Assembly (NCBI GenBank): GCA_965235115.1
Contig: OZ249436.1
Location: forward strand, 17,484,001-17,548,000
Reading direction: 5' to 3'
Length of the DNA stretch: 64,000 nt
Source of the DNA: Laetmonice hystrix
Taxonomy: Eukaryota
Position numbers and translations under genes: made by a program. Shown here piece after piece: positions 1 through 64,000 of the stretch. Below the pieces are notes generated by a model. It saw only the letters and a program-made list of their open reading frames with translations, searched no databases and was not told the origin of the DNA. The first letter of the stretch is position 1. The number at the start of each line of letters is the position of its first letter.

Positions 1-240
1 GGCTGTGGCTGGGGGTGTGGCTGCTATACTGTGGCTGTAGGCTGGCTGTGACTGTGGGATGTGGGCTGTGGCTGGGGGTGTGGCTGCTATACTGTGGCTG
101 TAGGCTGGCTGAGACTGTGGGTTGTGGGCTGTGGCTGGGGGTGTGGCTGCTATACTGTGGCTGTAGGCTGGCTGTGACTGTGGGATGTGGGCTGTGGCTG
201 GGGGTGTGGCTGTAGGCTGGCTGTGACTGTGGGATGTGGA
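1..240. repeat. 63-bp GT-rich tandem repeat, about 3.7 copies (truncated by window start)
   Basis: GGCTGTGGCTGGGGGTGTGGCTGCTATACTGT... recurs every 63 nt. Confidence 0.9.
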
Positions 241-1093
241 CTGTGCATGGCTCTGGCGTAGTTTCCAGCTGCACAACTGAGGTGGAATAAAGATGTACGG
301 TAGTTTGACACGTAGGCCTACAGTAACGGAGTCAGGGAAACCCCCTTACCCCCCTCAATGTTTTCTTAACCCCCCCCCCCCCTCCCGCCAACACCCGCCA
401 ACATTGTGCTGTGTCGGTGTGGGACGAGTGTTTGGGACGGGGAAGTGAGGGAATGACCTCTCCGTGACCTCATGGCATAACCATCGGGGTATTTACCCCC
501 GAGATAGATGTGTGGGCGTCGGGTGGGAACCTTTGGACTTTTGGGATTAGGCATATTGGTAGATCTTTCGTTCTTACCCCCAGATTTCGTTTCGTTACCA
601 TGGTCACAGAACCCCCCCCCCCCTCCACCCTATGAAAACGTTACCTCGGTTCAGAAGGGGGTTGAATAATTGCGACGGCAAAATGACGTTAATTTAACTT
701 AATTTGATGTAATTTAACGGTATGGGAATGTGGATGTATTGGATAATTGGTGACCTCGTCACCAGTCACCGCGGTGTGCAATGACATTCATTGAGATAAT
801 TTGTCCCATGTGACGGGGTGGTAACCCCCCACCCCCACCCCACCCCCATCCACGGCCCGGCCAGTCAAACAAACCCGACACGTCCCATATTATAAACCTA
901 TCCTTCATTTACTTATCGCAGTGGAAGTGCCTAGAAAACAAAACAAATATTAGATACACTAATGGCTTATCAGTGAATGTATTGCCATTTCGGGGTACGA
1001 CTTGGGAAGTGTGGAAAATGAAATCAAATGGTATGTCGTCATCCCCCGAGGGTCCCCTGAGGACTTGATGAGTCACGATCAATTAATGGGTCC

Positions 1094-1197
1094 GTGACTT
1101 ATAATACACAGAGCTCCGAGTCGGTGACTTATAATACACAGAGCTCCGAGTCGGTGACTTATAATACACAGAGCTCCGAGTCGGTGACTTATAATCA
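1094..1197. repeat. 30-bp tandem repeat, about 3.5 copies
   Basis: GTGACTTATAATACACAGAGCTCCGAGTCG. Confidence 0.9.
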
Positions 1198-3482
1198 ACA
1201 CAGTCCATGCTGGCTGGACAGTCTGACTCAGTCACGATCCCCTACCGGTCACTCATTCAATCACTCATTGTCCAGTCAAGGGTAGGCCCATACTCTATCC
1301 GGGAGGGGTGGGGAGGATGTTTGCGAATCTAATATTAAAAAAAGGACAGAAGAGGTCCATCTTTCCACCTGAAACATTGCTATGCTAGTATGGATGTTTT
1401 AAAGGAACTCGGTGGCCAGGAAAGGAAGGCGTTAATGTTTTAAGAGCCACTGTGAGCCTGACCGTTGCTGACTTTGGATCTGGAATGTCCTCCACAAGTG
1501 ATTGAGATATGAAACTGGTCAGACATGCCAGAGTTTTGGATGTAACCTAGCCACAAACATTGCCATGAAAGTGCTCTTATTTTCTAACATTGACGTCGAC
1601 TTGCGCCATTAACTCTTGATTACTCCCATATAAGTCCTGTGATGCACTGGCATCGGAACGCCAAGGATTCCCCAGCGTTCCTGTCTATAAATAGAAGGGA
1701 ACGCCGTCTGTGACGTCACCGTCAGTGCCAGGCTCCCATACTTTGTCTATTCTCGGCAGGCGGTGCTGGCTTCCCCAGAAAGCGTGACGTCAGAGCGGGC
1801 GGTGAACAATGAAAGCGTTTGAGATCTAAGAACGCGCCGCGGTGTACAATGGAAGCGGTTGAGATCTAAGAACGTGCCGCTGCTAGTATTGTTGTCGGAC
1901 TCTGAACAAGTGTTTTCATATTGATGTTTGTCAGAGTTAGAGCGCCAAAGGCACTAACACAGGCGCCAGTAAACCAACATGTTGTATGTCTGTGGTTGTT
2001 AATGTTGCAACTTTCCGTGAAACTGGCAGAAACTCCAATTGTTTGACCGGGGGTCAGAGTTCAGGGAAACGCGCGGGGGCAGTCAGATGGAACGGACCAG
2101 TCCAACCCTCCAACTAAAGTTTGAACTTTTCCTGTCACCCCCTGTAGGGGGAGGGCAAAGTTTGGCGGTCATCAGACTTGAAACATGGTGAAAGGGTAGG
2201 GGTAAATTGTCTTGCCAGCCCACCCCCTCGCCCCTATCCTACCCCCTGTGTCTTTGATTACATTTAACACGCACAGAATATAATACTGACTAAACACCCA
2301 GCGGTGTCTGCGAGAAAGTCGTTAGGCCATTCAGTCAATCTCCATTGTAATGGAAGTGGTTAAGTTTAATAGACAAGTGTGTATTTGTTTGTTAGTAGGC
2401 CTACAATAATAATACCATTCATTATGACGGTAATTGTAAACGCATTGTCTCTTGGTTCCCTAACTAATGTCTGAGTCATTACAAACTGTGAAAAGTTTAT
2501 TTGTCTCCATATGTTTTATCAGTTGTTGTACAGAATAACCCGGGAAACAATCATCGGATATAGGTTACTTTCAAAGTCTTCCATATATCCCACAATGCCC
2601 GAGAATTGATTGCTAGATTTCACGTTTTTTTTCTGGAGTTCACGAAGACGCTGAGATTTGTGCTGGGTCAAGGTGAGATCACATGGTCGCGTGGGTACGA
2701 TTACTTTTGGCAGTGAGGTATAAAGAATAATGTTGTCTAAAGAATAATGTGTTAGTGATTTGGGAGCGATAATTTACATTTCCTTGTATACCGTACGTGT
2801 TTGTTCTGTTTGGCCTAAGAACGCGGTTCACCCACACACCTGTGCAGGTAGACACAGGTGTGCTCACCCCCGGTGGGTCCAGGGGGTGAAGGGGATGAGG
2901 GGGTTTGCGCATCACCCCGGGGTGCCGGGGGTAGACAACATCACCCCGGGGTGCCGGGGGTAGATAATGGGGGTTCGTCAGTGAGACTGATCGGTGTCAG
3001 CGTCTTGTCAGGTCGGACGGACGCTGTGCCTATTGGTATTGACCATCGGTAAGTCGGCCCTGACCACCCCAGGTTACACCCCCAGCAGGGGTACACCCTC
3101 TCACCCCCAGGGGGTTCCCGAGAGGGAGATCACATAGGACAATAACCGGCTGTTTCATTAGCCAAGGTCACCAGATAAATGTCAGTCGAACGCTGAGTTC
3201 GTATTGACGTCTGTTTTACGTGACACGTGGTGTTATTCTGGGCGAACGAGAAAACTTGATTCTAAAACAGGCAACATTCACGTCCGAGGTGTGCAGAATT
3301 TGGATTTCCATGGCAACCCGCAATGCCTTCCTCTGTGGCCGGTGTGTCACTGACGTATCTGAGAGAGAGGCAGTCCGGAGGCTCCCTGGGGGCTGGGAGC
3401 TCACTGCGACCAGCCCGCTGTGGCTGTGTGGGCGGCCAGCACCCCCCCCCCCCGTTAGAAGCGGTGTCAGTACCTGGGGAGG

Positions 3483-3526
3483 CTATAAAGGTAGGGAGGG
3501 GCGGAGACAGGCTCTCAGACCAATCT
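3483..3526 (+). promoter_or_regulatory. Candidate TATA-box promoter for RASGEF1
   Basis: GGCTATAAAG in a GC-rich context, followed by a long putative 5' exon ending at a consensus donor at 4063/4064. Confidence 0.4.
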
Positions 3527-4042
3527 GAGCTCAGACAGCACGTTTGGTCGGCCGTGTGGAACCTGGATTCCCAGTTCAGTTGCTGGAACACACACAGACT
3601 ATAGATCTGCTGGAGTACACGCTCAGCCAGAGCTGCCAATCACAGAGTACATACAACTGGAGTAGAATGAACTGCTGAAACCACAGCTCAGAGTGCCAAC
3701 CCGGACCTCGGTACTCCCAGACCCAGCGCCGGTTATATTTGTCACGGTTTGTACCACACACAGACTTCGGTCGCATCCACAGTTGTGACCAGTGGTAACC
3801 GAGGACACAGTGAACTGTGGCTGACACCAAGCTCGATGTGTCATTGCGGTGAGGAGTGGAATAAACATAGCTCGAGTGTAGGAGTTTTACACTGAGACCA
3901 ACATCAAGTGACGGACCACAGCAAGAGATCAGTGTAGGAGTTTTACACTGACACCAACTTACATCACTGACCGGGCCTGGAGCTCAGTCAGTGATCCCGA
4001 ACAGTTTACAGTCAGTGGGACCCGTCATACCGCGGCCTGACT

Positions 4043-4063
4043 ATGCCTTGTATTGAACTGAAG
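4043..4063 (+). CDS. RASGEF1: Probable first coding exon segment of RASGEF1 (MPCIELK), end of a first exon of about 3515-4063
   Basis: ATG CCT TGT ATT GAA CTG AAG is followed by a strong AAG|GTGAGT donor in phase 0, matching the phase-0 acceptor at 10460. TATAAA lies upstream at 3485. Confidence 0.55.
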
Positions 4064-4504
4064 GTGAGTGTATAACACCGACCTCTTCAAACGGTCAGTC
4101 TCTCTGTCGTTCGGACTATTTGGCTGTCCTTCTAGCTCTCTCTCTATGTCTGTCTGTCTCGCTGTCTCTTCTAGGGGACGAGACGGCTATGGTCGGCCAG
4201 TCGTCCCTGAACACTTCGGTTTATATCACTGGGAGCTCAAATATCACGTGCTATAATATGGAGGCTGGAGCAGAATCTTGTGGTCATTAGGGGACCTCAT
4301 ATTGTGGTTTATTATTGGGACATGGGACACCAGAGGACGGTTTGTTATTGGTGTATAGGACATCATAGGACGGTTTGTTATTTGGACATGGGACATCATA
4401 TTGCGGTTTGTTGATTGTGTGACGTGGACCATTGATTGTTGTTTATTTAGAGATAGGACACGTAGATAATTACGCAAGGGGTACCGAATGTCCGTTACAC
4501 GGGA

Positions 4505-4927
4505 AGTATGTGTTTGTCGTTATCTCCAGTAACAGTTATCAGATCGTATCTGATCCTAGTATCTTGTCGTACCAGGACTCTCCGTCCACTCCGTTATGTA
4601 TGTGTTTGTCCCGTTATGTATGTGTTTGTCGTTATCTCCAGTAACAGTAATCAGATCGTATCTGATCCTAGTATCTTGTCGTACCAGGACTCTCCGTCCA
4701 CTCCGTTATGTATGTGTTTGTCCCGTTATGTACATGTGTTTGTCGTTATCTCCAGTAACAGTTATCAGATCGTATCTGATCCTAGTATCTTGTCGTACCA
4801 GGACTCTCCGTCCACTCCGTTATGTATGTGTTTGTCCCGTTATGTATGTGTTTGTCGTTATCTCCAGTAACAGTTATCAGATCGTATCTGATCCTAGTAT
4901 CTTGTTGTACCAGGACTCTCCGTCCAC
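4505..4927. repeat. Tandem repeat of about 112 bp, about 3.8 copies
   Basis: ...GTTATCTCCAGTAACAGTTATCAGATCGTATCTGATCCTAGTATC... recurring. Confidence 0.9.
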
Positions 4928-5367
4928 TCGCATCCCATTGGAGGGTTTAAATGTGTTTGTTGTTTCAGACATCAGCCAGTCATGATTCCTATGTCACTTG
5001 TTTGTTTGTTCCATTTCAAAGTTAGATATATGTCTTGGTTTAGTTTATTCTATTAATAATGAAATACCCAGAGGAAAATATTTGTGTGAAATGAGTGTAG
5101 GGTATATTGTAATTTTTTATGGGCACAGATGGAAGGAAATTGAACATAGCAATCGAGTTTTACCATGTTGACTTTGGAAGGATGCGTTTACACCGAGCAG
5201 TGTTGTTGTGCTGACTCAGGAAGTGTTGACATCTGACGAGTTGATATGATACAAGGTCATCATCCTGAAACTAGAGGTCACTATCACGTTACCTCCTGAA
5301 CGCTGTCAGATGACTGGCTCCCAAGGAAGGCTGACAGATAGTCATGGGGACATTTTAACGTACACAT

Positions 5368-5613
5368 CTGCTATCTCTGAATGGTGAGGCTGTGGTTGAG
5401 AACAGCTGTCTCTGAATGGTGAGGCTGTGGTTGAGAACAGCTGTCTCTGAATGGTGAGGCTGTGGTTGAGAACAGCTATCTCTGAATCGTGAGGCTGTGG
5501 TTGAGAACAGCTATCTCTGAATGGTGAGGCTGTGGTTGAGAACAGCTATCTCTGAATGGTGAGGCTGTGGTTGAGAACAGCTGTCTCTGAATGGTGATGC
5601 TGTGGTTGAGAAC
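5368..5613. repeat. 35-bp tandem repeat, 7 copies
   Basis: CTGTCTCTGAATGGTGAGGCTGTGGTTGAGAACAG. Confidence 0.9.
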
Positions 5614-5977
5614 TGATGTGAATCTGTCCCAGAATCACGCTTGGGGTTCACCTGTCTCCCATGTCACATGACCAGCGAGATGATCACATGACCAGTGATC
5701 ACGTGACCAATGAGATCATCGCGACCAGCGAGGATATGATTCGGGGTAACTTCCTGGGTGAGTGAGTCAGTCCCCAGGGAGGACGGGTAGGGGGTGGGGG
5801 TTGATGACTTCACCCTCACCCTCAGGGGTAGGGCACAGGGTGGATGACATGTACAGGTGTGGCAGGCCCAGAAGTGACACTTTTATTGGTAGGATAGTGA
5901 AAACAACGTGCTGAACAGGCAGACAGACAAGGTATTGACGTTTGAAGGTGTCGCTCTCAGATCACAAGCGGGCCGCT

Positions 5978-6215
5978 CTTCTTGGAGGCTGGTTCGTGGA
6001 CCACTCTGCTTGGAGACTGCTCAGTGGAAACGGTCTGCTTGGAGGCTGGTTCGTGGACCACTCTGCTTGGAGACTGCTCAGTGGAAACGGTCTGCTTGGA
6101 GGCTGGTTCGTGGACCACTCTGCTTGGAGACTGGTCCATGGAAACGCTCTGCTTGGAGGCTGGTTCGTGGACCACTTTGTTTGGAGACTGCTCAGTGGAG
6201 CCATTCTGCTTGGAG
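5978..6215. repeat. 57-bp tandem repeat, about 4 copies
   Basis: CTGCTTGGAGGCTGGTTCGTGGACCACTCTGCTTGGAGACTGCTCAGTGGAAACGGT. Confidence 0.9.
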
Positions 6216-9200
6216 AGTGTCACTCACACAGATCGATCTCTCGGTGTTCAGGAAACGGTTTTACTGAGATGGTGTTCACAAATGTTCACTCCGTATTTAC
6301 AGAGACGGTATTTTACGGTATTTTAGACACAATCTAAAACTCAATGTTCACAAGCGTGAAAGTCTCGGTGTTCACAGACATGAAGAGTGTCTAGACTGTC
6401 TATGACTGCTGTGTTCACCGTGAGACGGGGACCATCCCGCCACCGCCACCCCAGACATATTCCTGACATACTGCCCTAAACTTTACACAATGCCCCAGGC
6501 ATCAGGACTGATTCATCATGGACGAATGACAGGAACAAAAAGTAATTCCACTTTTCTTTCTCGCTCGGAGCGTTACAGAGCGGTATTTCCCCCAAGTGCC
6601 TGGGCCTTGAGGTTGACGCTAAAACAAGCGCCAATAGAGCGCTGGCCGCCGATTATACACCGTCTCAATCCCTTTATAACTGATTATTACATGTATGTAC
6701 TTATATTCTTAACACCTTGTAATCCTACTTATCGGTAATCTCATTGATCCCCCCACCTGTGTGTATAGTGGCGCCCTATAGTCGGAAATCATAATCTTTT
6801 AACCTATTTTTGAGACAGTTCTTGGTAGCGGTTTGTAGTGGAAGGTGAGCTTGGCTGACCACACCCGGAACATGACACGAATCGTGTCCGAGCAAACTGC
6901 AGGCTGTAGTTTTATTGCTGCAGTATGTTGGACAATATGGCGTCGGGTGTCATATATAGCTGTAGTATTCAAGTGGTCATCAAACGTTGCTCAGGACGGT
7001 CATGAACAGTCGACGCGCGTCTCCCAAACCCCCCGCACACCCACCACCCACACACACGGTGAGCGTCCACGCGCGGCCAGCTCATTAAACGTGATAAAAC
7101 CATTCAGTAAAAACGGAGGGGGTCGGGGGGTCGGTAAAATAACTCCTGTTGTCATGGCTGGAGCAAAGCTTGGCCTGTAGTCCTGTATCCTATTTTAAGG
7201 TGTAATCAGGGATTTGATTATGTGCAATGAATAAACGTAAGAAATAGATAGGATCCATCCTGGATGCCCCAGTGAAGGGTTGCAACCCTCCCCCCTCACC
7301 CGTGAGAAGTGGACTCGACTATTGACTGGCAGTTCGACCTGGCTGCCAGTGAGAGAACCGCAGCTTGCTGACTGCTGGCTGGCAATGCTTGCTTTCCGTG
7401 CCGCTATGCTCTAGATACTACCGCCCTGCTCCCCGAATCTGGCGTATTTCAATACTCCTGCCAGCCTGCTAACGACGCCTGGATAGCGTCTGGTTGGCCC
7501 AGCCCCCGCCGGATCCCACCTACAGTGACCCCCGCCCTTGTTGGATGATCAGGACGGACATCGGTCACAACACGAGGATAGTGTTTGTTGTCAGCTGCTG
7601 CCGCCGCACGCGCTCGCCAGCCAGCGGCTTACTGGAAACAACGTGGTCAAAATGGAGGCAGTTCAAATCTGGGTCAGTCACGGCCGCTGCCGTACTTTGT
7701 GTGAGGAATAGTAAACTGTGTGTAGGGGGGCTGGGCTTGCACGGAACCGGTCCGGCTGCCCGCCCCGGTACAGGTGGACACTTCCCGGCTGCACGTCCAC
7801 ATCAACACGTCTGCCTCACGGTCAGCGGCACGGACGTGGAGTCAGTGAACGCCCAGCACTAGCGTCTGTTTACGTCGTCACGACACTGGTCAGCGTACCC
7901 GCTCCCTCCCTCAGAGCAGAGGGCGTCGGTCGGTGACGCCTACACACTTTTGTTGTTGTTGGAGGCGCCAGCAGTGTGGATTATAGTAGCGCCACGCTTC
8001 ACGTACAGGACGTAGGGCGGACAGAGACGCCTTGTGGGTTGTGATGTTATGAACATGTCGTCTGCCCGAGAATGGCGGGCAGCGTTTTGTGGAGGACGTT
8101 GTGGACGTGACGTTACGCTTGACGCGGCGGTAGGATAACGTAACGTTACGGACGTGGATTATACGCACCTTTCACACCTCCGTCTCTGGAGGAGAGAACG
8201 TGTTACGGAAACCCCAGCATCAGCGGCTACAAGCCCCCACCCCCCTCCGACATAAATTATAGACGGCACAGGAAGAATGCAAGAGGTAAATGTCTAATGT
8301 ATGTGGACCATGTCCATACTCTGGTACTCCCATAGTCGTACCATGGAGTGGAGTGGCAGACTGGCAGATCTGGTGACAGTCCTTTGACACCAGCTGTGGT
8401 GGTGGTGGAGGTAGCCGCCACATGTCCAACCAAAGCCCGCAGCCTTCCGTGCATGGGGAGAAATGGGGTCAAAACGATTTGATAAGTTAATCATGATTCA
8501 TAGTCAGTTGTGGTAAACATCATTATCCTGGTAGAACATGCAGAGTTGGGTCCAGGAGAGAACAGGGGAAATTGACGTCAGAGGAAAACATGGCCACATG
8601 TTTGCCGCCCACATTAATTTACCCGGTTCTCACTGGGAGTTTATTTGAGCACTAAATCATTCATTCATAGAAAGAAATCTTTTAGTTTTAAAAGTAGATT
8701 GGTTTCGGCTGGGCCCCCAAACTATAAAGATGGTCTGTGTATGCTAATGGGTGGAAATCCTTTCACAGGGAGAGATTTACGAGTGTAAGCGGTGGTTACA
8801 TAAGATCAGATTGAGTAGATTGTGGAGACAAGTGGTTTTAAAACCGAGGACGTGACACGATCGTTACGTCATTTATTGATGGTGATTTGTGGGTGTCACT
8901 TTCTCGGTGGTTTAATGAGAAATTGAGAGAGCATCTCACAAAGTCTCATGAGGTGTTGTGATGGGGGCTGGGGGTCAGCGGGCCATTGAGGGGAGGAGGT
9001 AATTATTGTAGGGTTGCTATGTTTGGGTAGGTGGATTGTCGCTATATAGTTATACCCCAGTCATCAGTCTAAACATAGGCCAGGCAGGAAGTAATGGCAC
9101 TACTTAATCTGACTTGAAATTAGAAATTGAATATTCAGGGGTACATTGTATTCAGTTTTAGAAGTATCTTGCTTTTGTAGGGTGTTTGTTCAAATTAGGA

Positions 9201-10459
9201 GGCCGAGACTCCGCTGTTTCCCGTCATATAACGACAAGCAGTCAAGAAGTCCTTGCAACGTTTACCCTGGTACTGCCAGTATGCTTGGATGGATTTAAAT
9301 TAGTTTTCTTATCACGGGAGTCATTAAAAAACGACTTGGCAATAAGCGAAGTGATTAGAGAGTCAAATGACTTCCCTGTACTCGTGGTTCGGATGTTTTA
9401 TCTCGGACGCTGGGGCCGGCGTCTTCACATAGTTGGACCCCGCGTCCCCACCAGTCAATCCCAGCAGGCGGCGGCAAACATCAAAGAGACTACATCATTA
9501 GGCATGCATAGAACCGCAGGCTCCGTGACATATTTTCAGCCTCAGCAATTTCCCATGTCGTTTAACTGCATCAAGGGTGGCGCTTGGCGGTGAATTTAGG
9601 CTGGTGTTGGGGTTAGCTTCAGTCGACGGCGGACGCGAAACGGCACTGTCAGTGGCTGTATCTATCGATGCATATGAACCCCTCTGTCAGTGTCTCCGGT
9701 GCTGTCAGTGATTACGACTCTTTCCTTCCCGGCTCAATCTGCCTAAGTTCATGCGACAGTACGATATTGCAAATTGCGTCACTAAGTGGTGTCACGTGAC
9801 CTCCCAGCAATGATCAAAGGAAACCGAATGAGCCGACGGTAACAATCACTCAGATTCAAGAATCCCAAATCAAAAACCTCCGCCCGCTCCGCAGCTACTG
9901 AGTGCCGGGGGAATTACAGATTTTAATACTCGCCAATTAGGGTATCAATTTCTTTATTAAAAACTCTGCTTGAGTCCTCGAGTCTGTGAAGATATTCAGT
10001 CGAGTACTGGGGACATTAGATCTGTAAGGATTCCCTGTGATATGGGCCATTACACTTTCTGGCAGACATTGATAAATAAATCACTGATCGACTGAGGGTC
10101 GCCAGAGTTAGGTCCTTTGATGTTTAAATCGTAGTTTAAAGAAGGCATTAATACTGTCTTATTGCATTTAAAACGCTAATAACCAAAGACCTCTGTACCC
10201 AAGGAACCCGTGCTGTGGTTCGAAGTGAAGTTGGTGTATTGGTATTGGCTCCGAAACAGATGGAGCCAGTGGCTTCAGCCTTAGCACTCCCCCAGTCCTG
10301 TCTAAACCACCAGATATTGGTTCTGGTCTCTTGTTGATAGTACAATGGTCTCCATCGTATTGTTGTTGATCTATAGTTTGTTGTTGTTGACCTGTGGTTT
10401 GTTGTTGTTTACCGGTGGTTTGTTGTTGATTGCTGACAGTTTTCCTTCTGTGTTTGCAG

Positions 10460-13400
10460 GCACTGATTTACCAAGATGGCAACCTGCTGTCGGGGTCGGT
10501 GGAAGCCCTCATTCAGCATCTCGTGCCCACGGCCAAGTATTACCCGGATGTAAGTACGCCACGCCCTCTGCAGGGCATTAATCTCATTAAAATGTCCTTA
10601 CTCTAGACTCTCCCGGAACGTGACCTCTGGGGTCACCTTGAGGCCCGCCGCCATTTTAAATTATCGACGTTAAATAACATGCAGTCTGTGTCTTCTAACA
10701 TAACGAGAGATCTTTCGACGGGATTCGTGTGTACAAATATATCTTTGGTAAACATGAAGCCGTGATAAGTAGGTCAGATGAGTTTAGTGTTCCGTGACGC
10801 GGGAGACCGACCCCCCTCAGACCTCACGTCCCTGACGGGAGACCGACCCGCCTCAGACCTCACGTCCCTGACGGGAGACCGACCCGCCTCAGACCTCACG
10901 TCCCTGACGGGAGACCGACCCGCCTCAGACCTCACGTCCCTGACGGGAGACCGACCCGCCTCAGACCTCACGTCCCTGACGGGAGACCGATCCGCCGCAG
11001 ACCTTACGTCCCTGACGGGAGACCGACCCGCCTCAGACCTCACGTCCCTGACGGGAGACCGACCCGCCTCAGACCTCACGTCCCTGACGGGAGACCGACC
11101 CGCCTCAGACCTCACGTCCCTGACGGGAGACCGACCCGCCTCAGACCTCACGTCCCTGACGGGAGACCGACCCGCCTCAGACCTCACGTCCCTGGTTAGA
11201 GGCAGGGCAGGGAAAGGTTTTTTGGGGAGGGGAGAAATGAAAACTGAAGAAGTGTGTTGGGATCACATGGAAACGTGGCCCGGAACAGATAGAAACGGAT
11301 GGGAACTGACCGGGTCCGGAACAGATGGAGTAAAACGGCCGCCGATCTGACCCCACTTTCCAGGGGTCAGAAGTCATGTAGTACCGGCAGGCAGGGCTGG
11401 GGAGTGAAGAGGTCAGCAAGTACTGGGGGACTTCACGAAACGTATACCCGCATCTCTTAAATAGGCTTCAGGGAGGTAATCCCAAGGCATTCTACAACAT
11501 TTGCATAATCATGTCCGTACTTTACGACTAATAGAAGTTTCCATTTGCAAGACATTTTGTGTCTGTGCAACGAGTCAGCTGACCGGTTCAAGTCGGGAAC
11601 TGCCGTGACGTCACGGGTAAGAATATGGGTCTAGAATCTCCCACGGCCGGATCACTCCCACACCATAGCGTTACAGAAAGGGAAGTCCTTCCACCGGGAA
11701 ATTCGGCACCCAGCTGACTTGTGCTAGGTGACCGAGTCGATCGGATCCGTGCGATATTTACGTCACCTGGACGAGGAATGCCGAGATGAGAAAATCATGC
11801 AGCCATTGTGCCAGTTCCCGGAATGATAAACACTGACAGACATGTCCTCAATCTGTGACATGTCGGCATTGTTTGTAACACGTGGTCCTGATTAACAAAT
11901 CTTGTATAATTGTTGTTAGAATGTCCGTACGGCACGGCCATGGTACACGAGGAGGGGATGGAGCGGGGGGGTTTGACATCAGATCCGTCAGTCACCACAA
12001 ACATGACTGACGTGACTGACCTCTTGACCCCGGCGGTCACAGAGTCACCAAAAAGACAATACTGAACAGTTCAGCCTCTTGTTGATACCACACACAATAC
12101 ACAGATAATGTGTACGGAGGGCGGTTAAGTGTGTTCTCTTATTATGATAGGTGTTCAGGTAGCACTAATACCGGACGATAAAACGTACCGTTCGCTCAGT
12201 GTCAGAGTGGTTCTGACCGAGTTGGATGTTACACGTGTAGTGTAAGCAGCTGTCACAGGGGGCGCCACTCTCTAAGGCCGGTTTTCCTGGCTGGTAGTTT
12301 AGGGGTTGAGGATTATAGTAAACAGCCAACTGTTGGAGCCTGGGTCACGAGTCACAGACCACCAGTTCAAGGTCATGTTACACGTGTAGTGTGAGCGGGT
12401 GTCACAGGGGGCGCCACTCTCTAAGGACGGTTTTCCTGGCTGGTAGTTTAGGGGTTGAGGATTATAGTAAACAGCCAACTGTTGGGGCCTGGGTCACGAG
12501 TCACAGACCACCAGTTAAAGCTGGTGTTACACGCTGGATTACGAGTGTTGTAGTCTGACGTAACTGTAGTGGTAGTGGGGGTCGGGAGGTGGCCTCTGTC
12601 AGGTCTATAATTGTCGTCATCGTTCCTTGTTAGTGACCATCCAGTTTACACGGATAATTACCCCCATCAGTGGCCGGGAGGGTAGCAGGTCCGTTAAATC
12701 ACGGAATAGGGTGGATTGAGGTCACGATGACGTCAGAGGGTAGCTGTTGTATTATGGCTGTAGGGTGAACCGTACCGAATCCCGAGGAATCCAAGTAATC
12801 TACACAAACAACACTGCACGGCGGTAAATGCGATTACCAACATTATGTATGGATGTGAACGTTATGGACGCTTCGCTTCGCCCTCTTTAGGTCTGTGTAA
12901 TGTGCAGACTGTGTCAGGTCCTGGGTTATTATGTCAGCTTGTGATGGGGTAAAGAAAAGGTAGGATTCCCTTTACACCTGAGCAGCGACGTAATGTGTTT
13001 GAAGGTAACGTTTATCACTGGTTGTGGGAACTACACCTGCGATTAATAATGCCACGCTACAGGTGGGCAGCGTAGTCGAGATACACCTGTCTGAAGTTGT
13101 TAGTGAGACAAGCCCCTGGCTGTGAGCTAGGGAAGACTAGCCCCTGGCTGTGAGCTAGGGGAGACTAGCCCCCGGCTGTGAGCTAGGAGAGACTAGCCCC
13201 TGGCTGTGAGCTAGGAGAGACTAGCCCCTGGCTGTGAGCTAGGGGAGACTAGCCCCTGGCTGTGAGCTAGGGAAGACTAGCCCCTGGCTGTGAGCTAGGA
13301 GAGACTAGCCCCTGGCTGTGAGCTAGGAGAGACTAGCCCCTGGCTGTGAGCTAGGGGAGACTAGCCCCTGGCTGTGAGCTAGGGGAGACTAGCCCCTGGC

Positions 13401-16400
13401 TGTGAGCTAGGGGAGACTAGCCCCTGGCTGTGAGCTAGGGAAGACTAGCCCCTGGCTGTGAGCTAGGAGAGACTAGCCCCTGGCTGTGAGCTAGGAGAGA
13501 CTAGCCCCTGGCTGTGAGCTAGGGGAAGACTAGCCCCTGGCTGTGAGCTAGGGGAGACTAGCCCCTGGCTGTGAGCTAGGGGAGACTAGCCCCTGGCTGT
13601 GAGCTAGGGGAGACTAGCCCCTGGCTGTGAGCTAGGGGAGACTAGCCCCTGGCTGTGAGCTAGGGGAGACTAGCCCCTGGCTGTGAGCTAGGGGAGACTA
13701 GCCCCTGGCTGTGAGCTAGGGGAGACTAGCCCCTGGCTGTGAGCTAGGGGAAGACTAGCCCCTGGCTGTGAGCTAGGGGAGACTAGCCCCTGGCTGTGAG
13801 CTAGGGGAGACTAGCCCCTGGCTGTGAGCTAGGGGAGACTAGCCCCTGGCTGTGAGCTAGGGGAGACTAGCCCCTGGCTGTGAGCTAGGGGAGACTAGCC
13901 CCTGGCTGTGAGCTAGGGGAGAAGGCCAGTGTAGATTAGGTCGTGGACGTCCAGGACATGCAGCATTCAGCACTGTCTGCATCAGGACATGACACCTGGT
14001 CGTACACCTGGCGCTCACCTGTTATTTGATGATACCTGTATAATTGAATTACCCACCTGGGCTCGCACTGAATCCAGGTGATTATAGCTTACAGGTAGAT
14101 CCCTGGATGTCAGGGATGGAAGGCGACCTTTAGACTTGCCATAATGGATTATGAAGTATCATTCATTGCCCGGGAACATATGTTACTCTATTATTAGTAC
14201 ATATTTTGTTTGACCGTTTGTTTCTAGTTGTAAATCGTCAGTTATTGATTGGTCAATGAGTCCCTCCCCCTGTTTGATTGAGGTCGTTGATGTGGCCCTG
14301 GCCATATTTAGCCGGACCCTTATTTAAATCGTTTTTCTCTCTCCCCCAGAGAACCTACATCTTTGCGTTCCTCCTGAGTTCTCGCCTCTTCCTCCGGCCA
14401 CACATCCTGATGGAGGAAGTATGTCGGGTAAGTTACTGGATGAGTTCGTCACCCCGCCGACAACCCCACTTGACCGACCCTGTTCACAGTGACAAAATCT
14501 CAAGATATCCGAGTTTAAAATCTTGAAATGTTATAATTATTTTGAAGCTTTGTGTGTTAAAATGTTACATACACGGAGAATGAGATCAGAAGACTGTATC
14601 AGTACTGTTGTGACGCTTAGATTGATATTTACTGGATGTAAGAGATTAATGGGGGGAAACCAGTATGAAAACACTGAATTCTTACCGGCTCAAGATTATG
14701 TTGGCCAGTTTTATAACTAGTTATTGGCCACTCTCCAAGCATGTTGGCATTATACCAACCGTACAACCAACCTGCAATCATTCTCCATACAGACGTGCCT
14801 GGAAGAAAGTGGTCTTTTTATACTGGATTTATTATAATTAAGTAAAAATACCGACAATTGACATATCTTAGACCCTAGATAAGTACGGATTTGTGTGCCA
14901 AATGGGAGTTTGTAGGACCATGTTTTCACCGCAAAGTGTCGCGGTGTTGATGTTTTGGACATGAAGGTAACGTTATTATTTACCATTTCACAGGTGTGTG
15001 TCATGCAACAGAAACTGAACCATGAGAAAGTCAGCAAGGTGAGTAGTACTGTAATTGAATTCGTTCTACCTCAGTATCATTGACATCACATATTACGAGT
15101 AAATTAAATAAGATTAAGGACTCTGCTGAGTAATATATCAACAATCTTATATTAACAGGTGGCAGTTGTAGAATTGTTTAATTGTTAATGAGGTTTATAA
15201 GGTAAAGACATTTTAATTTGTTAAACCTATCATGCTGCAAACATTGTGGTTTGTGTACAGTTCTTGTATGACGGGATGACTGACCGGTTGTTTTGTTTTT
15301 CTCACAGGAAACCTTGGGTCAGTTTGGACCCCACGTCATTCAACTTCTCAGGTGAGAATCTTTGACCTGTTCGTACACCTCCCCCCCCCCTCCCCTCCCA
15401 GCAGGACAATCTGGTGTAGGCCCCTTGTCTGATATCCGGGATATTGTGGGGCGGAAGAGTATTGTTTGACGACGTGGTACTAAATATAGTGGTTGGTGAC
15501 GTAACGTGACGTAATGTGACGTGACGTATTGTGACGTTGGTACAGAAACAGGCTGCAGGAAGAGTTTCATTGACCTTGAAGAGGTCGACCATTATTCTCA
15601 CCGTAATGAAGACATTAATGTTGAGACGTGGTATTTGTATCAGTCAGACAGAGGTAGTAATGTCAGGCCCATGTCGTGTGCTGGGTGCAGGAAGGCACAG
15701 CTATGTGTGGTATGCTTGTTTCTCCACCGGCTTTTTATCATTGTCAACTTCTCTGGACGCGAACAGCATTTCAATTAGGGTCACAACAACTTGCTAGAAA
15801 CTCCACTAGTTGGCTCAGTTGGTCTTTACGATCTGGCCTAACTCATCACGCGGACTAATTAATCTAATTAGGTTAATGACTACACCAGTAGTCACTGAGT
15901 GTCAGTTAGCCAACTTAGTGGTTAACGGGTGAGGTTGACAAATAATTAAGCTTTTTTAAATGAAAATCTCCTCCAAAGGTTCTCAGGATATGGAGAGGTT
16001 CGGGGAAAACCATAGAGAGTTTGAGCCAGTTGATGTGTTTAATATGGTGTTTATAAAAGTGTGTTTGTTTTCGGCAGTGAATGGACAGAAATGTTCCCGT
16101 ACGATTTCCGGGACGAGCGAATGATGAGAAAACTCAAAGATCTCACTCAGCAAATCGTCAACATCTATCCCGAACTCCGCAAGGACGTCGGCATCCTCAT
16201 GCACAATCTCTTCGGAAAGGTACGTTCCGACTTCAGACAGGGGCTGACTGGGGCAGATAGGGGCAGACAGTGGCGGAATACTGCCGGACCAGGCTAAGGT
16301 TCTGACGGGTCAGTAGTCATTAGGGACAAATTTTAAAAGAGCCAGATCCGAAGTTTGGGAAACCGGCCTGTGGTTGCCTGTGTTCCACTGTCTCCTTGCG

Positions 16401-19400
16401 TCTCAATGTCACTTTGAGGAGTGTTGTATAGACAAAATGAAATGATTGTATTGATAGAGGTTTCTGGTAACACACCTGTTACCTCTGACATTCTCTAGAT
16501 GATGTGGACTCAGGGTTGGGGTATGAAGGCTGAGGGGTGACGGGGTCAGAGGTCACGAAGAGGTCATGTACTGACCGTGTTTTTTCTCCTTCAGTTGTCC
16601 GGTTTACAGAAGTATGAAGACTTGTTAGGACGGATCAATACTGAGGTGGCGCAACGGTTACTCAACATCATGCCAACGGTAAGTGTCTACATATCACCTA
16701 GTGTCAGGGTCTCAATATATGAGACCATGATATGGTGTGTGAATGGGGGGTATGGGAGAAACGAACTTGTGTCAGTGATAGCGGTATCACTAACTGAATG
16801 TTTGTGGTCATCTAGTGGGGGTTAGCTGGGGTGTAAAACATCGTGTCCATGATGAGCGTTGATGATGGCCATGATGATGGTGTCGTTGTTTCAGACGGAT
16901 ATATATGAAGTATGCCCGAGTCCGCTGGTGCTAGCCCAGCAGCTAACCCACATCGAGCTGGAGAGATTGAGTATGATTGGCCCGGAGGAATTCGTCCAGG
17001 CGTTCGCCAAGGAGGAGGTTGCTGACACAACGTACAAGGACATGAAGAAAACCAATAACCTGGAGGCATACGTCCAGTGGTTTAACCGACTCAGTTACTT
17101 TGTGGCCACCGAGATCTGCATGGTGAGATTACCACCTGATCTTGTCATCCTCCGGCAGTGGGGGTCTCAGATCCCAGAGGTGGGGGTGGGTGGGGGGATG
17201 GGAACCCCGCCAGGAATCTTAAAATCTCCCTCATCGTCCTCTATCGGGGTAAATCCTCAAAATCGGTGTGGCCGCTAATAAAGGGGCTCTTCAGGGGGCA
17301 GGGGGGTTCCTTTGGCATATTTGCACATTTTCACACGTTTTGCGAGAGTTCCCCCGTTCTCCCCCCCCCCATGTGCATTATAAATACCGTTTTGGGGCTC
17401 TTGCCTTAGTATGAAAAGTAACCAGTATATTTCTGAGTGGGTTTTCAGAATTTGTTAAGATTCGCAACCTCTACAAGTTATTCCGTCTCATGTTTACAGC
17501 ATCTGAAGAAGAAGAACCGAGTACGAATGATTGAATACTTTGTGGACGTGGCCAAGGAATGTATCAACATTGGCAACTTTAACTCTTTGATGGCAATCAT
17601 TGGTAAGTTCTCTTCTGAGTGTATGTGTCATGTTCTTAGTACCTAGAGATAACGTTAGTCAAACAGCCAGTCTACGAGTTCACAGTCCCAGAGTTTGTTA
17701 GTGTAGTTTAGAACCGGTCGCGGAGTTTGTTAGTGTAGTTTAGAACTGGTCCCAGAGTTTGTTAGTGTAGTTTGGAACCGGTCACGGAGCAATGTTAGTG
17801 TAGTTTAGAACCAGTCACGGATTTTGTTAGTGTAGTAGAGAACCGGTCACGGAGTTTGTTAGTGTAGTATAGAACCGGTCACGGAGTTTGTTACATAGTG
17901 TAGTATAGAACCGGTCACGGAGTTTGTTAGTGTAGTTTAGAACTGGTCCCAGAGTTTGTTAGTGTAGTTTGGAACCGGTCACGGAGCAATGTTAGTGTAG
18001 TTTAGAACCAGTCACGGAGTTTGTTAGTGTAGTAGAGAACCGGTCACGGAGTTTGTTAGTGTAGTATAGAACCGGTCACGGAGTTTGTTACATAGTGTAG
18101 TATAGAACCGGTCACGGAGTTTGTTAGTGTAGTTTAGAACTGGTCCCAGAGTTTGTTAGTGTAGTTTGGAACCGGTCACGGAGCAATGTTAGTGTAGTTT
18201 AGAACCAGTCACGGAGTTTGTTAGTGTAGTAGAGAACCGGTCACGGAGTTTGTTAGTGTAGTATAGAACCGGTCACGGAGTTTGTTACATAGTGTAGTAT
18301 AGAACCGGTCACGGAGTTTGTTAGTGTAGTTTAGAACTGGTCCCAGAGTTTGTTAGTGTAGTTTGGAACCGGTCACGGAGCAATGTTAGTGTAGTTTAGA
18401 ACCAGTCACGGAGTTTGTTAGTGTAGTATAGAACCGGTCACGGAGTTTGTTAGTGTAGTAGAGAACCGGTCACGGAGTTTGTTAGTGTAGTTTAGAACCG
18501 GTCACGGAGTTTGTTAGTGTAGTTTAGAACCAGTCACGGAGTTTGTTAGTGTAGTATAGAACCGGTCACGGAGTTTGTTAGTGTAGTAGAGAACCGGTCA
18601 CGGAGTTTGTTAGTGTAGTAGAGAACCGGTCACGGAGTTTGTTAGTGTAGTAGAGAACCGGTCACGGAGTTTGTTAGTGTAGTAGAGAACCGGTCACGGA
18701 GTTTGTTAGTGTAGTATAGAACCGGTCACGGAGTTTGTTAGTGTAGTTTAGAACTGGTCCCAGAGTTTGTTAGTGTAGTTTGGAACCGGTCACGGAGCAA
18801 TGTTATTGTAGTTTAGAACCAGTCACGGAGTTTGTTAGTGTAGTATAGAACCGGTCACGGAGTTTGTTAGTGTAGTAGAGAACCGGTCACGGAGTTTGTT
18901 AGTGTAGTAGAGAACCGGTCACGGAGTTTGTTAGTGTAGTAGAGAACCGGTCACGGAGTTTGTTAGTGTAGTATAGAACCGGTCACGGAGTTTGTTAGTG
19001 TAGTTTAGAACTGGTCCCAGAGTTTGTTAGTGTAGTTTGGAACCGGTCACGGAGCAATGTTAGTGTAGTTTAGAACCAGTCACGGAGTTTGTTAGTGTAG
19101 TAGAGAACCGGTCACGGAGTTTGTTAGTGTAGTTTAGAACCGGTCACGGAGCAATGTTATTGTAGTTTAGAACCAGTCACGGAGTTTGTTAGTGTTTCTG
19201 CACTGATAAACATTTTGTTCACGTTTATTGATTCCACGTTCACTGATTATTGCTTTGTTTACGTTACAGCTGGCATGAACATGAACCCAATCCAGAGACT
19301 AAAGAAGACGGTAAGTGAAACTTTCATTACAGTTTTTGAGTGAAATGTGTTAAAAAGGTAATTAATAGAATTAAAGGATGAGAGTGAGTGTATAGTATTG

Positions 19401-21473
19401 ACTGAGTGAAATGAATTGTTTGACTTATTTTGTACACAACATCCATTTCTGTCATACATTTTGTTGATTTCAGTGGGGTTATATATTGACCAAGTATTTT
19501 GTTGATTTCAGTGGGGGAAGGTGAACAAGGACAAGTTTGAGATCCTGGAACATCAAATGAATCCAACCCAAAACTTTGCTAGTTACCGGTCTTCCCTCAA
19601 GGCGGCGCTGTGGCGGAGTCAAGGAGCCGTGGACGACAGGGAGAGGGTGAGTGGTCACATCTGATTGGGTTGCAAGCAATACTCATGAATCTGATTGGTT
19701 GGTTCTGCAAGCAATACGCATGGATCTGATTGGTTGGTTCTGCAAGCAGTACTCATGGATCTGATTGGTTGGTTCTGCAAGCAATACACATGGATCTGAT
19801 TGGTTGGTTCTGTTAGGCAGTACTTACGAATCTGATTGGTTGGTTCTGCAAGCAGTACTCACGAATCTGATTGGTTGGTTCCGCAAGCAGTACCCACGAA
19901 TCTAATTGGTTGGTTCTGCAAGCTACTCATGGATCTGATTGGTTGGTTCTGTAGGCAGTACTCACGAATCTGATGGTTGGTTCCGCAAGCAGTACCCACG
20001 AATCTAATTGGTTGGTTCTGCAAGCTACTCATGGCTCTGATTGGTTGGTTCTGTAGGCAGTACTCACGAATCTGATTGGTTGGTTCTGTAGGCAGTACCC
20101 ACGAATCTGATTGGTTGGTTCTGCAAGCAGTACTCATGGCTCTGATTGGTTGGTTCTGTAGGCAGTACCCACGAATCTGATTGGTTGGTTCTGCAAGCAG
20201 TACTCATGGATCTGATTGGTTGGTTCTGTAGGCAGTACTCACGAATCTGATTGGTTGGTTCTGCAAGCAGTACCCACGAATCTGATTGGTTGGAACCGTA
20301 TGAAGCAGAGCTGGAAACCAAACTATAAGACTGAAGTATGAAGTAGGACTGGAGACTGAGAAACACAGTGTTCTCCTGCCTTGTTCGATGTAATAAGAAC
20401 CTATTTTTCGTTTTGTTTTGTGCAGATCGTCATCCCGTTCTTCAGTTTGTTTGTCAAAGACATGTACTTCCTCAACGAAGGATGTGTGAACAAGACTCCA
20501 AACGGACATATCAACTTCCAAAAGTTCTGGCAACTAGCCAAACAAATCACGGAGTTCATATCTTGGAAACAAGTCGAGGTAAGACTGCCATTCCTACAGT
20601 ATACAGACAGTTATAAGGTATATTACGACATCTGAAGAAATATAATCAAAACGGCTCATTGTTTTGTTGTATGTAAGGTGTGATTAGAGTTAACCGTTGG
20701 AGGTTTCTGATGAAACCAAAGTGTGAATAAAGTTTGTCCTTGTCTTCCAGTGTCCGTTCGACAAACATCCAACAGTTCTCAACTATCTCCTGACAAATCC
20801 TGTCTTCTCCGAGAACTGTAAGTATCACCGGGAAATATTACTCTGTACTCATCATCAAACCCAACTAGATTCTCTGATATATTCCGACTATAGAGAGATA
20901 ATATGTCTTGTAGAATTACTTCTCCTAATGTAGGTCACCAGTGGGATTAATCAGTCAATAAACCAGAGACAAACATGCTATATATATTACGTGACTGTTG
21001 CCGGCACAGGCAAGAGACTTTCTTGTAAATGAACAAATTTCTAAGTGCTCGTCTTATGTTATTGCAGCATTGTCACTCGCATCGTTTGAGTGTGAACAAC
21101 CAGAAAACAACTATGAAAAGACAAGATACAAGCAACTGAAGTAAGTTACTGGCCCATACTCGTGTTGATGTCAAATAGATGATAAACAAAATAACTTTTG
21201 TAGTCTTCTAGGAGTGTGTGATGTATATGTGTTGTGGGGTGTGTTGTAAGGGTGTTTGTATTAACCCCCTTCCCCCATTGTTTCAGGGAACAGGCGGGTC
21301 TGGTCCTAGGAGTGCTGTGGGTGTGGGGTGTGTTGTAAGGGTGTTTATATTAAGCCCCATCCATTGTATCAGGGAACAGGTGGGCCTATCATAGGAGTGC
21401 TGTTGGGTGTGTTCTAAGGGTGTTTATATTAACCCCCCTCCATTGTTTCAGGGAACAGGCGGGCCTGTCCTAG
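10460..21473 (+). CDS. RASGEF1: RASGEF1-family Ras guanine nucleotide exchange factor (REM + CDC25 domains), 14 coding exons
   Basis: Exons with AG/GT ends and consistent phase: 10460-10549, 14350-14427, 14994-15038, 15308-15351, 16078-16219, 16595-16678, 16895-17122, 17500-17602, 19270-19310, 19512-19646, 20426-20578, 20751-20817, 21068-21140, 21452-21473 (1305 nt, ends TAG). The translation contains GNLLSGSVEALIQHLVP, RTYIFAFLLSSRLF, EWTEMFPYDFRDERMM, LAQQLTHIELERL, WFNRLSYFVATEIC, IGNFNSLMAII and IVIPFFSLFVKDMYFLNEG, which I recognise as closely matching vertebrate RASGEF1A/B. Confidence 0.96.
10795..11193. repeat. 36-bp intronic minisatellite, about 11 copies
   Basis: GACGGGAGACCGACCCGCCTCAGACCTCACGTCCCT. 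Confidence 0.95.
12228..12525. repeat. Tandem duplication of about 149 bp
   Basis: GTTACACGTGTAGTG...CACAGACCACCAGTT appears twice head to tail. Confidence 0.85.
13112..13922. repeat. 28-bp intronic minisatellite, about 29 copies
   Basis: GACTAGCCCCTGGCTGTGAGCTAGGGGA. Confidence 0.95.
17690..19195. repeat. 32-bp intronic minisatellite, about 46 copies, with 197-bp higher-order structure
   Basis: GGAGTTTGTTAGTGTAGT(A/T)(T/G)AGAACCGGTCAC; the variant AACTGGTCCCAG recurs at 17744, 17941, 18138 and 18335. Confidence 0.95.
19690..20292. repeat. 35-bp intronic minisatellite, about 17 copies
   Basis: AATCTGATTGGTTGGTTCTGCAAGCAGTACTCACG. Confidence 0.93.
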
Positions 21474-21482
21474 GAGTGCTGC
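21225..21482 (+). repeat. Unit of about 85 bp x3 containing the RASGEF1 last-exon acceptor
   Basis: GGTGTGTTGTAAGGGTGTTT...CCATTGT(T/A)TCAG|GGAACAGG(C/T)GGG is repeated, with AG ends at 21286, 21372 and 21451. Confidence 0.88.
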
Positions 21483-23512
21483 CGTAGCTGGAGGACCCCA
21501 GTATTATCTTCCGTTTCCTGCTGCCAAAGATCGCTCTTTTACTGCAACCAAGACTTCACCAAGACTTACAGCCAGGAGCTTTGATGGAGGCGGACCTCCT
21601 CTCGGCAGAGGGCGTTGTGTCTCCTGGAGAACCTGCCCTGGGAGGACCTTGAGTCAGCTCCCATCATCCCACACGGCAGTGTCCCTGGCCCCTCCCGGCC
21701 CATGGTTTCCGGGTGTTGGACAGCTTCGTTCTCAAACTCTGTTGTCCATGCCACTGTGTGCTTAAAATATAATATATAAAACAACAAAAACAACAACTGT
21801 GGTATTAAGTTGTTCATTAACCCATGACTAATGAGGGGCAGCCTTCGAGGGGCTGGACACCCTTCCAGGCTGGACCCCTCCACCCTCATCACGTGGGTTC
21901 CATGCGCCATGGCGGGCCATGCGCCATGATGACAAACAATATGCCACGTGTCGTGGTGGCTCTGACGTCAGCGACCTCTGGTGGGATAAACAGTGGGAAG
22001 GCGACAATCGGGGCCATCTTGTGGTCATTGAGAGAAACAGGGGGACACAGTGCCCCCTTGTGGTCTTTGACAGAGACAGTGGGGAGATGCGGTCCCCTTG
22101 ATTACATGGAATGTGGACATACGTACGTTTGAGGTGCTAGAAATGTTTACAACTCAAAACATTATAAATTTGTTGTCCTGCTAATTAAAGTGGCTGGCGA
22201 ACTGAGGTGTCTGCACAGACGGACCGAGGTGACAGTATCGATATCCAAACCTGTCCGGGAAAGTGTTTGTGCATGAGCTTCCTGGACGAGTTGCTTAGTA
22301 ACAGATCCGGCCAATGCCTCGCCTTACCGTGCAGAGCATTGGCCAAGGGTCATTGTTGTAAGGTAAAATCTCATTGGCTGTTTTTTGTGTCAGTGCTGAC
22401 CCTAAATCTCATTGGCTGACCTGCATTTGCTGCGACACAGTCTTTGCCCTGGTAAATACGTCAGGAATCTTTGATAACACATCTGGATTTACGGGAACTA
22501 TTCCTTACAGTGGAGAATGGAGTTAGCAGAACTGTTGTAACACTGGACGTGTGGAGTTACCGGAACTGTTCTCACAGTGGACGGTGGAGTTACCGGAGTC
22601 AGTGGAGTTATTGTATGGTTGAGAGATTGAGAAACTGAGGAACTACATATTCAACAGGAGACCTGCAGGCCTAGGCATGGGCAGGTGGATGGAAGAACCT
22701 CATGGCCTGCACATTAGCCGAAGACCTGTATAGTCTGCAGGTCGACCTGAATAACCACAAGTTTTGCGGGTCGGCTGAAACTTAGATCTGCAACAAACGT
22801 GCAATATAATATCCTTGTCAGTGGTGTGAGTGAAAGATCAAGTTTGTTCAAGGATTATTTGTCCATGATAACATATTGGTTGTCTTCAAAAACTGGGTAA
22901 ATTAACTTGAATTTTTTGTTCATTTCCATTGAAATAACATGGAGAGGGCATTGATCTATTTGTGTAGAGTTATCCTCAAACGATTAATCTCAGTATCCAG
23001 GGCAATTGATTACGAATATTTTGTTATGACAAAGAGAAGAAGTCTTTGTAATTCTCAAAGATGTTTATTTTTGTATGCTTCATATATGAAGTGAAAACCT
23101 TGTTTCGTTCTTTCCCACGTTATGGAATAATTTGTTGTATAGCAGAGGATGAGTGAGACTTGAGCAGACATGATATAAAATAGCGAGGTCTGACGACTTT
23201 GCTTTGGCGATGTACATACTTGTTAACAACCTAACGTCTATGGGACGACCACCAAGGTGTCAGTTCTTAGGTAGAAAAGAATGGCGTTCTAATTCTGTAA
23301 ATAGCCGCCAGGGGAATTCTGAACGTGTCTCTTGTACAGCAGTGACATCTATCGGTGAAGGACCACATCATTTGTGTTCAGTTACATTGCACTTCAGTAC
23401 AGGCGAACATTTTTCTGATTTATTTGAGCGGTTAACGCCGTGATAAATTTAGCATAATATATTCCTGCGACTACCACATAATGGAACGTTTGTTCTAATC
23501 AGGACCTGTAAA

Positions 23513-23775
23513 TTGGATGAGACTGGGTCACGTGATTAGATGGTTGACGTCTATTGGATGAGACTGGGTCACGTGATCAGATTGCTGACGTCTATTGGAT
23601 GAGACTGGATCACGTGATCAGATGGTTGACGTCTATTGGATGAGACTGGGTCACGTGATCAGATTGCTGACGTCTATTGGATGAGACTGGATCACGTGAT
23701 CAGATGATTGACGTCTATTGGATGAGGCTGGGTCACGTGGTCAGATGGCTGACGTCTATTGGATGAGACCGGGTC
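23513..23775. repeat. 41-bp tandem repeat, about 6 copies
   Basis: GACTGGGTCACGTGATCAGAT(G/T)G(T/C)TGACGTCTATTGGATGA. Confidence 0.9.
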
Positions 23776-23785
23776 CCGTAGTCCA

Positions 23786-23949
23786 GGCCCCGGTTTTTAG
23801 TTCGTCATTTTACCAATCTTAAGACTGACTTGTGTTATAGTCTCTCATTGGCTGACTTCATTTGAAGGACCAATCAGAAGCTCTCAAACAAGAGTTCAGT
23901 CTTAAGATTTGAATCTTAAGACTCGGTTTGCAAACTAAAAACCAGGGCC
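23786..23949. mobile_element. MITE of about 165 bp, GGCC termini (possibly PIF/Harbinger-like)
   Basis: GGCCCCGGTTTTTAGTT ... AACTAAAAACCAGGGCC inverted ends, with inner inverted TCTTAAGA/CT motifs; TSD not evident. Confidence 0.55.
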
Positions 23950-25459
23950 AAGGGTCGACGTTTATAGGCTCCGACTCATGAGCAAATTTCATAGTTTCCT
24001 AGAAGCCATGTTTGGTTAACCCTAATCATGTACCTACATTGTTATAGTTTACAAGCAATCATAACGCTGAAAATACAAACTTGGGGGGTAATTGGTTATC
24101 CCTGGACGCCAGCTTGAAGTGCTTTGATTAATTCGGCAGTGGCAGCTCAAGTGTACTGACCTCGTGTGATCCTGAAGCTTTAAATGTTACAATATGTTCA
24201 CAGTCTCACAGTGGACAACGTTCAAATGGCGTGGTGTCACCTAGCGGTGGTAACCCACAATAAAGACTTGAACTTGGCCGCTAGGTGGAGCCACGTGTCC
24301 TCGGCGTACGGCAGCCTTCCCACTACTCGACGATGTTTGGCTGTCCTTGATATCTTCTCACTCTCTTTCTGTCTGTCTACCAGTGATTGTTACGGTGTTT
24401 GTGCTCATCCAACAATTGAAAGCTGGGCCTCAGTCACACGTTAACTACAATACATGATTGTGTTGCTATTCGTAATCGTTCTGACTTGAGTCACATAATG
24501 TTATCAGTTGTAGTTTCAGTGAAGGTTCTTTTGTCTATTTGTTAAAGTTTCCGTGAAGGTTCTTCTCTATGTGGAACTTCGTTCTTCACAAACGCTTCAG
24601 GTGCAAATCAAATTTCACATCCAAATTTCAATTTTTGATTAAAAAAAACCTTTTAAATTAGACTAACTCGAACCATTCAGCCCTACTTTTCCTTTCCGTA
24701 TTTCCTGTCCAGTTTGGGTGTTTTGCTGATTGTAGAAACGAAGGTTGTGTATGCCAGAGAATGAGTTACGATTCGAGTTGTATACCTCTGAGTTACAGGA
24801 TGCTGATAGCATCCTGGTTTTGAATGTTATATGTGTGTACAGACAAGAGGCAGTGTGTGTATATATATGGTATGAACATATGAACAGACATCAATTGTAA
24901 AATATTATATACTTAGTATTGGACTACTTGGAGGAATATATTTTAGAGTCATCCGCAATAAAGACAACTATAAATAACTTAAGTCAGTCTTGCTTTAGTT
25001 TATATTTTGAAAAGTTACTATGGTAACCGGCTACAGGTCACAGTGCGCTCGAAGCGTTTTTTGTGTACTGTCGGACCTGCATACGGGTATTTGGTACCAC
25101 GTGATTGTGTTTCTGGAAGGATTTTGCGAGCTACCTGTCCTTGGATCGTATGTTTGCACCCACACAGAATCTTCTGAACCTCATGCGTACATCAACGGCT
25201 CCTTTGCTTATCAATTACTTATAATAATCTCGTTTGTATAATCACAAAATAAAATAAATGTGTTCTAAGTGAAACGAGCGCGTTCCACCAGAACTTCAGA
25301 CCTGTCTATCGAAAATATCCGGTGTAGGGCTCCCTCTAGCGGAACTCCGCCTAAAGCACTCGCTTCCTAACGTCCATACGGTCTAGTACATGTAGTCAGA
25401 TTTGAATTGACCACTGCTATCGCAAGACGTCTTTGCCGCGGGAGAATCTATCTGTTACT

Positions 25460-26830
25460 CGTGTCTGATACCACATACAGTAACTGACTGTATGATACCA
25501 CATACAGTAACCGACTGTCTGATACCACATACAGTAACTGTCTGATACCACATACAGTAACCGACTGTCTGATACCACATACAGTAACCGACTGTCTGAT
25601 ACCACATACAGTAACTGTATGATACCACATACAGTAACCGACTGTCTGATACCACATACAGTAACCGACTGTCTGATACCACATACAGTAACTGTCTGAT
25701 ACCACATACAGTAACCGACTGTCTGATACCACATACAGTAACCGACTGTCTGATACCACATACAGTAACCGACTGTCTGATACCACATACAGTAACCGAC
25801 TGTCTGATACCACATACAGTAACTGTATGATACCACATACAGTAACCGACTGTCTGATACCACATACAGTAACCGACTGTCTGATACCACATACAGTAAC
25901 CGACTGTCTGATACCACATACAGTAACTGTCTGATACCACATACAGTAACTGACTGTCTGATACCACATACAGTAACTGACTGTCTGATACCACATACAG
26001 TAACCGACTGTCTGATACCACATACAGTAACTGTCTGATACCACATACAGTAACCGACTGTCTGATACCACATACAGTAACCGACTGTCTGATACCACAT
26101 ACAGTAACCGACTGTCTGATACCACATACAGTAACTGACTGTCTGATACCACATACAGTAACTGACTGTCTGATACCACATACAGTAACTGACTGTCTGA
26201 TACCACATACAGTAACCGACTGTCTGATACCACATACAGTAACCGACTGTCTGATACCACATACAGTAACCGACTGTCTGATACCACATACAGTAACCGA
26301 CTGTCTGATACCACATACAGTAACTGACTGTCTGATACCACATACAGTAACTGACTGTCTGATACCACATACAGTAACTGACTGTCTGATACCACATACA
26401 GTAACTGACTGTCTGATACCACATACAGTAACTGACTGTCTGATACCACATACAGTAACCGACTGTCTGATACCACATACAGTAACCGACTGTCTAACAC
26501 CACATACAGTAACTGGCTGTTGCTGGACCGCGGGAGAATATACACCTGTATGTCTTGTTACTCGTGTCTTACACCACATACAGTAACTGACAGTTGCTAG
26601 GCCGCGGGATATGGCTTGTTACTCGTGTCTGACACCACATACAGTAACTGACTGTTGCTGGGCCGCGGGAGAATATATACATTTGTCTGTCTGATACCAC
26701 ATACAGTAACTGACTGTTGCTGGGCCGCGGGAGAATATATACATCTGTCTGTCTGATACCACATACAGTAACTGACTCTGTTATATGGTTGGGTAATGTA
26801 GCTAGAACAATTGTTGCTGGGCCGCGGGAG
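25460..26830. repeat. 27/23-bp minisatellite (about 40 copies) grading into composite repeats
   Basis: ATACCACATACAGTAAC(C/T)GACTGTCTG with interspersed 4-nt-deleted units. 26510-26830 mixes this unit with TTGCTGGGCCGCGGGAGAATAT. Confidence 0.95.
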
Positions 26831-28222
26831 AATATAAAATAAAAACGAGGATTGAGGATGAAAATAATGAAAAACTCGACGATGATCGACGGTAGCCTAT
26901 TCATAATTTATTGAACTTTTACATCGGGCCACTGGAACCCCTGTCTGGATGTGATACTTGTGTCAGATAGCAATATTTGAAGTTTACAAGTTTACAAGTT
27001 TTAAGTTTACAAGAATATCATCACACGTTGTTTTACTTAAACTTTTAGACTACTGTTCGAGCGTACAATAATACATATACCCCAGGTAGAGGTGCGGCGT
27101 TGAGGTCCATTAGATATGATGTATGCCCCTACTATTATAATCACAGAATTAAACAAAGTTTTCTCCCCAAACCATCCTGTAGTTACCTAAGTCATGGACA
27201 ATATGATAGATCTACGGCGCATCTACATCTTATGTACATCTGATTTAATACAAATGAAAACAATGATCAATTTCTACCTTTTTTCAAACTTAAATCTACG
27301 GATGACCTTTTTTGATTCGTGAGTGAATAAAAAAAGGGTTAGTCAGGCTCTCCCTCTCTTCTCTCTCTCTCTCTCACTCTTTCTCTCTCTATCTTTTTCT
27401 CTATATCTCTATTCTCTCTGTGTCTGTCGTTCTCTTTCTGTCTCTCTCCCTCTATATTTTTCTCTCTCTATCACAGGCTACCCCTTTTTGTCATTGAGTC
27501 ATATGACCTTATGACGTCATGAGACCGTCCAATAGGAGGTGCAGAGCGTGCGTCAGTGTTTAAGCTTGACGTGTGTCAGAATGGTTACAATTAACGTCCA
27601 TGATACCAGTTACAACGTTTACAGTGGATTATATACTGTTCAAGTCTGCCGTGATGACGGCCTGTCATCATGTCACCACGGAAATATTGACCGGGACACT
27701 TCGTCATCGGGTGACAATGTCTGGTTTTACCTTCGCCATACCCGTATCCATACCTACACGTTATAGTTATTTCAGACCCACGTCGGCCTACATTACGGTA
27801 AATACTTTCAGTAAAACGTACAATCTACTCAAAGGAAAGGTCTGAGGATTTTATAACTTAATCTGTAGCCGGCCCACTATAAATATTCATGTTGTATAGG
27901 CCTGTATTAACATTTAATTGAGGACACTAGGCGGGTAGTTGTAGGCGGTGGTATGGGGCCCTGTCGTTGTAGGCGGTGGGGCCCTGCTGTCGTAGATCAG
28001 TCAACGGTCATCTTGAACACCTCAAAACTCTCGCGATGTGAGACATCAAAATGGGATCTTCACGTCGTCTTTTATACTGGAAAATAGGATTTGTACAACA
28101 GACATGTATAATTAGCAGCGGCATAATCGTTTTCTACCTATTGAATATCAGGTTTGGCCTATGTTTATCGAGTCAAATTTACGAATCCATGACTTCGGAT
28201 CAGATAGTAAATATAAACGATT

Positions 28223-28592
28223 NNNNNNNNNNNNNNNNNNNNNNNNNNNNNNNNNNNNNNNNNNNNNNNNNNNNNNNNNNNNNNNNNNNNNNNNNNNNNN
28301 NNNNNNNNNNNNNNNNNNNNNNNNNNNNNNNNNNNNNNNNNNNNNNNNNNNNNNNNNNNNNNNNNNNNNNNNNNNNNNNNNNNNNNNNNNNNNNNNNNNN
28401 NNNNNNNNNNNNNNNNNNNNNNNNNNNNNNNNNNNNNNNNNNNNNNNNNNNNNNNNNNNNNNNNNNNNNNNNNNNNNNNNNNNNNNNNNNNNNNNNNNNN
28501 NNNNNNNNNNNNNNNNNNNNNNNNNNNNNNNNNNNNNNNNNNNNNNNNNNNNNNNNNNNNNNNNNNNNNNNNNNNNNNNNNNNNNNNNNNNN
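28223..28592. other. Assembly gap (N)
   Basis: Run of N. Confidence 1.
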
Positions 28593-29082
28593 ACCTGTCT
28601 GTGAGGGTATAACTGCCGGTGAGAGTGGTAACGATGGTTCTGTTGCTCCCTGTTTCTGCGGTTTTATAATCGAACCCAAAGCAACTTTCTGGTGAAGCAG
28701 GCTTGACTGTGTTTGACTTCTTCCGGTATTCCCTGCACACGGAACATGAACAGGTAAACATGAATATTGTGATTATAGCTTTTCTTAACTTCAGCTTTGT
28801 TTAGACGTACCATAACTGAACATAACTGAACTCTAGGCATTAGAATTCCCCTGGCGGAGAGCAACAGAACTACACAGAAATGGTCATGGTCTGTTAAACT
28901 GTCAACCCGATTTTGTGACTACTGAAACTTATTACTTGACATGGATATACAAAAGTGACATGGGTAAAAGACATAATACAATGACCTACAGTACAGGTCT
29001 TAACTTTCTCTTATTCTTACGGGAGGGGTATCGGTGATACAGCACTCATACACACACTGTCTTACATAACAAAGGCCAACCT

Positions 29083-29227
29083 CTAATATTGCGCACCCAA
29101 TCACCAAGCCTGGATTCTGTAATATTGCGCACCCAATCACCAAGCCTGGATTCTCTAACATTGCGCACCCAATCACCAAGCCTGGATTCTCTAACATTGC
29201 GCACCCAATCACCAAGCCTGGATTCAA
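29083..29227. repeat. 36-bp tandem repeat, 4 copies
   Basis: TATTGCGCACCCAATCACCAAGCCTGGATTCTCTAA-like unit. Confidence 0.85.
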
Positions 29228-29278
29228 TAGCACGGTTCGTAACGAAGACATCATAATAATGAAGCAAATGGTCCAGAT

Positions 29279-29801
29279 AGGCGCGGATCCAGCCCCAGGG
29301 TTTCATGAAGGGTCATGGGGTTCAGTGGGGTGTTTCACTAAAGCACGTCGGACCGTCCGACCGGCGACGGACAGCCTCTCGCTTGGTTGTAGGATCTATG
29401 GTTGTAGGGCCTGCAATTTGTGGTCCGTCGCCTGTCGGACGGTCCGACGCGCTAAGTGAAACAGCCGCCATGCAGGGTTTTCTCAAAGGGCACCTGCAGA
29501 ACAGGCGCGGATACAGCACTGCAAAGGGGGGGGGGGGCGCCCTCGAACATCTGCAGGGGAGGGTCTGGGCACCTCCCCCAGAAAATGTTTGAATTTGGAA
29601 GGTAAAAAAAACCCCGCTATTTCCTGGCATCTGGAGATAGAAATTGTGACGGAATGCGAAAGTTTCTCAAAGCATTTAGGCCCGTGCACCCCCCGCTTGC
29701 CCTTGGATCCGCGCCTGTAAAAGTTAGCCAAGAAGGGATCTTTGTGGCCCAAGGGGGATTCGAACCCCCGACCCCCCCCCCCCCCTCTGGATCCGCGCCT
29801 G
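29279..29801. mobile_element. Cluster of nested MITE-like elements
   Basis: AGGCGCGGAT(C/A)CAG left ends at about 29279 and 29503; TGGATCCGCGCCTG right ends at about 29718 and 29801. A separate hairpin element of about 130 bp lies at 29332-29461. Confidence 0.55.
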
Positions 29802-31117
29802 CCAGGCAGGCATTAAAAACAATAATGACTTAGATTCTATTCGCAGGATTGTTGTCTCGTTCATTGAAAGGAGGAAGGACAATTCCGTCTTCTTAAGGTT
29901 GAATTACAATTAAAGTCATGATAATATTGACACTAATGAATGAGGAATCAGATGAGATGACAAACATACGACACAAGTATTGAAGTAAGATCAACGAGGT
30001 AACCGTTCTGGTTCAATCAATTCTCGAAGCATAAAGAGGCCCACTCTCATTGGATCGTCTGGCGCCCACCTTTCGATCGCAGCGCCACGAGGTGGTGGAT
30101 GGATTTCTTCATAGACATAACGTCTCTTCAAATAGGCCTATCAAAAATATCTATCCCAGGGTTCACGTGATCTCGAGTTCCAGAAGTTAACACCCTAACC
30201 ACCAGACGGCGCTGCGATCGCAGAGCACCCTCTTTTGACACTCCGAGGGTGACCACCTTGCGTGGGTTCATGACAACACGAAATCATGGGTAGGCAGAAT
30301 TTACAACGTTCACACTTTGTTCACACCGACAACGTCTCGTCGTTTGCACTTACAGCAGAACTCGGTCTCCTAGCGGCCATCAAGAGAAACACTATCATAA
30401 GTTTTGTGTCAACCCGAAAACAGGGTTTCTTACAACCTTCGAGCCACAGTATTTGAAAATAGCAATGCCTCGCGAGAGGGAAATTTTAGAGGACCGGGGT
30501 TGGACGACATATTGAGACGCGGCAAGCCGGCCCGACTCGATGTCAGAACCTCTTACCCAGATAAAGCACTGCGCAGTTTGTTTATAAATAGGCTACTGAC
30601 TGAAAATAACCTGTTACACCTGAGAAGTATAAGCCTATAGCTTATAATCTATCGGCTTTTGCTTAATTCTATAGTACCTTAAGATTGACTCTTATTCAAG
30701 GTGCAATTCGAAGAGAGTGTGATCTACCAACACACCACATGCGATGTCGCACAACGTCGCGCGATTAACACAAACTTAAAATTTGTATTCAGCGTGTACC
30801 ACGTGTCGTCATGGTAACAATAATGTGGCCTCAGTCACACTGACAACCCGCCATCGCTTCACGCGTCGCTCTACGAAGGCGACCGTCGCGTGCGGTGTGT
30901 CTGATCGCCGTACGGAACGCTTCCGCCAGCAGCCGTAAAATTCATGCACCAGCGCTTTCAATAGCCACCTGGCGAGGAATGCTGAAACTTACCGAGGGCG
31001 ACGGGAGGACGGAAGTAACCTACATCGACACAGAAAACATCTCGGTGAAAACATCAACATGCCGCACGAACTGGACTCTCTCTGTCTCTGTCTGTCTGTC
31101 TGCCTGTCTGCTCGTCC

Positions 31118-31162
<45 letters not shown>

Positions 31163-31362
31163 TCTCTCTAGGTCTCCCTAGCTCTCAACAACGTTTTAAG
31201 CCTGTATGGAAGGTTGGGTTGTTGGCGATCTCACCCCAAACCTCGTTTTTATCACCTTCCACGAGCAGGGGTCAGCTATACAACTGCTTTGAGTAAATTG
31301 ATCTCGTCGTGTTTTAAACAATACAAAGTTCATTAAATACCAGAGGAGATCTTCGTTCTTAC

Positions 31363-34210
31363 CTCTACTGGTTGTGCTGGATTCATCTCTCAACAGATCA
31401 CAGCCGAGATAGTGCATCCACATGATCTGCGTTTCCTTTTTAAGGAGGCAGTAGAAGACAAATATAAAAAGTCCTTGTAAGGTGTTAAAGATGGCGAACA
31501 GGTAGTGGAACACGATGCCAGCGCCACCTATCGCGAAGAAAGCGAAACCCCACGTAAGCCCGAGCAGGACCATGATGCTCACGGCCCCGCGCAGGCGCGA
31601 TAGCATGGTGACCCGTCTTGACCTGTCCAACTTCTTACTGTCCATGATCCGCAGTTGGTTGGAAACGAGGCCGAACGTCACAAGGTTGAGGACCAGGATA
31701 ATTGTTACCGGGGCCAGGAAGGTTACGAAAAATGGCGTCCTTGACAACCAGCATCTGTACGTCAACAACGGCCAAAAGGTCATTAGTTTTAGACATCGGA
31801 AAAATCACGGAGGGTGGAACCTATACCCTCTCTGTACTCTACTCAATTTGTTGAGTAAACAGTGATTGGTTTTGTTTAAGGTTTGTTTCTAAATCAGATA
31901 TTAAAGTTCGACTCACATTTCTCCCTGTAGGCCGTAGTTACTCGTGTTGACAGCGAGCGTAGACAGGACGATGACCAACGGCGAACCTGGAAACGGGAAA
32001 TGTCTACAGGTCCTATTGGGCTAAGCTACATCAGACACAGAGAGACAGTGGCTACATAGAAATGTGGGCCCTATATGGTTACACCAGACACAGAGGGACA
32101 GGGGGTACATAGAAATGTCGGTCCTATACGGATACACCAGACACAGAGAGAAAGGGGTAGGCCTACATGGAAATGTAGGTCCTATATGGTTACACCAGAC
32201 ACAGAGAGGCAGGGAGTATATAGAAATGTAGCTGGGTCCTATTTAGGCCTATTTAGGCTACACCAGACACAGGGAGACAGGAGGTACTACATAGAAATGT
32301 CGCTCCTATATGATTGCACCAGACACAGAGGGACAGGGGTACATAGAAATGTAGGTCCTATATGGCTACACCAGACACAGAGACAGGGGGACATAGAAAT
32401 GTCGGTTCTATACGTGGTTATACCAGTGAGGACGGAGTCAAGGAGTGAACTTTTTGTTGTTTCCCGTTGGACGCTTGTTCTAACCTTTCACACCCAGACG
32501 TCATACCATACGTCACAGCGATCCTTGTCCCAGTGACCCATACGTCCCAGTGACCCATACGTCCCACTCATATACAGTGTCAGATTGGTGTCGTACTTGT
32601 CTCTTACTTACCCCAGCCGACGAGTACACACTTCAACATGAACTTGGTGTAGTAGGTCTGGAATACACGAACCAGGGCCTGGTACATGTAGAACGCTTCC
32701 AATGACATCCACACCATGGCCGCCAGGAGGCAGTAATGAGTGGCTGCCGCAAATATCTGGAGTGACAATGGGAAAATATACAGCAACGGGGAAGGGTCGA
32801 GGGGGCATGGTGGAACAGGGGGTCGAGGGGGCATGGTGGAACAGGGGAGGGTCGAGGGGGCAGGGTGGAACAGGGGGTCGAGGGGGCAGGGTGGAACAGG
32901 GGGAGGGTTATCTGGGGCCATGCTGCGCTAATTCAAGTTACGTTTATTCACGGCATTGAAAAGTATTTGCCCTGAACAAAGCTATATTTAAAGCTACTCA
33001 AGGTTTCTCCTGGATTAGTTGATTGGGACCAGGCGGACGGACAGACTAGCAGAGACACCCATAGTTACCATACATATTCACTTGTCGATATTACATTATT
33101 ATGCTCTACATCAATTTTACGACACATCGCTTGCGTTCATCGTGCCACACGTCGCGACGCGCGGCCCAGTGTTGGCGAACATCGCGTACCTTGCAGGCGA
33201 TGTGGTTGCCCCTGACGAAGCCCTGGGTGGTGAGGACGAAGGCGATGATGACCCCCAGCAGCGCGGCTGTCAGGTTAACCAGGATCTTGGCTGGGTTCTC
33301 TGTCCTCAACTTCCTGCAGCACAAACCCGCAATGGACACTTACTTCCTGGTTAGGCCTAACTTGTGGAACATCTCAAATCCTCACCTTTAGACGTTCTGC
33401 CTTTAATTCAGGGATATGCGTGGATTTGTCGTCGGCTTATCAAGAAACGAGATAGATCTAAGCCTATTTATGTATAATCTTCAGCGAATCCCATGGAATC
33501 CATAGCTGTAGCAGGATACCTAGGCCTATCTCTAGGCCTACAGTTAATGCTCAATCGACTTCCCATAGTACCACCACAGTTACCCTTGTACACGTCAGAG
33601 GGCGCCACCCCTAACACAGCACGTAACCATACATGGATAACACGCACGCTCACTGGTTAATGATATTACTATTTTTCCAATCGGAACACTCCGGCAATTC
33701 CCGGAAGAAGTCGGAGGATGGAAATAGCCTCGGACAGTGTAAGTGCAATTTTTGCAGACAAATATTTCCCGATTTTCAATTTTGTACTTAGGCAGGCGTG
33801 ATCAGTCCCAGGTGGCTCTTACCGAAAGTCGTAATATTTAGCAGCCAACACGCCTCCGATCACCAGCCTCCGATCTCTTCTAGGAATAATATTGTCAAAG
33901 TGTTTCAACTGCCACTTTTCGTCTGGTGGTGGTTGGGTTTCTTGGGAGACAAATTAATTTAAATATTTCTAAATAATGTCCGGTCAGAAGCCAGAAGGTA
34001 TGAACGTGTTGATTCTCTAACAGATGCCACCACACGGCGCTGCGATCGCAGTGTGCCCTCTGAGGTGCGCCCTGTCTCCTACCTGAATCCCAGGTATGTT
34101 ATGAGGGTACACAGCAAGCCGAACCCCGACAACCCACATCCAATGTACGAGATGTACGACAGCGCCAGCTGGTGACCTTCGTCTATACTACCGGCGTTCC
34201 CATAAACGTC
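31363..34210 (-). CDS. aGPCR secretin-like 7TM region, 5 exons
   Basis: LALSYISYIGCGLS, KLRTENPAKILVNL, THYCLLAAMVWMSLEAFYMY, VGWGSPLVIV, CWLSRTPFFVTFLAPV, LRGAVSIMVLLGLTWGFAFF, YLFAIFNTLQGLFIFVFYC are typical ADGRG-type TM motifs. Confidence 0.96.
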
Positions 34211-37200
34211 CTGAGGAATATAACACGCTATGAACCATGGGAAGAGGCACGTGATACGTCGATCGACAGGAACGCTCTGGCTGAAGGAGGCTCTTACATA
34301 GGCCTATTTAAACTTTACAACTAAAACTCACTACGTTACTCACTGATACCTTATGCTGCGAATGGGTGCAGTAATCTTGGGGCCGGGGTTCGATTCCAGT
34401 AGAGGACTATACAACTTTTCTCTTTCCGGACATTCTCTAAGTAACTGGGTTACGCCTGATGCCCGTGCATTTAAGAAGAAAATTGGTACATGAAATCGTA
34501 CTGAAACGATTAGAGCGCCTCCTACCATGAGAAGAGCGAAGTTGGTGAGGTGGTCACACTGGCAGATTGACCGCCCCCTGTCGGTGTGTAGTAGCCAACA
34601 ACCCTGGGTTGACCAGCCGGCCCTGACGGAGTCCCAGAATACACACCGTGCTGACGTACCGGGCTGAATGAGAAAGTCGGGGGTTAGCGACGCCGGGAAC
34701 TGAAGCCATGGTCCAGGAGACATGTACCGTATTGGAGAGGTATCGGGGAGGGGCGAGCTAGCTATATGTGTATGTACTGGATAACCTGAGCATACCTAGA
34801 AGTAATTTGGTGGCTCCACCTGGCGGGCCAGAGAGGAGAATCTTCTAAAGAGCAGGACTCATAATAAAAAACACTTCCTTGCTATCCCCCAAAAGAACTT
34901 AGAAGACATTTAACTATCTTCCATGTGAAATGTGTGTGCATGGATATATTTTTAAGGCTTTATAATATAATGTCACCTACCATAGTGTGGGTCAGAGTGA
35001 CAGTTATGGGGTCGGTATAACGTCGTCACCTACCTTAGTGTGGGTCAGAGTGACAGTTATGGGGTCGGTATAATGTCGTCACCTACCTTAGTGTGGGTCA
35101 GAGTGACAGTTATGGGGTCGGTATAATGTCGTCACCTACCTTAGTGTGGGTCAGAGTGACAGTTATGGGGTCAGTATAATGTCGTCACCTACCTTAGTGT
35201 GGGTCAGAGTGACAGTTATGGGGTCGGTATAATGTTGTCACCTACCTTAGTGTGGGTCAGAGTGACAGTTATGGGGTCGGTATAATGTCGTCACCTACCT
35301 TAGTGTGGGTCAGAGTGACAGTTATGGGGTCGGTATAATGTCGTCACCTACCTTAGTGTGGGTCAGAGTGACAGTTATGGGGTCGGTATAATGTTGTCAC
35401 CTACCTTAGTGTGGGTCAGAGTGACAGTTATGGGGTCGGTATAATGTCGTCACCTACCTTAGTGTGGGTCAGAGTGACAGTTATGGGGTCGGTATAATGT
35501 CGTCACCTACCTTAGTGTGGGTCAGAGTGACAGTTATGGGGTCGGTATAATGTCGTCACCTACCTTAGTGTGGGTCAGAGTGACAGTTATGGGGTCGGTA
35601 TAATGTCGTCACTTACCTTAGTGTGGGTCAGAGTGACAGTTATGGGGTCGGTATAATGTTGTCACCTACCTTAGTGTGGGTCAGAGTGACAGTTATGGGG
35701 TCGGTAGAATGTCGTCACCTACCATAGTGTGGGTCAGAGTGACAGTTATGTGGTCGGTATAATGTTGTCACCTACCTTAGTGTGGGTCAGAGTGACAGTT
35801 ATGGGGTCGGTATAATGTCACCTACCTTAGTGTGGGTCAGAGTGACAGTTATGGGGTCGGTATAATGTCGTCACCTACCTTAGTGTGGGTCAGAGTGACA
35901 GTTATGGGGTCTGTATAATGTCGTCACCTACCTTAGTGTGGGTCAGAGTGACAGTTATGGGGTCGGTAGAATGTCGTCACCTACCTTAGTGTGGGTCAGA
36001 GTGACAGTTATGGGGTCGGTAGAATGTCGTCACCTACCTTAGTGTGGGTCAGAGTGACAGTTATGGGGTCGGTATAATGTCGTCACCTACCTTAGTGTGG
36101 GTCAGAGTGACAGTTATGGGGTCGGTATAATGTCGTCACCTACCTTAGTGTGGGTCAGAGTGACAGTTATGGGGTCGGTATAATGTCGTCACCTACCTTA
36201 GTGTGGGTCAGAGTGACAGTTATGGGGTCGGTATAATGTTGTCACCTACCTTAGTGTGGGTCAGAGTGACAGTTATGGGGTCGGTATAATGTTGTCACCT
36301 ACCTTAGTGTGGGTCAGAGTGACAGTTATGGGGTCGGTATAATGTCACCTACCTTAGTGTGGGTCAGAGTGACAGTTATGGGGTCGGTATAATGTCGTCA
36401 CCTACCTTAGTGTGGGTCAGAGTGACAGTTATGGGGTCGGTATAATGTCGTCACCTACCTTAGTGTGGGTCAGAGTGACAGTTATGGGGTCGGTATAATG
36501 TCGTCACCTACCTTAGTGTGGGTCAGAGTGACAGTTATGGGGTCGGTATAATGTCGTCACCTACCTTAGTGTGGGTCAGGGTGACAGTTATGGGTCGGTA
36601 TAATGTCGTCACCTACCTTAGTGTGGGTCAGAGTGACAGTTATGGGGTCGGTATAATGTCGTCACCTACCTTAGTGTGGGTCAGAGTGACAGTTATGGGG
36701 TCAGTAAGATTGAAGAGATGTTTCCGACCCACTGCAGCAGAAATTACATGACTGTTTATAGTGCCCAGATCCTGCTCCGCCTCATCATCCGTACTTCTGG
36801 TTTCGTATCTTGATGTGTTTGATACACTTTCAGCTGCCTGGTCAATAGAAAACAGCTTTGTTTAAGATGCCATAGACTATCAAAATGATAACTAATTTTA
36901 CTGTTTCTTTCCAGCATTTTACAGCATGTCTTGTCCTTGTGAGTACAGCGTCATTTCAGATAATACATTAATTTTTCCAGAGTGCATTTGGCCGAAGGCT
37001 TTATTTAGAGAGGCGAAACCGTAATCTAGCCTCGGGTTCTGATACAGGAAATGGAGCTTACCTTAAAGAATACGAACTTGCTGTAGATGACAAACTGCAC
37101 TAGCTGTCTGTCGCGCCCCCTGTTGACGGCCGTCTGAACCACAGAGCCAGGAAGCGTTATGCTGGCCACAACGTCACTGTTACTGTCGGTCACACTGTCG

Positions 37201-40200
37201 ATACCTCTCAGGTGAATCTGGAGATCAAATATGTATGTGACAACAGAGAAGAACAACGATAATGACTCTATAGTTGTTAAGATCTACTAAAGATATAAAG
37301 ATGTTACCCTTGACTCGTCAAGGTCATCGTGAAGGTCACCGACAGCCTCGAAGCTGAGCGGGCCGGCTGTGATTGGTTGTACGACGGCCATGGCGACCCG
37401 AGTCTCGACCATTGTCACCTGACTAGACTCGGGCACAAGCGCGTTCCCTAGGCGTTCCATGCTCTCGATCAGTCTGAATAGGAAGTCAGGGGTCATAGAG
37501 GTCAGCTGGGTTTGATAATGGGTGGAGCTTGCCAAGGTATGATCCATGTACATAATGATTTACTTGGTGGAAACCAACCCAACAAAATGGCTAGGTGTAT
37601 TTTGTCATTATTACAGCAAACACACACGATTTCTATGAAAAAAAGACAAATGAAACATGGGAAGAAAGGCCCCGGATCTGTGCAGGTTATAAAAGGACTT
37701 TATACCTTGTTGCCGAGGCGTCGTTGGCCTCCGTCTCGACCATGACAAGGAGACTAACGTTCAACATCCGGTTGATACTCTCCAACACACGTGACCCGGC
37801 CACTTCTGGTACCGGGACGTCATCAGTATTGACGATGTTCCCAATGACGTCAGCGACCAGGCTCACCTCGTGGCTCGTGAAATCAGCGCCCCCTCGCGTC
37901 AGGTCAGCGAGTTTCTCAGCGATGTCGTTCACTGTGTCTGTGAACAATAACTCAACAAATCAAACCAACCCATCACTGTGTCCGGAACAAACCAAGTCAA
38001 CTCACTGTATCCAGGACAAACCAAGTCAACCAACCACTGTATCCAGGACAAACCAAGTCAACCAACCACTGTATCCGGAACAAACAAAGTCAACCAACCA
38101 ATGTATTCACAACAAACCAAGTGAACCAACCACTGTATCCGGAACAAACCAAGTCAACCAACCACTGTACACAACAAACCAAGTCAACCAACCACTGTAT
38201 CGGTAACAGACAACGTGAACCAACCAATGTATTCACAACAAACCAAGTCAACCAACCACTGTATCCAGGACAAACCAAGTCAACCAACCACTGTATCCAC
38301 AACAAACCAAGTCAACCAACCACTGTATCCAGGACAAACAAAGTCAACCAACCAATGTATCCACAACAAACCAAGTCAACCAACCACTGTATCCGGAACA
38401 AACCAAGTCAACCAACCACTGTACCCAACAAACCAAGTCAACCAACCACTGTATCGGGAACAGACAACGTCAACCAACCACTGTATCCACAACAAACCAA
38501 GTCAACCAACCACTGTATCCGGAACAAACCAAGCCAACAAACCACTGTACACAACAAACCAAGTCAACCAACCAATGTATCCACAACAAACAAAGTCAAC
38601 CAACCACTGTATCCACAACAAACCAAGTCAACCAACCACTGTATCCGGAACAAACCAAGTCAACCAACCACTGTATCCACAACAAACCAAGTCAACCAAC
38701 CACTGTATCCGGAACAAACCAAGTCAACCAACCACTGTACACAACAAACCAAGTCAACCAACCACTGTATCGGGAACAGACAACGTCAACCAACCAATGT
38801 ATTCACAACAAACCAAGTCAACCAACCACTGTATCCACGCCAAACCAAGTCAACCAACCACTGTATCCACAACAAACCAAGTCAACCAACCACTGTATCC
38901 AGGACAAACAAAGTCAACCAACCACTGTATCCACAACAAACCAAGTCAACCAACCACTGTATCCGGAACAAACCAAGTCAACCAACCACTGTATCCACAA
39001 CAAACTAAGTATACCAACCACTGTATCCACGCCAAACCAAGTCAACCAACCACTGTACCCAGAACAAAGCAAGTCAACCAATCACTGTATCCACAACCAA
39101 CCAAGTCAACCAACCAGTGTATCCACAACAAACCAAATCAACCAGTCACGTTATTCTCGTTCTGATAAATGCATCCCAATTTCACATTATAAAACAGACG
39201 AGGGTTCAGGACTTTACGTTGAAGCTCATTAGCGCCATTTTCTCGGAGTCTATATGAGACGTGGACAGGTGTCCGTGCCCGCCTGTGACATCCTACAAAT
39301 GGCAAAATTAATTGAATCGTTTTTCAGACAGTTTGCCGTAGAATTCATGGAGATGAAACGATAGAGTCGAAAGGTCAGGGCCGATTGACGATCTCGAGCA
39401 GGCAAGACGCATGCAGTCAGAGTATATTATTTAGAGTCGTTCTTTTGGAGAATACTATACTAAACAGACAAGTGATGAACATCTGTATTTAGAATAAAGA
39501 AGGAGAGTCCGTGCAACTTCTCACAATAAAGACGATACGAAAATAAGTCAACAGAACCTCAATGAAATGCTTACTTGTTGCTTCTTGTTGCCCTGTTTAT
39601 GGCAGAAACGGACATTTGAACATTTTATTCAATAGTATTCCTGCATGGAAGCTTAGGGTAGGCCCATTATCTCTCGAGTCATACCTCCTCTATTGAAACT
39701 CAGTCTAATACAACAGACTGAAAGAGAAAAACATAAATAGCGATTCCGTTCCTTGGACTTGTCTAGTTTCTGCTTCGTTTCGGACGTTGTTCATTACACA
39801 TGACGCGTAGGGACTAGGTCACAAAATCTTGGACTGTGGTTTGTGTATGTATGAAAAGTTTCGGAGTAGTAACGCACAAGTCGGGCCATGTCTGATCTAA
39901 TCTTTTTTTTCCGTTTCGGTATTCGTGCAATAACCCCAACCCCCCGGAAGAACCCCCTCAAACCCGGACCTGTTGCCGTGGTAACAGAACCAAGAATCCG
40001 TAGTTACCATTCGTGACAGGTTGTTTGGCGAGATCCTCAAGATCTTGCGTTCTCTCGCTGGGGTAGGAACAGGAAGTGACGTCAGAGTTGATCCAGCGTG
40101 GCTTCCCTCCCGCGTCCTGCACACTGTGATAGATACAGTCAGTTAGATTACTACTTCCGTTCACTTTAAAACTGAGGGAGCGAGCGAGAGCGAGAGAGAT

Positions 40201-41228
40201 TTATTTCAGGGCCTACTCACCATGTGTTGCTAGGGGTCAGAGAGAGAGACACACACACAAAAGTGAGAGAGAGAGAGCAAGAGAGAGAGAGAGATAGAGA
40301 AATAGAGAGAGAGAGATTTTACTCACCAAGCCACTGCCATGTTTTGCCGGGAGTCGGCGAGACACTCAATGACCGACACCTGACCTACCAACGTTGACGA
40401 GAGTTTGATGAACCGTTTCTCGTTCCGGAACCCGGCACAGAAACCTTCACATAAATAAATACTCTATAAAGGGTCTGTATAATCTATATATAATTTAGAT
40501 TTCCATCAGTGTGCTAACGTATAGATATTGGACCCGTCGGCCACGCTCCGTGCTTAATGCCCTAATTAGTTCTCGACTTCGCCTCGAACCTATTTAATAT
40601 GCAATACCGAATTAAAAACAGTAGACCAGCAATCCTTTTTGGGGCCAATGTCGAAACCATTTCCAAATTACGACATATTAAATTGATTGTCTATGATCCT
40701 GTAATCGTAAAAGTCACATCTACATACGGCAAATGTTAAGCCTTAATAATATTTGGATCATGACGAGACTGACCTTCACCGACAAGGGTGACCTTTTCCT
40801 CGTCGATACGAAGTACGTCTGCGTGCTTTTGTATGACGTCATAGATCTCGTCTCGGAGTCGCGCCACGTTGGTTCCGAAATCGGACTGGCAGACGACATG
40901 TGTCTGAACCAGTGTCCACATGACGATCGAACTGGACCTGGAACGGAAGGTCATCCGAATGTCAGTATAGTCGCCGTNNNNNNNNNNNNNNNNNNNNNNN
41001 NNNNNNNNNNNNNNNNNNNNNNNNNNNNNNNNNNNNNNNNNNNNNNNNNNNNNNNNNNNNNNNNNNNNNNNNNNNNNNNNNNNNNNNNNNNNNNNNNNNN
41101 NNNNNNNNNNNNNNNNNNNNNNNNNNNNNNNNNNNNNNNNNNNNNNNNNNNNNNNNNNNNNNNNNNNNNNNNNNNNNNNNNNNNNNNNNNNNNNNNNNNN
41201 NNNNNNNNNNNNNNNGAGTGAGAGAGAG

Positions 41229-41267
<39 letters not shown>

Positions 41268-44200
41268 AATTTCTATACTCACGGACTTCTCTCGAACCCA
41301 TAAATTTTCGATCTGCACAAAGCGATGTCGATTCCTGCCATCGTTTCGTCAATCTAAATAAGATCACATTGTTCTATTTTGTGAGCTAGGAAAAAATGGT
41401 AAAATAAAATTACCAAAGGCCTATTTTAGTTTATGATATTGAAAGGATGCTTCATATTAAAAAAAGCGTGCGTTTCGTGGCTCACTTGTTTTTCTAAATC
41501 TCGGGCGGTATCGTGGAAAGTGGTGCTGTTTGAGTCGTCCAGGTTGTCGTCATAAGACGTGTGAAGGATAACTCGAAGGTCATAGGTCACGTCAATGTGG
41601 TAACCTGTATCATACAACTCGAAGGTCAAAGGTCACGTCAATGTGGTAACCTGTATCATACAACTCGAAGGTCAAAGGTCACGTCAATGTGGTAACCTGT
41701 ATCATACAACTCGAAGGTCAAAGGTCACGTCAATGTGGTAACCTGTATCATACAACTCGAAGGTCAAAGGTCACGTCAATGTGGTAACCGGTATCATACA
41801 ACTCGAAGGTCAGAGGTCACGTCAATGTGGTAACCTGTATCATAGAACTGTTTGAAAGCAAATCTCTGTCTGTCTGTCTGTCTGCCTGTTGGTATGTATG
41901 TCTGTCTGTCTGTCATATTGACTTCCATACTGACTCAGTTTCCCTGTTTCAGTCACCCATATGATCATACGGGTTTCGCTTGAATTCCTGTCTTGGTGAT
42001 TAATGTTCGTTCTTATGAAGCTATAAGAAAAAAAATCAACGGACAAAATCCGGAATTCGGGGGTAGCTAATTAACCCCTTCCTTATACCCACCGTCCAGC
42101 AGCGTGGGCACCACACATTCCTCCGAGGTGCAGCACAGCGAGCACGTCTTGGACGCACACGTGACGTCATTCTTTGACATTAGCGCCGCACATCCGGATG
42201 ACGTCCCGCATTGTGACGTCATACTCGAGCCGTTGGTCGTCGATATCCGCAGGTCGACGTGACACGCGTCCTGGCGCAAAAAAACCCAGGTTTAATATCA
42301 CATAACGAAACAATAATAGCATTTTCACAATCTTTCTACGTACATTGATGAGCCTAGACACACACACATAAATAGAGTCAATAGGAAACAGATCTATCCT
42401 TCGTTAAACTGAAATTAAGGTTATATACATACTTTGTGTAGACTAGGCATAATAGGTCTCGGTCACATGCTTCTGCTGACCCTGAACCGTGTGAATTATA
42501 GGACCCTAATAGATCGATTCTGAACCGAATAGATAATTCTGAAGGTTATGTCTAGAGGCCAACTTTAGAAATCTATAGGCTCTAAACAACATAGAACTAG
42601 ATGACATAGGCCTATTATTACTCGCTGGCGATGCTTACGTTGCTTTATGCCCTGATAAAAGTTCAATTATTAAATAATAATGCACCCGTTGCGACCTGGT
42701 CCAAATCTCGCGACATTGTGACGGGTTTTCATGTCGACGGTGTTGTCCTGTATGCCCTCGGCTATACCTCGGGCATATGGTCACACTATAACACATCTCA
42801 ACCTCCCGCTGTTATGAACTATCACTTTATATTACCTGTCCTGTACTGCATTCCCGAGTCGCCCCCCTTTGTTCACAATCCTCGACGTTTCCCCCGCCAT
42901 CGCATGTTAAACACGACAGCGGCTGCAGTTCTGGAACAAAATGGAAATGTCTNNNNNNNNNNNNNNNNNNNNNNNNNNNNNNNNNNNNNNNNNNNNNNNN
43001 NNNNNNNNNNNNNNNNNNNNNNNNNNNNNNNNNNNNNNNNNNNNNNNNNNNNNNNNNNNNNNNNNNNNNNNNNNNNNNNNNNNNNNNNNNNNNNNNNNNN
43101 NNNNNNNNNNATGATGATAATTTCCACCTACCCGGACATTTTTCCCCGTGAGACACGACCAGTTCAAGTAGGGGTCTGTTGTCAAAGTTTTGACACGTGG
43201 CATTCGTTAGAGTCAACGCCTGAATACCCATACTCCTCCTTTCATTAATCCATTTCTGGAGGCGCAATTCATGGCAGTCACAAAGAATTCTGTTGCTCCC
43301 GAGAGTCCTGTGTGAAAGAATGCATTTCATAAGTTTCGAGATATATTAATTATTTCACTTGGAAAGTTGAAGAGATTTTTCAGGCAGCCAGCCATACTTA
43401 CACCTCGGCGAGGTTGGGTAGAAGTTTGAATACGTCACTGGGAAGTTTCGTAATGTTGCTCTTGTCGAGGCGTCTGAAGATGTGATATATACATTTATTA
43501 CTTGGAAAAATACAGCTGGAACGTTAAATACCACCACTTATCACCGGAGAGTGTGCCCTCGCCACACTCCCAGAATTACATACAAAAACCTTGTAACCGC
43601 ACAGTTCTGTTTACTGAGCATGTGACGGCGGCAGGAAAGAGATGGTTTTTATTAGATGGTGGGTAAATTTAAAACTTACAATTTTATTAGATTAACGAGG
43701 TGATGAAATGTATATGAACGGATGACGCCGAGATCGTTTCGATAGAGGTTCCTGAAACAGGTAGTGTAATAAACAAATGCCCCTCTAGGTGGCAGTGTAC
43801 ATAACAAATGCCCCTGAAAGTGGCAGTGTACATAAACAAATGCCCCTCTAGGTGGCAGTGTATACATGAGCAAATGCCCCTGAAAGTGGCAGTGTACATG
43901 AACAAATGCCCCTGAAAGTGGCAGTGTACATAAACAAATGCCCTGAAAGTGGCAGTGTACATGAGCAAATGCCCCTGAAAGTGGCAGTGTACATGAGCAA
44001 ATGCCCCTGAAAGTGGCAGTGTACATGAGCAAATGCCCCTGAAAGTGGCAGTGTACATGAGCAAATGCCCCTGAAAGTGGCAGTGTACATGAACAAATGC
44101 CCCTGAAAGTGGCAGTGTACATGAACAAATGCCCCTGAAAGTGGCAGTGTACATAAACAAATGCCCTGAAAGTGGCAGTGTAAATAAACAAATGCCCCTG

Positions 44201-46872
44201 AAAGTGGCAATGTACATGAACAAATGCCCCTGAAAGTGGCAGTGTACATGAACAAATGCCCCTGAAAGTGGCAGTGTACATGACCAAATGCCCCTGAAAG
44301 TGGCAGTGTACATAAACAAATGCTTCTGAAACAGGCAATGGACATGAACAAATGCTCCTGAAACAGGCAATGGACATGAACAAATGCTCCTGAAACGTAC
44401 ATACCACCTACCACCTATTCATGGTATTGTAACCTATTGTGGCTCATATAAAGGAAATTGGCGTAACTTCCATTAATAGCCTGTACGATCGAGTTTGCTT
44501 CAAGAACTAGTTTACTGAGTTTTCGGAAATTTAACATGAGACAATAATTCTGTAATTAATCTCAGTTCAGAAGTTATGAACTTACAATATTTCTAATTGG
44601 TAGAGATTCCGAAACGCATTAGGTTCGATCTCGCTGATGCTGTTATTCTGCAAGTCTCTGAAATAAATTCAACCAAAAAACATTACTTCAGCAGTCACGA
44701 TAGAGGTTGACCGTTTTAAAACAGTTGTCATAGTAACCGGCTCACCAATATATGATGAGATCGATGATGATGTGGGTTGATCATTTATATAATGAGATCG
44801 TTGGCTACTATTACACAGCTTTCGTTATGGTATCGGGCAGTTCTTATAAACTATGGTTGAATAAAGGTGATGAACACTTACAATATCTTCAGTCTTGTAA
44901 ATTCCGAAAATTCAGATGACTTCAAAACTTTTATACCGTTACTTCTGAGGTACCTGAAAAATAACAGGAATATTTTAACTGATGCTAAATCTAAAACAGT
45001 GATATTCTACGGCGGTATCTTCTTTATTCACGCTCGTGTTCTTAATACGTAGGTCCATCACCCCGCACTTTTAGACTTTACCCATCACACCCCGTGCACT
45101 AATCTCTTTTAGACCTCACCTATCACACCCCGTGTCTTAATGTCTTTAAGACTTTACCCATCACACCCCATGCACTAATATCTTAGAGACTTTACCCATC
45201 ACACCCCGTGCACTAATATCTTATAGACTTTACCCATCACACCCCGTGCACTAATCTCTTTTAGACCTCACCTATCACACCCCGTGTCTTAATGTCTTTA
45301 AGACTTTACCCATCACACCCCATGCACTAATATCTTATAGACTTTACCCATCACACCCCGTGCACTAATATCTTATAGACTTTACCCATCACACCCCGTG
45401 CACTAATCTCTTTTAGGCCTCACCCATCACACCCCGTGCCTTAATCTCTTTGAGACTTTACCCATCACACCCCGTGTGTAACAACCACTTTTGTCATTTT
45501 TACCACTTTTGTCACCGGTCATCACTTTTGTCACACAAAATGCCCACTTTTGTCACAGGTCACCACTTTTGTCACAACGTCGCCCACTTTTGTCGTTCTT
45601 AAGGACATCACTTTAGTCATAATTTTTTGACCGGTTTTGTTAAACTTGTCAAGGCCAAAAAAAGACAGCGTGGCAGAAATGAGATGGTTTACGGATAACA
45701 GATCCATGAAGTCAGGGGCACATATTGCATTAGTTGATATTAAAACTTTTACTCCTTCATGAACAAACAATAATCAAGTAAGCAAGATCTGTGTGGTAAA
45801 TACAGTAGGTGAAAGCTATGCCAGTATACGCCCTCTTCTAATAAAGTCTTGTGCTATAAATACCAGGTAGTGGTTTCTATTGTCCAGGTTTGTTTGTCAC
45901 ACCTCACGCCGGCGACTCTGTACGGCAGTCAGTTACAGTCAACAGTTTTTCCTGTAGACAGTATGACACCGCCAGACATGCTTGGTTGTACACCTTCTTT
46001 TCATTTGGACAGACAGGACGGTGGAAATGGTGTCTTGATTAATGTGAAATATGTTCTACCTGTAAAACCTTCTGATGTTTAAGTCGGTGTTCACTTATAT
46101 TGCTTTGTGGTAAAGAACACACTAAAATACAGCCATGTTGGCAATTGGTTTTGGAGGTGAGATCCTAATTTGTATATAAATGACTGTAACTATGTTGACC
46201 TTGACGTTGGGTGACGACTGTCGTATGCAGAACGTCGGTGTCACGTGCCTCATTGTCCATGGTGCCCTGATTTTATCATTTTTGTTAATATGTTTTAATG
46301 AAATCAACTTGCAGGAAGAAACTATGGATGGTCCCCCTATTTTTAATGCTACAGACGGGATCTACACCTCCAGGGCTTTGGTTGTTGCCTGTAAAATGTT
46401 TTTATCTTAGTAAAACAATGTGGTTGTGTGGGACACCACTCTGGAGGTCCAGTTTGACCTCTCCACTATATAAAGTCAGGAAACCACTGGTCAAATGTAC
46501 AGTGAACGGTCACGTCTGAAAGTATCGCTTAGATAGACGCGGGTCTGTCTCCCATGAACTGGCTGATGGGTCGGAAGGAGCTTGCATGGGTCCACGTTCG
46601 GTCGTAGTCTGGCAACACGTGCTGATGATTCAAACACTGACAGTATGATGAGTCACTTAGTGTCCACTTGGAGGCGGGAGGGTGCAAGCCTGAGAAAAGT
46701 GCGACATGACTCTTCTAAAGGGATGTAGCAATACAACCCGTTCCCCGTCAGTGGGTCGATCTGTGGCACGGTTCCGAATGGCGACTATCATTGGGTTATC
46801 ACGTGTTGTCTCAGACGCCAGATCTTCGAACGGTAGGATGAACGAATCTAGTCGACTAAGACCAAATTCACT

Positions 46873-46950
<78 letters not shown>

Positions 46951-47005
46951 CCTCTGCCTCTCCCCCATATCGCTCTTTCTCCCTCTCGCCCTCCCCCATA
47001 TCTCT

Positions 47006-47059
<54 letters not shown>

Positions 47060-49914
47060 TCTGTCTCTCTCTTTCTCCCTCTCTCTGTATTGCCCTCCCN
47101 NNNNNNNNNNNNNNNNNNNNNNNNNNNNNNNNNNNNNNNNNNNNNNNNNNNNNNNNNNNNNNNNNNNNNNNNNNNNNNNNNNNNNNNNNNNNNNNNNNNN
47201 NNNNNNNNNNNNNNNNNNNNNNNNNNNNNNTCTATACTACCATAATGCACGGCGCACCGAAGCAGACCTGGCTGGGAGGATCCCCTTTTGTTCAAAATGA
47301 AATGAAAAAGTTGAAAATACATTTACACGCCTTCTCCGGCCTTTTCTTTTACCGGTGCAAAATTTTATAACTTGCGAGCCTACGCATTATTAGCAGCACG
47401 TTAAGCACACATTTCACACAAAGACATCAATAACTATCCCGACATGGGGAGACTACATACATTGTACGCCAGAATCATACAAGTAGTCAGGTATATCACA
47501 GGAGGAGGGGGGTGAGATTTGTCAGTCGAAAACTAGGTTATTAGGGAGAAATGTTCGGTGTGACAAAAGTGGGCACAGTGCATGGGGCATGACAGTCCAA
47601 AAATTATGAATAAAGTGGTGCCCTCGAGAACGACAAAAGTGGGATAAAAGTGGTGACCTGTGACAAAGGTGGGCATTGTGTGCGACAAAAGTGGTGACCC
47701 AGCTGTAGTGTGACAAAAGTGGTAAAAATGACAAAAGTGGTTGCTACACCCGTGCACTCATGTCTAGATTTTACCCATCACACCCCGTGCACTCATCATA
47801 CAGCGCCAGCAGATACCACGGGAAGACTATAAAACGGGCGCTGTGGAGCCTGTAGATCTTAATATTTGAAGAATAACCGGAATCAGCGTGATCATGTGGG
47901 AAAGTGCGTTGGCTTGATGAATTGGTCAAGACGGGGAAATATAGGGATAGGTCTAAGTTACCAAAAAAGTAGTGTCAGCCTGCCGCTACTCATTTCATTG
48001 TAAATAGGACAATATTTCGGTGAAACCCTAGTCAGCACTAAAGCGGAGAACTGACTAGGGTGCCGACTTGTCTAACTAGGGCCAGGGTAGTTACGCCCTT
48101 TCCCTCCCGTCCTCGACGCTGATTGATTTCAAGACTCACCCTCAACAAATGCTCTAATCTCATCAATCTATGTCATCCTGCCTGACGTTTGTTTGACCTT
48201 CTAAACTCCGAGTATCGACCCTTGTATCAGTGCGCGGCAGTGATTCGCCGTCTGTGTCACTGCACGGGCATGATAACGGCTTAGTCAGGCATACATGACG
48301 TCACGCACTACGTCACGCGTCACGTAATGCGCTACGTCACGCGTCACGGCAAGCTGCATGCGCGCGGCATGACCACCTTGTCGGAGAGTAGACGGCTTCA
48401 GGTGTGGAAATGTCGATTTGGAGTAGATAGGCCTATATGTATTAGACCAATGCCTAACTCACCCCAGGACCCTATCAACTGAGCCGTACACATCTAACTT
48501 AGTCCCAGATTTACCGAATCTAACCGTGTCTTAGAATACTATATCTAGGACCTACTACATAGCATGGAGTTGTGGTTAGGCCTATTTAACATATACTACA
48601 CGTCAGGCCGCCCATCCTAGAGAACAGTGGCCGGGTTTCTCAGTCACATTTGGGATCCCAAAATAGTCACCTTCCTTCTTTTCTTTTTTTTTGGGGGGCA
48701 GGCATTTGGATCGACCTTTTTTCGGCCCAAATTAAGCAAGGTGGTTGAGAAACAGGCCCCTACAGTTTTAAGTAGGGGCGTAGGAAGCTGGGGGCAGAGG
48801 GGCTGCTGCCCCCCCCCCCCAATATTTATAAAATGACCGCATGGCTCAATGCAAAAGCATAGGCATAAGTCATTGTGCGTCACTTCTGCCCCCCCCCCCC
48901 CCCAATATTGTTTTCCTTTCTACACTACTGTTAAGGCCTGGTCATCTTGTATTTTGTAGCCTTATTAGGAATTCCTCTATAAGGCGAACCGTCTCGGCGG
49001 TCGTGACGTTAAAATTACCATAAACAAAGGCGGTATAAGGAACCAGCTGACATTTTGTTTAGACAGGGAGTGTATGGCTCCATGGACAGGGTGGGCTTTA
49101 TTCACGGAACCGACGCAGGAACTGAGACAAGCCAGGGAACATGGCAAATATTGGGATGATGATATGATATTGAATGTAACCACTGAATGACTGTTAATAA
49201 CAGACGGAATGTTTGCATATAACAACCCTCTTCCGCGGATCAACGTTTACTGAGTACTTGCAGTATTTGAATTCTCTATCCCCCTCACTGAATAACAGTA
49301 TCTGGACACTTGCCTCTTACTGAGTAACAGTATCTGGACACTTGCCCCTTATTGAGTAACAGTATCTGGACACTTGCCTCTTACTGAGTAACAGTATCTG
49401 GACACTTGCCCCTTATTGAGTAACAGTATCTGGACACTTGCCTCTTACTGAGTAACAGTATCTGGACACTTGCCCCTTACTGAGTAACAGTATCTGGACA
49501 CTTGCCCCTTACTGAGTAACAGTATCTGGACACTTGCCCCTTACTGAGTAACAGTATCTGGACACTTGCCCCTTTGAGTAACAGTATCTGGACACTTGCA
49601 TCTTACTAAGAGTAACAGTATCTTAACACTTGCCCCTTACTAAATAGGCTGAGTAAGATTACTTACAGACTTTCGACATCGCTGGGGATACCATCAGGCA
49701 GAGTCGCATCAAGTCCGTGCCGGGAGCAGTCGACGCCCATGATGACTTCGTCACACCGGCAGCGGCCCCTCGGACACGGCCATGGGACGACCTGAGTCCG
49801 GAGCCGGGAGGTCGGGTCGGACGGTAGAGGCGAGGTCGAGCAGGCGACCGGCCTGACCGTAATCATCATGACCGTAAAGAACGTAAAGACCAGTGTTGCT
49901 ACCATCAGGTACAT
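31363..49914 (-). CDS. Adhesion GPCR (LRR-LU-SEA-HormR-GAIN/GPS-7TM); 7TM is ADGRG-like; last exon unresolved, one exon partly in an N-gap
   Basis: Exons in minus-strand order: 49914-49667, 44953-44882, 44657-44586, 43751-43680, 43473-43402, 43307-43132, 42930-42836, 42270-42093, 41604-41486, (gap)40977-40780, 40444-40327, [40229-40221], 40123-40008, 37937-37706, 37473-37308, 37217-37062, 36837-36670, 34663-34526, 34210-34083, 33313-33190, 32756-32612, 31986-31917, 31754-31363. All checkable junctions are AG/GT and phase-compatible; more than 1080 codons. Confidence 0.93.
32030..32405. repeat. Degenerate intronic repeat of about 50-55 bp
   Basis: ACACCAGACACAGAG(A/G)GACAGGGG(G)TACATAGAAATGT.GGTCCTAT recurs about 7 times. 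Confidence 0.75.
32797..32905. repeat. G-rich repeat of about 26 bp, about 4 copies
   Basis: GGTCGAGGGGGCA(T/G)GGTGGAACAGGG. Confidence 0.8.
34526..40444 (-). CDS. aGPCR hormone-receptor domain + GAIN domain with GPS
   Basis: FCAG...C...CVQDAGGKPRWINSDVTSC (HormR); ASATRLIESMERLGNAL, VQFVIYSKFVFF, INSHVISAAV, NLTDPITVTLTH (GAIN); CVFWD...GWSTQGC...CQCDHLTNFALLM (GPS, HL/T site). Confidence 0.93.
34965..36703 (-). repeat. 53-bp minisatellite, about 33 copies, each containing the GAIN exon 3' end and its splice donor
   Basis: Minus-strand unit GACCCCATAACTGTCACTCTGACCCACACTAAG|GTAGGTGACGACATTATACC; the first copy is the real exon end (DPITVTLTHTK|). Confidence 0.95.
37960..39145. repeat. 32-bp C/A-rich degenerate intronic minisatellite, about 37 copies
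   Basis: CAAACCAAGTCAACCAACCACTGTATCCGGAA and variants. Confidence 0.93.
40780..41604 (-). CDS. aGPCR SEA-like domain, 2 exons (second begins in N-gap)
   Basis: YHIDVTYDLRVILHTSYDDNLDDSNSTTFHDTARDLEKQ matches the SEA N-half pattern (Y..L.D.NS..F...A..LE.Q). IRMTFRSRSSSIVMW...LRIDEEKVTLV matches the C-half. Confidence 0.75.
40978..41215. other. Assembly gap (N) hiding the 5' end of the second SEA exon
   Basis: Run of N abutting open reading frame. Confidence 1.
41573..41844 (-). repeat. 46-bp repeat x6 containing the SEA exon acceptor and first codons
   Basis: Minus-strand unit GAGTTGTATGATACAG|GTTACCACATTGACGTGACCTTTGACCTTC. Confidence 0.92.
42093..42930 (-). CDS. aGPCR Ly6/uPAR (three-finger)-like cysteine-rich module, 2 exons
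   Basis: LSCLTCDGGGNVEDCEQRGATRECSTGQ|DACHVDLRISTTNGSSMTSQCGTSSGCAALMSKNDVTCASKTCSLCCTSEEC. An N-terminal CxxC and a C-terminal CCxxxxC resemble LU domains. The exons are solid; the fold name is an inference. Confidence 0.7.
42953..43110. other. Assembly gap (N), intronic
   Basis: Run of N. Confidence 1.
43132..44953 (-). CDS. aGPCR LRR block: four 72-nt phase-2 LRR exons + LRR C-cap exon
   Basis: YLRSNGIKVLKSSEFSEFTRLKIL, DLQNNSISEIEPNAFRNLYQLEIL, NLYRNDLGVIRSYTFHHLVNLIKL and RLDKSNITKLPSDVFKLLPNLAEV are each exactly 72 nt. They are followed by TLGSNRILCDCHELRLQKWI...ATC...CP (LRRCT). Confidence 0.92.
43775..44397 (-). repeat. 32-bp minisatellite, about 19 copies, homologous to the adjacent LRR exon acceptor
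   Basis: Minus-strand unit GGGCATTTGTTCATGTACACTGCCACTTTCAG vs real acceptor GGGCATTTGTTTATTACACTACCTGTTTCAG|G. Confidence 0.9.
45061..45476. repeat. 38-bp minisatellite, about 11 copies; resumes at 47749-47795 after the transposon
   Basis: CCCCGTGCACTAATATCTTATAGACTTTACCCATCACA. Confidence 0.92.
45477..47748. mobile_element. Non-autonomous TIR DNA transposon, about 2.3 kb, Ginger-like termini (TGT...ACA)
   Basis: Left end TGTAACAACCACTTTTGTCATTTTTACCACTTTTGTC; right end is its near-perfect reverse complement. Subterminal CACTTTTGTCA motifs are repeated. Flanking direct repeat CCCGTG (45471-45476 and 47749-47754). No transposase ORF; contains (CT)n and an N-gap. Confidence 0.9.
47100..47230. 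other. Assembly gap (N) inside the transposon
   Basis: Run of N. Confidence 1.
49290..49640. repeat. 32-bp intronic minisatellite, about 11 copies
   Basis: ACTGAGTAACAGTATCTGGACACTTGCCCCTT. Confidence 0.93.
49667..49914 (-). CDS. aGPCR first coding exon: signal peptide + LRR N-cap
   Basis: MYLMVATLVFTFFTVMMITVRPVAC (hydrophobic leader) then CPRGRCRCDEVIMGVDCSRHGL (LRRNT cysteine pattern); donor CT|GTAAGT, phase 2. Confidence 0.85.
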
Positions 49915-52900
49915 TGTTCGTGTGAGGTGATCAGCACTCAGGGGGTGTTTATATTCTGGGATCAGCACTCAGGGGTGTTTATATTCTGGGATCAGTACTT
50001 CAAGGGATGGTCCGCTTGGTTTCCTGCCTCAGGAAAATCGTGTGGGACGGTCGAGGAGAAGGAAGAGGAGGAGGTGGAGGGAGGGAGAGAGGAGGGGGAG
50101 GAGGGGAGGGGAGGGGAAGGGGAGGGATGGAGATAAGGAATACAAAGAGATAGGAATTGGTAGTGTTTGAATGAGGCCGGGTAGTGCTGTCTGGATTCGT
50201 TCAATTTGGTCTGGTACTACTCCCGTGTCCGTCCAGAGTTCTAAAATTAGCACCGGGCGAGGACAGAATCCGCCATCCTCAATAATCTCCCTTTAATTGT
50301 ACGGTGGGTCTCCTTTAATTGACGTGTGCGGTGGTGCTCCTATAACTGGTGTGTACGGAAGATCTCCTTTAATTGATGTATGCAGGTCGTCTTTGATCCA
50401 GTCAAAGCCACACCAAACCACCGGATTCTGCAAATACATGGAAAACCGAATACAAGCGTGGTGGGAGTTTGATGATGGAAGCTACACGTTCTGCAAAATG
50501 TTGTAAAGAAATATGGCGCTGGTAGTGTAAACATGACAACAATAAACCACATCGTCATCTCAAATCCTCGCCTCTCTAACATGGCAGCACGCGACTATTT
50601 TAAGAGCATCCCATCCAAATGTGATTAAAGTCATCAATCGTTATAGTGGCTTGATAAAACCGTAGAATTATACGATCAGGTTGTTGATGGGTCCCACAAA
50701 ATAGCAAGAGTGGATGTTTAACTGCACCCACAGAATTCGGAAATTGCTACTTGAGGCGTTCGACCACCCGGGAGCCAGTGGTGATCAGTTTCTACTGAAC
50801 AGTGGCATCACTCCAAACGTGAACCTCAACAGGCAGCGAGATCTCCCTTTGAAAGTTTACGTGGGAGGAAATAACTCAATATTAAATAATGAGAAAAACT
50901 CCTTGAACATTTCTCTTCTCCGAATGACATAATATGTATATTATATATCTAGTATATTATACTAGATGTAGACGTTATGAAGCGTGACGTTCTCCTATAG
51001 TCTATAGTAATGGAGAACGTATCTAACTCTCTTTGCTGGATTTACTCATACATATTACTATGGCTTCTACACTGTTGGGCTTCAATTCTCCTGGCGTATC
51101 CGGAGAAAATAATCAACATGCAGCAAGACACTGACACTCACACAAGGCACGAATGGTAGGCCTACTCGTATCTAAAGATTTTTTGAGTGAAGATCCCAAC
51201 GGGCATCAGGCGTAACCTAGTTCACTTTCAGAATGTCCAGAAGGAACAAATTGTAGGACCGACCGAACCCCGTCCCTAAGATTACTGCACTCATTCGCAT
51301 AACAGTAGCAACGTCCATGTCAAGTCGGCCCACCACAAAAAGTAGGTGTTGGTGAAACAAGACAACGGACCCCTACAAACATAGTCCTATAGATGGACCA
51401 GAATCCAGGCTTTCCGACATGGTGCTATAGACACATGGCAAATTGAGTGTTTTTTTAATTGAGTGGCCGAAGGAGTAGGTCTTTAGCCCGGTATGCGGGC
51501 TTCTCCTGTATCATCGCATTTATCATCGTCACGTGACATAAAAAAGAGCAGGAATTGTTCCCGCCCTCGAGATGGCCAACAGTCGCGGACATGACGTAAA
51601 CTCACCAATGCCCACCAACCACTAAACACGACACAAAGATGTATTTTAAACATCAGACGTGTGCCTGTAGGTCCGTTCATGTGTGGGCCCAACACTCCGA
51701 GGTCATCAGTCCGAGGTCATCCAACTCAGGCGTCACGTCGGGTCAAAATATGCGGGGCTGATTTCATCGTATCACGTGACTATGAAAGCACTGTCCACTT
51801 TGAATCACGTTGGAGCAATTCTTGTCAAGGCCGTGTGTCGGGGTAGTTTTACTGATCTACGGCCGCACCGATGACCGACATTTGTTAATATGTAATGTGT
51901 AAAGTAGTTTTCTTTACATGTTATTTTTGGAGTGGTCATCTTTCAATTGTGTTAGGACGGACAGGAATGTTGTTTGCTTCTATCATAGAATAATGGGATT
52001 GTAACGAAGTTGTAAAGTGATACAGTACATGTACTCTGTAAAATAGTTCAAGTGTTCCCTCTGGATATTATGTGCAGGACTACTTACCCCCTTTTAAGCC
52101 AAGTTCCTCTCACCAAAACGTTGCAGGCCCCTGTTGGTGCCTCGGCTGCGGCAACTGTAGGATGGCCGGGGTTGCCTTTTAAATGTGAGTGCTACTCCTT
52201 GTATCGCAGTCCGTAATTTTGAGTCCGACTTTCACCGACACAAGTATCCGTGAGGCCGAACTGTGGAAGGCGTGGCTGAGAGCGACTGAACGCTGAGACC
52301 GAGTTAACGCTGAGACCGAATGAACGCTGAGAACGACTGAGCAAACGCCAGGTTGTCGTCTGCTGTCCCAGACAAACGTCGCCGCGCGCTGCCGTTAATG
52401 GCGTGACGTGATTAATTACGTGACGTTCTCTGACGCCGTCCACACTCCAGCCTGATGGAACGTCGCGCACCCACGGACCTTGAGAAATGCTGGCAAGGCC
52501 GATAAGGCACGCAACGTCAACTCCAACAGTCACCTCGCACCACGGCAAACTTGGGCCGACTTGTAAAGTGCTGCTTTCATGGACAACCACGGCATTTATC
52601 AAGGTTATAGAGTAAGATATTTATTTACATCTAACAAGAACACGGATGGCAGTACTATCGTTGTCAGATACGTGGGCAAATAGATCTCCGGCCGGAGAAC
52701 ATTATTGTGGGATAAAATGACTAAAACTCAACAAGAATCGTGGGTTCTGTCGGTTAGATTCGATGACGACTGTGGCCAGGCCCCGCCTCCAATGTCACGA
52801 CCTGAGATGATGGATCCGGGTTGGGGAGCTGGGGGCGGTGGTTGGGAAGGGGGGGGGGGGGGTCCCTATACCGCGTCCAGGAACGTGTCTGAAGGACGAT

Positions 52901-52933
52901 ACTTTGATATGAGGGTGAGGGGATACATTTAAC

Positions 52934-52934
<1 letters not shown>

Positions 52935-53001
<67 letters not shown>

Positions 53002-53098
53002 GTGAGGAAGGGAGGGAGAGAGAGATATGGGAGAGAGAGCGAGAGAGATGGGGGAGAGATGGAGAGGGAGAGATAGAGAGAAGGAGAGAGAGAGAGAG
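52935..53098. repeat. (AG)n microsatellite/purine tract (others at 27350-27470, 31120-31160, 40240-40315, 41216-41265, 46880-47098)
   Basis: Directly visible dinucleotide runs. Confidence 0.95.
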
Positions 53099-53458
53099 CT
53101 GCTCCAGCTTTTAAATGAAACAATCCACTCTGAGATGATATTTTTAAAGGCAGAATAAAGTGCGTGTGTTCCTGTCCAAGTTTGAGTTGGTTTATTTGGC
53201 TTTCTGAAAGCCACGACTTGAGGAGAGGCAGCTGGTAATACTACAATCAGTTCTTAAGTACCTTGGCCGTCTGATAAACATTCCAGAGTGACTCGCTACT
53301 TGATGTCACGTTCAGGAAATTCAATCTACGTGGTCAGCGGCGATATAATCGGATCAGGCAGCGTGGAGGACATCTCTGTGCGACACGCGACGCGAAAGGC
53401 CCCACTGACGACACGTAGCATGCGACGCGAAACGCCCCACAGACAACAGGCATTATAC

Positions 53459-54018
53459 CATTCGGGAATCTCTCGGCCATATCTTCGAAAGTAGCCTCGG
53501 GTGAAATAGGCGCCATTTTGAGCATTGCATCGCGGGTACATTTAGCTGGGACTCTCGCCAGCATGGCAGTGCTTGCAGTATTTTGCCTGCATCAGACATG
53601 GAAGCAACTAAAATAGGCCTCCAGTGTTTTCCCCATAGTCAGTGAGCAATATTACGAGAGTATCATGTTCATGATACAAGTAGTCGTACGATCTGTCGTG
53701 GTGCTGTCGTTCATGGGCGCAGCCATATTGCTTCCCATAATTTGATAAATTACCGTATCACGCCCATTTAGGTAAATTAGGTAATTGATTTTTTCAGTTC
53801 AAATGTTCCCCTTCATACCACAAAATATATATTTGCACATACGATGCCAAGAAGCAGGTTTCAATAATGCACTACTTCCTGGCTCGATGGGATATGACGG
53901 GTCACTCAGTGCCTCGCTACACAGGTCGATTTCGCCATGTATCTGGTTGCCAATGGCGCCCATTTCACCCGAGGGAATATGCAGATATGACGTCATATGC
54001 CCGAGGGAATCCCGAATG
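53459..54018. mobile_element. 560-bp MITE, CATTCGGGA...TCCCGAATG termini, 9-bp TSD
   Basis: Imperfect TIRs (CATTCGGGAATCTCTCGGCCATAT vs reverse complement CATTCGGGATTCCCTCGGGCATAT); perfect direct repeat GCATTATAC at 53450-53458 and 54019-54027. Confidence 0.85.
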
Positions 54019-55971
54019 GCATTATACGGCATGAATCCCGCCACATGAGGAGGAGGAGGAGGAGGAGCCAGGTGGGGGTCTACAGGACGTTTAAGACACA
54101 ATAAGACGATACATCGATCTTTCTTTACGTTCCATCAATTCCCACTTTAACCATGAAACTGAAAGCAAGGACCTTCAATGATCGCTGATTATCCTGAAAT
54201 GATCTCGGTAGAGAAACGGTGAATCTGTAAGTTTTAAACCATTCCTTGACACCGTTATGAGTAGCCGGCGGCTCTGTGCTCGGTCGTGATCGGGTAAGAT
54301 CGGTTCTGATCGGGTGCAATAATGACGGTCAAGGTCAAAGTTGTCATAGATCTCCGGTTTTGTTGTAGGCCTACAAGCATGTAATAAATGTTTAGGCCCT
54401 AGGTATGTCAGGAGTTTTAGAATATGTGGCCAGGCCCGATAACCTTCACCCTCACCCTGACCTTTGATCTATGACCTGGCCGACCCCGGACGAGTTAACT
54501 TGGTGACAAACTGATCCAAAATAAGTGAACACCCCCTTCCCACTGCTCACCCTCGTCACGCCCCACACTGGCCACTGAAGATCTCCTCGCGATCAAGGGG
54601 GGTGGGGGGGGGGGGGTGTTCAGGGGCGTCCACCTACAAATGGATATCCTTACCCCCCCCCCCCCCCCACTCCACCAACTGAAGATTCCGGTCGGAAGTC
54701 GTCTACAGACCAGCGTTCATATGTACAAGCCGGTTCGTTGACACACTGAGAACAATCATCGCCGGCGAGTTATCATGAGAAACTATTATGTCCAATGAGC
54801 GGGCCCTGCTGTATTGCCTTCATTTATTGCTTGAACTAATGCAAGTGTTTCCCTTTCATTCTCGAAGCGTCATGACTCAACCTGTTTTCCTCCTTTCTTG
54901 CGTCCAAGACAACTAAGTTTAGAACGTTAGTATGAGTGCGAGGCTGATACATGAACAGTTGAGACATTAGTCGCTAGGGGGAGCTATAGTGAAAGTATTG
55001 TCCTCGTTATTATTAGGCCTACATGTTTTTTAACGATTTTCATCTCAATATTTGACGTGGCGCTGATTTGTAGGAAACGTCTGGTCGTCACGTCGTAAAC
55101 TATGGATACCTTGAAGACGGAACACGCGGTCACGTCAACGCGAAATAATGACGTCAATTAACGGTGTGATAAATTGATAATGAATACAGCGTCCATGATG
55201 GTTATCAAACTGTGTCAACAAGACGCCAGCGTTAATGGCGACCCGGCGGTTGATGCGCACACAGCAGCCGGAAGTCACGTGATCGTAAAGACCCGGCGTG
55301 AAGTTTACCTCGACCACAAACACGTCGCTGCTCTTCCCCGTTGTCATGGTGACACTCGACCGCAGAAATCCAATTAATAGAGGGCACTGTGTCCTTCAAC
55401 TTCATAGAACGATGCATCGGCAAGTGTTGAGGGGAAACACGTAAAGTTTGACTTTGTGTCGAGAGGAGGAACATGATATGATTGATAATGTTGTCAAACA
55501 TTGTGAGTATAGATCTAAATACCGTGTCTCACAGTGTTGTCGATGTAAATGGCGGTGTTATATTGATACGATAAATGAGTCTATCAAACTCACCGGACCT
55601 ATTCCCACCCCTTTAGGGGGCGTCTGGTGCGTATAGCTCGAGTTTACACCTGCACTGTATACATACAGAGGCCATTCACTTCTTATACCTTCAGGTGCCT
55701 ATAGCTCGAGATTTCACCTGTCCTGTACCCTATTCGTACATATACACAGGCTATTCATTTCTTACCCCTTCAGGGGGCGCCTGGCGCCTATAGCTCGAGT
55801 TTGCACCTGCCCTGTATATATACACAGATCATTCATTTCGAGGAGGTCCCCGTCGTAACAACGATCCCCACGGTATTTCGTGAGATGAAACAAAATTCCA
55901 CATCTTTTCCTGACTAAGAACCTAACTCGTCATTTAACCCGGATTCCCAGACCACTGCAGTGGCCCCGCTG

Positions 55972-56425
55972 ACCGTACTGACCCAGCAGTGGCCCAGTAC
56001 TGACCCAGCAGTGGCCCAGTACTGACCCAGCAGTGGCCCAGTACTGACCCAGCAGTGGCCGAGTACTGACCCAGAAGTGGCCCAGCAAAGACTGTATGCC
56101 AAGAGATCCTTCAGATATCCTTATAATTGAGCATGCAGAAGTTACACAACACTGGCCCAGCAGTGGCCCAGTACTGACCCAGTGCTCAGTGGTCCAGTAC
56201 TGGCCCAGCAGTGGCCCAGCACAGATTGTATGCCAAGAGATCCTTCAGATGTCCTTATAATTGAGCAGAAGTTACACAACACTGGCCCAGCAGTGGCCCA
56301 GTACTGACCCAGTGCTCAGTGGTCCAGTACTGGCCCAGCAGTGGCCCAGCACAGATTGTATGCCAAGAGATCCTTCAGATGTCCTTATAATTGAGCAGAA
56401 GTTACACAACACTGGCCCAGCAGTG
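55972..56425. repeat. 22-bp repeat (about 5 copies) embedded in or next to a unit of about 130 bp (about 2.7 copies)
   Basis: ACCCAGCAGTGGCCCAGTACTG; ...TGTATGCCAAGAGATCCTTCAGAT... recurs near 56095, 56228 and 56358. Confidence 0.88.
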
Positions 56426-57032
56426 ATCGGATGTGACAAGGTTCTCAGAGTGAGTTACGGTGTACCCCTGTCATGGCACTGGACGGTCAAGATAAATGAC
56501 CACTGGTCACATAGATTCTGTGTCCACCCACCCAGTGCACGTCATGCACGCGCGTGCACGTGCTGGCGCAAACACGGGCCCAGCAGTGTTCAACACATGG
56601 GAAGAAACGTATCGGACGCCCCAGGTTAACAACAAAAGAAGAGAGAAAAGACCGCACCTTTTCTAAAAAGTTTAATGAACTGTTTTATCAGGCTGTACAT
56701 CAGTGAGTTGACTCTAGTTGATTATATTTACATTCCGAGAAATCCAGATCTAATCAATGTTTTATCCTGTCATTTTCCTTTGACCGTGTTCCGAAGCTTC
56801 GACAGTCTTCCAAGAGTCGTCTCAATTCCATGAATACATTTACCTTCATTTGCCATTTTACTAACGCATACAATAATTATATTAATCAATTTAATCTTTT
56901 TCAGTGATCGTGGAATCACCGATTTCTAGGGGTTTATTGGGGAAGAGGGGGAGCTATAGGAGGCTGTCATCGGGTCGGGTACACGATGCTAGTATAGTGT
57001 ATAATCTGCCCACCCTTTAGCAGGGCCGTGCC

Positions 57033-57501
57033 TAGCCTGGTCCCCGGTCTAAACACTACGTATACACTACGTATATAGAGCCTGGTGATGGCCAATCGAA
57101 GCAAGCGTTGTGATTGGCCCATCGAAAACATGGACGCAAACGAGGTATAGTTCCGTACCCTCCGTATTTCTCCAACAAGACACAAATATTTTCGTCAATC
57201 CCTTTAAAATACAAGTGTTAAATGTCCTCGCTTTTCTGGATGTAAACATAGCGTCAGCAGTCCCCACACCTGCTACGGTCTGCATACGCAGGGGCATGTT
57301 GCTATTGTTGGCCACTCCCGGCCACGCTCCAAGCAGAAGTCAATCACTCTGTTAACGCTGACCAACGGACCGGAGGCGGAAGTGATTAGCTCAGAGGCGG
57401 AAGTGCTTGGAGATCACCACTTCCGTTTTACAGCTTTCTGTTAGCCATCACCGGGCCTAACATCAAGCGGATGCGTATGGTAGGCACCGGGGACCAGGCT
57501 A
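57033..57501. mobile_element. 469-bp MITE, TAG...CTA termini, 9-bp TSD (AcademH- or MULE-like)
   Basis: Perfect 16-bp TIR TAGCCTGGTCCCCGGT / ACCGGGGACCAGGCTA; perfect flanking direct repeat GGCCGTGCC at 57024-57032 and 57502-57510. Confidence 0.88.
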
Positions 57502-58402
57502 GGCCGTGCCGGGGTGTAGGCCCCATGGGAATCATGATGTCACCCCAAAAAGAGAAATCGCCACACAAACCGGCAGTTTGCAGTCGACGCTCAAAAATAA
57601 CATGTGGAGTGACCTCTGGTGAGGTGACGGGGAACTACTCAATTTGCCAGATTCCACGATAGTGGCCAATGACAGGTTGTATTTGACTTGATCCCTGTCA
57701 CACCCATTCGGCCAACCTCGGGACTGTTCGGGACAGATCCTCTCGGCCTCACACGGCCGTCGCCATGTTGGACCTTCTTTTATCACGTGACACAACGTGG
57801 TCAAAATGGCGACGGCCGACACACCGACAAAGGTGAAAGACAAGCAGTGTCTGGCTTGTTTAAAAGCAGATCTCCGCTTGATACCTTTGATACCACGGAC
57901 GCGCTATCTCACTCGGGATTCCTTCGGGATTCCTTCGGGCGTCATTTCTAATATTGATACAAGCTAGTAAAATCGCAATATTTCATAAATACTGCAAAAC
58001 TGAATGTGTCGCGGCTGCTAAGAACGATCGAGACTGCAAATCTTCGGAAATTATCCATCTTTACCGATGAACAATCCCGCGTTAGGCCGAATACCGACAA
58101 CTACTTTGCGCACATACGCGAATTGTGATGTGCCCAAACCCGTGGAATCACTGTCATATCTCTACGGCTTGCGAGGTCCGAGACCACAACTAGCGAATCG
58201 ACGGGAAGTTGGACCGCGGTGTACCGAATGCGTCACACCTGGGGGAAGGGGGGGGGGGGCGTTCAGTAGTACGTTGTATTAGAAAACTTTACGAGTCTTT
58301 CCCGGCGTCGTGACGTTTGCGATCCTTATGTCCATACTCACCAGGTGGCGCCAGTTATGTCCTCAAACTGGCACTCACAGCACATGCCGCTGGGGGTTCG
58401 CG

Positions 58403-58646
58403 CAGCTATGGAATACCGGCGACGACATGCGAGATGCGAGAAGCGACATGGGATCGAACAGTGTCAATTTAGCACATATAATGTTTCTTATTGACACCGA
58501 CATCAAGATCCACTGCTCAATTAGTGCCTATTTAACAATAATTTTGGGGCTAAAGTGAAAACTGACACTAACACTAGGCCTAACCTTTACCCTAACCCAA
58601 ACACACTGTCTCGCATCTCGCATGTCGTTGCCGGTATTCCATACTG
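58403..58646. mobile_element. MITE of about 240 bp
   Basis: Inverted repeats TATGGAATACCGGC(G/A)ACGACATGCGAGATGCGAGA at both ends; internal CCTAACC motifs; no clear TSD. Confidence 0.65.
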
Positions 58647-59125
58647 AGCAGTACAGGGACTTCCGGCACAGCTCACTCTCTGTTTGGTATGTCCACCATC
58701 ACAACTAGGACAACATAGTTGATGAAAAGGATGAATTGTGATAGATATTTATATGAATGATCTTCGTGGTCCGATCTAGTGGTTAAAATAAACACAATTT
58801 GGTTACAGAAACGTTTAATGCCAGTTTAAAACTTGTTCTCTTTGCAACTCCTCCCCCAGCCCCCGGCAGCGTCAACAACAACATTTGCGCGTTGACAACT
58901 GACAGGACACTGGGATCAGCAGTAAACGCTTTGTAAGCTGACATCAGTCGATATTAATTCTAGAATCATCTTGTCATTAAAGAGTGTATGCGTCATTACT
59001 ACATTAGCTTTCACTTGAAACCTGTTACAACTTCACATTTTACTAAAATCATAACTTTTGTTAATTCCGATGATGAGCGCCATTTTGGGCTACTTTTCTC
59101 ACATGAAGCTTTGCACGGTATACGA

Positions 59126-59485
59126 CATTCGGGATTTCCTCGGGCATATGACGTCATTTCGGCTATTTGAATATACCATCGGGTGATTTGAGCGTCACTG
59201 GGGTCGAGATACATGACGAAATGGGCCTGTGTAGTGAGGCAGTGAGTGAAACGTCATATCTGATCGAGCCAGCTCGTAGTGCCTTCCTGAAACATCCTCC
59301 ATTGGCTTCGTATGTGCAAATATAAATTTCTGATATGAAGGCAACCATTTGAAGTTGAAAAATCATTCATCTAATTTACTTAATTTGCCGTAATAAGGTA
59401 ATTTATCAAATTATGGGAAGCAATATGGCGGCTCTATTCACCCGAGGGGACTTTCGAGTAGAAATGACCAAGGCATCCCCGATTG
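59126..59485. mobile_element. Diverged inverted copy of the 53459-54018 MITE family
   Basis: The reverse complement of 59126-59430 aligns by eye with 53718-54018 (e.g. GCCATATTGCTTCCCATAATTTGATAAATTACC). Decayed right TIR TCCCCGATTG and decayed TSD (GGTATACGA / GGTAggccTATACGA). Confidence 0.75.
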
Positions 59486-59570
59486 GGTAGGCCTATACGA
59501 GTGAGGATTTACGGAAATCCGAGGGAGCGCGAGTGTGCGGTCCTTTGCAATTGGTCCTATAGGCTACTTG

Positions 59571-61102
59571 TTAGAAAGCAGAGCGCCGAACCGGTTTTAA
59601 ATATAAGAGTGGCGTTGGTAGGTCCACGACGCAGACAGCTGGTTGATTGGCGGCCGATGGGAGAGTGACGTCACTGGCACCAATCACGTGTCCCGTGTCC
59701 ATGTCAACCGTTGTCATGGTACGTCTGAAGACGAACTTACAACTTTCATCAGCACACGCCTCATCATCCTTGGGTCTGTAGTATCCGCCTCCGATCACAT
59801 AGAGTGTGCGACCCACGACCACGGACCCTGCCTGGGAGTGACCCCTTGAGAGTGTGGCCAGTACTGTCCACTGCTGTGTTGTCATGTCCAAGACCTCCAC
59901 GGGCAGAACGTTACGGGCCTCACCATCCACCCTGTCCCTTCCCCCACACACCAGCACTCGACCCGGCACGGACCCAGTCGTGTGGTCCATACGACGGTTA
60001 AACATGGCCGGACCCCTGGTCCACCGCTTCTCTGGGGACAAACGGCTTCCGTCATACACAATAACAGTCGGGATAACTTTCTCACCCGTGGAACCACCTG
60101 TGACGTACACCTTCCCGTTACACACAACACTCGCGTGAGCCCACCGTCTAACCGTCATGGTGGCCTCCTGACTCCAGGAAAACGTCGCCAGGTCTAACCG
60201 CTCGGATGACTTGAGAACCTGGCAACCATCCCGTCCCCCAGCGACTAGTATCGCCCGTCCACACGGCAGAGTATCCGCCGTAAAGTAAGTCCGGGCTGAC
60301 TCCATCCCCGGAAGGTTATACCACGAGTCAGAGAGGTAACAGTACAGAGAACTCTCTCTTTTTGCTTTAGGGTTATCCGGAACGAGTTTATCCTGGCCAC
60401 CTATAAAAATCAGGTATGGTCCAAAGGCTACAACTTTAGAATTGACTGTGGTGACGTGAGGTTTGTTCACAGCCACCCACGGCTGGGGCTGACCGTCAGG
60501 AGAGTGTTGGGCCGCCATGGTGGCCGACACCATATCGTCCTGAGCACAACCTCCGACCACAGCCACACAGCGGGTCGTCAACACGAACGATGAGCGGATG
60601 CCAAGTTGGAACACCTTATTACTCATCAACATTTCACCAATTTCCGTTTTTCTGTCTGCAGTTTTGTGCAGAAACGTTGCAGAATCGGATAAATTGAGTT
60701 CACCAATTAGCTTGTTGAGTTGTTTTAAACTAGCTTGTTGAGAGGCCTGTTTAATGATCTCATTTAAACCAGGAATTTGGAAGTATCCGGCCACCTGGCG
60801 GATGACCTCGACATCAGTGGTTGTCACGGACAGGGCGCCTGTATAAAGTACGTCAAGCATTCTGTCCAGGCCCTCTGCCGACATGTCGTCGACCTTCACA
60901 CGGGGACATACACATTGTTCTGTTCGATCTTTGATGTACGCCGAGTATGAACAAACAAACTCAGAATGAATTGGGAACTTGATTCTTTCCTTGGTGACCA
61001 ACTCTCTGTCGAAACCTTCTTGTCGATGCCGCCGTGACATGTACTGTTTTGTCGTGTTGGTCACGTGGTTCTTAATTTTATAGATCGGCCTCTTGTCGGA
61101 TT
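59571..61102 (-). CDS. Single large exon: divergent BTB/POZ + short linker + six Kelch repeats
   Basis: FDRELVTKERIKFPIHSEFVCSYSAYIK...MSAEGLDRMLDVLYTGALSVTTTDVEVIRQVAGYFQIPGL (BTB). Six GG-dipeptide blades (VAVVGG, LIFIGG, ILVAGG, VYVTGG, VLVCGG, LYVIGG), with downstream W residues in blades 1-5. Confidence 0.93.
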
Positions 61103-62639
61103 CTGTAAAATAGAAAACACTTATTAAAATGCGTTGCGTAGTACCATATGGCGCAGCCTGTCCTCCTGACGTAGTGCGTACGGTGACACAGCCTGTGCCG
61201 TTGGCGTGGTACCATGGACAGTCTGTGTTGTCGACAGCGCTTTTTTTGCAAAGTTTAATCAGTCTACATCGGCCGCGGATCAAGGACAATACTGCCGTGA
61301 AATGACAAAAGGAAGCAAGTCCAAAGTTCAAGTTTCGAGAAATGGACATAAACAAGTTGTCTCTACAGTGCAGTTTGATGGACATGCTTCCTTCTGTCAT
61401 GTTACTGATAGCTTCATAGAAGGATGTTTAGCAGAAATACACCCATTGGTAGATAGGACTTACTTCCCTGAATCCAAATTTACACATAAGGCGATTTTGA
61501 TGAAAGTTGGACTTGCTTCCTTTTGTCATTGCACGGCAGAATAGATCCAACGTCAGCGATATTGTTGACGTTTTTGTGGGAATGAAATTAAAGGAAATAA
61601 TATCAACGGTGCGGAGGAGAGGATCCAGGATTTAGAGAAGCGGGGGCAAAGGGGACAATCTGGCAAAAGGGGGCCCAAAGAAAGCTGAACGTCCGAGGTC
61701 GGCCCGATTCTGTAACTGGGGGCTAAACTCAACTGTTTTTTCAAGGCATGCAGTGCCTGGGGAAAGAATCTAAGGAAGATAAGGCAGGCAAGTTTTCTTT
61801 AGGTCAGTAGAGATTTGGTCCACTTATCTACCCTCCCTGAAACAACTTCACAGTCACGTTTGTTGAAGGAAGTATTGATAGTTAGCATTAAGAGGAAGTC
61901 AAGTGGGAAGATCATTCACACAAAGATAAAGCGTTCCACCTTTGACCCAGTAACCGAGACGTTGAACCACGTGACCCTGCCTGGTCAATCGCAGCACATC
62001 CAGGAAGGCGTACACATCTTCTAGAGGTTTCTCTTGGATTAAATCGAGCAGAAATATGTTCCGCTCCCGTTTCGACTTTTCAGATGTCGCCTAAAACATA
62101 AATATACCTTCATTATTTTCAGAGGTTCCTGAAGAAAGGGACACTTTAAAGTGCCCCCCCCCCCCAAAAAAAAGAATTCCTCAAATATTTACATTTGAAC
62201 CCCAGGGACACCATCTTAAAACTTCAGGTTTGAGCCGAGAGTATTTTAAAAATGAATTGGGTTTAAAGGTAAGTGTTTGAGGAATTTGGGATGCCACCTT
62301 AATGTTCTGTTTCAAAAGATTTATCTGAATGATCGTAGCGCTCGAAGAGACGTCATACCTTTAGTTGTTCTTTGTCTTGACCAGTTAATACACTTGAAAC
62401 ATCAATTTTAGTAATTGCATCTACGTCAATGAAGTCCTGGATGTCCGATATGGCGTCATGGAAGTCTTTCTTGACAAGTTCTTCTAAAGTCCCTGGGTCC
62501 TTGATGGATACCGGCTGCTTGGGCTCTGCTGGATCTTCAGTAGAAGTAGCTGCATCCTTCGTGTTGGGTTTCCTAGTTTGGCCGGCCTTCTCCTGTGGGT
62601 CCTGGCCGGCTGCTTGGTCCTTCCTGGGCGGACCTGTAT
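59571..62639 (-). CDS. Predicted CARD-BTB-Kelch protein, 5'-incomplete (further exons expected beyond the window)
   Basis: Exons 62639-62359 (acceptor TAACAG, donor AAG|GTATGA), 62090-61940 (acceptor TTTTAG, donor AAAG|GTGGAA) and 61102-59571 (acceptor TTCTATTTTACAG, stop TAA). Phases 1-0-1 join with no stop, giving about 650 aa in the window. Confidence 0.75.
61292..61539. mobile_element. 248-bp MITE with 4-bp TSD, in the intron before the BTB-Kelch exon
   Basis: TIR CTGCCGTG(A/C)AATGACAAAAGGAAGCAAGTCCAA (about 33 bp, 1 mismatch); direct repeat AATA at 61288-61291 and 61540-61543. Confidence 0.85.
61940..62639 (-). CDS. Two exons encoding a low-complexity linker and a CARD-like death-fold domain
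   Basis: Spliced peptide LEELVKKDFHDAISDIQDFIDVDAITKIDVSSVLTGQDKEQLK|ATSEKSKRERNIFLLDLIQEKPLEDVYAFLDVLRLTRQGHVVQRL (about 90 aa). By eye it fits the CARD pattern VLT..D.E.I...T..ER...LLD.L..K....F..FL..LR...Q.H....L. Confidence 0.75.
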
Positions 62640-62655
62640 CTGTTACAAGTACATG

Positions 62656-64000
62656 TGTAACAACCACTTTTGTCACTTTTACCACTTTTGTCACAGGTCA
62701 CCACTTTTGTCACACAAAATGCCCACTTTTGTCACAGGTCACTTTTGTCACAACGTCGCCCACTTTTGTCGTTCTTAAGGACATCACTTTAGTCATAATT
62801 TTTTGACCGGTTTTGTTAAACTTGTCAAGGCCAAAAAAGACAGCGTGGCAGAAATGAGATGGTTTACGGATACAGATCCATGAAGTCAGGGGCACATATT
62901 GCATTAGTTGATATTAAACTTTTACTCCTTCATGAATAAATAATAATCAAGTAAGCAAGATCTGTGTGGTAAATCGAGTAGGTGAAAGCTATGCCAGTAT
63001 ACGCCCTCCTCTAATAAAGTCTTGTGCCATAAATACCAGGTAGTGGTTTCTATTGTCCAGGTTTGTTTGTCACACCTCACGCCGGCGACTCTGTACGTCA
63101 GTCAGTTACAGTCAACAGTTTTACCTGTAGACAGTATGACACCGCCAGACATGCTTGGTTGTACACCTTGTTTTCATTTGGACAGACAGGACGGTGGAAA
63201 TGGTGTCTTGATTAATGTGAAATATGTTCTACCTGTAAAAACCTTCTGATGTTTAAGTCGGTGTTTACTTATATTGCTTTGTGGTAAAGAATACACTAAA
63301 ATACAGCCATGTAGGCAATTGGTTTTGGAGGTGAGATCCTAATTTGTATATAAATGACTGTAACTATGTTGGCTTGACGTTGGGTGACGACTGTCGTATG
63401 CAGAACGTCGGTGTCACGTGCCTCATTGTCCATGGTGCCCTGATTTGATCATTTTTGTTAATATGTTTTAATGAAATCAACTTGCAGGAAGAAACTATGG
63501 ATGGTCCCCCTATTTTTAGTGCTACAGACGGGATCTACACCTCCAGGGCTTTGGTTGTTGCCTGTAAAATGTTTTTATTTTAGTAAAACAATGTGGTTGT
63601 GTGGGACACCACTCTGGAGGTCCAGTTTGACCTCTCCACTATATAAAGCCAGGAAACGACTTGTCAAATGTACAGTGAACGGTTACGTCTGAAAGTATCG
63701 CTTAGATAGACTCGGGTCTGTCTCCCATGAACTGGCTGATGGGTCGGAAGGAGCTTGCATGGGTCCACGTTCGGTCGTAGTCTGGCAACATGTGCTGATG
63801 GTTCAAACACTGACAGTATGATGAGTCACTTAGTGTCCACTTGGAGGCGGGAGGGTGCAAGCCTGAGAAAAGTGCGACATGACTCTTCTAAAGGGATGTA
63901 GCAATACAACCCGTTCCCCGTCAGTGGGTCGATCTGTGGCACGGTTCCGTATGGCGGCTATCATTGGGTTATCACGTGTTGTCTCAGACGCCAGATCTTC
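62656..64000. mobile_element. Second, near-identical copy of the 45477-47748 element (runs off window end)
   Basis: Colinear with about 45477-46830, with only scattered substitutions and small indels by eye; same left TIR. Confidence 0.92.

What the first reader, a model, noticed from the sequence alone, without database searches (positions are those of the whole stretch)
31363..49914. Adhesion GPCR with an unusual ectodomain: LRR + Ly6/uPAR-like + SEA + HormR + GAIN
Seen: the domain order was reconstructed exon by exon. The LU, SEA and HormR modules each start and end in phase 1. Established: in vertebrates LRRs mark ADGRA (LRR-Ig-HormR-GAIN), SEA occurs in ADGRF and ADGRG6, and no human aGPCR carries an LU domain. 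The 7TM here looks ADGRG-like. Inference: a lineage-specific receptor assembled by phase-1 exon shuffling, possibly a pattern-recognition or mechanosensory receptor.
Basis: partly seen in the sequence, partly recalled or inferred. Interest (0 to 1): 0.7.

Follow-up and report, generated by a model that had tools for sequence, protein, structure and literature searches.

The report
LRR–LU adhesion GPCR, ancient family

Summary
On the minus strand, 49914 to 31363, lie 23 exons with canonical AG/GT sites and matching phases. They encode at least 1,095 residues in this order: signal peptide, LRRNT, five LRRs, LRRCT, LU, SEA-like module, HormR, GAIN/GPS (HL|T), 7TM.

All three assembly gaps fall in introns, so no coding sequence is needed from them. 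One RNA-like contig confirms the exon 9 to exon 10 splice and corrected my first SEA model.

The 7TM is closest to ADGRG2, G4 and G6.

- **LU** is well supported: all 12 conserved Cys are present, and the family profile hits LYPD6 and Lynx2.
- **HormR** is moderately supported.
- **SEA** is supported mainly by position, exon structure and family-level fold, not by the window's own sequence.

The "lineage-specific" inference fails. Lingula and a scallop have the same 23 exons with identical intron phases. LRR–LU relatives occur in molluscs, nemerteans, annelids and echinoderms; a shorter hemichordate protein has LU–HormR–GAIN–7TM. The core (SEA–HormR–GAIN–7TM) is ADGRG6-like, with LRR–LU where ADGRG6 has CUB–PTX.

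LU-bearing GPCR-like genes were already noted in starfish (2022, 2024) and in molluscs and arthropods (2026). I file this as a new member of a known, uncharacterised kind. The C-terminal tail exons were not found.

The parts
49667..49914 (-). Exon 1: ATG at 49914, signal peptide, LRRNT (4 Cys) and the start of LRR1. Leaves in phase 2.
   Evidence: Pfam LRRNT is weak (E 0.2). BLASTP of the N-terminal 197 aa to homologues' LRR regions gives 2e-23 to 2e-15. Corresponds to exon 1 of Lingula and Ylistrum.
44882..44953 (-). Exon 2: one 24-residue LRR, 72 nt, phase 2 to 2.
44586..44657 (-). Exon 3: LRR, 72 nt, phase 2 to 2.
   Evidence: (family HMM E 7e-5)
43680..43751 (-). Exon 4: LRR, 72 nt, phase 2 to 2. 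Its acceptor is the end of a 32-bp x 20 tandem array.
43402..43473 (-). Exon 5: LRR, 72 nt, phase 2 to 2.
43132..43307 (-). Exon 6: last LRR and LRRCT (CDC...C...C). Phase 2 to 1. The donor lies 21 nt before the gap.
42953..43110 (.). Assembly gap, inside intron 6.
   Evidence: Both splice sites lie outside the gap and the phases match (1/1). Homologues have no extra exon here.
42836..42930 (-). Exon 7: first part of the LU domain (Cys 1-4). Phase 1 to 0.
42093..42270 (-). Exon 8: second part of the LU domain (Cys 5-12, ending CC-x4-C). Phase 0 to 1.
   Evidence: Family HMM E 5e-5. All 12 conserved Cys columns are filled. LU HMM built without window rows scores 38.6 bits, against 8.2 for the best of 2000 shuffles. 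The LU profile hits LYPD6, LYPD1, SLURP1 and CD59.
41486..41604 (-). Exon 9: SEA-like module, strand 1 and helix 1. Phase 1 to 0. The acceptor is the last copy of a 46-bp tandem repeat.
   Evidence: Pfam SEA E 0.014. The RNA-like contig covers 41486-41576 and splices at 41486..
41283..41353 (-). Exon 10: SEA-like module, 71 nt. Phase 0 to 2.
   Evidence: A contig of run X4 joins 41486 to 41353 with GT..AG ends, and a second contig leaves the genome at about 41281-41283. Matches the 22-24 aa exon 10 of Lingula and Ylistrum.
40978..41215 (.). Assembly gap, inside intron 10.
40780..40937 (-). Exon 11: SEA-like module, strands 3-4 and helix 2. Phase 2 to 1.
40327..40444 (-). Exon 12: first half of HormR (Cys 1-2). 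Phase 1 to 2. The donor splits the codon of Cys 3.
40008..40123 (-). Exon 13: second half of HormR (W, Cys 4). Phase 2 to 1. An alternative, stronger-looking acceptor at 40171 would add 16 residues in frame.
   Evidence: Family HMM E 0.004. The short form scores 13 bits better and matches the Cys-to-W spacing in Lingula, Ylistrum and a closer relative.
37706..37937 (-). Exon 14: GAIN subdomain A.
   Evidence: Pfam GPR128_GAIN_subdomA E 0.036. Family HMM 6e-7.
37308..37473 (-). Exon 15: GAIN.
37062..37217 (-). Exon 16: GAIN.
36670..36837 (-). Exon 17: GAIN. Its last 37 nt plus the donor are copied about 33 times in the intron that follows (34972-36706).
   Evidence: Family HMM 1e-7. TRF.
34526..34663 (-). 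Exon 18: GPS motif with the HL|T cleavage site and the start of the tethered agonist (TNFALLM).
   Evidence: Pfam GPS 3.1e-14..
34083..34210 (-). Exon 19: rest of the tethered agonist and TM1.
33190..33313 (-). Exon 20: TM2.
32612..32756 (-). Exon 21: TM3.
   Evidence: Family HMM 3e-24.
31917..31986 (-). Exon 22: TM4.
31363..31754 (-). Exon 23: TM5-TM7 and the start of the cytoplasmic tail. Ends at a conserved phase-1 donor (GAG|GTAAGA). The tail exons beyond it were not found.
   Evidence: Pfam 7tm_2 1.8e-14. Best PDB matches are ADGRG2, G4 and G6. Lingula and Ylistrum have a phase-1 intron at the same residue. Closer relatives P0177 and P0178 diverge completely right after it.
47100..47230 (.). 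Assembly gap, inside intron 1, beside a (CT)n microsatellite.
   Evidence: Homologues have the same four LRR exons between exon 1 and LRRCT.

Best explanation
The window holds an intact gene for an adhesion (class B2) GPCR. It belongs to an old invertebrate family whose membrane-proximal half (SEA, HormR, GAIN/GPS, 7TM) is of the ADGRG2/G4/G6 type and closest to ADGRG6/GPR126. Its tip is an LRR block plus one Ly6/uPAR (LU) three-finger domain, where ADGRG6 has CUB and pentraxin.

**Shown here.**
- The exon structure and the order of the modules.
- The canonical GPS motif (C..W..W..C..C.C.HL|T) followed by a tethered-agonist sequence (TNFALLMDV).
- Conserved 7TM motifs: CWL in ECL2 and GLTW in TM6.
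- The same 23-exon layout in three phyla.

**Inferred from how ADGRG2/4/6 and other aGPCRs work.**
- The GAIN domain cuts itself at HL|T, and the two fragments stay together.
- The LRR and LU modules bind a partner on another cell or in the matrix.
- Pulling on or removing the outer fragment frees the tethered agonist, which enters the 7TM bundle and switches on a G protein. This would probably be Gs, as for G2/G4/G6.

The phase-1 borders of LU, SEA and HormR fit assembly by exon shuffling. That assembly predates the split of annelids, brachiopods and molluscs.
For: - **Gene model:** all sites are canonical and the frames are consistent.
- **Whole-length match:** end-to-end alignment to Haliotis and Lingula proteins; family HMM 870-883 bits.
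- **Pfam on exons:** GPS 3e-14 and 7tm_2 1.8e-14.
- **7TM class:** TM5-7 is nearest to ADGRG2, G4 and G6 structures.
- **LU:** 12 of 12 conserved Cys. HMM score 38.6 bits against 8.2 or less for 2000 shuffles. The family profile hits LYPD6 at 1e-8 and LYPD1 at 1e-8.
- **HormR:** the family profile hits the ADGRG6 HormR (6v55, residues 447-506) at 1.7e-9. The window scores 16.2 bits against 10.5 or less for shuffles.
- **SEA:** the family profile's top PDB hit is the ADGRG6 SEA, residues 359-445, E 0.003. The AF2 model of the Haliotis homologue (pLDDT 82) has a beta-alpha-beta-beta-alpha-beta domain. Its top Foldseek hits are the Gpr126 ectodomain (3e-5), MUC16 SEA domains, TMPRSS6, whose match I read as its SEA domain, and the SEA domain of a mouse transmembrane protease.
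- **Splicing:** the exon 9 to exon 10 splice is seen in an RNA-like contig.
- **Exon conservation:** one-to-one exon correspondence and identical phases in Lingula and Ylistrum.
- **Tree:** the window sits in a lophotrochozoan subclade of a 46-row invertebrate clade where LU is common. The sister 37-row clade has no LU and includes SEA_Gpr126 members.
Against: - The window's own SEA segment is barely recognisable by sequence: 5.5 bits, second among 2000 shuffles; hhalign E 0.022; no pairwise hits.
- Its HormR has lost the first conserved Trp (WP is LS here) and the Arg of A-x-R-x-C.
- The LU domain ends in CV rather than CN.
- The 7TM branch is long, 0.94.
- The C-terminal tail exons are missing from the model.
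- RNA support is two short contigs from one small run of uncertain type.
- No functional data exist for any family member.
- Cleavage, ligand and G-protein coupling are inferred, not shown.
Confidence: 0.85

Rival explanations
1. Two genes lie head to tail: a secreted or anchored LRR-LU protein (exons 1-8) and a separate SEA-HormR-GAIN-7TM receptor (exons 9-23). On this view they are joined only by my model.
For: No RNA read spans the LU-to-SEA or the LRRCT-to-LU junction. The RNA-like run X4 showed no contigs on the LU exons. A gap sits in intron 6.
Against: Exon 8 ends at a phase-1 donor with no stop, and exon 9 has no start codon or signal peptide. The phases match across every junction. 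RefSeq models in more than ten species join the same modules in one protein. Lingula and Ylistrum have the same exons in the same order and phases. Contigs show presence, not absence.
Confidence: 0.03
2. The gene is a decaying or non-functional copy. The architecture is ancestral, but this copy no longer makes a working receptor.
For: The terminal branch is long. The SEA and HormR modules are degenerate. Tandem arrays carry decoy splice sites at three exon borders. The tail exons were not found.
Against: There is no stop or frameshift in 23 exons and all splice sites are canonical. The GPS, Stachel, CWL and GLTW motifs are intact. All 12 LU cysteines are kept. A spliced contig exists.
Confidence: 0.08
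3. It is an ADGRA-type (GPR124/125-like) receptor, as the LRR block and NCBI's name for one homologue (Physella 'A3-like') would suggest.
For: An N-terminal LRRNT-LRR-LRRCT block followed by HormR and GAIN resembles ADGRA. P0045 is named ADGRA3-like.
Against: No Ig domain is present; an LU and a SEA module sit in that position. The SEA and HormR profiles are closest to ADGRG6. TM5-7 is closest to G2, G4 and G6. Most homologues are named G6-like or G2-like. No ADGRA 7TM sequence was compared directly.
Confidence: 0.03

Closest known systems
ADGRG6 / GPR126 (ectodomain structure 6v55, zebrafish)
   Same: The order SEA, HormR, GAIN/GPS, 7TM is the same. The family SEA and HormR profiles hit 6v55 first (E 0.003 and 1.7e-9). 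The AF2 model of a homologue hits 6v55 first. The 7TM lies in the G2/G4/G6 group. The HL|T site and a Stachel-type agonist are present.
   Different: There are no CUB and no pentraxin domains; LRRNT, five LRRs, LRRCT and an LU domain sit at the tip instead. The window's SEA has no G|SVVV-type cleavage motif. The invertebrate LRR-LU clade is separate from the clade holding the SEA_Gpr126 proteins.
Starfish LU-bearing 'GPCR-like' proteins LyAr2/LyAp2 (Mar Drugs 2022 PMC9410279; 2024 PMC11595613) and the mollusc and arthropod LU-GPCRs of Acta Naturae 2026 (PMC13719153)
   Same: These have an LU domain in the ectodomain of a GPCR that NCBI annotates as an adhesion GPCR. Their LU is most like LYPD6 and Lynx2, as found here. 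Acanthaster proteins of this family (P0063, P0069) appear among my homologues, but I did not check whether either is LyAp2.
   Different: Those papers list the proteins in surveys of three-finger proteins. They do not analyse SEA, HormR, GAIN, exon structure or the relation to ADGRG6. The 2026 survey reports no LU-7TM genes in annelids, brachiopods or nemerteans, whereas Capitella, Owenia, Lingula and Tubulanus have them. In the three echinoderm members I inspected, a mucin-like linker replaces SEA.
ADGRA2/3 (GPR124/125)
   Same: They have an N-terminal LRR block with LRRCT, then HormR and GAIN.
   Different: ADGRA has an Ig domain and neither LU nor SEA. The 7TM here is nearest to G2/G4/G6.
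LYPD6 / LYPD1 (Lynx2) single LU-domain proteins
   Same: The cysteine framework is shared. They are the best solved-structure matches of the LU profile (1e-8).
   Different: Those are small GPI-anchored or secreted proteins. Here the LU domain is one module of a 7TM receptor, carries 12 Cys, and in the window lacks the final Asn of the CCxxxxCN motif.

Membership tests
Adhesion GPCR (class B2) | GPS motif at the end of a GAIN domain, directly before the 7TM | tested here: met
   Pfam GPS 3.1e-14 on exon 18. The sequence is C..W..W..C..C.C.HL|T. Weak GAIN subdomain A hit and family HMM hits on exons 14-17.
Adhesion GPCR (class B2) | Secretin-type seven-helix domain (7tm_2) | tested here: met
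   Pfam 7tm_2 1.8e-14 on the last exon alone. Five exons are collinear with the 7TM of homologues.
Adhesion GPCR (class B2) | Autoproteolysis at HL|T and activation by the tethered agonist | not testable with these tools
   The motif and the TNFALLMDV sequence are present. Cleavage and signalling need experiments.
ADGRG2/G4/G6 group of subfamily VIII | 7TM more similar to G2/G4/G6 than to other aGPCR families | tested here: met
   PDB ranking: G2 2e-27, G4 6e-26, G6 9e-25, L2 1e-19, D1 4e-17, E5 6e-13, F1 1e-9. This is not a full phylogeny with all families.
ADGRG6 (GPR126) proper | CUB and pentraxin domains at the N-terminus | tested here: not met
   The N-terminus is LRRNT-LRR-LRRCT-LU. CUB and Pentaxin hits occur only in other members of the alignment.
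ADGRG6 (GPR126) proper | SEA followed by HormR, then GAIN | tested here: met
   Met at family level. In the window the order and exon structure are the same, HormR is detectable and SEA is weak.
ADGRA | LRR block plus Ig domain plus HormR | tested here: not met
   LRR and HormR are present. There is no Ig hit in 28 family members, and LU and SEA occupy that place.
Ly6/uPAR (LU) domain | Conserved cysteine framework of the three-finger fold, ending in CC-x4-C-N | tested here: met
   All 12 family-conserved Cys are present. 38.6 bits to the LU HMM built without window rows. The profile hits only LU-fold proteins. The final Asn is Val in the window. No Pfam hit on the single exons, and phmmer with exon 8 alone finds no LU protein.
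SEA domain | About 110 residues with a beta-alpha-beta-beta-alpha-beta fold | tested here: inconclusive
   Family level is met: the AF2 model of Haliotis P0006 matches MUC16 and transmembrane-protease SEA domains and Gpr126. For the window itself there is only Pfam SEA E 0.014 on exon 9, 5.5 bits to the family HMM and hhalign E 0.022. The spliced window segment could not be folded because it has no single reference.
SEA domain | G|SVVV-type autoproteolysis motif (present in some SEA domains only) | tested here: not met
   The window has ...ERSPSSSIVMW... at that place.
HormR (HRM) domain | Four conserved Cys, two conserved Trp, and A-x-R-x-C | tested here: inconclusive
   The four Cys and the second Trp are present with family spacing in the short splice form. 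The first Trp and the Arg are replaced. 16.2 bits against 10.5 or less for 2000 shuffles. The family profile hits HormR of ADGRG6, ADGRB2, BAI3, CRFR2 and LPHN1.

The most novel reading that the evidence does not exclude
LRR-LU-(SEA)-HormR-GAIN-7TM is the ancestral bilaterian form of the ADGRG2/G4/G6 lineage. It is kept in lophotrochozoans and ambulacrarians and was lost or re-tipped with CUB-PTX in vertebrates. On this reading the LYPD6/Lynx-like LU domain is a built-in binding or modulating module, for example for a Wnt co-receptor or a Cys-loop receptor, or in cis on the receptor's own LRR. That would make this an unrecognised aGPCR subfamily with a new ligand logic.
Probability: 0.15. Interest if true: 0.55.

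Novelty: new member of a known kind. Interest (0 to 1): 0.3.

Why it matters
The gene adds an annelid-type member to a family of adhesion GPCRs that is widespread in invertebrates but has never been studied functionally. It also gives that family a clearer description: an ADGRG6-like core with an LRR plus LU tip, and a 23-exon structure conserved across at least three phyla.

The description corrects automatic names such as 'G6-like', 'G2-like' and 'A3-like'. It extends the reported range of LU-bearing GPCRs to annelids, brachiopods and nemerteans. It also offers a natural case for studying how swapping the tip of an aGPCR changes what it senses.

It does not open a new kind of system.

Tried and rejected
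- **First SEA model.** It had two exons, with the second running into gap 40978-41215. I rejected it after the X4 contig showed a 132-nt GT..AG intron (41485-41354) and a 71-nt exon. The three-exon form matches Lingula and Ylistrum.
- **Exon 9 acceptor at 41571.** Rejected because the RNA-like contig continues to 41576. 41604 is the phase-1 acceptor that fits.
- **A fifth LRR exon at 44515-44434** (81 nt, weak donor GTTACA). Not needed: homologues have four LRR exons here.
- **Read-through of the last exon to the stop at 31196.** Rejected because three relatives diverge exactly at the donor 31363, and Lingula and Ylistrum have an intron there.
- **Search for tail exons.** I looked for a PDZ-type C-terminal motif and for conservation with a relative's downstream 10 kb. 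Nothing convincing turned up.
- **Pfam on single exons** gave only weak or no hits for LRR, LU and HormR. phmmer with LU exon 8 alone found no LU protein.
- **The window's own protein** is not in the 50% or 90% protein collections. The best hits are 45-57% and 75% on one exon.
- **Walking 30 kb up a relative's contig** (L003, L005, L007, L008) recovered TM, GPS, GAIN and HormR exons. No LRR, LU or SEA exons lay within 12.7 kb upstream of its HormR. That copy may be a paralogue, or its introns may be long.
- **P0177's contig** had no DNA on offer.
- **Runs X1-X3** proved to be DNA-like, since they cover introns evenly, so they say nothing about splicing.
- **Not done.** I did not lay reads over any stretch containing N. 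I did not hand in the spliced protein as typed letters, so Pfam and AlphaFold were not run on the window's whole ectodomain.
Full report
**What is there.** The minus strand between 49914 and 31363 carries a multi-exon gene. Stop-to-stop frames showed the obvious pieces. These were a signal peptide with an LRRNT cysteine knot, 72-nt LRR exons, an LRRCT, a cysteine-rich module, GAIN-like pieces, a textbook GPS motif and five 7TM exons.

Pfam on single exons gave GPS 3.1e-14 and 7tm_2 1.8e-14. It gave only weak hints for SEA (0.014), GAIN subdomain A (0.036) and LRRNT (0.2).

An exhaustive HMMER search with the last exon found 4,526 relatives. The best full-length ones were 43-57% identical over that exon. 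They are RefSeq models named 'adhesion GPCR G6-like / G2-like / G4' from molluscs, the brachiopod Lingula and the nemertean Tubulanus.

Between them, Pfam finds LRR_8, Toxin_TOLIP or UPAR_LY6_2, SEA, HRM, GAIN, GPS and 7tm_2, in that order along the chain.

**Gene model.** I used splice signals and phases and a family HMM built from 14 homologues. The result is 23 exons with canonical AG/GT sites and one open frame.

The spliced product aligns in a single BLASTP HSP with Haliotis P0006/P0152 (61-1105 against 54-1152, 32% identity). It aligns likewise with Lingula P0156. It scores 870-883 bits as one domain against the family HMM.

The N-terminal 197 residues contain:
- LRRNT with 4 Cys;
- five LRRs in 24-residue register;
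- LRRCT with 4 Cys.

This region hits the Pfam-positive LRR regions of homologues at 2e-23 to 2e-15.

**The assembly gaps.** All three lie in introns of this model.
- Gap 47100-47230 is in the 4.7-kb intron 1, next to a (CT)n run.
- Gap 42953-43110 is in intron 6. The phase-1 donor after 43132 lies 21 nt before it and the phase-1 acceptor before 42930 lies 22 nt after it.
- Gap 40978-41215 is in intron 10.

For the third gap my first model was wrong. I had read the open frame just after the gap as the start of a SEA exon hidden in it.

I laid public runs on the N-free stretch 41216-42952. Runs X1-X3 are DNA-like. The small run X4 has a 151-nt contig that joins 41486 to 41353, skipping 132 nt with GT..AG ends on the minus strand, and reaches 41576. 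A second X4 contig leaves the genome at about 41281-41283.

That gives three SEA exons with phases 1, 0, 2, 1: 41604-41486, 41353-41283 and 40937-40780. No coding sequence is needed from the gap.

I did not lay reads on any N stretch and did not try to recover gap letters. Intron lengths across the gaps are unknown.

**Independent check from other phyla.** I fetched the loci of Lingula P0156 and the scallop Ylistrum P0001 and mapped each protein back exactly.
- Both have the same 23 exons, one for one.
- Both have the same intron phases: 2,2,2,2,2,1,0,1,0,2,1,2,1,2,0,0,0,0,2,0,1,2, then a phase-1 donor after TM7. My junction check failed at two introns in each homologue; there I read phase 0 from the contiguous exon boundaries.
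- Both have four single-LRR exons, a two-exon LU, a three-exon SEA whose middle exon is 22-24 residues, and a two-exon HormR whose intron splits the codon of the third cysteine.

This validates the window model in detail.

**Two uncertain details.**

*Exon 13 acceptor.* Exon 13 can start at 40171 (the stronger polypyrimidine tract) or at 40123, 48 nt downstream and in frame. The short form:
- scores 13 bits better against the family;
- restores the family spacing from the split Cys to the conserved Trp (+10 in the window and Ylistrum, +11 in Lingula);
- agrees with a closer relative, which also starts its exon right at the Cys.

I prefer 40123, but RNA must decide.

*The 3' end.* The frame of the last exon stays open to 31196. 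I nevertheless end the exon at 31363, for three reasons.
- The donor GAG|GTAAGA at 31363 sits at the very residue where Lingula and Ylistrum have a phase-1 intron.
- Two closer relatives (P0177 at 75%, P0178 at 63%) diverge completely from the window and from each other right after '...STS[RK]G'.
- Many homologues end in a PDZ-type [ST]-x-[VIL], whereas the read-through does not.

The short tail exons remain unfound.

**The modules.**

*LU.* The two window exons fill all 12 conserved cysteine columns of the family alignment. A family HMM built without the window scores the window segment 38.6 bits, against a best of 8.2 in 2000 shuffles. The profile finds only LU-fold proteins among solved structures: LYPD6 1.1e-8, LYPD1/Lynx2 1.2e-8, LYPD6B, SLURP1, CD59 and activin receptors. 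Alone, the exons hit nothing, so the link is through the family.

*HormR.* The profile's best solved match is the HormR of zebrafish Gpr126 (6v55, residues 447-506, 1.7e-9). ADGRB2, BAI3, CRFR2 and latrophilin follow. The window scores 16.2 bits against 10.5 or less for shuffles. It has lost the first Trp and the Arg of A-x-R-x-C.

*SEA.* The profile's top solved match is the SEA of Gpr126 (residues 359-445, E 0.003). An AlphaFold model of Haliotis P0006 residues 232-522 (pLDDT 81.7) shows a beta-alpha-beta-beta-alpha-beta domain between LU and HormR. Foldseek ranks the Gpr126 ectodomain first (3e-5). Next come MUC16 SEA domains, TMPRSS6, whose match I read as its SEA domain, and the SEA domain of a mouse transmembrane protease.

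The window's own segment is very divergent: 5.5 bits, hhalign E 0.022 and no pairwise hits. There the SEA label rests on position, length, exon structure and a collinear alignment. It has no G|SVVV-type site.

*GAIN/GPS and 7TM.* The GPS motif is canonical, with HL|T followed by TNFALLMDV. CWL in ECL2 and GLTW in TM6 are present. TM5-7 is closest to ADGRG2 (2e-27), G4 (6e-26) and G6 (9e-25), well ahead of L, D, E and F.

**Where it belongs.** A quick ML tree of 86 GPS-7TM regions separates two clades.
- A 37-row clade (support 100) holds the proteins with SEA_Gpr126 and has no LU.
- A 46-row clade (support 83) has at least 21 members with an LU hit.

The 46-row clade splits into an echinoderm and hemichordate part and a lophotrochozoan part. 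The window lies in the lophotrochozoan part, on a long branch (0.94).

Named members include many molluscs, Lingula, Tubulanus, the annelids Capitella and Owenia, the echinoderms Acanthaster, Lytechinus and Diadema, and the hemichordate Glandiceps. The Glandiceps protein is shorter and shows LU, HormR, GAIN, GPS and 7TM but no LRR hit. In the three echinoderm members I inspected (P0063, P0069, P0088), a Thr/Pro-rich linker replaces SEA.

The receptor is therefore not lineage-specific. It is a member of an old family with an ADGRG6-like core and an LRR-LU tip. Other notes of this scan describe the genome as a worm's (giant cuticle collagen). I did not test that, but the tree position fits a lophotrochozoan.

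**Is it known?**
- The 2026 consortium review of aGPCRs does not mention uPAR or three-finger domains, molluscs or annelids.
- Scholz et al. 2019 note that invertebrates hold unassigned aGPCR subfamilies and that G2/G4/G6 form their own group. They give no domain descriptions.
- The three-finger-protein literature has seen these genes. Starfish LyAr2 and LyAp2 were recognised as parts of adhesion GPCRs with LYPD6-like LU domains (PMC9410279; PMC11595613).
- A 2026 survey reports LU-bearing GPCR-like genes in molluscs, arthropods and echinoderms. Its figure legend lists LRR, LU, GPS and 7TM (PMC13719153).
- That survey lists annelids, brachiopods and nemerteans without such genes, which my hits contradict.

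In the papers I searched, none describes the SEA-HormR core, the ADGRG6 relation or the conserved exon structure, and none reports a function. I file the finding as a new member of a known, barely characterised kind.

**How it most likely works.**

Shown here: the parts list and the intact motifs.

Inferred from ADGRG2/4/6 and aGPCRs in general:
- the GAIN domain cleaves itself at HL|T;
- the LRR-LU-SEA-HormR-GAIN fragment stays bound to the 7TM fragment;
- a partner bound by the LRR and/or LU modules, or mechanical pull, exposes the tethered agonist;
- the agonist activates the 7TM and a G protein, probably Gs.

The rivals are two separate genes, a decaying copy, and an ADGRA-type receptor. 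Each has little support.

Noticed in passing
window 34972-36706; 41570-41849; 43751-44395; 37953-39144; 32785-32908; 32027-32426; 49281-49641: Seven minisatellite arrays sit on or within 41 nt of exon borders of this one gene. Three include exon sequence plus a splice site. The 53-bp x 33 array copies the last 37 nt of exon 17 plus its donor. The 46-bp x 6 array copies the acceptor and the first 35 nt of exon 9. The 32-bp x 20 array ends at the first base of exon 4, and each of its units carries a 'tttcag' acceptor-like site. The units are not multiples of 3, so using a decoy site would break the frame.
   Followed up: partly
L007 12468-12680 (ENA ERZ25767047 ctg38536, related species): A related species' copy of this receptor has at least four tandem copies of the end of the GPS exon (CDH[EL]TNFALLM) beside that exon. 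This is the same kind of array as in the window, but at a different exon, so the phenomenon recurs in this lineage.
   Followed up: partly
L001 9442-10311 (-) and L002 12553-13929 (+): In both Lingula and the scallop Ylistrum a rhodopsin-type GPCR gene (7tm_1) is nested in the intron between the two LU exons. The two share 43% identity over TM6-7 (E 3e-23). The window's corresponding intron is only 565 nt, and tblastn finds no such gene anywhere in the window.
   Followed up: partly
window 40123 / 40171: Two in-frame acceptors lie 48 nt apart at HormR exon 13. The upstream one has the better pyrimidine tract, while the downstream one gives the conserved HormR spacing. This may be alternative splicing that adds 16 residues with an extra Cys.
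   Followed up: partly
P0073 (Capitella), P0150 (Owenia), P0156 (Lingula), P0030/P0160 (Tubulanus): The 2026 survey of LU proteins (PMC13719153) lists annelids, brachiopods and nemerteans as lacking LU-7TM genes. These proteins carry an LU module by my family HMM ahead of a 7TM that the search matched. Pfam confirms 7tm_2 in P0073, P0156 and P0030; P0150 and P0160 were not scanned.
   Followed up: partly
P0063, P0069, P0088 (echinoderms): In these three echinoderm members a Thr/Pro-rich, mucin-like linker lies between LU and HormR, where lophotrochozoan members have the SEA module.
   Followed up: no
window 41216-41270, 46880-47086, 40220-40320, 31020-31180: Long (GA)n/(CT)n microsatellites flank at least two of the assembly gaps and the 3' end of the gene. 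They are probably why the assembly broke there.
   Followed up: no

Follow-up and report, generated by a model that had tools for sequence, protein, structure and literature searches.

Part of a six-exon gene lies on the minus strand of the Laetmonice hystrix stretch analysed here (contig OZ249436.1, positions 17,484,001 to 17,548,000; hereafter the window, 64,000 nucleotides in full), and its predicted product combines two N-terminal domains of probable CARD type with a BTB domain and a Kelch propeller. The best overall explanation, which we favour as reasonably probable, is that this is a tandem-CARD BTB-Kelch gene, a divergent member of its family, encoding a sensor/adaptor; the gene model and the domain order themselves are very likely to be as predicted. 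The three exons proposed by the initial annotation (62639-62359, 62090-61940 and 61102-59571, minus strand; exons A, B and C below) were all found exactly at those coordinates, and with the proposed junction phases, 0 between A and B and 1 between B and C, the joined frame runs without a stop down to the stop codon at 59571-59573. Its guess that further N-terminal domains lie outside the window was also borne out, as a start exon (E1) and a two-exon CARD1 (U1 and U2) are located 3.0-3.9 kb upstream (the three together at G000:C1:17549678-17550490). The full model comprises six exons and 771 codons on the minus strand without a stop, all its introns are GT-AG with phases 0, 0, 1, 0 and 1, and the gene spans ~6.9 kb, of which ~2.5 kb lie past the window end. 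The protein it encodes would consist, in order, of a short N-terminus, CARD1, a disordered linker, CARD2, BTB, a ~55-residue helical linker and a six-bladed Kelch propeller. Neither exon C nor the upstream exons contain a NACHT or NB-ARC domain, the 771-residue product being fully covered by CARD1, linker, CARD2, BTB and Kelch. The features are as follows; those with the prefix L041 lie beyond the window end.

59571..61102, minus strand: exon C (last exon), 510 residues encoding BTB, short helical linker and Kelch propeller
59616..60578, minus strand: six-bladed Kelch beta-propeller, exon C residues ~175-495
60606..60767, minus strand: short helical linker in place of a full BACK, residues 112-165, three helices, pLDDT <50 at 125-151
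60735..61022, minus strand: BTB/POZ domain, exon C residues 27-122, AF2 pLDDT 85-94
61103..61939, minus strand: intron B-C, 837 nt, GT..AG, with a very high-copy repeat at ~61176-61577
61940..62090, minus strand: exon B (5th coding exon), phase 0 to phase 1, C-terminal half of the probable CARD2
62091..62358, minus strand: intron A-B, 268 nt, GT..AG, containing a dispersed short repeat
62359..62639, minus strand: exon A (4th coding exon), phase-1 acceptor at 62639, phase-0 donor
62359-62499, minus strand: part of exon A (A-core), N-terminal half of the probable CARD2
62500-62639, minus strand: part of exon A, Pro/Gln/Lys-rich low-complexity linker
62640..64000, minus strand: 3' part of intron U2-A (3,038 nt), continuing past the window end
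L041:1678-1816, minus strand: exon U2 (probable CARD1)
L041:2141-2305, minus strand: exon U1 (probable CARD1), Pfam CARD positions 7-39, E 0.04
L041:2446-2490, minus strand: start exon E1, 15 codons

Exon A opens at the acceptor at 62639 (aacag/AT, phase 1; the slash marks the exon border), with a second phase-1 acceptor 6 nt downstream (atacag/GT, exon start 62633), and ends at a phase-0 donor at 62359 (...CTAAAG/GTATGA). Exon B extends from the acceptor at 62090 (TTTTAG/GCG) to a phase-1 donor at 61940 (AAAG/GTGGAA), and exon C begins at a strong phase-1 acceptor at 61102 (TTTTACAG/AA). Independent short-read DNA contigs confirmed the exon sequences with no indels, and showed four coding SNPs, three of them synonymous and one Ser-to-Asn. 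A search of sequencing runs found no RNA run that includes the locus, and the contigs of one sample (three runs) cross the exon C acceptor unspliced, being genomic; 'joints' in the three DNA-contig runs were considered as splice junctions and rejected as repeat artefacts. The exon B donor GTGGAA is weak, as it lacks the G at +5, whereas the paralogues have GTAAGT at exactly the same position, and read-through would end at a stop after 13 further codons, leaving a product with CARDs alone. Possibly, then, the studied copy is decaying or makes another product, the exon B donor being skipped, a CARD-CARD-only protein or no stable protein being made, and the BTB-Kelch part being a relic, and the long tree branch of this copy would fit such a course as well. 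However, no exon is disrupted, the 510-codon exon C included, the three SNPs within exon C are all synonymous, the exon C acceptor is strong, and comparison of the studied copy with its paralogues gave dN of ~0.35-0.5 against dS of 0.7 to above 3, which serves as a rough guide only, since dS is mostly saturated. We regard decay as quite improbable, and continue with an intact gene.

Both introns that lie wholly within the window contain repeats. The repeat of intron A-B occurs in >80 copies elsewhere in the genome (query positions 333-469), and short-read DNA depth rises from ~50 to 500-1800 across 62114-62381; over the repeat of intron B-C the depth of DNA reads reaches 33,000-300,000, compared with ~45 in unique sequence. 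The ATG at 61400, which opens a mechanical 609-aa ORF (59571-61400), was considered as the true start and rejected, since it sits inside the intron B-C repeat, and the paralogues have no conserved ATG, their coding conservation beginning at the acceptor. That ORF, along with an in-frame Met 22 residues into exon C of the studied copy, could suggest two genes, one CARD-only and the other an independent single-exon BTB-Kelch gene with its own ATG. Yet neither Met has a counterpart in the paralogues, although their coding sequence is conserved up to the shared phase-1 acceptor; moreover, exon B contains no stop before the conserved phase-1 donor, and the joined frame is open in 20/20 complete models. 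Two separate genes are thus highly improbable, and we treat the six exons as one gene. Apart from one GPCR exon, the window's remaining long ORFs consist for the most part of repeats or low-complexity sequence.

The studied gene belongs to a lineage-specific family of ~25 loci, most of which form one cluster at C29:6.6-7.7 Mb, the paralogue loci L021-L040 being placed on C29, C7, C20 and C21; since three copies carry two CARD2 units, 27 such units are counted across the ~25 loci. The six-exon layout, with identical intron positions and phases and intact ORFs, was found at 20 of the 22 paralogue loci examined. All 21 paralogous BTB-Kelch exons are preceded by exons A and B with matching splice positions and phases, and an exon A homologue with a conserved donor is present in 22/22 loci. 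Such recurrence makes this set of exons more than a chance arrangement. Nucleotide similarity to the paralogues is limited to the exons and stops at their borders: 23 paralogue units align to 8925-9067 of the oriented locus, where exon B occupies 8915-9065. The amino-acid identity of exon B to its paralogues is 48-53%, and that of the studied copy to other members 45-54%; together with its tandem neighbour the studied copy is the most divergent of the family, the two lying on long separate branches at the deepest split of the tree, across which the shared exon layout is maintained. The linker of the studied copy is non-repetitive, while other members have 12-residue repeats.

That exons A and B encode a CARD-type death fold is, in our assessment, probable rather than proven. 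The reading of their joint peptide as CARD-like, put forward in the initial annotation, is supported, exon B having profile and Atlas matches; the N-terminal half was not recognised when taken alone, and for the studied copy the evidence as a whole is sub-threshold and convergent. Only the exon-encoded halves were scored against the Pfam CARD profile (PF00619, cut-off 23.9 bits), and no half-domain reached the cut-off; the best scores were 17.4 bits for the A-core of a paralogue (L033, profile positions 12-40), 14.6 bits (E 0.033) for exon B of the neighbouring copy (L042, positions 42-82) and 14.4 bits for U1 of the studied gene (positions 7-39), and the A and B halves of the studied copy gave no Pfam match. 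Across the family, CARD matched U1 in 6/12 members (7-39), the A-core in 2/14 (12-40, best E 0.0047) and exon B in 1/14 (42-82). Nevertheless, CARD was the commonest Pfam match on each of the three half-domains and in the correct register, and the intron falls at profile position ~41/42, as in other split CARDs of the same genome. In profile searches of the PDB, U1 had the RAIDD CARD as its top match (E 0.08) and exon B the MDA5 2CARD (E 0.2). The initial annotation had likened the peptide of exons A and B, residue by residue, to Apaf-1-type CARDs; our profile searches matched those of RAIDD and MDA5 instead. The PDB profile matches of the A-core and U2 were only designed repeat proteins and were rejected as artefacts, since these are scored by summed short matches.

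In the ESM Atlas, exon B of the studied copy fell into a top cluster of CARD (score 0.91, 196/256 shared features, 43/100 matches), and its ten best matches were all of the CARD family; the A-core, submitted at 61 and 47 residues, yielded no usable family. When the exon-B family profile was run against the genome, 10 of the 19 non-family matches fell on CARDs called by Pfam, on the same strand and about in register, although such places cover only ~22 kb of the 627 Mb genome, while the A-core profile recovered family members only and no outside CARD. With hhalign, an alignment of CARD2 with CARD1 extends over the position of the intron (local E 4.5e-4), whereas their N-terminal halves (A-core and U1) gave no alignment with the same program. 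Reciprocal similarity to accepted CARDs was found for the C-terminal half only (exon B profile, PDB and Atlas). Co-folding of the two CARD2 halves of the studied copy as separate chains gave an ipSAE of 0.37, compared with 0.01 for the best control, a result which the tool rates as 'weak support', its mark being reached by 51/78 solved complexes and 2/108 mismatched pairs, and a pass at <=0.60 being wrong oftener than right unless the pairing was likely beforehand. In these models pLDDT was 72-73 (36-55 in controls), partner pLDDT was at least 71, and the runs agreed in at least 96% of contacts. Given that every Pfam CARD match stays under the cut-off, that exon B of two members weakly matches Dredd_N, a DED-type domain (E 0.11), and that the N-terminal half of CARD2 went unrecognised in the Atlas and the genome profile search and gave no alignment with that of CARD1, exons A and B could form a helical domain other than CARD, i.e., a DED-like death-fold subfamily or an unrelated module that matches CARD by composition. 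The register of the Pfam matches on all three informative exon types, the genomic places struck by the exon-B profile, the Atlas neighbours and the shared intron position all argue against it, and such a domain is, like decay, rather improbable; we retain the CARD assignment below.

The BTB and Kelch domains of exon C are more readily recognised. Both were confirmed against Pfam, BTB with PF00651 at 42.1 bits (cut-off 20.5, E 1.1e-10) and Kelch with Kelch_1 at 87.6 bits (E 3.4e-25). Foldseek aligned the model to the Kelch domain of KEAP1 with a target TM of 0.92 (E 1.9e-26), and the exon C model has end-to-end structural matches to KLHL31, KLHL22, KLHL15, KLHL14 and KEAP1. Between BTB and Kelch, no Pfam match to the BACK domain (PF07707) was found, and MAFFT alignment with KLHL24a and KLHL30 revealed that ~75 BACK residues are absent; the ~55-residue helical linker is the remnant of BACK. 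In the AF2 model, two helices follow the BTB domain where the 3-box would lie.

In animals, BTB-Kelch proteins typically serve as CUL3 adaptors, and in the complexes of KLHL11, KLHL3 and SPOP the hydrophobic-x-Glu loop of BTB contacts CUL3. It would be possible that the protein serves CUL3 as a substrate adaptor, its BTB domain and BACK remnant forming a putative CUL3-binding surface; either the CARDs would bring the ligase to CARD signalosomes, where components would be ubiquitinated, or the propeller would select the substrate and the CARDs would only localise the complex. The typical role of the class, the end-to-end resemblance of exon C to KLHL31, KLHL22, KLHL15 and KEAP1, the two helices at the place of the 3-box and the Glu of the loop, which the studied copy retains, are all in line with this. 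On the other hand, the BACK domain is largely missing and the linker is modelled with low confidence, and the loop reads R-T-E in the studied copy, whereas the paralogues show Q-[ILM]-S and the aligned KLHL proteins H-R-E, F-A-E and M-K-E. Hence, the Cullin-3-type wiring that the initial annotation had proposed is doubtful, and we consider a CUL3 adaptor unlikely; a sensor/adaptor acting through its CARDs is the reading that we follow.

Selection differs among the parts of the protein. The median pairwise dN/dS was 0.35 for CARD1, 0.47 for CARD2, 0.38 for BTB and 0.79 for Kelch. In windowed analysis, the BTB core stays at 0.1-0.4 and peaks of 1.2-3.6 recur in several windows of the propeller (values above 1.2 at exon C residues 187-201, 212-225, 276-295, 331-354 and 410-449), these estimates being drawn from pooled, non-independent pairs with low dS, in which gene conversion could mimic peaks. 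Since the family has expanded and the propeller evolves fast, an immune role would fit; the immune or apoptosis regulator suggested by the initial annotation agrees with our data to this extent, whereas the way in which it would act is one that we infer.

Tentatively, we propose a cytosolic sensor/adaptor mechanism that follows the tripartite scheme of innate-immune receptors, and we would give it somewhat less than an even chance. The fast-evolving propeller would bind its target, a ligand that varies or a guarded host protein; dimerisation would come from the BTB domain; and the tandem CARDs would relay the signal by assembling homotypically with caspases or adaptors that carry a CARD, many of which are encoded in the same genome, with its ~90 CARD genes. 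With BTB-BACK-Kelch proteins of the KLHL/KEAP1 type the protein shares the succession of BTB domain and six-bladed Kelch propeller, and the structures align from end to end; unlike them, it adds two N-terminal CARD-like domains and a disordered linker, its BACK is cut to ~55 residues, its CUL3-contact loop is not conserved, and its family comprises ~25 copies, which are clustered and whose propeller evolves fast. Tandem N-terminal CARD-type domains (three in three paralogues) placed before a sensing module are likewise seen in RIG-I-like receptors, as in the MDA5 2CARD; the studied protein, however, possesses no helicase or C-terminal RNA-binding domain, its presumed sensing part being a Kelch propeller and its middle a BTB domain. 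With NLR and Apaf-1-type proteins it would have in common a death-fold effector at the N-terminus, a middle module that self-associates and, at the C-terminus, a sensor built of repeats or a propeller; both have also expanded in a lineage-specific manner, and in both the sensor domain varies. Apaf-1 uses WD40 propellers as its sensor. In contrast to these proteins, there is no NACHT or NB-ARC domain, and BTB is a dimerisation fold and not a nucleotide-driven switch; the analogy is thus functional only and implies no membership.

The initial annotation had held a CARD, BTB and Kelch combination to be uncharacterised, and we likewise found no protein or paper with that architecture. Searches of protein databases with exon C alone, with a 16-paralogue profile, and by phmmer against 1.84 billion representatives returned no close relative, and no match with PF00619; a search with exon B and its open frame gave no candidate. 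The only single-stretch relatives were P0079 and P0140, both from one ENA assembly, with ~37% identity over the Kelch part. A tandem-CARD BTB-Kelch architecture is apparently undescribed.

Signalling in cell death and innate immunity is wired through death-fold domains, and BTB-Kelch proteins make up a major class among the proteins that bind substrates or ligands. We speculate, at odds that we consider rather low, that the family could represent an unrecognised class of animal innate-immune receptors, expanded to ~25 copies in one lophotrochozoan lineage, in which LRR or WD40 sensors would be replaced by a Kelch propeller under diversification and the NACHT oligomeriser by a BTB dimer, with the tandem CARDs setting off caspase or NF-kB-type signalling. 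More generally, upstream signalling domains can hide behind single-exon 'BTB-Kelch' ORFs in such genomes. If expressed, the gene would constitute a new coupling of a propeller sensor to CARD signalling. It would also provide a fresh case of invertebrate receptor repertoires built through exon shuffling, the CARD2 unit having a phase-1 intron on either side and being present twice in three of the copies, and a testable entry point to the immunity of a poorly studied phylum.

Joined by script on the minus strand of 59400-64000, the three exons named in the initial annotation (exons A, B and C) give an open frame, and their coordinates proved exact, since splice sites, phases and frame all match on joining:

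62639-62359, minus strand, exon A: phase-1 acceptor aacag/AT at 62639, phase-0 donor AAG/GTATGA at 62359.
62090-61940, minus strand, exon B: TTTTAG/GCG at 62090, phase-1 donor AAAG/GTGGAA at 61940.
61102-59571, minus strand, exon C: phase-1 start after TTTTACAG at 61102, stop at 59571.

Exon A has a second phase-1 acceptor 6 nt downstream of the first, at 62633, and holds no in-frame ATG. The exon-B donor lies at the same codon position and in the same phase in all loci of the gene family and reads G/GTAAGT in nearly all of them. The GTGGAA donor of the window copy, as was suspected at first reading, is a real weakness; skipping it would leave a CARD-only product whose frame closes after 13 further codons. 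The guess that further N-terminal domains lie past the window was borne out when the 8.4 kb preceding exon A was compared by tblastx with the upstream regions of paralogues, which revealed two more conserved exons, U1 and U2; together with a conserved start exon, they lie 1.7-2.5 kb beyond the window end (positions in L041, the region past that end):

L041:2446-2490, minus strand, first coding exon: 140 nt upstream of U1, an ATG and 11-14 codons, terminus ...W-x/GT.
L041:2141-2305, minus strand, U1: 55 codons, phase-0 acceptor to phase-0 donor.
L041:1678-1816, minus strand, U2: 46 codons and one base, phase-1 G/GTAAGT donor, compatible with the phase-1 acceptor of exon A.

U1 and U2, with conserved splice sites, are found in the window gene and at 20 of 21 paralogue loci, and were not found within the 10 kb around the remaining one, L035. 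Automatic assembly of the window gene yields a 771-codon open frame, and intact frames with all introns canonical GT-AG were obtained in 20 of 22 loci, the two exceptions being modelling gaps, not stops. The results support the CARD, BTB and Kelch architecture first proposed and extend it to two CARDs in tandem, with CARD1 encoded upstream by U1 and U2, and CARD2 by the C-terminal part of exon A (A-core) and exon B.

The window corresponds to G000:C1:17484001-17548000. Searching the assembly (627 Mb, 35 contigs) with exon C revealed about 25 loci at 46-54% identity, mostly clustered at C29:6.6-7.7 Mb; one of them, on C1, is a tandem neighbour lying 10 kb upstream. When 10 kb around each of 21 paralogue loci was compared by tblastn, homologues of exons A and B were found upstream of all 21, in conserved order and strand. 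The exon-A donor AAG/GT and the exon-C acceptor acag/AA are likewise conserved, coding conservation begins exactly at the latter, and nucleotide similarity between the window locus and its paralogues is confined to exons. Genome-wide profile searches found 27 copies each of A-core and exon B. Three loci on C29 (L021, L022 and L024) carry two CARD2 units in tandem, and hence three CARD-like domains; the unit is flanked by phase-1 introns on both sides, and therefore its duplication preserves the frame. A maximum-likelihood tree built on exon C places the window copy and its C1 neighbour on long branches that split off early, outside the tight crown of C29/C7 copies; the shared layout is therefore ancestral to the family. 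This neighbour, L042 (G000:C1:17554705-17564704, just past the window end), is a tandem paralogue of identical exon layout, 43-46% identical to the window copy in exon C and about 50% in exon B, with an exon-B donor shifted by 6 nt. The exon A linker before CARD2 contains in L023-L040 tandem 12-residue repeats (consensus about Q-T-D-G-P-D-T-S-D-Q-L-V), in about 2 to about 17 copies depending on the paralogue; that of the window copy is non-repetitive, Pro/Gln/Lys-rich and free of such repeats.

We consider it probable that exons A and B encode a CARD-type death fold. When each of the four exon types (U1, U2, A-core and exon B) was tested as its own alignment, Pfam CARD was the most frequent family on three, each match having the expected register and a score below the 23.9-bit cut-off: U1 matched in 6 of 12 members, at best with E 0.0034 (window gene E 0.04, profile 7-39); A-core in 2 of 14, at best with E 0.0047 (profile 12-40), along with one CARD_2 match; and exon B in 1 of 14, with E 0.033 (profile 42-82). 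These in-register matches on each half therefore place the exon junction at about profile position 41/42, where other CARD genes of this genome are also split (pairs 1-41 and 42-82). In PDB profile searches, the top matches were the RAIDD CARD for U1 (E 0.08, residues 6-44) and MDA5 2CARD for exon B (E 0.2, last helices of the second CARD). In the ESM Atlas, exon B of the window copy alone fell into CARD clusters (top score 0.91, 196 of 256 shared features), 43 of its 100 hits belonging to the CARD set (recognition 2421). The strongest test is the reciprocal genome search with the exon-B profile, which gave 27 family matches and 19 others; 10 of these 19 coincide in strand, and roughly in register, with CARD places called independently by Pfam, which occupy about 22 kb of the 627-Mb genome. 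Moreover, hhalign aligned CARD2 with CARD1 (local E 4.5e-4, 55 columns spanning the intron position), as well as their C-terminal halves alone (E 0.0011). Co-folded as separate chains, the two CARD2 halves of the window copy reached ipSAE 0.37 vs 0.01 for the best control, with partner pLDDT of at least 71 and runs agreeing in at least 96% of contacts; this is rated weak support. Of 78 solved complexes 51 attained the mark, as did 2 of 108 mismatched pairs, but a pass at or below 0.60 is wrong more often than not unless the pairing was likely beforehand. Taken alone, the N-terminal half of CARD2 of the window copy was not recognised by Pfam or the ESM Atlas, the A-core profile found no CARD outside the family genome-wide, and hhalign found no similarity between A-core and U1. 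An exon-B-like match outside the family, at G000:C30:6493168-6493290 on the plus strand (28.2 bits, E 0.001) and absent from the Pfam CARD scan, may be a distant CARD2 relative in another gene. Large arrays comprising dozens of near-identical single-exon CARD ORFs lie at C19:16.9-22.4 Mb (about 128 aa) and C29:2.7-6.1 Mb (97 aa), a possible pool of CARD partners.

Exon C scores 42.1 bits for Pfam BTB, against a cut-off of 20.5, and also matches Kelch repeats (Kelch_1, E 3.4e-25), with no BACK match in Pfam. Its AlphaFold model, based on an alignment of 16 paralogues and two outside ORFs (mean pLDDT 79.8), comprises the BTB domain and the propeller, joined by three linker helices (residues 112-165, modelled in part at low confidence). 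By Foldseek, the propeller matches the KEAP1 and KLHL17 Kelch domains (target TM 0.92, E about 1e-26) and the whole model matches those of KLHL31, KLHL22, KLHL15, KLHL14 and KEAP1 end to end. Aligned by MAFFT with three BTB-BACK-Kelch proteins, KLHL24a and KLHL30 among them, exon C is short of about 75 BACK residues, and the BTB loop, H-R-E, F-A-E or M-K-E in those three, reads R-T-E in the window copy and Q-[ILM]-S in paralogues. CUL3 is contacted by the hydrophobic-x-Glu loop and the first BACK helices, as in the KLHL11, KLHL3 and SPOP complexes. CUL3 recruitment is therefore not a given; for the window protein it is an unproven and somewhat weakened prediction. Two ORFs on long contigs of ENA assembly ERZ26222911 (P0079 and P0140) match linker and propeller in one stretch at about 37% identity; another organism may thus possess the family or the BTB-Kelch ancestor of it.

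Median NG86 dN/dS, calculated for pairs of paralogues whose dS fell between 0.05 and 1.5, was 0.35 for CARD1, 0.47 for CARD2, 0.38 for BTB, 0.60 for the linker and 0.79 for Kelch; between the window copy and the others, dN is about 0.35-0.5 and dS mostly saturated. Sliding-window dN/dS across 20 non-C1 copies, a pooled, non-independent estimate that gene conversion could distort, was 0.1-0.4 in the BTB core and peaked at 1.2-3.6 in the propeller (exon C residues 187-201, 212-225, 276-295, 331-354 and 410-449). A search for RNA runs covering the locus found none. The runs that do cover it (three, of one sample) are genomic contigs, unspliced across the exon-C acceptor, and thus the splicing is a prediction from comparative evidence; they confirm the exon sequences with no indels and with four coding SNPs, of which three are synonymous and one changes Ser to Asn.

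Very high-copy repeats occur within the introns of the gene and upstream of them, and a GPCR-like ORF, probably one exon of a GPCR gene, lies elsewhere in the window:

31199-31783, minus strand, GPCR-like ORF: 7tm_2 (secretin/adhesion-type), E 2.9e-14, profile 148-250, C-terminal half.
61176-61577, 62114-62381 and 62650-63300, repeats: contig depth up to 300,000 vs about 45 for unique sequence.

The element in the intron between exons A and B, with more than 80 dispersed copies, often in inverted pairs about 200 nt apart, looks MITE-like, and 62650-62800 consists of successive GTGACAAAAGTG-like units.

Searches of an index of 5.8 billion sequences and of 1.84 billion representatives, those by word index being of limited sensitivity, returned nothing closely resembling exon C, none of the protein matches listed for it carries a CARD, and a full-text literature search of incomplete coverage found no description of BTB-Kelch fused to a CARD or other death-fold domain; given these limits, the lack of a precedent for the combination amounts to absence of evidence. 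The family is a variation on KLHL-type BTB-Kelch proteins, combined with the shuffling of death-fold domains in invertebrates. Tentatively, and at somewhat less than even chance, we favor as its most likely role that the protein would serve as a sensor or adaptor in CARD signalling, equipped with a variable propeller.
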